Shown here: positions 1 to 32,000 of the stretch, piece by piece
Position numbering within the stretch: the first letter of the stretch is position 1
Layout of the letters: each line of letters opens with the position of its first letter
NCBI GenBank assembly: GCA_963676105.1
Contig: OY781039.1
Location: 1,350,001-1,382,000, forward strand
Length of the DNA: 32,000 nucleotides
Origin: Erysipelotrichaceae bacterium
GTDB taxonomy: Bacteria; Bacillota_I; Bacilli_A; Erysipelotrichales; Erysipelotrichaceae
Direction of reading: 5' to 3'
The notes under the pieces: model-generated
Databases searched by the model: none
The model's input: only the letters and a program-made list of their open reading frames with translations
What the model was told of the DNA's origin: nothing
Translations under genes and position numbers: made by a program

Positions 1-38
1 GCAATAAGTAAAATCATAACTTGTATGAAATCATTCAT
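1..38 (-). CDS. partial CDS, first ~12 codons only (MNDFIQVMILLI...), product unknown
   Basis: ATG at 36-38 on the minus strand, with GGAGGTGG about 8 nt upstream. The ORF runs off the window edge. Confidence 0.35.
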   Translation of the reverse strand, partial: MNDFIQVMILLI

Positions 39-128
39 AGCCACCACCTCCAAATCTTTTGAAGGCAACACTCAAATGTGAATCTCTACAAGTTATTAAT
101 ATGTTTTAGATATGATAATTCCTAAAAA

Positions 129-2378
129 CTAATAGGAGACTTTATTTCTTCCTGTTTCTTTAGATCGATACAATAAATCATCAGCGCGCTTATAAATAGA
201 TTCAATTGTATCTGATTTATTTATTTCACTTAATCCAATACTAATCGTTACATGTTTATTGAATTCACTTAAAGTGTTTAAATTCTTTTCAACATTCAAT
301 CGAATTTTCTCTGCACACTGTTTAGCTTGTTCAAAATCAGTTCCTGTTAGAATAATCGCAAACTCTTCACCACCCACTCTAAATGAGTAGTCATTTGTTC
401 GTAAATTTTCTTCAAATTGTCGAGCCAAATCAAGCAAGACTTGATCACCCATTAAATGTCCATGACTATCATTAATATCTTTGAATAAATCAATATCAAT
501 CATGAGTAAAGAGAAGGTTAAATCATATCGTTTAAACTGACTAATTTGCTCACTCATACGTTCATAAAAAGCTTTGCGATTATAGAGATGTGTTAAGTAG
601 TCACGATTGCTTTGTTCCTTTATTGTATTCAATGCTTTCACATATTCTGTATTATCTCTTACAGATGCGTAAATATAAGCATCAATTCCAGTATTCACAA
701 TTTTCGCATTAATACTTGCATTATAAGTTGTACCGTCATGTCTTGTATGAATTCTATCAACTGATATAGGACCATTTTCCATGCTTTTTACTATTTCATT
801 CCAGCTGTCTATGTCTAGATCTTTATCCCAATCAAATACTGTAATATTTTGAGATATGTATTCCTCGCTATAGCCTAAAAAACCTTGAAACTCCTTACTA
901 TATTCAAGCACTTTCCCTTCTAAGTCCATTAAAACAATTCCATCAATTGCGATATCTAAAATATTCTTATACTTAAAACGTTCAATTTCTAAATCAGTTT
1001 TTGCTTTTATTAATTCTTCATTCTTGTCATTTAATGAAGCTTCTTTGCGCATTCTTTCAGTCACATCATAAGTTGTCCCAATAGATTTAATATGATGACC
1101 TTTTTCATCGTAATAATGTTTACCTTTTTCTTCGATGAACTTTTTATTTCCTTTTTTGGTGATCAGCTGATGAATTAAAGAATATTCCTTATGGTATTTT
1201 ATAGATAAAGTTAAAACTTCATTTAATCGTACTTGATCTTTTTGTGGTAGGTAATCTAAAAATTCAGTTATCGAAATACCATTTTCATCATAGTCTGTTT
1301 CTAAAATTTCAAATAAGCTCGGACTGCATTTTGATATGCTCGTTTTTGGATCTAATTCCCAATAACCAAATTTACCAATACTTGCGGCAATGGACGTAGC
1401 TTCTAAGATAGAATCTAATTCCTGATTAATTTCGACGAGTTTGTTTTGCGCATCATTGATATCAGTCACATCATAAACAGTTCCTAACGTTCTTAAATGA
1501 TGACCTTTTTCATCATATAGATGTATTCCTTTTTCAATTAAAAAGCGTTGATTATTTTTACGGGTCATTATGGGATGTAAAATCTCATATGAAGATTGTG
1601 TGCGGATACTGTCTTCAAAGATATTTAATAAATTGTCTTGTTCTGTTTTATTCAAAAACTCTAAAAACTTTGGTAAACTCATCAATTCACTGTGATCATC
1701 AATTTCAAAAATAGTATAAGTAGAATCATTCCACTCTATCTCTTCAGTTTTCGCGTCATAAACCCAATAGCCAAACTTCGCGACAGAACTAGCCAGTGTT
1801 AACAATTCATTCTTTTCACTTAAATCACTACTTAATTTCCATATCTTATCTTTGTATGTCGAAAGTGCGACAATAAAAATATAGGCTTGAATCATGATTG
1901 GCAACAAAACAACAATCCATGCATTATAGGATCTTAGATATGCATTGAAATCAATTGAAGATCTAAGTGTTTCACTAACAAATAAAATGGCCATTAAAGC
2001 ACTAATTAAAATATAGGCTACTAATGAAATTAAACCGATTTTCTTAGAATAGATAATCGTAATAATGGATATCGTAAAAGTAAAGAATGCAGGGGCAGCT
2101 GAAGCAAAACCATAACTGATAAGACCTGGTATTGAAATAAACAACAAGCCAATAATGACCATTATCTTTAAGGCATGGTATTTAATTTGTTTCCTCAACA
2201 GATACATTAAAAGTATAAATATTGATCCAATGATGTGAACAAGCTGAGTTGTTTGAAAACCACTAAAAAAAATACGTGTTAGTGAAACAGGTAGGGCAAT
2301 AAGTACCAACATCAGTTCACCAAACAAGCTTTTCTCAACAAATTCTTGTTCTAATGATCGATTAGTGATAGTTTTCAT
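129..2378 (-). CDS. membrane-anchored multi-PAS GGDEF diguanylate cyclase
   Basis: 749-aa ORF with a hydrophobic multi-TM N-terminal region. Two near-duplicate PAS-like modules (FGYW...EKG.H.YDEKGHH...GT.YDVT) are followed by a third PAS. The C-terminal GGDEF domain has a GGEEF active site and an RTND (RxxD) I-site five residues upstream. The start codon lacks a clear RBS. Confidence 0.85.
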   Translation of the reverse strand: MKTITNRSLEQEFVEKSLFGELMLVLIALPVSLTRIFFSGFQTTQLVHIIGSIFILLMYLLRKQIKYHALKIMVIIGLLFISIPGLISYGFASAAPAFFTFTISIITIIYSKKIGLISLVAYILISALMAILFVSETLRSSIDFNAYLRSYNAWIVVLLPIMIQAYIFIVALSTYKDKIWKLSSDLSEKNELLTLASSVAKFGYWVYDAKTEEIEWNDSTYTIFEIDDHSELMSLPKFLEFLNKTEQDNLLNIFEDSIRTQSSYEILHPIMTRKNNQRFLIEKGIHLYDEKGHHLRTLGTVYDVTDINDAQNKLVEINQELDSILEATSIAASIGKFGYWELDPKTSISKCSPSLFEILETDYDENGISITEFLDYLPQKDQVRLNEVLTLSIKYHKEYSLIHQLITKKGNKKFIEEKGKHYYDEKGHHIKSIGTTYDVTERMRKEASLNDKNEELIKAKTDLEIERFKYKNILDIAIDGIVLMDLEGKVLEYSKEFQGFLGYSEEYISQNITVFDWDKDLDIDSWNEIVKSMENGPISVDRIHTRHDGTTYNASINAKIVNTGIDAYIYASVRDNTEYVKALNTIKEQSNRDYLTHLYNRKAFYERMSEQISQFKRYDLTFSLLMIDIDLFKDINDSHGHLMGDQVLLDLARQFEENLRTNDYSFRVGGEEFAIILTGTDFEQAKQCAEKIRLNVEKNLNTLSEFNKHVTISIGLSEINKSDTIESIYKRADDLLYRSKETGRNKVSY

Positions 2379-2622
2379 GTTAATTCAATTATGACATAAT
2401 CATTGTTAATTTCACATAATCTAACACTCAAAATACAATCATAATTTGGTTTTTTTATTATGAAATAACTTAATAAATTCTTATATAAGTATTATTGTTT
2501 TTTCGACATAAAATATCGTGTGAAACGGGATACATTTTTTGACATTATGAAAAATCATGCCAATATCTCAATAAATAGTTAATTCACTTAACTATTTAAG
2601 GTTTTGTGTTATCGTATTCTAT

Positions 2623-4026
2623 ATGGAAAAAATGAAAAACCCTTTAGGTTATGAGAACGTCAATAAACTGATCCTTAAATTCTCAATCCCAGCAATCGCG
2701 GGAATGATGATAAATGCACTCTACAATGTTGTAGATAGAATTTACATTGGTAACCATCCAGACTTAGGTATGAATGGTTTAGGAGGGATTGCCTTAGGCT
2801 TCCCGATTATGCTTATTTTATTAGCCTTTGGTGTTTTATTTGGAATCGGTGGCGCAACCCTATTCTCAATGAAACTCGGTGAAGGCAAACCCGAAGAATC
2901 AAAGAAAGTTTTAAGTACTGCCTTTATTTTATTAATTGGTAGTAGCTTAGTTTATATGACACTTGGTAAATTATTCTTAGAAGATTTACTAAGACTATTT
3001 GGTGGAAGTGATACCATTATTCCTTATTCTATGGAATACATGAATGTCATTTTATATGGAGCTGCATTTCAAATCACATCGATGGGCTTAAACCATTTTG
3101 TTAGAGCGGATGGTTCACCAAAAATTGCGATGTATACCATGTTCTTAGGAGCAGGTACTAATATTATCTTAGATCCACTCTTTATCTTCGTATTTGATTG
3201 GGGTATGTTTGGGGCTGCATTCGCAACTGTTTTAGCTCAAACTTTATCCGCAACTTGGGTTATCCTTTATTTCAGAGGTAAAAAAGCTCGCGTTAAAATG
3301 GATAAATTCGCTTTTGAATGGCCAATTGCTAAAAAGATTGTAAGCTTAGGTTTCCCTGGCTTTAGTCTACAACTTGCAAACTCTATGGTTATGTCTGTAC
3401 TAAATAGATCTCTAACTTTCTATGGTGGTGATTTAGCCATCAGTGCGATGGGTATTCTACAATCTATTCAAACTTTTATGATTATGCCTGTTATTGGTTT
3501 AAATCAAGGTACCATCCCAATTATTAGCTTCAATTGGGGCGCTAAACAATATGATCGTATTCGAGATACGATGAAATATGCCCTTTGGTATGCATTTGGG
3601 ATTACCAGTATTGGTTATCTTGCAACTCGTTTATTCCCAGATCAACTTGTCGCAATTTTTAATCGCGATGATTCACTCTTAGAACTTATGCGTTATGCGA
3701 TGTTTGCTTGGTTCTTTGTAGTAGCAATTATTGGCCCACAAATCATTGCCTCAAATTTCTTCCAAGCGATTGGTCGATCAAAGATGGCATTATTCTTAAC
3801 CCTCACAAGACAAGTCATATTCTTAATTCCAGCTATCTTAATTTTACCTAGTATCTGGGGACTAGATGGCTTACTCTTCTCAGCTCCACTGGCTGATGGT
3901 TTATCTTTTATCATGACTAGCTTCTTCTTTATTAGAACCTATAAAGAACTTGCGCACCTCAAACATGAACAAGATCAACTTAACTTAACCGAACAAGCCT
4001 TAGAAGAAGGCATTGATATGTGTTAA
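2623..4026 (+). CDS. MATE family efflux transporter
   Basis: 467-aa polytopic ORF. The N-terminal LILKFSIPAIAGMMINALYNVVDRIYIG pattern is typical of MATE proteins, and there are about 12 hydrophobic segments. The start may be 2623 or the ATG at 2632. Confidence 0.85.
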   Translation: MEKMKNPLGYENVNKLILKFSIPAIAGMMINALYNVVDRIYIGNHPDLGMNGLGGIALGFPIMLILLAFGVLFGIGGATLFSMKLGEGKPEESKKVLSTAFILLIGSSLVYMTLGKLFLEDLLRLFGGSDTIIPYSMEYMNVILYGAAFQITSMGLNHFVRADGSPKIAMYTMFLGAGTNIILDPLFIFVFDWGMFGAAFATVLAQTLSATWVILYFRGKKARVKMDKFAFEWPIAKKIVSLGFPGFSLQLANSMVMSVLNRSLTFYGGDLAISAMGILQSIQTFMIMPVIGLNQGTIPIISFNWGAKQYDRIRDTMKYALWYAFGITSIGYLATRLFPDQLVAIFNRDDSLLELMRYAMFAWFFVVAIIGPQIIASNFFQAIGRSKMALFLTLTRQVIFLIPAILILPSIWGLDGLLFSAPLADGLSFIMTSFFFIRTYKELAHLKHEQDQLNLTEQALEEGIDMC

Positions 4027-4117
4027 GTCACTTCTGTGTGTTTTTATTCAAAAAATTGGATACAATTAAATAAGTAGTCGTGGATGACTTCCCCCATCCC
4101 TAATTAAATCCACGATG

Positions 4118-4151
4118 AAAAAAGCAGACCTGGGCACAAGGGTCTGCTTTT
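4118..4151. terminator. bidirectional intrinsic terminator between convergent genes
   Basis: Stem GCAGACC (4124-4130) / GGTCTGC (4141-4147), flanked by an A-run upstream and a T-run downstream. It lies between the MATE stop and the anti-sigma stop. Confidence 0.6.
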
Positions 4152-4215
4152 ACTGTTTATGGGGGAAATATCTACATAAAACTCAAAGTCTATGTTTTGT
4201 GCCCATAAAGGAAAA

Positions 4216-5262
4216 CTATTCGCTTTCCGACTCTTCACTTTCTTTAGCAGCTGCTCTTTCTGCAGCAGCGGCAGCTTTATCTGCTTCACGTTGTGCTGCA
4301 GCTTCAGCTCTTTCTTCTTCAGCAGCCAATTTATCTGCTTCACGTTGTTCTGCGGCCTCTTCTTTAGCTACATCGCGTTCTTCTGTTGTAATTTCTTTTT
4401 CAAGCTTCATTTCATCAACACGTGTTTCATTACGTATTTTCGCAATTAAGGTTTTTAGTTTTACTGTGTCTTCTACAGAATTTAAATCTTCAGTATAATC
4501 ATCAAGTTCAATACCATATTCAGCCATATCTTCTATGAACTTTGCGATTAAGTTAGCCATATGTAAGTCTTGATTACTAAAGGCAACAGCTCTGTCAGAT
4601 AATGCTTCTAAATTTGCTGTATCAAGCACAAAATCTTTAACACTATATTCACTACCATCTTCAGTGGCGATTAAACCATTTAGAATGGATATACCCATGG
4701 TTTCGTCTTTTTCATCAGCTTCGGCTTTTTCTTCATCACTTGCGACAAAGTAGACAATACTTACAGCCTCCAAATCATCTAACTTCGCTTGAAGATCTTC
4801 GCTTAATTCAAGGGCTTCATCACCAGCCCCTTCAACATTAGTTGCGACAACCACATAATCAGTTTGTTCATCATCTGTAACAATAAAGCCCATGTCTTCT
4901 GCCATTTCAATAATTTTTTCAACAGCTTCATCAACTTCTAAGCCTACTAAAGATTCTAAATCCATCCCTTCAGCATCCGCATTATATGAGTATACTTCTA
5001 ACACATAACCGTCTACATCAATGGTTAGCTCTAAACTTGGATTAATATCGACTGAGATCGTCGCATACACAGGTTGTGCTATGGGGGCATTCACGACATC
5101 ATTGGTCCCAATGAATAGTAAGAGTGCCACCGCAAAAGCACTAAACACCGTTAGTAATTTCTTTGGATTAAATTTCTTCTTATTCAAATCATCGTGAATC
5201 GCATTCAACATTGATTCATTGCGATACATGTGTTTTTTAAAACCTTTTTTTAGTTCACTCAT
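4216..5262 (-). CDS. single-pass membrane anti-sigma-factor-like protein with Ala/Glu-rich C-terminal tail
   Basis: 348-aa ORF with RBS AAGAGGTG. It has a short basic N-terminus, one TM (LLTVFSAFAVALLLFIGT) and an extracytoplasmic DINPSLEL...N.DAEG region like RsgI-type anti-sigma proteins. It lies 16 nt downstream of the sigma gene on the same strand. Confidence 0.6.
   Translation of the reverse strand: MSELKKGFKKHMYRNESMLNAIHDDLNKKKFNPKKLLTVFSAFAVALLLFIGTNDVVNAPIAQPVYATISVDINPSLELTIDVDGYVLEVYSYNADAEGMDLESLVGLEVDEAVEKIIEMAEDMGFIVTDDEQTDYVVVATNVEGAGDEALELSEDLQAKLDDLEAVSIVYFVASDEEKAEADEKDETMGISILNGLIATEDGSEYSVKDFVLDTANLEALSDRAVAFSNQDLHMANLIAKFIEDMAEYGIELDDYTEDLNSVEDTVKLKTLIAKIRNETRVDEMKLEKEITTEERDVAKEEAAEQREADKLAAEEERAEAAAQREADKAAAAAERAAAKESEESESE
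4276..4383 (-). repeat. imperfect 54-bp (18-codon) tandem repeat inside the anti-sigma gene
   Basis: TTTATCTGCTTCACGTTGT recurs at 4276 and 4330. It encodes READK.AA(E/A)...AE.AAQ repeats, a charged helix-like low-complexity tail. Confidence 0.5.
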
Positions 5263-5278
5263 GATAACACCTCTTTCA

Positions 5279-5806
5279 CTACTTAAGAGAAGGTGTTATT
5301 CCTTTTTGTGTCAAAATTTCTTTAATTTTTTTAAGATTTCGATAAAAACGTAAACGAACTGCATTTTCACTAATCTTTAATTCTTCTGATATTTCTTTAA
5401 AACTCATATCAAATCTAAAGTATGCTCCAAGTATTTGTTGATCTAGTTCACTTAGATTTTTTATTTCTTTCCACACTTCTTCAAAAACTATTTGATTTAA
5501 TACATCAATTTCTACATGAATCTTTTCATCTGCAATATACTCAGCTGTTTCATCTTCTAGATGTAATGGTTTAATGCTTTTCTTTTTATAATATCGAGCA
5601 CACTCTTTATCAACCATTTGTTTTAAGTAAGCTAAAGGATGATCAATGGTTTTATTCTTTTTAATGACATAGTTAAAGTAATCTTTATATACATTTTGGA
5701 TAATATCCTGTCCATCTTCAAAAATTGAAACCTTAAAATGAATATACTTGCTTAGCTTATCTACTGTTTCATAATAAAGTTCATTAAAGCGTGACACTTT
5801 ACTCAT
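5279..5806 (-). CDS. ECF-type sigma-70 family RNA polymerase sigma factor
   Basis: A region-2-like segment (DIIQNVYKDYFNYV) and a region-4 HTH (SFKEISEELKISENAVRLRFYRNLKKIKE). I place the start at the MSKVSRF ATG (5804-5806, RBS AAAGG). The longer track ORF to 5944 overlaps the rmuC start and looks spurious. Confidence 0.75.
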   Translation of the reverse strand: MSKVSRFNELYYETVDKLSKYIHFKVSIFEDGQDIIQNVYKDYFNYVIKKNKTIDHPLAYLKQMVDKECARYYKKKSIKPLHLEDETAEYIADEKIHVEIDVLNQIVFEEVWKEIKNLSELDQQILGAYFRFDMSFKEISEELKISENAVRLRFYRNLKKIKEILTQKGITPSLK

Positions 5807-5900
5807 ACCTTTATTATAAACTGTTTCATATTTTGGACAGATTAATGCTTTATTAAAAATAATTGAATTGTATTTGTTAAAATGTTTGTGAGGATACACT

Positions 5901-7193
5901 ATGGAACAAATTATTATTGGATTATTAACGATTGTGATTATCATGCAAATCGTTAGTTTAGTTAAAAAACCTAAGGCAGATGTTATTGATATCGAAAAGC
6001 CACTTAAAGACTTAAAAACTGAAATGCGTGAGGATACTAATCAAATGATCACCACCTTTTCAAACGTTATGACCAACAATTCAAAATCTTCTGCTGATAT
6101 GGTAGATAAACGTTTAGATGAACTAACAAAATATCTACGTTCTAACCAAGAACAACTTCAACAAGTTGTGTATAAATCATTAGTCGAAATTAATACAAAC
6201 TTAGAGAAAACAAGCAAAACAAACGAAGAGAAATTAAACGCTATTCGTGAAACCGTTGAACAACGACTAACAGCTCTACAAGAAGATAATTCTAAGAAAT
6301 TAGATAAGATGCGTGAAACCGTTGATGAAAAACTACAAAAAACTTTAGAAGATCGTATCTCTCAATCTTTCAAACAAGTCTCTGAACAATTAGAGTCTGT
6401 GTATAAATCATTAGGTGAAATGAAAAACATTGGAGTCGAAGTTGGAGATCTTAAAAAGGTTCTTTCAAACGTTAAAACTAAAGGTATCTTAGGTGAAATC
6501 CAACTTGGCGCAATCCTTGAACAAATCCTATCTCCTGAACAATACGAAGAAAATGTTGCGACGGTACCTGGATCTCAAGCACGTGTTGAATTTGCGGTTA
6601 AATTACCAGGTGATGGTAATATCCCAGTTTATCTACCTATCGATTCTAAGTTTCCAACTGAAGGTTATGCAAGATTACTCGATGCCTATGAAACAGGTGA
6701 TAAGGTTCAAATCGATACAGCCGCTAAAACTTTAGATACAACCATTAAAACTTTTGCGAAAGATATCCATGATAAATACATCCAAGTCCCAAGCACAACA
6801 GACTTTGGTATCTTATTCCTTCCGATTGAAGGTTTATATGCTGAAGCCGTTAAACGAGGTTTGGTAGAAACTCTTCAAAGACAATATAAGATTAATTTAG
6901 CTGGACCAACTACCATGGCTGCATTGCTTAACAGTCTACAAATGGGCTTTAAAACACTTGCGATCCAACAAAAGAGTGGAGAAGTTTGGAATGTATTATC
7001 CGCTGTTAAGACTGAGTTTGAAACTTTTGGTGGGATTCTACAAAACGCACAAGACAAACTCAATAAAACAAGTGCCGATCTAGACAAACTTATTGGTGTA
7101 CGTACACGCAGTATTAATCGTAAATTAAAAGATGTTTCTACATTACAAGTAGGCTCATCAGATGTATTAGGTATTGAATCAGAGGACGAATAG
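5901..7193 (+). CDS. rmuC: DNA recombination protein RmuC
   Basis: 430 aa with RBS GTGAGGA. It has an N-terminal TM, a long Q/E/K-rich coiled coil and a C-terminal RmuC core (EFAVKLPG...YLPIDSKFP...ILFLPIEGLY). Confidence 0.85.
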   Translation: MEQIIIGLLTIVIIMQIVSLVKKPKADVIDIEKPLKDLKTEMREDTNQMITTFSNVMTNNSKSSADMVDKRLDELTKYLRSNQEQLQQVVYKSLVEINTNLEKTSKTNEEKLNAIRETVEQRLTALQEDNSKKLDKMRETVDEKLQKTLEDRISQSFKQVSEQLESVYKSLGEMKNIGVEVGDLKKVLSNVKTKGILGEIQLGAILEQILSPEQYEENVATVPGSQARVEFAVKLPGDGNIPVYLPIDSKFPTEGYARLLDAYETGDKVQIDTAAKTLDTTIKTFAKDIHDKYIQVPSTTDFGILFLPIEGLYAEAVKRGLVETLQRQYKINLAGPTTMAALLNSLQMGFKTLAIQQKSGEVWNVLSAVKTEFETFGGILQNAQDKLNKTSADLDKLIGVRTRSINRKLKDVSTLQVGSSDVLGIESEDE

Positions 7194-7204
7194 TCCTCTT
7201 TTTA
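7183..7204 (+). terminator. short hairpin plus T-run overlapping the rmuC stop (possible partial terminator)
   Basis: GAGGAC-gaata-GTCCTC followed by TTTTT. A GGAGG RBS and the next ATG at 7217 follow immediately. Confidence 0.5.
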
Positions 7205-7216
7205 CTTGGAGGTCAT

Positions 7217-7693
7217 ATGAGCAAGTTAAAAGAAAAGTGTTTAAGCATTGCGAAAGAAGCACACAATAAACAAAAAGACAAAGCTGGCAAACCGTATATT
7301 TATCATCCTCTAAAAGTCAGTGAATTTGTTCTACATCCATTAATCGATGGACTACAAGATGAAATTGATCAATTAAGTGCACTAGAAAAAGAATACTGTG
7401 AATGCATCGCATTACTACATGACGTTATTGAAGATACGGATATCACTTATGATGATTTACTTAATACCCATCAATTACCGAAAGAGATATGTGATGCCGT
7501 GCAACTTTTAAGTAAAGATCGATGTGATCCTTATCGACCTTATTTATTAAGAGTTAAGGAAAATAAATATGCACGCTTAGTCAAATTAGCAGATCTTACA
7601 CATAACTCTGATTTATCAAGACTTAAAACTATAACGGAAAAGGACAAAGAAAGACATCAAAAATATCAATCCTCTATAAAAACTTTATTGTGA
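7217..7693 (+). CDS. stand-alone RelA/SpoT-type HD-domain protein (small alarmone hydrolase-like)
   Basis: 158 aa. Motifs KAGKPYIYHPLKV and ALLHDVIEDT match the (p)ppGpp-hydrolase HD domain of RelA/SpoT/Mesh1. There is no synthetase domain. Confidence 0.7.
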   Translation: MSKLKEKCLSIAKEAHNKQKDKAGKPYIYHPLKVSEFVLHPLIDGLQDEIDQLSALEKEYCECIALLHDVIEDTDITYDDLLNTHQLPKEICDAVQLLSKDRCDPYRPYLLRVKENKYARLVKLADLTHNSDLSRLKTITEKDKERHQKYQSSIKTLL

Positions 7694-7707
7694 TTACACT
7701 ATCACAA
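7688..7707. terminator. hairpin between convergent genes (weak terminator candidate)
   Basis: TTGTGAT-tacact-ATCACAA, a 7-bp stem that includes the HD gene stop codon. The T-run is poor on both strands. Confidence 0.3.
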
Positions 7708-7730
7708 CACAATATAAGGGCATGAAATTT

Positions 7731-8021
7731 CTAACTTTTTAATATTTTACTATCTTCAATAAAAATACTGTGCTGTCTTAACTCTAGATCATCAAGCATT
7801 GCCTTTGGTTTAAGTAAACTTCCATTTTCATCAAATACACAGTGAAAACAATACTCATTCACTTGCTCATCATTCGCAATAAAATCAATTAATATGTCTT
7901 CTGATAGATCTCCATTTATGACTGCATACACTATGTCAATAAACATATCCTTTACTTCTTCAAATGCATCCACTTTCGCATCCCCACTCAAATCTAAATA
8001 ATCGTAGAATTTTTTATACAT
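7731..8021 (-). CDS. hypothetical, strongly acidic 96-aa protein
   Basis: Strong RBS AAAGGAGGA upstream of the ATG at 8021. By my count about 22 D/E against 9 K/R. No motif I recognise. Confidence 0.7.
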   Translation of the reverse strand: MYKKFYDYLDLSGDAKVDAFEEVKDMFIDIVYAVINGDLSEDILIDFIANDEQVNEYCFHCVFDENGSLLKPKAMLDDLELRQHSIFIEDSKILKS

Positions 8022-8080
8022 AATCGATCCTCCTTTACGCTATACGTCAAAACATGGCACGTAATGACAGTTTTACGGAA

Positions 8081-8109
8081 AATAAAAATTCCCTACATTT
8101 GATAGGGAA
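8081..8109 (-). terminator. intrinsic terminator of the 154-aa gene
   Basis: On the minus strand: TTCCCTA-tcaaatg-TAGGGAA followed by TTTTTATTTT. Confidence 0.65.
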
Positions 8110-8136
8110 TAAGAATGCTTATAGTCATGCAAAATA

Positions 8137-8601
8137 TTAGTTTTTCATCTTTAAATTCACATTGACTAAATATCGTGCCTTTATCTGATATTTATCCATT
8201 ATTTTTACTTGATCCATTGGAATATTTATAAACACTAGATCATGAGAAAACTTAATTTCTTTTAGTTTAGTTAATAGTAGATTGCGTTTGTCTTCAATTA
8301 AGTCTTCATACAAATTGATGTGATGCACCTTTTTACAATCTAATAATCTATGGACTAAATCAATAAATGATTTATTCTTTTCAATTTCATACGCCAAAAG
8401 AATTAGCGCATCTTCTACGAGGTGTTCAGCTGTTGGGACTAAACTCATCGGAAAATCTTTTTGAATTCCACCATTTTCTTCTTCATACTCAATTTGCCAG
8501 ATTGGTCTAAAGTTTTCGCGACAGCTAATAATTGTGTCATAGACATAATCCCCATACCAATCATACTGGCCTACTAATATATGCTTGTTGTAGAACTTCA
8601 T
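8137..8601 (-). CDS. hypothetical 154-aa protein
   Basis: RBS AGAGGGAGA upstream of the ATG at 8601. Soluble, with no recognisable catalytic motif. Confidence 0.7.
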   Translation of the reverse strand: MKFYNKHILVGQYDWYGDYVYDTIISCRENFRPIWQIEYEEENGGIQKDFPMSLVPTAEHLVEDALILLAYEIEKNKSFIDLVHRLLDCKKVHHINLYEDLIEDKRNLLLTKLKEIKFSHDLVFINIPMDQVKIMDKYQIKARYLVNVNLKMKN

Positions 8602-8690
8602 AAAGCATCTCCCTCTTTGTCTTTTAGATATACCATCTAAGCCAAAATTGAGATAGAGCTTTTAATGGACAGGTCCAAAAAGATGGACAG

Positions 8691-9476
8691 TTAGTCATTC
8701 AAGCTTAATTTGTATTTATCATAGAATGATAAAATTATGTTCTTTTGATCGATATCTAGGTAAGTTAAAACGAAATCTACAGTATCTACATCAATACCAT
8801 AATAGGCTTCCGCAATCCCACCAGCCATACAGGCAATCGTGTCACTATCGCCACCTAAGGAGATAGCTGTACGTATACAGTCATCAAAACTATTTGATTT
8901 AAGAAAAGCATAGATCGCAAAGGGTACAGTCACTTGACATGTTTCATTGAATCCCGTTGATTGAATATCTTTGAGTCTTAAATCTAAATCATACTGAAAT
9001 CGATCTTCGATTTCTTTTTTAATAAAATCTTTTGATTGTTTTTCTTTCGCATAATAAATTGCTAAGGCAATTGCTTGTGCCCCTTTTATTCCTTCTTGAT
9101 GATTATGTGTTACAGCTGCACTATATTTCGATAGTTTGAGTACTTCATCAACACTACGCGCTACAAAGCCAATTGGTGAGATACGCATCGCCGAGCCATT
9201 ACCAAATGAATTGTATGGTTCAAGACTTTTAGATTGTCCCCATTTATAAAACATGCCACCAAAACCACGCTTATCCATATATGTTTTTCTAAAGTAATAT
9301 TTATAAGCTACATCAAAGCCCATGAATGGATGAAGTATCGCATCCATCGTGGCGATTGTTAATACCGTGTCATCGGTATAACGTAACTCGTCTCTTTCGA
9401 TCACAAAGTCTTTCTTAAACGTATTATTAAACTCAAAAACACTACCCACAATATCACCATAAATCGCTCCAAACAT
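8691..9476 (-). CDS. ADP-ribosylglycohydrolase (ARH/DraG) family protein
   Basis: N-terminal MFGAIYGDIVGSVFEF, YTDDTVLT and C-terminal GGDSDTIACMAGGIAEAYYG metal-site motifs. The start is set at ATG 9474-9476 with an AGGAGGA RBS. The 28-codon upstream extension in the track lacks an RBS. Confidence 0.85.
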   Translation of the reverse strand: MFGAIYGDIVGSVFEFNNTFKKDFVIERDELRYTDDTVLTIATMDAILHPFMGFDVAYKYYFRKTYMDKRGFGGMFYKWGQSKSLEPYNSFGNGSAMRISPIGFVARSVDEVLKLSKYSAAVTHNHQEGIKGAQAIALAIYYAKEKQSKDFIKKEIEDRFQYDLDLRLKDIQSTGFNETCQVTVPFAIYAFLKSNSFDDCIRTAISLGGDSDTIACMAGGIAEAYYGIDVDTVDFVLTYLDIDQKNIILSFYDKYKLSLND

Positions 9477-9575
9477 ATGCCATCCTCCTGTTGATGTCTC
9501 TATCTTATTACAGATTACTAAACTCAGGGTTAACTGTGAAGATACTTTAATTGTCCGCAATTACGTACAGTTCTA

Positions 9576-9604
9576 TTGAAACTTTAATTACCTAGGATTA
9601 TCTT
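9576..9604 (+). promoter_or_regulatory. candidate sigma-A promoter for the 47-aa ORF
   Basis: TTGAAA (9576-9581), 17-nt spacer, TATCTT (9599-9604). Confidence 0.3.
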
Positions 9605-9642
9605 ATAAATGACTTGGGGAAGTCAGTATCAGGAGGGTTATT

Positions 9643-9786
9643 ATGGATTTTATTATCATACTATTAGTTATTGTTTGGGTATTCTTTGGGATGATTGCGA
9701 ATGCAAAAACTGGTCAAGACATTGATAGAACCGTTCCAAATCCTCCCGATCCATTCGATGGTTTTGATGACTATGATGGGGTTTAG
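9643..9786 (+). CDS. 47-aa single-TM micropeptide (not in the supplied ORF track)
   Basis: AGGAGGG at 9631-9637, 5 nt before the ATG at 9643. Sequence MDFIIILLVIVWVFFGMIANAKTGQDIDRTVPNPPDPFDGFDDYDGV. It has its own terminator at 9841-9866. Confidence 0.55.
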   Translation: MDFIIILLVIVWVFFGMIANAKTGQDIDRTVPNPPDPFDGFDDYDGV

Positions 9787-9840
9787 ATCCAATAAAATTA
9801 GTTCACGCTTATGAATGATAAAGCTCGCGAAGAACAATAG

Positions 9841-9866
9841 AACCTGTTATTTTCAACAGGTTTTTT
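9841..9866 (+). terminator. intrinsic terminator
   Basis: Perfect 8-bp stem AACCTGTT-attttc-AACAGGTT followed by TTTT. Confidence 0.8.
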
Positions 9867-9880
9867 ATTATAATAGATTT

Positions 9881-10243
9881 ATGTTTAATATTTCCAATAG
9901 ACTAATTAAACAAGTCACCATGATTCTGTATGTCGCAAACATTCAGTTTTGGTTATTTCTTTTAATCTATTTCATCAGTTTTGAAACAATCACAAGTGTT
10001 AGTGATTATTTTGAATGTTTTGTCTTTGGATCAGAGATTATTGTATTCTCACTTTCCTTTTATGGCTACATTAAACAAAAAAAGATCATTTATATCGGTT
10101 CGCTTATCTTTGTATTCTTAAATGCCATTCTTTCAATCACAGATCAAATTGGTAGCTTAGATTTGATTTCACTCGTATTAAATGTTAGTTTATTTCTAAG
10201 TTTACTCGCACAATATAAACGCTTATATAAATCACATAACTAA
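9881..10243 (+). CDS. hypothetical small polytopic membrane protein
   Basis: About 4 hydrophobic segments. The start is moved to ATG 9881 because the track start (9815) lies upstream of and across the 9841-9866 terminator. The RBS is weak, so the start is uncertain. Confidence 0.5.
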   Translation: MFNISNRLIKQVTMILYVANIQFWLFLLIYFISFETITSVSDYFECFVFGSEIIVFSLSFYGYIKQKKIIYIGSLIFVFLNAILSITDQIGSLDLISLVLNVSLFLSLLAQYKRLYKSHN

Positions 10244-10343
10244 TCCTTTGACAATTTCACATATTTGTCTCACATTGTGTTCACACGTTAGGGGTATGAT
10301 AGATATGCTGATTTGTTTAAAAAACAGTGCAGGATAAACACAT

Positions 10344-10754
10344 ATGATAAATCGTTTTAAATACTCTTTATACCGTTTCATGATAGGACGCTACGGAAAT
10401 GATGCATTAGGTTTTGGACTTCTAGGTCTAAGCTTTTTCTTCAGTATCATCTCTGGATTCTTTGGTGATTACAGAACATACGTCGCTCTACTATCCTATA
10501 TACCTCTATGGTATGAAGTTTATCGCTTTCTCTCACGTAATATTTATAAACGTCAAAGAGAAAACTCAAAATTCTTAGGAATGATTAAACCTTTTAGAAA
10601 AGAAGGTAAACGTATTTATCTTAACTTTACACAAAAAGACTACAAACACTACACATGTCCACATTGTTCACAACTTATACGTGTCCCAGCTAAAAGAGGC
10701 CGTATTGAAATAAGTTGTCCACATTGTCGAAAGACATTCACAAAGAAAACATAG
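10344..10754 (+). CDS. membrane protein with C-terminal zinc ribbon
   Basis: 136 aa with two hydrophobic helices, then CPHC-x17-CPHC (CPHCSQLIRVPAKRGRIEISCPHCRKTF). Confidence 0.7.
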   Translation: MINRFKYSLYRFMIGRYGNDALGFGLLGLSFFFSIISGFFGDYRTYVALLSYIPLWYEVYRFLSRNIYKRQRENSKFLGMIKPFRKEGKRIYLNFTQKDYKHYTCPHCSQLIRVPAKRGRIEISCPHCRKTFTKKT

Positions 10755-10762
10755 GAGATTTT

Positions 10763-11047
10763 ATGTACGGATTTAGCTTTCTCAGATACATCGGATATTT
10801 TCTACTTTTAAACCTAATTTTAAATTTCGCATTTAGATTATCACCATTACTAGGATTCTTAGCTTTTGGTGCTTTTATCTACTACAGTATATTTAGACGT
10901 ATGGGTCATCAAAGAATGTGGGGATCTACTCAATTTAGAACCTATAACACGGGTCAAAAACAACAATCTTATGAACAGCCTAAAGAAACGTTCAAAAAAG
11001 ATCCTAACGTTATCGACGCAGAATATCACGAACACAAAACACACTAA
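10763..11047 (+). CDS. hypothetical small membrane protein, translationally coupled to the zinc-ribbon gene
   Basis: An AGGAG overlaps the upstream TAG stop (10752-10754), 5 nt before ATG 10763. The protein has two TM helices and a hydrophilic tail. Confidence 0.65.
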   Translation: MYGFSFLRYIGYFLLLNLILNFAFRLSPLLGFLAFGAFIYYSIFRRMGHQRMWGSTQFRTYNTGQKQQSYEQPKETFKKDPNVIDAEYHEHKTH

Positions 11048-11071
11048 GAGCCACAATTGTGGCTCTTTTTG
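11047..11071. terminator. bidirectional intrinsic terminator
   Basis: AGAGCCAC-aatt-GTGGCTCT followed by TTTTT, between convergent genes. Confidence 0.75.
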
Positions 11072-11506
11072 TTAACCATCCCAACCAAATTGGGTAAAAG
11101 TCATTCTATTTAAGTAAGCTCTAATCGCAAATCTTATGTAAGGTATTGTATTATCTGGTAGTTTATCTAAGTCTACCCACTTTAACTCATCACATTTATC
11201 AAGTTCTTTATTTTCAACACTACCTTGATATGAAATACATTCAAAGAAATAGTCCATACGTTCACTCTCTGATTTTCGATGCATGATTTGGATTGGCTTT
11301 AAATGTTCTTTTTCAATATTTATCCCAATCTCTTCTTTCGCTTCACGAATCATCGCATCGATATAGGATTCATTCGCTTCTACATGTCCTGCACAAACAC
11401 TATACTTCCCATCTTCATAACCTGTATTAAAGCGTCTAAGCAATAATATTTGATTGTCTTTAATCAGAAATAAATGAACAGCTAAATAAACCTTAGTCCT
11501 TGCCAT
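11072..11506 (-). CDS. NUDIX hydrolase
   Basis: Complete Nudix box GHVEANESYIDAMIREAKEEIGI (G-x5-E-x7-REx2EExGI). Confidence 0.85.
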   Translation of the reverse strand: MARTKVYLAVHLFLIKDNQILLLRRFNTGYEDGKYSVCAGHVEANESYIDAMIREAKEEIGINIEKEHLKPIQIMHRKSESERMDYFFECISYQGSVENKELDKCDELKWVDLDKLPDNTIPYIRFAIRAYLNRMTFTQFGWDG

Positions 11507-12395
11507 GATTTAAATGATGATAAAGTGCTCCAATAAGATTACTATCATTTCCAAAGGCACAAGGAACAATATTCATCATCTTTTGTGGTGCCCAAGGTAG
11601 GTTTGAAAATAGTTTTTCTAACTTCGCTTTAATAGTTTCAATAAGTATTGCTTGAGCCGATACCCCACCACCAATCGCAATCGTTTCAGTATCTAAAATT
11701 GTTTGTATGGTAAATAACCCATAAGCAAATGATTCAGAGAAATCTTCTAGTACTTGTTGTGCTATCTTATCTTGGTTATGAATGGCTTCAAAGAAATCTT
11801 TCCCATTGATTGATTTAGGATCTAAACCTTTAGCGATCGCATAAGATCCGGTTAGATTTCCAGTTGAATTGATTCTTGCCCATACATCAAAGGGATCATT
11901 TACAGGATGAATGGTTGTTGGTAAACCTGATACTTCACCTGAAGCAAAATTGAATCCTCGATGGACTTTCCCATTAACCACAACTCCCCCACCAATACCT
12001 GTGCCAATGGTTAAGACCATACCACAGTCTACATTTTTAAGTGAACCTTTCCAAAGTTCGGCTGAAGCAGCACATTTCGCATCATTATCTATTGTGACAG
12101 GGACTTGTACTTTCTCTTGTATTAAGTCAGCTAACGGACATTCCATTATGTAGTGAGATAAAGCACCACCTGTAAACATAAAACCTCGATTAGCATCAAT
12201 GCGTCCAGGTGCACTCATCGCAATACCAGAAACATCTTTATGTTTCTCATAAATTTCAACTATAGTCTCGATAAAGTCATCTAAATTTGTTTTAGGTGTT
12301 TTTACATCACCCTTAGATAAAATCGTTGATTCTTCATTCATTAAGGCATATTTGATGGCTGTTCCACCAACATCAATACTTAGGTAAGTTTTCAT
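11493..12395 (-). CDS. ROK family sugar kinase
   Basis: N-terminal DVGGT ATP-binding motif, DNDAKCAA and GTGIGGGVVVNGKVHRG ROK signature. The Cys zinc motif typical of glucokinases is absent. It overlaps the NUDIX start by 14 nt. Confidence 0.8.
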   Translation of the reverse strand: MKTYLSIDVGGTAIKYALMNEESTILSKGDVKTPKTNLDDFIETIVEIYEKHKDVSGIAMSAPGRIDANRGFMFTGGALSHYIMECPLADLIQEKVQVPVTIDNDAKCAASAELWKGSLKNVDCGMVLTIGTGIGGGVVVNGKVHRGFNFASGEVSGLPTTIHPVNDPFDVWARINSTGNLTGSYAIAKGLDPKSINGKDFFEAIHNQDKIAQQVLEDFSESFAYGLFTIQTILDTETIAIGGGVSAQAILIETIKAKLEKLFSNLPWAPQKMMNIVPCAFGNDSNLIGALYHHLNHGKD

Positions 12396-12423
12396 AGTAT
12401 TCCTCGCTTAATAATACTTTAGC

Positions 12424-12450
12424 ATACAAAAAAAGACTCTTGCGAGTCTT
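12424..12450 (-). terminator. intrinsic terminator after the cyclophilin gene
   Basis: On the minus strand: AAGACTC-gcaa-GAGTCTT followed by TTTTTTT. It overlaps the stop codon. Confidence 0.7.
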
Positions 12451-12964
12451 ATAAAGTTTGATGTGGGTAATCAGCCCCAAATGTTTCAACAGTAACAGAT
12501 TGAATCACTTGTGCTTCAAGTGGTTTGTCCATACGATCGCGTTTTACACTAACGATACGATCGATGATATCCATGCCTCTTAATACTTTACCAAAGGCAG
12601 CATATTGACCATCTAAGTGAGGAGCATCCGCAACCATAATAAAGAATTGTGATCCAGCACTATCAGGGTGTTGAGATCGAGCCATAGATAGAACACCACG
12701 GCTGTGTTTTAAATCATTTTGAATTCCGTTATAACTGAATTCCCCTTTAATACTGTAGCCAGGACCACCAGTTCCTGTTCCATGTGGACAACCACCTTGA
12801 ACCATAAAACCAGGAATGACACGGTGAAATGTTAAACCATCATAAAATCCTTCTTGTGCTAAGTGAATGAAGTTGGCAACACTGATTGGTGCGACTTCAG
12901 GATTTAATTCGATATGGACTGCTTCGTCCCCTTTAAATTGCATAGTAACAACTGGATTTCTCAT
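12449..12964 (-). CDS. ppiB: cyclophilin-type peptidyl-prolyl cis-trans isomerase
   Basis: FHRVIPGFMVQGGCP...GTGGPGY...SMAR...GSQFFI motifs. Confidence 0.9.
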   Translation of the reverse strand: MRNPVVTMQFKGDEAVHIELNPEVAPISVANFIHLAQEGFYDGLTFHRVIPGFMVQGGCPHGTGTGGPGYSIKGEFSYNGIQNDLKHSRGVLSMARSQHPDSAGSQFFIMVADAPHLDGQYAAFGKVLRGMDIIDRIVSVKRDRMDKPLEAQVIQSVTVETFGADYPHQTL

Positions 12965-13158
12965 ATTTAATCTCTCTTCTTTTAATCAAAATAAAATGCA
13001 CTATTTAATGTGCCTACTTATAATACTCAATGTTACACCGAAAATCAAACATAATAAGTCATAACTGTACTTATAAAAACAAAAAAGAATAGTTATGTAA
13101 TATTGTTTAAGTCCATTTTGCTCGATTTTTTATTTTTATAATAAATTTATCAATTTTT

Positions 13159-13176
13159 TTGTGAAATATTTAACTA
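13159..13176. promoter_or_regulatory. candidate Rex (redox repressor) operator
   Basis: TTGTGAA-ATAT-TTAACTA, compared with the published Rex consensus TTGTGAAnnnnTTCACAA / TTGTTAAnnnnTTAACAA. There are 2 mismatches in the 14 specified positions to either form. It lies about 50 nt upstream of the hydrogenase operon start. Confidence 0.45.
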
Positions 13177-13227
13177 TTAGGCGAAAACTATGTTAATATA
13201 TTAACAAATATGGGAGGTATTTATAAT

Positions 13228-13734
13228 ATGACCGCTCGAATCAATGACAAAAGCTTGAAGACCATCAATAATATCATTCTCAAGCACAAAGACAAATTAG
13301 GACCTGTAAAACTCATGTTACATGATGTTCAACACGACCTTGGCTACATTCCATTTGAAGCTATGGAATTAATTTCTGAAACAACCGGAACACCGGTTGC
13401 GGAAATTTATGGTGTTGTCAGTTTTTACACCCAATTTACAACTGAACCTAAAGGCAAACATGTCATAAACATATGCATGGGAACAGCCTGTTATGTTAAA
13501 GGCTCACAACTCTTATTAAATCGCGTAAGTCTACTCACTAAAGCACCTGTTAATGGAACCAGCGAAGACGGTATCTTTTCTTTAGATGCAACTCGTTGTT
13601 TAGGTGCCTGTGGACTCGCACCTGCTTGTGTACTTGATGGTCAAGTTTATGGCAATGCCAACAGCAATAAATCATTTGAAGATGAGTTAAAGAAAATTTT
13701 GCGTAAGGAACTATCTACGCGTGAAACTCACTAA
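13228..13734 (+). CDS. hydC: NuoE-like [2Fe-2S] subunit of NAD(P)H-linked [FeFe]-hydrogenase (HydC)
   Basis: Thioredoxin-like 2Fe-2S pattern C-x4-C...C-x3-C (NICMGTACYVKG...ATRCLGACGLAP). GGAGG lies 10 nt before ATG 13228. The track start at 13210 has no RBS. Confidence 0.85.
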   Translation: MTARINDKSLKTINNIILKHKDKLGPVKLMLHDVQHDLGYIPFEAMELISETTGTPVAEIYGVVSFYTQFTTEPKGKHVINICMGTACYVKGSQLLLNRVSLLTKAPVNGTSEDGIFSLDATRCLGACGLAPACVLDGQVYGNANSNKSFEDELKKILRKELSTRETH

Positions 13735-14092
13735 CTTATTAAATTTTATTGAAGCTGAAGAACTCACGCTTCCCCAAGCTCATTTCTTAGAAGAAGAATT
13801 TTATTATGTCGCCACATCTGATTTAATGAGTGATTTACTCGCACTTATCGTCGCTCCATCTGGTCAAACTGTTCTAGTTACAGGTTTAGCTAATGGGTCA
13901 TCTTTAAGAACAGCAGAAATGCTTGATATCCAAAATATTATTTATTGTCGTAATAAACGACTGAATGAAGATCACGCTAAACTGGCACAATCGATGGATA
14001 TCAATACTTACACGACCAAACTTCCAATGTTTGATGTGATTGGTATCTTCTATCGTGAAGGTTTATTGACCGCAACGAGACTACATAAATGA
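13721..14092 (+). CDS. small DRTGG-like domain protein, function unknown (module gene 1)
   Basis: 123 aa, GTG start with AAGGAA 10 nt upstream, overlapping hydC by 14 nt. It is a paralogue of the 14510-14836 product. The DRTGG assignment comes from remembered pattern only. Confidence 0.55.
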   Translation: MKLTNLLNFIEAEELTLPQAHFLEEEFYYVATSDLMSDLLALIVAPSGQTVLVTGLANGSSLRTAEMLDIQNIIYCRNKRLNEDHAKLAQSMDINTYTTKLPMFDVIGIFYREGLLTATRLHK

Positions 14093-14520
14093 AATTAAGA
14101 ACCTTTCCAATTGCGGCTAATGATTACACTAATGCGGGTACTGTCTCTAGTCAAATTAAGAAATGGGCTAAAAGACAAGAATATGATCCAGCTTTTATAA
14201 GAAGAATCGCGATTGCGTGTTATGAAGCAGAAATCAATACTATTATTCACTCAAAAGGTGGTGTCGCTATCTTAGATTTAGATGAACACTACATCAATAT
14301 TATTTTCCAAGATTTTGGTCCAGGTATTAAAGACATTGAATTAGCCATGAAAGAAGGTTGGTCTTCGGCTAATGAAAGAGCCCAATCTATGGGATTTGGT
14401 GCAGGGCTTGGTTTACCAAATATAAAAAGAAATGTCGATAATTTCAAATTAGAATCCTGTTGCGAGGGGACTAGATTGACCCTTGGATTTAATCGCGAGG
14501 AGGCAATTCATGAACATTAA
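14089..14520 (+). CDS. stand-alone GHKL/HATPase_c protein, SpoIIAB/RsbW-sized Ser/Thr-kinase-like (module gene 2)
   Basis: 143 aa. N-box YEAEINTIIHS, G1 DFGPGI, G2 GFGAGLGLPNI. There is no DHp/His helix and no TM. ATGA start/stop overlap with the upstream gene. Confidence 0.75.
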   Translation: MKLRTFPIAANDYTNAGTVSSQIKKWAKRQEYDPAFIRRIAIACYEAEINTIIHSKGGVAILDLDEHYINIIFQDFGPGIKDIELAMKEGWSSANERAQSMGFGAGLGLPNIKRNVDNFKLESCCEGTRLTLGFNREEAIHEH

Positions 14521-14836
14521 AGATTTGATTAAAAAAACAAATTGGAAGCAAAGTGGATCTAATCGCAATGCTGAAATCAGTGGTATTTTTACTGGTGATC
14601 TACTCTCTTATGTCATGGGACATGGAGAAGACAAACAAATTTGGATTACCATGCAAAATCATATTAATGCGATTGGTGTAGCAAACTTAAAAGAATTTTC
14701 TGCGATTATCTTAATTGATTCATTAGAATTTGATGAAGACTGTTTGGCAAAAGCAAAAGCAGCACACGTTTGCGTACTAACAAGTCCGTTAAATGCAGTT
14801 GATACTCTTCGCACTCTCATTGATCTAGGTTTATAA
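14510..14836 (+). CDS. small DRTGG-like domain protein, paralogue of module gene 1 (module gene 3)
   Basis: GAGGAGG lies 7 nt before ATG 14510, with an 11-nt overlap with the upstream gene. It shares the pattern [SG]DL[ML]S...[VI].[VI]T...N...A..L...II...ED...KA...GL with the 13721 product. Confidence 0.6.
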   Translation: MNIKDLIKKTNWKQSGSNRNAEISGIFTGDLLSYVMGHGEDKQIWITMQNHINAIGVANLKEFSAIILIDSLEFDEDCLAKAKAAHVCVLTSPLNAVDTLRTLIDLGL

Positions 14837-14837
14837 A

Positions 14838-15521
14838 ATGAAATACGACTTGCACATACACTCAGGTTTATCTCCTTGCGCAGAGGATGAAATGAGCCCT
14901 AATAATATTGTGCAGATGGCCAAGTTGCATCATCTTGATCTTATTTCTGTATGTGACCATAACTCAACCCTTCAACAAGAAGTGCTTTCAAAAGTTGCAC
15001 AGAAACATGGTATTGAATATTGGTTTGGTATTGAAATAAATACCATTGAAGAAGTCCATGTTTGTGCTTATTTTAAAAAATTCGACCACATACAGCGCTT
15101 CCAATCTACTCTTAACCATTACTTCAGAAAGATTGAGAATAAAAAGGATATATTTGGGAATCAATTCGTCTATGACGAAAATGATAATCGTATTGATGAA
15201 TACCCTTATTTACTTTTAAATTCATTAGACTTAAGTTTGGAAAATTGTATTCGATTCATACATCAAAACCATGGTAAAGCTGTCTTAGCTCATATCTATG
15301 GTCGAGAAAATGGAATTATTCAACAACTTGGATTCATTCCTGAAAATATTTATATCGATGGAGTTGAAGTGACAACTGCAGAAGAAATCAAACGCTTTGA
15401 AACCGAATATCCACAGTATCAAAATTTACCAATACTTATTAACTCGGATGCACACCGCTTATGTGACATCATCAAGGATACACATGAATTACCACAAAGT
15501 GTTAAATGGTTTAGAAAATGA
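14838..15521 (+). CDS. PHP-domain metal-dependent phosphoesterase (module gene 4)
   Basis: 227 aa. YDLHIHSGLSPCA, ISVCDHNS, AVLAHIYG and INSDAHR are His/Asp metal-ligand motifs of the PHP fold. Confidence 0.75.
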   Translation: MKYDLHIHSGLSPCAEDEMSPNNIVQMAKLHHLDLISVCDHNSTLQQEVLSKVAQKHGIEYWFGIEINTIEEVHVCAYFKKFDHIQRFQSTLNHYFRKIENKKDIFGNQFVYDENDNRIDEYPYLLLNSLDLSLENCIRFIHQNHGKAVLAHIYGRENGIIQQLGFIPENIYIDGVEVTTAEEIKRFETEYPQYQNLPILINSDAHRLCDIIKDTHELPQSVKWFRK

Positions 15522-16042
15522 AAGATCTCGCTGAAGTTAGTTTAGAGCTTTTCATTAATGCTTGCGAAGCACAAGCCACTGTCATTGAATTTAGACTTAT
15601 TTTGGATTCTATCAATCAACTATCCATTAAAGATAATGGATGCGGGATGTCAAAGGAAGATCTAAAAGATATTACCTCATGCTTTAAGACTAGTAGAAGT
15701 ACACGAAACTTAGGATTTGGCTGTGCCTTCTTTGCGCAAGCCATACAACAAGCTGATGGCCAGATTGAAATACAATCAGAACTTAATCAAGGCACCATCA
15801 TATATGCATCATGGGATTCAAATCATATCGATGCATTACCACTAGGCAATTTAGGGGAAAGTATTGCGCTAGTACTACAAAGAAATCCAGATTTGGATTT
15901 CAGCTTCACCCTACAGAAAAAATCATCTATCAAAACATTTCGTAGTCGTGAAGTTAAAGAAGCTATTCATCCACTCACAATTGACGAAATTGAAATCATA
16001 AAGTGGATTGAACAACATATTAATTCACTTTTTAACATTTAG
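15518..16042 (+). CDS. second, divergent GHKL/HATPase_c-like ATP-binding protein (module gene 5)
   Basis: 174 aa. ELFINACEA (N-box-like), KDNGCGM (G1), NLGFGCAFF (G2-like), GTII. ATGA overlap with the PHP gene. Confidence 0.6.
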   Translation: MKDLAEVSLELFINACEAQATVIEFRLILDSINQLSIKDNGCGMSKEDLKDITSCFKTSRSTRNLGFGCAFFAQAIQQADGQIEIQSELNQGTIIYASWDSNHIDALPLGNLGESIALVLQRNPDLDFSFTLQKKSSIKTFRSREVKEAIHPLTIDEIEIIKWIEQHINSLFNI

Positions 16043-16057
16043 AAAGGAGTCTCTTAA

Positions 16058-16438
16058 ATGAAAAGTCTAGAAGAATTAAACAAATTACGTGATGAAGCTT
16101 TAAAACGGGTTAACTTAAGGCAAGATTCACAAGATAATTACCGAGTATTAGTCGGTATGGCAACCTGTGGTATAGCTTCAGGTTCACGCCCTGTTTTGAA
16201 AGAGTTTATGAACTGTCTTGAGAAAGATCCTCAGGCTGTAACCGTACAACAAACAGGTTGTATCGGTATGTGTCAGTTTGAACCTATTGTCGAAGTTGTT
16301 GATCAAGAGGGCGAAAAAACAACATACTTTAAAGTTACCCCTGATATGGCAAAAGAAATTTATAGGGAACATATTAAAAATGGTCATGTGATTACAGAGT
16401 ATACTCAAGCACATTATCAAAAAGGAAGTGAGGACTAA
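16058..16438 (+). CDS. thioredoxin-like [2Fe-2S] ferredoxin subunit (HydD-like)
   Basis: 126 aa with RBS AAAGGAG. Cys pattern MATCGIASGS...TGCIGMCQFEP. Confidence 0.8.
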   Translation: MKSLEELNKLRDEALKRVNLRQDSQDNYRVLVGMATCGIASGSRPVLKEFMNCLEKDPQAVTVQQTGCIGMCQFEPIVEVVDQEGEKTTYFKVTPDMAKEIYREHIKNGHVITEYTQAHYQKGSED

Positions 16439-16440
16439 TC

Positions 16441-18237
16441 ATGGAACGGACTCATATTCTTGTATGTGCAGGCACAGGCTGTACTTCTTCTAGTTCACTA
16501 GAGATTGTTAAACGTTTAGAAAAGGGATTAATCAACCGCCATTTAGATGATGAAGTCAAAGTTGTACGAACTGGTTGTTTTGGTTTATGTCAAAAAGGAC
16601 CCATTGTCGCTATTCATCCAGATCGAATCTTTTATAATCATGTATCCGTAAAAGATGTTGATGAAATATTAGATGAACATATTTATAAGGGTCGTCCTGT
16701 TCAACGCTTAATGATTACAGATATTGATGAAGAGACTGAAAATAAAATTTTTGATTTCGACAAGATTCGATTCTACGCAAAACAACATCGTATTGTGCTT
16801 AAAAACTGTGGTGTCATAAATCCTGAAGACATTACCGAATACATTGCGATGGATGGTTATCAAGCCTTAGGTAAAGTATTAACTACGATGAGCCCTCAAG
16901 AAACCATCGATGAAATAAGAGATAGTGGTTTAAGAGGCCGTGGTGGTGGAGGCTTTCCAACCGGTAAGAAATGGCAATTCGCAGCTGATCAAGACAATAA
17001 AGACAAATACGTTATCTGTAATGCAGATGAAGGTGATCCAGGTGCCTTCATGGATCGATCTGTTTTAGAAGGTGATCCACATTGTGTCTTAGAAGCGATG
17101 GCCATAGCTGGGTATGCCATTGGTGCTCATACTGGATATGTGTATATTCGTGCAGAATATCCAATCGCTGTTCAACGATTAAAAATTGCCATTGAGCAAG
17201 CTCATGAGTATGGTTTATTAGGTAAAAATATATTAGGTTCAAAATTTAATTTTGATATCGAAATAAGATTGGGTGCTGGTGCCTTTGTATGTGGTGAAGA
17301 AACTGCTTTAATCGCATCCATTGAATCACGTCGAGGTATGCCATCGGTTAAACCACCATTCCCTGCCGTAAAAGGGGTGTGGGGTAAACCTACCATTATT
17401 AATAATGTCGAAACATTTGCGAATGTTTGTCCGATTATCCGTAATGGTTCAAAGTGGTTCTCAGCGATTGGAACAGAAAAATCTAAAGGTACAAAAGTAT
17501 TCGCCTTGGGTGGAAAGATTAAAAACACAGGCTTAGTTGAAGTGCCTATGGGAACGACCCTCAGAGATGTCATTTATGAAATTGGTGGTGGTATTCCTGA
17601 TAATAAAAACTTTAAAGCCGTTCAAACCGGTGGTCCATCTGGAGGTTGTTTAACTGAAGAACATTTAGATACTCCAATAGATTTTGATAATTTGATTGCC
17701 TTAGGTTCAATGATGGGTTCAGGCGGTATGATCGTCTTAGACGAAGATAATTGTATGGTCGATGTAGCCCGCTTCTATATGGATTTCATTGTTGATGAAT
17801 CCTGTGGAAAATGTACACCTTGTCGTATAGGAACCAAACGGATGTTAGAACTCTTAGAAAGCATTTGTGATGGGACAGGAACCATGGAAACTCTACATGA
17901 ACTAGAAGACCTCGCAGCACATGTCAAAGTCAATTCACTTTGTGGTTTAGGTCAAACCGCACCAAATCCAGTTCTTTCTACATTGAGATTATTTAAAGAT
18001 GAATATCTAGCACACGTGGTGGATAAGACCTGTCCTGCTCATGTTTGTAAGAACTTACTCTCTTATGTGATTAATCCAGATATCTGTCGTAAATGTGGTA
18101 TCTGCGCTAAAGGATGTCCTACTTCAGCCATTACTGGTGTCTTAGGTAAAGAAGCTTACGTCATTGATGAAGAGAAATGTATACGATGTGGCGCATGTAT
18201 TACAGCTTGCCCATTTGAAGTTATAGAAAGGATATAA
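16441..18237 (+). CDS. hydB: NuoF-like FMN/NAD(P)H-binding subunit of [FeFe]-hydrogenase (HydB)
   Basis: 598 aa. N-terminal Trx-like 2Fe-2S (VCAGTGC...GCFGLC), GRGGGGFPTGKKW FMN/NADH site, ESCGKCTPCR 4Fe-4S, and a C-terminal 2x[4Fe-4S] ferredoxin (CRKCGICAKGCP, CIRCGACITACP). Confidence 0.92.
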   Translation: MERTHILVCAGTGCTSSSSLEIVKRLEKGLINRHLDDEVKVVRTGCFGLCQKGPIVAIHPDRIFYNHVSVKDVDEILDEHIYKGRPVQRLMITDIDEETENKIFDFDKIRFYAKQHRIVLKNCGVINPEDITEYIAMDGYQALGKVLTTMSPQETIDEIRDSGLRGRGGGGFPTGKKWQFAADQDNKDKYVICNADEGDPGAFMDRSVLEGDPHCVLEAMAIAGYAIGAHTGYVYIRAEYPIAVQRLKIAIEQAHEYGLLGKNILGSKFNFDIEIRLGAGAFVCGEETALIASIESRRGMPSVKPPFPAVKGVWGKPTIINNVETFANVCPIIRNGSKWFSAIGTEKSKGTKVFALGGKIKNTGLVEVPMGTTLRDVIYEIGGGIPDNKNFKAVQTGGPSGGCLTEEHLDTPIDFDNLIALGSMMGSGGMIVLDEDNCMVDVARFYMDFIVDESCGKCTPCRIGTKRMLELLESICDGTGTMETLHELEDLAAHVKVNSLCGLGQTAPNPVLSTLRLFKDEYLAHVVDKTCPAHVCKNLLSYVINPDICRKCGICAKGCPTSAITGVLGKEAYVIDEEKCIRCGACITACPFEVIERI

Positions 18238-18249
18238 GGAGGAACACTC

Positions 18250-20016
18250 ATGAAAAAAGTAAATATTACAATCAACCATAAAAACTATGAAGTTGATTCA
18301 AATCTAACTGTTCTTGAAGCCGCAAGATCAGTAGGCATTGCGATTCCTACCTTGTGTTTCTTAAAGGATATTAACGAAACAAGTGCTTGTCGTGTCTGTG
18401 TCGTTGAAGTTAAAAACGCACGAAGTTTAGTCACTGCTTGTTCTTACCCGGTTCAAGAAGGTATGGAAGTTTTAACACATTCAGGTAAAGTCATCGATTC
18501 ACGTAAAAAAACAGTTGAACTCATACTTTCCAATCACTCAAAGGACTGTTTAGGTTGTGTTAGAAATCAAAACTGTGAACTCCAAAATATCACTCAAGAT
18601 TTAAACATCCGTGATATTCCTTATCAAAATGGCGCTAAAACAGTTCCTACCTTTGATGAAGTTGCTGATGGGATTGTTCGTGATACCTCTAAATGTATCC
18701 TATGCGGACGTTGTATTGAAATGTGCAAACAAGCTCAGGGTTTAGGGATTTTAAACTTTATTGGTCGCGGTTTTGAGACTAAAGTTGGTCCTGTCTTAGA
18801 CAAAAGTTTTAATGATGTGAATTGCATGCAGTGTGGACAATGTATAACGGTATGTCCTGTTGGAGCGCTCAGCGAAAAAGAGGAAATTCATAATGTCATT
18901 AATGCCTTAAATGATCCAAATAAAACAGTAGTTGTGCAAACAGCACCAGCCATTCGCGCAAGTTTAGGTGAAGAATTTAATATGCCTATCGGTACACGTG
19001 TAACGGGTAAAATGGTTTCTGCACTTAGACGTATTGGCTTTGACAGAGTTTATGATACAAACTATGCCGCTGATTTAACCATTATGGAAGAAGGGACTGA
19101 ATTTATTAATCGATTTAAAGACGGTGGTACACTTCCACTTATTACGTCTTGTTCACCTGGTTGGATTCGCTATATGGAATTTGAGTATCCTGATTTAATT
19201 CCAAATATTTCAACCTGTAAGAGTCCACACATGATGTTTGGCGCAATTCTTAAATCATACTTTGCGCAAACAAAGAATTTAAATCCAGATGATGTTTATG
19301 TAGTATCTATCATGCCTTGTACCGCTAAAAAGGTTGAAAAGAAACGCATGGATGAACACATGGAACGAGTTGATGTTGATGCGGTTCTAACGACCCGTGA
19401 GTTAGGTCGACTTATAAAACTCTACGGCATTGATTTCGTGAATTTACCTGATGAAGAATTTGACCAAGATATGTTTGGTGAATACACGGGTGCCGCTGCC
19501 TTATTTGGCGCATCAGGCGGTGTTATGGAAGCTGCTTTAAGAACCGTCACTGAAATACTCACTGAAAAAGAATTAGACAACGTTGATTTTGATGTAGTCA
19601 GAGGACATGAAGGCATTAAAGAAGCAGCCTTAGATATTAATGGAACTGAAGTACGTGTTGCCGTAGCGCACAGTATGCGTCTAGCTAAACCTCTCTTAGA
19701 TCAAATTAGAGCTGGTACATCCCCTTATGACTTTATTGAAATCATGGGTTGTCCTGGTGGTTGCATTAATGGCGGTGGACAATCGATCGTTAGTGCAAAT
19801 GTACGAAATCGTATTGGAAATGACTTTATGAGATTACGCGCTCAAGCCATGTATGACGAAGACAAATCCAGAACATATCGTAAATCACATGAAAATAAAC
19901 AAGTTCAAGATTTATACAAAAACTTCTTAGACCATCCAGGTTCTCACTTATCTCATAATCTAGTTCATACGCATTACAGCGCAAAAGAGAGATATAAAGT
20001 ATTTAGAAATGATTAA
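18250..20016 (+). CDS. hydA: [FeFe]-hydrogenase catalytic subunit, CpI-like M3 architecture (HydA)
   Basis: 588 aa with RBS AAGGAGG. N-terminal 2Fe-2S, His-ligated 4Fe-4S (HSKDCLGCVRNQNC) and 2x[4Fe-4S] (CILCGRCIEMC, CMQCGQCITVCP). H-cluster motifs are L1 TSCSPGW (non-canonical), L2 MPCTAKK and L3 EIMGCPGGCINGGGQ. Confidence 0.92.
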   Translation: MKKVNITINHKNYEVDSNLTVLEAARSVGIAIPTLCFLKDINETSACRVCVVEVKNARSLVTACSYPVQEGMEVLTHSGKVIDSRKKTVELILSNHSKDCLGCVRNQNCELQNITQDLNIRDIPYQNGAKTVPTFDEVADGIVRDTSKCILCGRCIEMCKQAQGLGILNFIGRGFETKVGPVLDKSFNDVNCMQCGQCITVCPVGALSEKEEIHNVINALNDPNKTVVVQTAPAIRASLGEEFNMPIGTRVTGKMVSALRRIGFDRVYDTNYAADLTIMEEGTEFINRFKDGGTLPLITSCSPGWIRYMEFEYPDLIPNISTCKSPHMMFGAILKSYFAQTKNLNPDDVYVVSIMPCTAKKVEKKRMDEHMERVDVDAVLTTRELGRLIKLYGIDFVNLPDEEFDQDMFGEYTGAAALFGASGGVMEAALRTVTEILTEKELDNVDFDVVRGHEGIKEAALDINGTEVRVAVAHSMRLAKPLLDQIRAGTSPYDFIEIMGCPGGCINGGGQSIVSANVRNRIGNDFMRLRAQAMYDEDKSRTYRKSHENKQVQDLYKNFLDHPGSHLSHNLVHTHYSAKERYKVFRND

Positions 20017-20038
20017 ACGCCTTCGGGCGTTTTTTTTG
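20016..20038 (+). terminator. intrinsic terminator of the hydrogenase operon
   Basis: AACGCC-ttcg-GGCGTT followed by a T7 run, immediately after the hydA stop. Confidence 0.85.
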
Positions 20039-20051
20039 TTATGCTTGTATT

Positions 20052-21092
20052 ATGAACATAAACAAACTACAAAAGGTCATATGTGCCCCAACATTAATTA
20101 CAGATGAAAAGATGATTGATTATTTAATTGGTCAACATTTTCATGTCAGTGAACGTTTCTTAGGCTTACTTATCAGTAATACAGAAGCTAAACTTTTCTT
20201 AAACAATTTATTTCCAACAGACTTAAAGAATTTAGAGATTATACGATTCTCAGATACAGATGATGTTGTTAGCTTACTAAGCCAACATTTAAGTCATAAA
20301 ACACTCTACGTAGATAAACACTTACGAGCAGAATTCCTACTAAAACTCATGCATTCATTACCTCATTTAGACGTACAGATCGATACACAAGCAGATCAAG
20401 TACGTAGTATTAAAGATAAGCTTGAACAAGAAAAGATGCGTAAAGCCTCTAAAATAAATGATTCTGTTATGTCATTAGTTCCTTCATTATTAAAATTGGG
20501 TGTAACTGAGTTGGAAGTTGCTGAAGGTATTACTCAGTTATTTAAAGATTTGGGTGCTGATCAAATTAGTTTTGGATCCATTGTCGCTTTTGGAGATCAT
20601 GGAGCTGACCCACATGCGATGCCAAGCGAAAGAACACTTAAAGAAAATGAATCCATAATAATAGATATGGGTTGTGTAAAAGATGGCTATTGTAGCGATA
20701 TGACACGTACCTTTTTTATCAACAATAATCCATATCAAAATGTATACGATTTAGTTAAAAACGCAAATCTTGCGGCTGAAGCCATGATTAAACCAGGTGT
20801 TAGATTTAGTGATATTGATAAAGCAGCACGAGATGTCATTGAAAAAGCAGGCTATGGTGAGTATTTTATTCATCGTACAGGACATGGAATCGGTAAAGAT
20901 GTTCATGAACCTTATGATGTTTCATCATCCAATGACATGATTGTACAAGAAGGCATGTGTTTCTCAATTGAACCTGGCATCTATTTAGAAGGACAAGTTG
21001 GGGTAAGAATTGAAGACTTAGTTCTTGTCACAAAAGATGGATGCGAAGTATTAAATCAGTATCCAAAAGACAAAGAAGTATTAAAACGATAA
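20052..21092 (+). CDS. M24 family Xaa-Pro peptidase
   Basis: Metal-ligand motifs DMGCVKDGYCSDMTRT, HRTGHGIGKDVHE, SIEPGIY, GVRIEDLV. Confidence 0.85.
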   Translation: MNINKLQKVICAPTLITDEKMIDYLIGQHFHVSERFLGLLISNTEAKLFLNNLFPTDLKNLEIIRFSDTDDVVSLLSQHLSHKTLYVDKHLRAEFLLKLMHSLPHLDVQIDTQADQVRSIKDKLEQEKMRKASKINDSVMSLVPSLLKLGVTELEVAEGITQLFKDLGADQISFGSIVAFGDHGADPHAMPSERTLKENESIIIDMGCVKDGYCSDMTRTFFINNNPYQNVYDLVKNANLAAEAMIKPGVRFSDIDKAARDVIEKAGYGEYFIHRTGHGIGKDVHEPYDVSSSNDMIVQEGMCFSIEPGIYLEGQVGVRIEDLVLVTKDGCEVLNQYPKDKEVLKR

Positions 21093-21118
21093 AAAAGACC
21101 CTCGGGTCTTTTTGTTTT
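21091..21118. terminator. bidirectional intrinsic terminator
   Basis: AAAAAAGACC-ctcg-GGTCTTTTTGTTTT, with an A-run and a T-run flanking the stem. Confidence 0.8.
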
Positions 21119-21178
21119 AGGGGGGTTGGTACTGTTTGGGTGGGGGAAGTCAGTACCAACACAGGTAACTACCTGCCC
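21091..21178 (-). ncRNA. candidate C-rich small RNA (independent or 3'UTR-derived), about 88 nt
   Basis: On the minus strand: a perfect TATAAT at 21188-21183, then hairpin CAGGU-aguu-ACCUG. Next comes hairpin GUUGGUACUG-[ACUUCCCCCACCCAAA]-CAGUACCAAC, an unpaired CCCCC, and the terminator. It forms a GC-rich island in an AT-rich spacer, with no coding potential. Confidence 0.35.
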
Positions 21179-21327
21179 TTTTATTATACACAGTTTATGA
21201 CAAATTTCGGCATAATTCATTGTTATTATCAAAAAAACTTTTAATTCACTATAACGTTTTAGACTAATATACTTAATTATCTACTTTTTAATATAAAAAA
21301 CTAAAATGTTTCGTAATATATCTTTAT

Positions 21328-21789
21328 TTAGATATCTAACTTATACCAGTCGACTTCAGTAAATCCAAATTTTTTATAAACAGGTTGTCCTTCAAGTGAT
21401 GCACCTAGAAAAAGTCGTGTTAAACCTTGTTTCTGTGCTTCTTCTTTTAGGATGCTTAATACTTGAGTTGCATAACCCTTCTTACGATATTGTGGTTTTG
21501 TATACATATTGGTGATATAACCCATGTAGCCTGTGTTGTTCGAAAATGAAGGTGGATACTCTACCCACATCATAGCCCCTGTAGCACAAACTTCATTATT
21601 TTCTTCCAAGAAGACTTGAATAAAGTGTTGTCGATCAAACATTGTATTTAAATAACGTTTAAGATGAGCAATATATTCATCACTGCTTTTTTCATCACCA
21701 TTAAATTGTGATTCTTCATCAATAAGTTGAAGTGTTCTTAGCTTAACAATTAAATCAATGTCATCTTTAGTCGCAAAACGTATATTCAT
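21328..21789 (-). CDS. GNAT family N-acetyltransferase (copy 2)
   Basis: 153 aa with RBS AAGAGG. Acetyl-CoA motif QYRKKGYATQVL and GFTEVDWY tail. Paralogue of the upstream gene. Confidence 0.8.
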   Translation of the reverse strand: MNIRFATKDDIDLIVKLRTLQLIDEESQFNGDEKSSDEYIAHLKRYLNTMFDRQHFIQVFLEENNEVCATGAMMWVEYPPSFSNNTGYMGYITNMYTKPQYRKKGYATQVLSILKEEAQKQGLTRLFLGASLEGQPVYKKFGFTEVDWYKLDI

Positions 21790-21798
21790 AATGACCTC

Positions 21799-22263
21799 TT
21801 AATACAAATCATATTTATACCAATCAATCTCTTTAAAACCAAAACGTTTATAAACATTACGTCCTGATTCAGTTGAACCTAATATAATACGTTTAATGTT
21901 TAATGAATCAGCTTTTTCTTTAAGTTGGTCTAAAACCTTTGATGCATACCCTTTCTTGCGATGATGGCTTTCAGTATACATATTCGTAATATAACCAACT
22001 TTACCAGAAGGATTGGAAAATGATGGTGGTAACTGCATCCAGATAATAGCCCCTGTCGCAAGCACGAGTTCTTCTTCCATTAGGAAAACCTGAAAAATTC
22101 GATTATTTTCAAATTCAGTCGTCAAAAAGTTTCTTAGATAGTTTTCATATTCAAGCATATCTACATTTGAAATATGATCTTGATTTTCTTGATCATGTAG
22201 TTGTTTTGTGCGGATATCAACAATGGTATCAATATCAGCTAATGTCGCAACTTTTATTTCCAC
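21799..22263 (-). CDS. GNAT family N-acetyltransferase (copy 1)
   Basis: 154 aa with a GTG start 3 nt after the prfB stop and RBS AGGGG. Motif HHRKKGYASKVL. Confidence 0.8.
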   Translation of the reverse strand: MEIKVATLADIDTIVDIRTKQLHDQENQDHISNVDMLEYENYLRNFLTTEFENNRIFQVFLMEEELVLATGAIIWMQLPPSFSNPSGKVGYITNMYTESHHRKKGYASKVLDQLKEKADSLNIKRIILGSTESGRNVYKRFGFKEIDWYKYDLY

Positions 22264-22266
22264 TTC

Positions 22267-23371
22267 TTACCCCTTTAATTGATACTTTAAATACCCATAG
22301 ATAAATGGATCTAAATCGCCATCCATGACTTTATCAACATTACCTTCTTCAACAGCTGTTCTGTGATCTTTAACCAAGGTATATGGCATAAAGGTATAGG
22401 AGCGTATTTGTGAGCCCCATTCGATGGATTTTTGTTCACCACGAATACCTGCGAGTTTGGCTTCTTGTTTTTCAATTTCCATTTGATAAAGCTTACTCTT
22501 GAGTAAGTTCATCGCATTCTCACGGTTATTGAGTTGTGATCGTTCAGTTTGACAGTTCACCACAATACCTGTTGGTTTATGCGTTAAACGTACTGCCGAA
22601 GATACTTTATTAACGTTTTGTCCTCCTGCCCCGGACGAGTGTCGAGTTTCTAGTTCGATGTCATTTGGATCAATATTAATCTCAATATCATCACTAAATT
22701 CAGGCATAACATCTAAACTACAGAAAGATGTATGTCTTCTGCCAGATGAATCAAAAGGTGAAATACGAACTAAACGATGTACCCCTTTTTCTGCTTTTAA
22801 ATAACCGTAAGCCAATTCACCTTCAACCTTGAACGAAACAGACTTAATCCCTGCTTCATCACCTGGTTGATAATCAAGCACGGATACTTTAAAGCCTTTT
22901 TGATCGGCGTAACGTGTATACATACGATAAAGCATTTCAGCCCAATCTTGTGATTCAGTACCACCAGCTCCTGGGTGTAGTTCTAATATCGCATTATGAC
23001 GATCATAGTCATGAGAGAGTAAGACTTTAATTTCAAAGTCATCAAAAGCACTTAAGGCTTCATTAAGTTCTTCTTCAACCATATCTGACATTTCTTGATC
23101 AAATTCTTCTTTTAATAATTCACAAGCTTCATCTAATGAATCATACTGTTTCACTAAAGCTTGATAGTTATCAGTTAAATCAACTAAACCATTTTTCTCT
23201 GAGATAAGTTTTTGAGAATGAGAACGATCATCCCAAAAACCATCTTCCATCATCAGTTTATCAATTTCTTCAATACGTGTTAGTTTACTAGCGGGGTCAA
23301 AGAGACTCCCCAAGCTGTTTAAGCTTTTCTTTCACCTCAGTGACATTATTTCTCATTTCATAGAGTTCCAT
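22267..23371 (-). CDS. prfB: peptide chain release factor 2, requires programmed +1 frameshift
   Basis: Frame 0 runs from ATG 23371 and encodes [24 protein letters not shown], then TGA at 23299-23297. The +1 frame continues [11 protein letters not shown]... through the SPF (SPFDS) and GGQ ([10 protein letters not shown]) motifs to 22267. The track shows only the downstream frame. Confidence 0.92.
23296..23311 (-). promoter_or_regulatory. RF2 autoregulatory +1 frameshift site
   Basis: On the minus strand: GGGGAG-tct-CTT-TGA-C. This is an SD-like element 3 nt before the CUU UGA C slippery/stop context, the same arrangement as the classical prfB site. Confidence 0.85.
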
Positions 23372-25719
23372 TAGGCTTTCCTCTTAATTTCTACTTTCAT
23401 TCGTAAACAGAAGGCCACAGTTTCCTCTGAGATACGATTTAACATATCTTCAAATAAGTTATACCCTTCTTCAACATAAGCTTGTAAAGGCTTGTTTTGA
23501 GCGTAAGAGCGTAAGTGAATACCTTCTCTTAGTTTTGACATTGTATCAATGTGTTCTTGCCAAGAACGATCAACGATAGATAAGACGATATCTTTCTCTA
23601 ATTTAAAGCTAACTTGTTTAAATGGTTCAATCTTAGCTTCATAAGATGCGACAGCTTTATCATATGCAATTTCAATCGCTTCTTCAGTTGTTTTATTTTT
23701 AAGTTCTTCAGCTTTTAAATCAATGTCTGTAAAGTGCATTGTTTCGAGTGACTCTAATAAAGCATTAATATTTAACGCTTCATTTTTACCATTGTATTCA
23801 ACATGTGAATTCACTAAGTTTGTAACAACACGTTTAAACATTTCTACGATAACTGAATGAACATCATCATGTTCTAAGATGAATGAGCGTTGATCATAGA
23901 TCGTTTCACGTTGTTGACGTAAAACATCATCATATTCTAAGAGTGTTTTACGGACATCAAAGTTAACACCTTCAACACGTTTTTGTGCTGAAGAAATAGA
24001 ACGGGTTACCAGTTTAGACTCAACGGCTTGATCACCGAGTTGTTTAAAGACTGATTCATAACGTTCACTACCAAAACGAACCATTAGTTCATCTTGAACA
24101 GAAACAAAGAATCGAGAATAACCAGGATCACCTTGACGACCTGAACGACCACGTAATTGATCATCAATACGACGTGATTCATGTCTTTCTGATCCTAAAA
24201 CCGCTAAACCACCTAATTCTTTAACACCTTCACCCAACTTAATATCAGTTCCTCGACCTGCCATATTGGTTGCAATCGTAATCGCACCTTTTTGACCAGC
24301 CTTGGTAATAATTTCAGCTTCACGGGCATGGTTCTTGGCATTTAAGACTTCATGTTTCAATTTATTTTGTGTGAGTATCTTAGAAATAAATTCTGATGTT
24401 TCAACCGCAATAGTCCCAACTAGGATTGGTTGACCTGCTTCATGACGCTCTTTTATTTCTGCAAGTAATGCTTGAAATTTAGATTTCTTAGTTCCGTAAA
24501 CAGCATCTGGATGATCAATACGAGCAATAGGACGATTGGTTGGAATTTCCACAACACGCATATTGTAGATTGTCATAAATTCTTCTTCTTCAGACTTCGC
24601 TGTTCCTGTCATACCTGATAGTTTTTCATAGAGTCTAAAGTAGTTTTGATAAGTAATGGTCGCCATCGTGGTTGTTTCCTGTTTAATTGGAACACCTTCT
24701 TTGGCTTCAATCGCTTGATGTAGACCATCAGAATAGGAACGCCCTTTTAAAAGACGTCCTGTAAAGGCATCAACAATTACAATTGTTTTATCTTCATCAA
24801 CGATATATTCGACATCCTTTTGCATAATATAGTTCGCCTTTAAAGCTTGATAGATATGGTGAACTAAATGGGTATGAGTAATATCATAGAGGTTATTAAC
24901 CTTAAAAGCTCTCTCAGCTTTCTTTACCCCTTCTTCAGTCAGTTGAGCTAACTTAGATTTAATATCGACTGTATAGCCTTCATCCTCAGTGAGTAACTTA
25001 ACAAATTGGTCAGCTTGTTTATAAAGTTGAGCGGTTTGTTTTTGTCCACCTGAAATAATGAGTGGTGTTCTTGATTCATCAATTAATATGGAGTCAACTT
25101 CATCAATTAAGGCCATGTACAATTTACGTTGTACTCGATCATCAATCTTTTTAACCATGTTATCTCTAAGGTAATCAAAACCAACCTCTGAGTTTGTTGA
25201 GTACATAATGTCACAGTTATAAGCTGCACGTTTTTGTGCTGGATTTAACTTACGCATATTTATGCCAACAGTTAAACCTAAAAATTCATGGATAGCACCC
25301 ATCCACTTCGCATCACGCTCAGCTAAGTATTCATTAACCGTAATAATGTGAACACCTTTAGAACTTAACGCATTTAAATAAACAGGCATAACAGAGGTTA
25401 AAGTTTTACCTTCACCTGTTTTCATTTCAGCGATGTCACCTTGGTGTAAAACAATCCCACCCATGATTTGGACTTCATAGGCTTTTTCACCAATCACTCT
25501 AAAGGCTGCTTCACGTGCAACCGCAAAAGCTTCAGGTAAAAGTTGATCGAGTGTTTCACCATTTTCTAGACGTGTTCTAAATTCGTTTGTTTTTTCTTTG
25601 AGCTGATCATCACTTAAAGCTGCATATTCTTTATCATATGCTTCAACTTCGTGTGCTTGTTTTCGTATTTTTTCTAGACGAGCTTTGTCGCCACTTAAAA
25701 GTTTTTCAATGAAATTCAT
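23371..25719 (-). CDS. secA: preprotein translocase ATPase SecA
   Basis: MKTGEGKTLT Walker A, DEVDSILIDE, TNMAGRGTDI. The start is at ATG 25717-25719 with an AAGGAG RBS. The track extension to 25788 contains the csp terminator. The TAA stop overlaps the prfB ATG (TAATG). Confidence 0.92.
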   Translation of the reverse strand: MNFIEKLLSGDKARLEKIRKQAHEVEAYDKEYAALSDDQLKEKTNEFRTRLENGETLDQLLPEAFAVAREAAFRVIGEKAYEVQIMGGIVLHQGDIAEMKTGEGKTLTSVMPVYLNALSSKGVHIITVNEYLAERDAKWMGAIHEFLGLTVGINMRKLNPAQKRAAYNCDIMYSTNSEVGFDYLRDNMVKKIDDRVQRKLYMALIDEVDSILIDESRTPLIISGGQKQTAQLYKQADQFVKLLTEDEGYTVDIKSKLAQLTEEGVKKAERAFKVNNLYDITHTHLVHHIYQALKANYIMQKDVEYIVDEDKTIVIVDAFTGRLLKGRSYSDGLHQAIEAKEGVPIKQETTTMATITYQNYFRLYEKLSGMTGTAKSEEEEFMTIYNMRVVEIPTNRPIARIDHPDAVYGTKKSKFQALLAEIKERHEAGQPILVGTIAVETSEFISKILTQNKLKHEVLNAKNHAREAEIITKAGQKGAITIATNMAGRGTDIKLGEGVKELGGLAVLGSERHESRRIDDQLRGRSGRQGDPGYSRFFVSVQDELMVRFGSERYESVFKQLGDQAVESKLVTRSISSAQKRVEGVNFDVRKTLLEYDDVLRQQRETIYDQRSFILEHDDVHSVIVEMFKRVVTNLVNSHVEYNGKNEALNINALLESLETMHFTDIDLKAEELKNKTTEEAIEIAYDKAVASYEAKIEPFKQVSFKLEKDIVLSIVDRSWQEHIDTMSKLREGIHLRSYAQNKPLQAYVEEGYNLFEDMLNRISEETVAFCLRMKVEIKRKA

Positions 25720-25770
25720 TGCATATACTCCTTTATAATCCACAAGTATTGTAGCATTTAAACACCAATA

Positions 25771-25800
25771 CAAAAAGGTTGACCGCATAGGCCAACCTTT
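25771..25800 (-). terminator. intrinsic terminator after csp
   Basis: On the minus strand: AAAGGTTGGCC-tatgc-GGTCAACCTTTTT, an imperfect stem followed by a T-run. Confidence 0.6.
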
Positions 25801-25812
25801 ATGATTTTTATG

Positions 25813-26010
25813 TTATAGTTTTACGATGTTGCGAGCTTGAAGTCCACGATCAGTTTCAACCATATCAAATTCAACTTCTTCGCCTTCTTCGATAGTTTTG
25901 AAACCTTCCATCTTTAACTCAGAGTAATGGAAGAATACGTCTTTGTCATCAGCTAATTTGATGAAGCCGTAGCCTTTCTCTTTGTTAAACTTTTTAATCT
26001 TACCTTGCAT
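25813..26010 (-). CDS. cold-shock protein, CspA family
   Basis: 65 aa with the RNP1-like motif KGYGFI and the RNP2-like motif VFFHYS. Confidence 0.9.
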   Translation of the reverse strand: MQGKIKKFNKEKGYGFIKLADDKDVFFHYSELKMEGFKTIEEGEEVEFDMVETDRGLQARNIVKL

Positions 26011-26061
26011 TAAATAATATCCTATGCCTTTCCCGTAATGAAATACACATCACATGCATAA

Positions 26062-26089
26062 ATAATAGCATAAACGAAAAATATTGCAA
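26062..26089 (-). promoter_or_regulatory. candidate csp promoter
   Basis: On the minus strand: TTGCAA (26089-26084), 16-nt spacer, TATTAT (26067-26062), leaving a 5'UTR of about 45 nt. Confidence 0.4.
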
Positions 26090-26764
26090 TCATATCAAAT
26101 TATCCTTATTTAGCCAGTATGGATGGATACAACAGACCATACAGTCAATTGAGCTTGAATGTGCTTTCAATAATTGTATACACGCTTTTAATGTTTCACC
26201 TGTTGTACAGATATCATCAATCAAAACGATTGGCCCATAATTGATTGACTCATCTCTTAAACGAATGTGCTTCGATATCTCTGTTCTGTCTTTTTTCCCT
26301 CCTTGTGATTGTTTGATATCATCTTTTTCAAAAGCGTCTACTATATCTATACGCAGACAAGCAAACATTTCCTTAAGCGCATGGTATTTTCTTTCTTTTG
26401 TTTTCCTTTGTGAACTTGGAACCATAATTACGGTCTTGTTTTTAAACTGTCGTCGTAGCTTATATATATAAGGATAGACAAAAACCTTTGCCATTGTAAT
26501 ATCATGGGCTTCTTTTATCTGCATCATCCACCGACTGGCTTGATCATTATAGATATATAATGCTTTAACTTTTACACCTTCTATTTCTATTGTTTTATGA
26601 TTCTTTTCAAGTTTAGATCTACATTTCACACATAGACAATCTTCTTTGAATAATAGTTCATACAAGGTTTCTTGAGTATCCACAGCTTCAAAACAGTTTA
26701 TGCATTGTTGGCTTTTTGTAAGTCTGTGATACATGTCTTGATAGTTTGAGTAAGTTTTGAACAC
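26090..26764 (-). CDS. comFC: ComF family protein (phosphoribosyltransferase domain), ComFC
   Basis: N-terminal Cys pairs (CINC...CVKC) and PRT motif IVLIDDICTTGETL. GTG start at 26764 with RBS GGTGAGGTGA. It overlaps comFA by 67 nt. Confidence 0.8.
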   Translation of the reverse strand: MFKTYSNYQDMYHRLTKSQQCINCFEAVDTQETLYELLFKEDCLCVKCRSKLEKNHKTIEIEGVKVKALYIYNDQASRWMMQIKEAHDITMAKVFVYPYIYKLRRQFKNKTVIMVPSSQRKTKERKYHALKEMFACLRIDIVDAFEKDDIKQSQGGKKDRTEISKHIRLRDESINYGPIVLIDDICTTGETLKACIQLLKAHSSSIDCMVCCIHPYWLNKDNLI

Positions 26765-27792
26765 AGAAAGATCACCTCACCTTCTGGATAATTAAATTTA
26801 CGACCAACCCGTCCAGCTATTTGAATGAGTGATGCTAAATTAAATACAGGATGATTAGCTTCTACTATAAGCACTTGTACATTTGAAAAGGTTACCCCTC
26901 TTTCTAGAACTGTTGTACAAACTAAATATTTACTTAGTCCTTCTTTAAATTGCTTTATCTTTTGATCCAAATCTTTATCACTCGCATAAACAAAGGGTAT
27001 TTTAAGTAGTAAACTTATTCTTTTCCCCAATTTTATAGATGGCACAAAAATGAGTGTAGGTTTGTCTTGTTTGTTTAAGTATTGTCTTAACCATAGTATT
27101 TGTATAACTCTATTAAATCGATGTACTTGAGGAACAGGCAAAGGATAGCCATGTGGACGTTTAAAGAGTTGAATACGTTCTTGTGTTATTCTTTCAACTT
27201 TATCATCAGGTGTTGCGGTTAAATAAATCCTGACACCCTTGCAAGCTTGCTGGGCAAAACCTTGTAAGACAGGATCATTACTATAAGGAAAAGCATCTGG
27301 TTCATCAATAATTAAACAATCAAACTGTTTATGAAATCGATAAAGTTGATGTGCCGTTGAAATGATTAATTGTCCTGAAAGATCCTTGGTATAACCTTCA
27401 CAGATGGGTGTCACTTTTAAATGTGGGTAAATAGCTTGATAGCGTTGTGCTAACTCTAGTACAACTTGACGTCTCGCAATCGCTATCCCTACTTTTTTAT
27501 GTTGACTTAAAAAATGACTCATTGTCTCAACAATCAACTCGCTTTTCCCCGCCCCACAAACTGCACGCACTAGTACATTCCCTTTAAGAGATGCTTCATA
27601 AATTTGATGACTAACACGTTTTTGTGTATTGGTTAAGTTGAAATCAAACTGGTCAATAACATCTTTATCAAAACTAAGACTTTCACCTTCTTCTCCTTGA
27701 TAGGCAATACAACGTCGACATTGATAAGCATCATTAAAATAAACAAAATACTTTGGATCATCACATCCACATCTTTCACAAAAGACTTCCAT
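26698..27792 (-). CDS. comFA: competence helicase ComFA (DEAD/DEAH-box)
   Basis: N-terminal zinc finger (CERCGC...CRRC), Walker A AVCGAGKSE, DEPD box (IIDEPDAF), TATP, AGRVGR. Confidence 0.8.
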   Translation of the reverse strand: MEVFCERCGCDDPKYFVYFNDAYQCRRCIAYQGEEGESLSFDKDVIDQFDFNLTNTQKRVSHQIYEASLKGNVLVRAVCGAGKSELIVETMSHFLSQHKKVGIAIARRQVVLELAQRYQAIYPHLKVTPICEGYTKDLSGQLIISTAHQLYRFHKQFDCLIIDEPDAFPYSNDPVLQGFAQQACKGVRIYLTATPDDKVERITQERIQLFKRPHGYPLPVPQVHRFNRVIQILWLRQYLNKQDKPTLIFVPSIKLGKRISLLLKIPFVYASDKDLDQKIKQFKEGLSKYLVCTTVLERGVTFSNVQVLIVEANHPVFNLASLIQIAGRVGRKFNYPEGEVIFLCSKLTQTIKTCITDLQKANNA

Positions 27793-27829
27793 ACCTTATT
27801 TATATGTACACATTTAAATTTTCCCTATA

Positions 27830-27857
27830 TTGACAATCAAGTCTTATTTTTTATACA
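27830..27857 (+). promoter_or_regulatory. candidate sigma-A promoter of the T-box operon
   Basis: TTGACA (27830-27835), 16-nt spacer, TATACA (27852-27857). Confidence 0.5.
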
Positions 27858-27865
27858 CTAGCCAT

Positions 27866-28119
27866 AAGTTAAAACGCAGTGAAGAGAAGAGTAAATTTTG
27901 TTTAACTTAACTAGAGACTCATGACTTGGTGGAAAATGAGAAGTTAATAAAATTGAAGATGGCCTTGGAGTGGTTTAGTCGAATCTTTAGACTAAAACGG
28001 TTGTGTCCGTTAACACACAAAGATTTATATAAATCTTATTGAGTCTTATTTAGTGATAAATAAGAAAAACAAGGTGGTAACACGAATTAGCCCTCGTCCT
28101 TAGTGATAGAGGGCTTTTA
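27866..28119 (+). promoter_or_regulatory. T-box riboswitch leader (specifier GAU/AUG ambiguous) with terminator
   Basis: Stem I elements: AGAGTA at 27888-27893, AGAGA bulge around 27913 and a GGTGGAAA distal loop. The specifier loop reads GAA-GAT-G (27955-27961). Stem II, IIA/B and III hairpins follow. The T-box sequence AACAAGGTGGTAACACG lies at 28068-28084, and the terminator AGCCCTC...GAGGGCT+TTTT at 28089-28119. Confidence 0.8.
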
Positions 28120-28136
28120 TATTGAAAGGATTTATT

Positions 28137-29309
28137 ATGGCAATCACAAAAACATACGCAGAAATTAACGAGAAAATCAAAACAGGCAAAGCGGTCGTTG
28201 TTACCGCAGAAGAAATCATCAAAATTGTTGAAGAAAAAGGCATTGAAGCAGCCACAAAAGAAGTGGATGTGGTCACAACCGCAACTTTTGGACCAATGTG
28301 TTCATCAGGCGCATTCTTAAACTTTGGACACGCGAATCCTGCCATTCGTATGGAAAAGATTCAACTCAATGATGTTGATGCTTATGGAGGATTAGCTGCG
28401 GTTGATACCTACATTGGCGCAACAGCTGAATCTAATACACAAGGTTATCAATATGGTGGAGCACATGTTATATGTGATTTGATTGATGGGAAAGAGGTTC
28501 ATCTAAAGGCAACAGCCAAAGGCACAGACTGTTATCCACGAAAAGAAGTCGATACTTACGTTAAATTAAGTGAGATGAATGAAGCTTATCTATATAATCC
28601 ACGTAATGCATATCAAAACTATGCAGCTGCCATCAATACTTCAAATCGAAGAATATTTACATATATGGGGATCTTAGCGCCTAATAGTAAAGTCGTAAAC
28701 TATTCCACCTCTGGTCAACTAAGCCCACTACTTAATGATCCACTCTATAAAACCATAGGTATGGGAACTCGTATCTTCTTAGCAGGTACTCAAGGTTATG
28801 TATCATGGCGTGGAACTCAATTCAAATCAGGAGTTGATCGTGATGAAAACGATTTACCAAGAGGCGCTGCAGGAACACTTGCTTTAATTGGCGACATGAA
28901 AAAGATGAGTACGAAATACTTACAACCTGCCGTCTTTGAAAAATATGGAACGTCCATGTTTGTGGGGGTTGGTATTCCTATTCCTTTATTAAATGAAGAC
29001 ATCACTAAACATGTTTCCATTAAAGATGAAGATATCTATACGGCTGTACTTGATTATTCTGTTTATGATGGGCCTAAACCTACTTTAAAAGAAGTCTCTT
29101 ATAAAGAACTAAGAAGTGGAAAGATTAACATTGATGGAAAAGACATTAAAACTGCACCAATGTCTTCCCTAAAAAAGGCCCGTGAAATTGCAGATGAACT
29201 GAAATCATGGATTCAAAAAGGAGAATTTTTACTTCAAGAACCGATTGAAACATTTCCAACAGATAATACACTTAATGGTTTAAAGATTAGAAATAAGGGG
29301 GCAAAATAA
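28137..29309 (+). CDS. COG1900/DUF39 homocysteine-biosynthesis-type protein
   Basis: The N-terminus MAITKTYAEINEKIKTGKAVVVTAEE matches my memory of this family. ATG 28137 has an AAAGGA RBS. The TTG at 28122 in the track lies inside the terminator tail. Confidence 0.75.
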   Translation: MAITKTYAEINEKIKTGKAVVVTAEEIIKIVEEKGIEAATKEVDVVTTATFGPMCSSGAFLNFGHANPAIRMEKIQLNDVDAYGGLAAVDTYIGATAESNTQGYQYGGAHVICDLIDGKEVHLKATAKGTDCYPRKEVDTYVKLSEMNEAYLYNPRNAYQNYAAAINTSNRRIFTYMGILAPNSKVVNYSTSGQLSPLLNDPLYKTIGMGTRIFLAGTQGYVSWRGTQFKSGVDRDENDLPRGAAGTLALIGDMKKMSTKYLQPAVFEKYGTSMFVGVGIPIPLLNEDITKHVSIKDEDIYTAVLDYSVYDGPKPTLKEVSYKELRSGKINIDGKDIKTAPMSSLKKAREIADELKSWIQKGEFLLQEPIETFPTDNTLNGLKIRNKGAK

Positions 29310-29710
29310 TGAAACAAACTGTACTCTTTGACTTCCCTAATGAAGAAGTTAAACAACCGATCGTTAATGATTTAATTAAAAACTATAATTTAAACGTTAA
29401 TATTCTTAGAGCCTCCATCGATTACAATGGCCGTGGTTTTCTACTCTCTGAAATTGAAGGGGATGATAAAGTTTTTGATGAAGCTTTAGCTTTTGTAAAG
29501 AAAAGTCATGTCATCGTTAATATCATTGAATCAGCTATTCTTATTGATCGTGATGTTTGTGTTAACTGTGGCGCATGTACATCTGTCTGTCCTGTTGATG
29601 CATTAACGATGGACGATACAGCTACACTTTCTTTTGATTCAAATAAATGTATTGATTGTAAGCTATGTGTAGTAGCTTGCCCAACTAAAGCAATTCGAGA
29701 CATCCTTTAA
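29309..29710 (+). CDS. NIL domain + 2x[4Fe-4S] ferredoxin protein
   Basis: 133 aa. An N-terminal NIL-like ~75 aa is followed by CVNCGACTSVCP and CIDCKLCVVACP. The start ATG overlaps the upstream stop (TAATG). Confidence 0.8.
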   Translation: MKQTVLFDFPNEEVKQPIVNDLIKNYNLNVNILRASIDYNGRGFLLSEIEGDDKVFDEALAFVKKSHVIVNIIESAILIDRDVCVNCGACTSVCPVDALTMDDTATLSFDSNKCIDCKLCVVACPTKAIRDIL

Positions 29711-29713
29711 TTC

Positions 29714-30502
29714 ATGACATACGAAGAAAGAACTTATCGTGATTCAAATAAAAATGAGGGCATGTTAAGGTTTACCCTCATTATTGAAGAATCAGATTTG
29801 CTGATTGTGATGGATCCAGTCGTTGAAGAAGATATTGTTTATACTTATGCAGAAAAAGTTTTGACAAATATACGAGAAGACATTAAATCAATGATTCAAG
29901 AATATCCTCAATTCTATAAAAGCCATTCGCCACTTGAAATTGGTGATGATAAACTGGATCGCATATTCAAACAAACACATATTCATTATCCAGACATGAT
30001 TAAACGCATGCTTGAAGCAAGTACACAAGTAAATGTTGGACCTATGGCTTGTGTGGCAGGTATTACTTCAGAATATCTAGTAAAAGCAATACAAGAAGAG
30101 TTTAATGTCGTAAATATCTTAGCTGAAAACGGCGGAGACATTTATATCGACGGAAGTAGCGATAAAACCATTTCCATCTATGCTGGACAATCACCTTTAA
30201 GTAATCAACTTGCATTAAAGATAAACAAAGAAGATCTACCTACATCAATTTGCACCTCTTCCGGTACGGTTGGTCATTCATTCTCATATGGAAAAGCAGA
30301 TGCGGTTGTTGTGGTATCTAAAGATAGTGCATTAGCTGATGCGAGTGCCACAGCTCTTGCTAATTTTATACAAAAAAAAGAAGATATTAAAGAAGTGATC
30401 AATCAAGCAAGCTCAATTCAAAACTTAAATTCAATTGTCATAATTAAAGATGATCAGATTGGTTATACTCCAAATACTAATTTAATAAAAAGTCCAAAAT
30501 AA
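29714..30502 (+). CDS. UPF0280/COG2122 (ApbE-like) family protein
   Basis: 262 aa with a GPMACVAGITSE motif and a C-terminal SSGTVGHSFSYGKADAV. It starts 3 nt after the NIL-Fer stop. Confidence 0.65.
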   Translation: MTYEERTYRDSNKNEGMLRFTLIIEESDLLIVMDPVVEEDIVYTYAEKVLTNIREDIKSMIQEYPQFYKSHSPLEIGDDKLDRIFKQTHIHYPDMIKRMLEASTQVNVGPMACVAGITSEYLVKAIQEEFNVVNILAENGGDIYIDGSSDKTISIYAGQSPLSNQLALKINKEDLPTSICTSSGTVGHSFSYGKADAVVVVSKDSALADASATALANFIQKKEDIKEVINQASSIQNLNSIVIIKDDQIGYTPNTNLIKSPK

Positions 30503-30520
30503 AGACCACTAATGTGGTCT
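30503..30520. terminator. hairpin between convergent genes
   Basis: AGACCAC-taat-GTGGTCT with T-rich flanks on both strands. Confidence 0.5.
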
Positions 30521-31073
30521 ATTTCTTTGGCCAATCTTTTATTTCTTGTCCTAAAACTAAGTAAGCTTTCTCACTTATATCAGCTAATGGACTATCTGAC
30601 AAAGAATCTGAATAGAATGATTCAATATTCGCATCAGGATATTGTTCCCTAAATCGTTTAACCTTTTCTGCTCCATAACAATTCTCTTGAGAGAATCCTG
30701 TTTTCGCATCAACTCTTGAAGCAATAAGTTTAACACCTAGCTGATCACAGATTGGGTTAAGCAGAACTTCAGGTGACGCTGATATGATGACATCAGACTC
30801 ATCTTTTTGTTTGAGATAAAAATCATTAATTTTTGAAAATCGACTTTCCCAAAATTCTTTTGCATTTTTTTCAACATCAATCATCTTGAAATAGGAATAA
30901 AAAACAATTTTCATTTCTGTTTTTGGGATTAGTTTTAACTTGTATTTAAGTGCTGCTATGGCCATACTTAACCAGTAAATCGAAATACTTGGTTTTCTTT
31001 TTAAGTTATAGAGGTAAAACTCTACTGAACTATCCTGAGGATAGATCGTTTTATCAAAGTCATATACGTTCAT
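30519..31073 (-). CDS. HAD-superfamily hydrolase (HAD-IB-like)
   Basis: DxDxT motif directly at the N-terminus if the start is MNVYDFDKTIY (ATG 31071-31073), plus a C-terminal YSDSLSD motif. The track extension to 31109 lies inside the upstream terminator. Confidence 0.75.
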   Translation of the reverse strand: MNVYDFDKTIYPQDSSVEFYLYNLKRKPSISIYWLSMAIAALKYKLKLIPKTEMKIVFYSYFKMIDVEKNAKEFWESRFSKINDFYLKQKDESDVIISASPEVLLNPICDQLGVKLIASRVDAKTGFSQENCYGAEKVKRFREQYPDANIESFYSDSLSDSPLADISEKAYLVLGQEIKDWPKK

Positions 31074-31095
31074 ACTCGTATTATAACCTATGCAA

Positions 31096-31117
31096 TTAAA
31101 AAGGAGCATGCGCTCCT
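31096..31117 (-). terminator. intrinsic terminator after the ChbG/YdjC gene
   Basis: On the minus strand: AGGAGC-gcat-GCTCCT followed by TTTTTAATT. Confidence 0.7.
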
Positions 31118-31949
31118 ACATAAATTTATACAAATCTTGATAAGTAATTAACTCAATATCATTTTCTTCAATCCACTTTAATAATTCAGGTGAAGTCATC
31201 ATTTGATGGTCACGCATTCTTTCAAGTGATAAAGTCGTCCATTCAAAAAGTTCAGCATCTACATAACCAGGATGCCCCATAATCGCAAACAATTCTTTAT
31301 CTAAAAAATAATCTGCATTATCTAAAACCATTTTTAATGGGTTTTTATTGATTTGAGCTATAGGATCAAAAACCTTTTTATTTAAACTTGAATTACTCAT
31401 ATCTATATTTTTATCTTTCATTAAATCCATAAAAGATACTAAACCAACTTTTTCCCATAGATCCATAGAAAAAGGAAGACCTTCTTCTTCACCCACTTTG
31501 CGAATCGCATCTAAGTAATTTTCATGCATTAATGAGTGTGCATGTAAATAACCAGGTTTTTCACCAACCAATCTTACATACTTATTATATTGTGCTCGAA
31601 TTTCTTTATAGACTTCTTCAAAAGGAAATAATGCTCTTCTTCCTTCTTCAGTTTTAAATTCTTCTTTAGCCATCGTTGTTCCTGACTTAATAAAGTTACC
31701 ATTTTCATCCACTAAATGTGGAATATCTTTTGGATTAGAGACTGATGGACCTGCCACAATATTAAAATCAATACCAAAACAAGCTTGTGGTCTATCTTTT
31801 ATAAAAGATACTGCCCATTCAGCAATTGGCATATTTATGAATATCCCTGTATTTCTTAAGACACCGTTATCAATCGCATCTAAAATCCCGTAGGTGACAG
31901 CTTTTGTAAAACCATAATCATCCCCTTGTGTTAATGCTTTGTTTTTCAT
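31116..31949 (-). CDS. ChbG/YdjC family carbohydrate deacetylase
   Basis: 277 aa. The N-terminal DDYGFTKAVTYGILDAIDNG is the YdjC signature, and there are His-rich metal-site motifs (HAHSLMH, GHPGY). Confidence 0.8.
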   Translation of the reverse strand: MKNKALTQGDDYGFTKAVTYGILDAIDNGVLRNTGIFINMPIAEWAVSFIKDRPQACFGIDFNIVAGPSVSNPKDIPHLVDENGNFIKSGTTMAKEEFKTEEGRRALFPFEEVYKEIRAQYNKYVRLVGEKPGYLHAHSLMHENYLDAIRKVGEEEGLPFSMDLWEKVGLVSFMDLMKDKNIDMSNSSLNKKVFDPIAQINKNPLKMVLDNADYFLDKELFAIMGHPGYVDAELFEWTTLSLERMRDHQMMTSPELLKWIEENDIELITYQDLYKFM

Positions 31950-32000
31950 GTTATTTCCCCATTTCTAGCATTTCCATATTAAACAAATCAGTATCAGAAT

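Follow-up and report, generated by a model that had tools for sequence, protein, structure and literature searches.

The five open reading frames between hydC and hydD-hydB-hydA in the 32,000-nucleotide stretch of DNA analysed here (the window) are tentatively read, with a little less than even confidence, as the sensor-less core of a widespread, uncharacterised accessory signalling cassette for NADH/ferredoxin-converting complexes. They occupy positions 13721-16042 of the plus strand, in the middle of a nine-gene operon, and encode in order a DRTGG protein (O1), a SpoIIAB-class GHKL kinase (O2), a second DRTGG protein (O3), a PHP phosphoesterase (O4) and a histidine-kinase-type ATP-binding domain (O5). 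The original prediction saw in them a self-contained module spliced into the operon; the five-gene core is neither specific to this operon nor an odd insertion, being common to loci of many phyla, and the window carries its HydS-less form.

Gene order and expression of the operon

13159-13176 and 13190-13207, plus strand: a pair of inverted repeats resembling Rex operators, 5' of hydC, TTGTGAAATATTTAACTA and ATGTTAATATATTAACAA respectively (motif match)
13228-13734, plus strand: hydC, NuoE-like thioredoxin-like [2Fe-2S] subunit (PF01257, 130.8 bits)
13721-14092, plus strand, GTG start: O1, stand-alone DRTGG-domain protein of type 1, 123 aa (profile matches of orthologues, AF2 model)
14089-14520, plus strand: O2, SpoIIAB/RsbW-class GHKL ATP-binding protein, putative Ser/Thr kinase, 143 aa (HATPase_c_2, 28.6 bits, cut-off 27.4)
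14510-14836, plus strand, ATG start: O3, stand-alone DRTGG-domain protein of type 2, 108 aa (DRTGG matches in orthologues)
14838-15521, plus strand: O4, PHP-family metal-dependent phosphoesterase, 227 aa (PF02811, 32.3 bits, cut-off 26.4)
15518-16042, plus strand: O5, histidine-kinase-type catalytic (ATP-binding) domain without DHp, 174 aa (HATPase_c, 47.5 bits)
16058-16438, plus strand: hydD-like small thioredoxin-like [2Fe-2S] protein (PF01257, 23.8 bits, slightly under the cut-off)
16441-18237, plus strand: hydB, NuoF-like FMN/NADH-binding subunit (Complex1_51K, NADH_4Fe-4S, SLBB and Fer4 domains)
18250-20016, plus strand: hydA, catalytic subunit of a group A [FeFe]-hydrogenase of the NADH-dependent/bifurcating type (NF040763, 871.6 bits, cut-off 765)
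20015-20042, plus strand: intrinsic terminator closing the nine-gene operon (G+C-rich stem of 7 bp with a T run after it, immediately 3' of the hydA stop codon)

The most likely start of hydC, the first gene of the operon, is ATG 13228, since this codon has a GGGAGG ribosome-binding site and yields a match to the 168-aa gene called in the related locus L081; for O3, the mechanical list of reading frames gives TTG 14483, but the catalogued product is the 108-aa form that begins at ATG 14510. The five predicted genes are real, with strand and coordinates unchanged, and the same is true of their junctions, namely a 14-nt overlap of O1 with hydC, ATGA overlaps at 14089 (O1/O2) and 15518 (O4/O5), an 11-nt overlap of O2 and O3 at 14510, and a 1-nt gap between O3 and O4 at 14838. 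The junctions couple the genes translationally, in agreement with their postulated co-translation within the hydrogenase operon. The terminator 3' of hydA, placed at 20015-20032 in a scan of the plus strand of the window, is the only strong one there. The hydA product also matches Fe_hyd_lg_C (314 bits), that of hydB scores 493.7 bits against TIGR01959, under the cut-off of 558.65, and the position of the hydD-like gene before hydB is conserved in related loci.

Each Rex-like box has one mismatch to TTGTKAANNNNTTMACAA, and the second is kept in the relatives L081, L082 and L083 although the remaining intergenic sequence has diverged; matches with up to two mismatches number three in the window against 2.15 expected, a count that by itself is not above chance. 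By analogy with Rex regulons the two repeats are putative NADH/NAD+ control sites, and transcription of the operon is probably under separate Rex control.

Distribution of the cassette and loss of HydS

A genome scan that took the PHP protein as its anchor, and whose counts refer to loci bearing this protein and not to the fraction of hydABC operons with the cassette, found relatives in at least 420 species of many phyla; the 80 loci retrieved come from Bacillota, Bacteroidota, Nitrospirota, Desulfobacterota, Chloroflexota, Caldisericota, Bipolaricaulota, Aminicenantia and Paceibacterota. The gene order O1-O2-[HydS]-O3-O4 recurs and was counted in all 80, with individual genes absent in some (L018, L023, L036); since this order is shared across so many phyla, the arrangement is far beyond chance, and the block is syntenic with hyd genes in relatives, as the original prediction implied. 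The O1 gene lies directly 5' of the O2 gene in every locus, and the O3 gene adjoins the PHP gene on its upstream side in all but three of the 80 (L018, L053 and L074).

HydS, a group-D putative H2-sensing hydrogenase, is encoded between O2 and O3 in 65 of the 80 loci; in ten it is missing and O2 adjoins O3. The Thermoanaerobacter locus L032 exemplifies the complete form, with the order DRTGG, HATPase_c_2, HydS, DRTGG, PHP, HydC, HATPase_c, HydD; its HydS (two Fer4 domains, Fe_hyd_lg_C and FeS) falls into a 90%-identity cluster that includes ADH60598 of T. mathranii A3, the characterised TamHydS, and the O1 and PHP clusters include ADH60596 and ADH60600. No HydS gene is present at the locus in the window or in its relatives L081-L084 (PHP identity 75-55%), which have the same HydS-less layout. 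In this lineage HydS has been cleanly deleted from the locus and the other five genes kept; there are weak indications that it is also absent elsewhere in this genome.

All five genes nevertheless seem to remain under purifying selection, as judged by dN/dS values of 0.06-0.21 for O1, O3, O4 and O5; for O2 (85% amino-acid identity, dN 0.10) the ratio is not computable, dS being saturated. The catalytic and ligand motifs of the family alignments are all kept in the window proteins.

Both the sensory inputs and the target operons are swapped around the cassette. A CBS pair is fused to the O2 homologue in L024 and L031, HydS of L071 is joined to a DRTGG domain of the O1 type, and in some loci the cassette precedes an rnfCDGEAB operon, a nuo-like operon, or operons for a NuoEF-type formate dehydrogenase (Fdh) or oxidoreductase. 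The gene downstream of O5 encodes HydD in 49 and RnfC in four of the 58 loci in which O5 and a downstream neighbour are visible. Because O5 stays directly 5' of HydD/HydB or RnfC even where the O1-O4 block is divergent, on the opposite strand, it belongs with the target operon.

The module proteins and the roles open to them

The two small proteins had been described as paralogues, which holds at the profile level (hhalign of the two families, 99.6% probability, E 4e-24), whereas BLASTP finds no significant match between the window proteins themselves (E 29). The window O1 has no Pfam match, and orthologues in L032 and L007 exceed the DRTGG cut-off at 30.1 and 31.6 bits; its AF2 model (pLDDT 81) is closest to AF1212 (2ioj) and to the DRTGG domain of CBS-pyrophosphatase. 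Similarly, the window O3 reaches a sub-threshold 16.7 bits against DRTGG, and orthologues pass the cut-off at 30.4 and 31.9 bits. Profile searches thus recovered the expected HATPase_c and PHP domains, and gave the small proteins a DRTGG fold. A STAS identity for O1 and O3 was considered and rejected on the profile and structure-model matches. The O1 family comprises at least 7990 homologue clusters, with D34, M36, S37, D38, T54, T64 and K79 among its invariant residues; its roughly ten invariant polar or charged positions would suit a pocket for a ligand better than a loop that accepts a phosphate. The O3 family is marked by an invariant D-L-L-S motif and by N53, counted from ATG 14510. We know of no DRTGG protein that is phosphorylated.

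Two bare GHKL domains were correctly foreseen, HATPase_c_2 in O2 and HATPase_c in O5, both lacking DHp. Their placement in the SpoIIAB/RsbW class is right for O2, whose family profile matches SpoIIAB structures (E 8e-12) and RsbW (E 5e-4) and keeps the N box (E46, E48, N50), G1 (D75-x-G-P-G-I) and G2 (GFGAGxGL) invariant, but not for O5. In spoIIAA-spoIIAB and rsbV-rsbW the gene of the small protein precedes that of the kinase, and the order of O1 and O2 resembles this. Since SpoIIAB and RsbW are the best matches of O2, this protein could sequester an unlinked sigma factor or regulator, with O1 as antagonist, and so control transcription of the hyd, rnf or related operon; HydS-linked kinases have indeed been assumed to control expression of the downstream hydrogenase (PMC3561251). 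Such a role is nonetheless improbable. No DHp, receiver, sigma or DNA-binding domain was found by profile search in the nine operon products, in agreement with the original prediction, nor any DNA-binding domain in the cassette proteins of L032 and L007. Neither the operon of the window nor the mapped cassette positions of 85 loci revealed a sigma or DNA-binding gene. O2 scores 33.6 bits against TIGR01925 (anti-sigma F), for which the cut-off is 135, the putative antagonist O1 is not a STAS protein, and a route to transcriptional control is already at hand in the conserved Rex-like operator. A sigma/RsgI-like pair at 4216-5944 of the window, encoded on the opposite strand, is of another, unrelated type.

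O5 is a histidine-kinase-type catalytic domain whose family profile matches those of KinB, ZraS and WalK over profile positions 4-101 only, beyond which a C-terminal extension of about 75 aa follows the HATPase_c domain. N14, D39-x-G-x-G and G66-x-G68 are invariant, and the window protein has Cys55 where the F box otherwise carries a near-invariant Pro. Its secondary matches to MutL-type HATPase_c_3, together with its place beside genes of NuoF-type subunits, would suit a part in assembly or maturation, with the GHKL ATPases as chaperones like Hsp90/MutL and the PHP protein aiding FMN or Fe-S insertion or repair in NuoF-type subunits, and the HydE protein of Acetobacterium woodii, absent from the purified enzyme, has been described as serving 'assembly or signalling' (PMC3315566). 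The chance that this is the role of the cassette is nevertheless small, marginally below that of the anti-sigma function, given that the cassette includes sensor modules (HydS, CBS), that O2 is of a class of signalling kinases, and that the purified bifurcating hydrogenases covered by one review consist of HydABC or HydABCD without such a subunit (PMC6288185). The module proteins are, moreover, 75-87% identical to those of L081 and evolve much faster than the structural subunits (94-96%).

The PHP fold of O4 was confirmed. In an alignment of 23 sequences S12-P13-C14 and the residues H6, H8, D40, H41, E66, H74, H152, E177, D204 and H206 do not vary, and these positions are 99-100% conserved in a wider family of 84 sequences. 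The expectation of a CpsB/YwqE-type protein phosphatase failed, however: none occurs among the Foldseek matches of the AF2 model (pLDDT 95) at E <= 1e-3, the neighbours being 3o0f (TrpH-like), EndoQ, RNase AM, the AMP/phosphate-bound amidohydrolase-superfamily structure 2yb1 and Pol III PHP. These structural neighbours act on nucleotides or nucleic acids and not on proteins, which counts against a phospho-switch.

The same neighbours, together with weak NCBIfam matches of O4 to 3',5'-nucleoside bisphosphate phosphatase and RNase RNM, favour a scheme based on nucleotide or adenylate sensing instead of protein phosphorylation, to which about one chance in four may be given. The substrate hydrolysed by the PHP protein would be a signal or by-product of nucleotide type (for example pAp, Ap4A, a dinucleotide in cyclic or linear form, or damaged NAD or FMN derivatives). 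The DRTGG proteins would bind ligands as regulatory subunits of the GHKL ATPase and the PHP enzyme, and the GHKL proteins would sense the ATP/ADP state and bind the NuoF-type module; if so, the cassette would adjust the activity of hydrogenase, Rnf or Nuo-like complexes to the energy charge. The CBS pair of L024 and L031 is a classic adenylate-binding module, the closest solved DRTGG domains lie within the CBS regulatory region of pyrophosphatase, the abundance of invariant Asp, Ser, Thr, Arg and Lys in O1 suggests a pocket, PHP and O3-PHP occur without the O2 kinase, and every target complex works with NADH, FMN or ferredoxin. On the other hand, the characterised members of the O2 class are protein Ser kinases or anti-sigma factors, to our knowledge no ligand has been assigned to any DRTGG domain, the cassette has no nucleotide cyclase or synthetase, and the presence of a group-D HydS between two DRTGG-enzyme pairs in most loci is left unexplained.

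How the cassette may work

As a signalling cassette, with a regulatory and not a structural role, the module would act as an ATP-dependent switch that tunes the activity or assembly state of the flavin/NADH module of HydABC post-translationally. O2 together with O1 would set a phosphorylated or ATP-bound state, O4 together with O3 would clear it, and O5 would be the output, the element touching HydD/HydB. H2 sensed at the window locus cannot be the input, as HydS is absent; instead, the GHKL or DRTGG proteins would probably read the status of adenylate or of another metabolite.

Control at the post-translational level, as first proposed, is a reasonable inference because the operon does not encode a DNA-binding partner; the phospho-switch chemistry is put forward as a hypothesis. 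The partner-switching scheme is supported in part: the kinase class of O2 fits, but the small proteins are DRTGG and not STAS, the phosphoesterase is not CpsB-like, O5 travels with the target operon, and DRTGG-PHP pairs occur without a linked kinase. No O2 gene is linked to the O3-PHP pairs (L023, L036) or to the lone PHP gene (L018) next to hydCDBA, and O3 keeps its invariant serine in loci of this kind, which speaks against a simple cycle in which O2 writes and the PHP protein erases.

Comparison with known systems

The closest likeness is to the clusters with group-D (M2e) HydS upstream of HydABC (TamHydS; Caldicellulosiruptor Athe_1292 and Csac_1857; Teth39_1463), whose proteins and order, as in L032 and continuing there with HydB and HydA, match those of the window, except that the window has no HydS gene and places hydC first, whereas theirs lies between PHP and O5. 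Kinases between group-D HydS and bifurcating hydrogenases have been noted before (PMC3561251), and a histidine-kinase-like ATPase flanks TamHydS (PMC8163306), for which the route of signal transmission was stated to be unknown (PMC8163306; PMC13104023); the two DRTGG genes, the PHP gene and the association of the cassette with rnf, nuo-like or Fdh operons are not discussed in the literature searched.

By gene position and published description, and without sequence comparison, O5 is judged to be the equivalent of A. woodii HydE; TTE0891 is presumably a further HydE-type counterpart. HydE (Awo_c27000) and Cthe_0339 of C. thermocellum are proteins with a histidine-kinase ATP-binding domain encoded, like O5, between hydC and hydD/hydB (PMC3315566; PMC3990059), although O5 follows the PHP gene and not hydC.

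SpoIIAA-SpoIIAB-sigmaF and RsbV-RsbW-sigmaB share with the window a GHKL protein that stands alone and has some 145 aa, a preceding small-protein gene and a phosphoesterase gene in the module, and differ from it in having STAS and not DRTGG proteins, a sigma factor, and PP2C in place of PHP. In the HfsABCD/group-C HydS systems of Thermoanaerobacterium and Ruminococcus albus, a sensory-type, PAS-containing [FeFe] hydrogenase is coupled to a SpoIIAB-like Ser kinase and a PP2C phosphatase near fermentative hydrogenase genes; the cassette has DRTGG and PHP proteins instead of PAS and PP2C, and the window has no sensory hydrogenase.

Finally, among solved structures the CBS-DRTGG region of family II pyrophosphatase (3l2b, 3l31) and AF1212 come nearest in fold to O1 and O3, which differ in standing alone, in not lying between CBS motifs and in having their own invariant D-L-(M/L)-S motif; the DRTGG/CBS pairing of the pyrophosphatase is seen again in the cassettes of L024 and L031.

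Operon organization

The five small ORFs O1–O5 (13721-16042) and the hydrogenase genes that enclose them are arranged as follows.

Features of the hydrogenase operon
13159-13176 and 13190-13207: two Rex-operator-like inverted repeats, just 5' of the hydC ribosome-binding site
13228-13734, plus strand: hydC; start at ATG 13228 from a GGGAGG ribosome-binding site and a 168-aa gene in a relative (the mechanical ORF runs from 13210)
13721-14092, plus strand: O1, GTG start, 123 aa
14089-14520, plus strand: O2, 143 aa
14510-14836, plus strand: O3, ATG start, 108 aa; exact product on record
14838-15521, plus strand: O4, 227 aa
15518-16042, plus strand: O5, 174 aa
16058-16438, plus strand: HydD-like gene
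16441-18237, plus strand: hydB
18250-20016, plus strand: hydA
20015-20032, plus strand: intrinsic terminator, the sole strong one on this strand, immediately 3' of hydA

The ORF map matches exactly the five-gene layout of the original prediction and reproduces all of its junctions (overlaps of 14, 4, 11 and 4 nt and a 1-nt gap); with the single strong terminator after hydA, the nine genes form one operon. The host operon is predicted to encode an electron-bifurcating HydABC-type [FeFe] hydrogenase, bifurcation itself being a prediction, with a group A HydA (NF040763, 871.6 bits against a cut-off of 765), a NuoF-like HydB (Complex1_51K/NADH_4Fe-4S) and a NuoE-like HydC (2Fe-2S_thioredx). The second Rex-like repeat, ATGTTAATATATTAACAA, is kept in three related genomes in which the remaining intergenic region has diverged, and the Rex-like operators 5' of hydC would place the operon under transcriptional control; no rex gene lies within the window. 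A regulatory RNA or riboswitch was also considered for the operon and set aside, as an Rfam search of 12000-21500 matched no family.

Elsewhere in the window, a minus-strand ADP-ribosylglycohydrolase gene of the DraG-like family (8691-9560) lies 3.7 kb 5' of the hyd operon and has a counterpart upstream in the closest relative, with no sign of a tie to the hydrogenase. Two further minus-strand loci, a PAS-PAS-GGDEF diguanylate cyclase (129-2378) and a sigma-70-family/RsgI-like anti-sigma gene pair (4216-5944), are apparently unrelated to the operon, and the plus strand carries at 28122-29710 an HcyBio homocysteine-biosynthesis sulfur-incorporation enzyme (511 bits) followed by a NIL-domain/2x4Fe-4S ferredoxin.

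The cassette proteins

HMM searches of the five proteins returned HATPase_c_2 for O2, PHP for O4 and HATPase_c for O5, together with a sub-threshold DRTGG match for O3. O2, a stand-alone protein of 143 aa, scores above the cut-off; its N, G1 and G2 boxes (E46/E48/N50, D75xGxG and GFGAGxGL) are invariant across 44 orthologues, and the family profile matches SpoIIAB structures with an E-value of 8e-12 over residues 27-139 and RsbW with 5e-4. O2 can thus be placed, as originally proposed, among the SpoIIAB/RsbW-class GHKL proteins of the Bergerat fold, as a putative Ser kinase. An anti-sigma role directed at an unlinked target would draw on this SpoIIAB likeness, and is improbable: O2 fails as an anti-sigma F equivalog (TIGR01925, 33.6 bits against a cut-off of 135), its operon has no cognate STAS antagonist, the neighbouring small proteins being DRTGG proteins, and a sigma factor is seen neither in the window operon nor among the cassette positions that were mapped for 85 loci.

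Among the window proteins, O1 has no Pfam match and O3 scores 16.7 bits for DRTGG (PF07085) against a threshold of 25.2, while their orthologues in Thermoanaerobacter (L032) and a Clostridiaceae MAG (L007) exceed this threshold (30.1, 30.4, 31.6 and 31.9 bits), and a precomputed PF07085 match is present in nearly all of the best 120 O1 homologues. The AF2 model of O1 (pLDDT 81) has AF1212 (2ioj) as its best match, with a TM of 0.64-0.66, and also matches 3l2b/3l31, the DRTGG domain of CBS-pyrophosphatase. A DRTGG fold is therefore predicted for O1 and, through the homology of the two family profiles along their whole length (hhalign 99.6%, E 4e-24), for O3 as well. The description of the two small proteins as paralogues holds at the level of these profiles and does not extend to the window proteins themselves, between which BLASTP detects no similarity. 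The STAS-type antagonist expected for a partner switch did not materialize, since the fold search with the O1 model returned DRTGG proteins only and no STAS protein.

The assignment of O4 as a PHP-fold metal phosphoesterase is upheld by PF02811 (32.3 bits against 26.4) and by its conserved metal-binding set: H6, H8, D40, H41, E66, H74, H152, E177, D204 and H206 are invariant in a 23-sequence alignment, and the metal-binding His/Asp/Glu residues are 99-100% conserved in the 84-sequence family. The suggestion that it is a CpsB/YwqE-type protein-tyrosine phosphatase is not sustained, as neither protein occurs among 11 PDB sequence matches or among the 32 Foldseek matches (E <= 1e-3) of the O4 model (pLDDT 95), which comprise its closest relatives (TrpH-like phosphoesterases, EndoQ, RNase AM and Pol III PHP) together with PsfC. 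A family-specific L-S-P-C motif occupies residues 11-14, immediately past the HxH metal-binding motif, with S12 and C14 invariant and L11 and P13 99% conserved. TrpH-type PHP proteins presumably carry S-D-G at the position of S-P-C, and the motif Cys may stand in place of a metal-binding Asp.

O5 (HATPase_c, 47.5 bits) can be classed from its sequence as a catalytic (ATP-binding) domain of the two-component type that carries the N, G1, F and G2 boxes. Its family profile matches the catalytic domains of KinB, ZraS and WalK with E-values of 1e-16 to 1e-12 (KinB 2e-16), and N14, DxGxG and GxG are invariant; the match spans the first ~100 residues and leaves a C-terminal extension of ~75-80 residues unmatched. 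The protein starts at the catalytic domain, profile position 4 aligning with the beginning of solved catalytic domains, and neither HisKA nor Response_reg matches any operon product, in agreement with the earlier view of a GHKL domain with neither a DHp helix nor a cognate receiver. The F-box Pro is near-invariant (99% of 72 orthologues); the window protein has Cys at this place, residue 55.

Distribution of the cassette

The scan covered one genome per GTDB species, was anchored on a PHP alignment and gave at least 420 relatives, from which 80 loci of many phyla were fetched; ORFs were labelled by single-seed phmmer with the seed proteins and then counted, and the context of the window's own PHP gene was taken from its relatives. 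Among the 80 fetched loci the core order O1-O2-[X]-O3-O4 does not vary, and O5 sits immediately 5' of hydD-hydB-hydA in 49 loci and of rnfC in 4, a position upstream of the target operon that holds even where this operon diverges from O1-O4. hydC has no fixed place: it comes first (the case in the window), follows PHP and precedes O5, comes last, or belongs to the divergent operon.

X, present in 65 of the 80 loci, is 390-480 aa long and combines an H-cluster domain with two 4Fe-4S motifs at the N-terminus and a 4-Cys FeS motif at the C-terminus, an architecture that by sequence is that of HydS, the putative sensory [FeFe] hydrogenase of group D (M2e). In the Thermoanaerobacter locus L032, HydS shares a 90%-identity cluster with ADH60598 of T. 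mathranii A3, and the clusters of O1 and PHP contain ADH60596 and ADH60600, which indicates that the biochemically studied TamHydS, the T. mathranii representative, sits inside the same cassette.

Both the sensor and the target operon can be replaced. In L007 and L008 the same five genes lie immediately 5' of rnfCDGEAB without HydS, and in L010 and L015 the cassette is upstream of rnfCDGEAB with HydS; in the rnf-linked cassettes (L007 8737-16438, and also L008, L010, L015 and L071) the O5-type ATPase stands right before rnfC, and in Clostridium aceticum a histidine-kinase-like ATP-binding gene upstream of rnfC has been mentioned (PMC7911925). A HydS-less five-gene cassette in a Nitrospirota MAG (L072, 663-10339) is found 5' of a complex-I-like operon with NuoB, NuoD, NuoH, NuoI and NuoL homologues, and in L078 the five genes follow a NuoF-GltD/molybdopterin operon of the formate-dehydrogenase type. 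In two other loci lacking HydS, L024 and L031, the cassette lies within an operon for a NuoEF-type oxidoreductase, which includes a 1083-aa Fer2_4/Fer4/Pyr_redox_2 subunit and stands in for a hydrogenase; here the O2-type kinase bears an N-terminal CBS pair (L031 8705-9649, L024 8629-9642). In L071 (11292-12905) a 537-aa HydS-type hydrogenase has an N-terminal O1-type DRTGG domain (110 bits with the O1 profile), a fusion that links O1 and HydS; the separate O1 gene is missing, and the fused copy alters some of the otherwise invariant O1 residues (D38N, G55S, T64A). Reduced forms comprise O3-PHP-hydC-O5-hydDBA in L023, an O3-PHP pair by itself in L036 and a lone PHP gene ahead of hydCDBA in L018; the O3 D-L-L-S motif is intact in L023 and L036.

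Loss of the sensor gene in the window lineage

The window holds all the flanking cassette members in canonical order, and the HydS gene is absent between the end of O2 (14520) and the start of O3 (14510), where there is no space for it because the two genes overlap by 11 nt. The HydS-less nine-gene operon is common to four relatives (PHP identity 75, 65, 60 and 55%), Erysipelotrichaceae at 44-49% PHP identity carry HydS, and by parsimony the gene was lost once in the window clade; a HydS-less form also occurs in 10 of the 80 scanned loci. Judged by the sequences, this loss did not inactivate the remaining cassette: every motif residue is retained in the window proteins, the dN/dS against the closest relative, L081, is 0.06-0.21 for O1, O3, O4 and O5 (approximate values, dS being saturated at >1), and O2, for which dN/dS is not computable, keeps 85% amino-acid identity. 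The module proteins evolve faster, with 75-87% identity to L081 versus 94-96% for the structural subunits. In a search with the HydS profile, the best 120 of at least 7971 matches include none on the window's 1,963,219-bp contig and none on the contigs from three related genomes, and many of these 120 share contigs with more distant PHP homologues, a slight hint that the window genome may be without any such sensor.

Interpretation

The presence of a signalling-class kinase, the interchangeable sensors (HydS, CBS or none), the interchangeable target operons sharing NuoF-type or ferredoxin/NADH chemistry, the lack of a DNA-binding domain in the scanned cassette proteins and the faster evolution of the module together indicate that the cassette is regulatory for NADH/ferredoxin-converting complexes rather than a set of structural subunits. 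An anti-phage defence system of GHKL and PHP proteins was rejected, since the five proteins have no PADLOC match and the synteny with energy-metabolism operons is conserved. The signalling-class kinase, the swappable sensors and targets, and the published purified enzymes, which consist of HydABC or HydABCD with no such cassette proteins (PMC6288185), speak for a switch that is ATP-dependent, acts after translation and has O5 as its target-proximal element, a reading adopted tentatively and with slightly less than even confidence. An assembly-factor role is very improbable. In the window, the input to a post-translational switch would be something other than H2.

The partner switch first proposed, in which a kinase, small substrate or antagonist proteins and a PHP phosphatase would tune the hydrogenase, survives as one concrete form of the favoured switch, and is weakened because the small proteins have the DRTGG fold, because the PHP enzyme resembles nucleotide and nucleic-acid hydrolases, and because O3-PHP pairs occur without a linked kinase. 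The likeness of the PHP enzyme to nucleotide hydrolases and the CBS pairs (adenylate) also bear on the main rival, a nucleotide- or adenylate-sensing version of the cassette, which is rather unlikely beside the signalling-class kinase. Returning to the post-translational switch, a more specific and doubtful scheme would have the DRTGG proteins as switch elements of an unrecognised signalling system, in which the SpoIIAB-class kinase and the PHP enzyme, each bound to a DRTGG paralogue of its own, determine the state of an O5-type ATPase bound to NuoF-type flavoprotein subunits and so gate, at the post-translational level, the flow of electrons in Rnf, in complex-I-like enzymes, in formate dehydrogenases and in bifurcating hydrogenases, with HydS (H2) and CBS (adenylate) as interchangeable inputs and the window as the minimal, input-less core. 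If post-translational control is true, the cassette would be a general regulator of the ferredoxin/NADH balance in anaerobes, which would matter for H2 and biofuel yields in fermentation and for the hydrogen metabolism of gut and rumen.

Comparison with known systems

The presence of kinase-like genes between HydS of group D and bifurcating hydrogenases has been on record since 2012 (PMC3561251), and a histidine-kinase-like ATPase is described as flanking TamHydS, the signal transduction and interaction partners of which are stated to be unknown (PMC8163306; PMC13104023, April 2026). Cthe_0339 and the A. woodii HydE, judged by gene position to be equivalents of O5, have been recorded without explanation of their role (PMC3990059, PMC3315566), HydE being placed explicitly outside the active enzyme (PMC3315566). 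The literature search found no paper discussing the cassette's DRTGG and PHP proteins, its link to rnf, nuo-like or Fdh-type operons, or the CBS and DRTGG fusions and sensor-less lineages. In summary, the window is a HydS-less version of a known, mechanistically unexplained gene cluster. All of the conserved partners in this cluster are now defined, namely a pair of DRTGG proteins, the SpoIIAB-class kinase, the PHP enzyme and an orphan catalytic domain of the histidine-kinase type; the set is shown to be modular for both sensor and target (Hyd, Rnf, Nuo-like and Fdh-type), and natural sensor-less lineages are identified, that of the window among them. This minimal set supplies concrete, testable protein pairs and residues for the question of signal transduction by group-D HydS, and the definition of the cassette also bears on the role of the kinase-like gene inside hydABC operons, whether named HydE or Cthe_0339.
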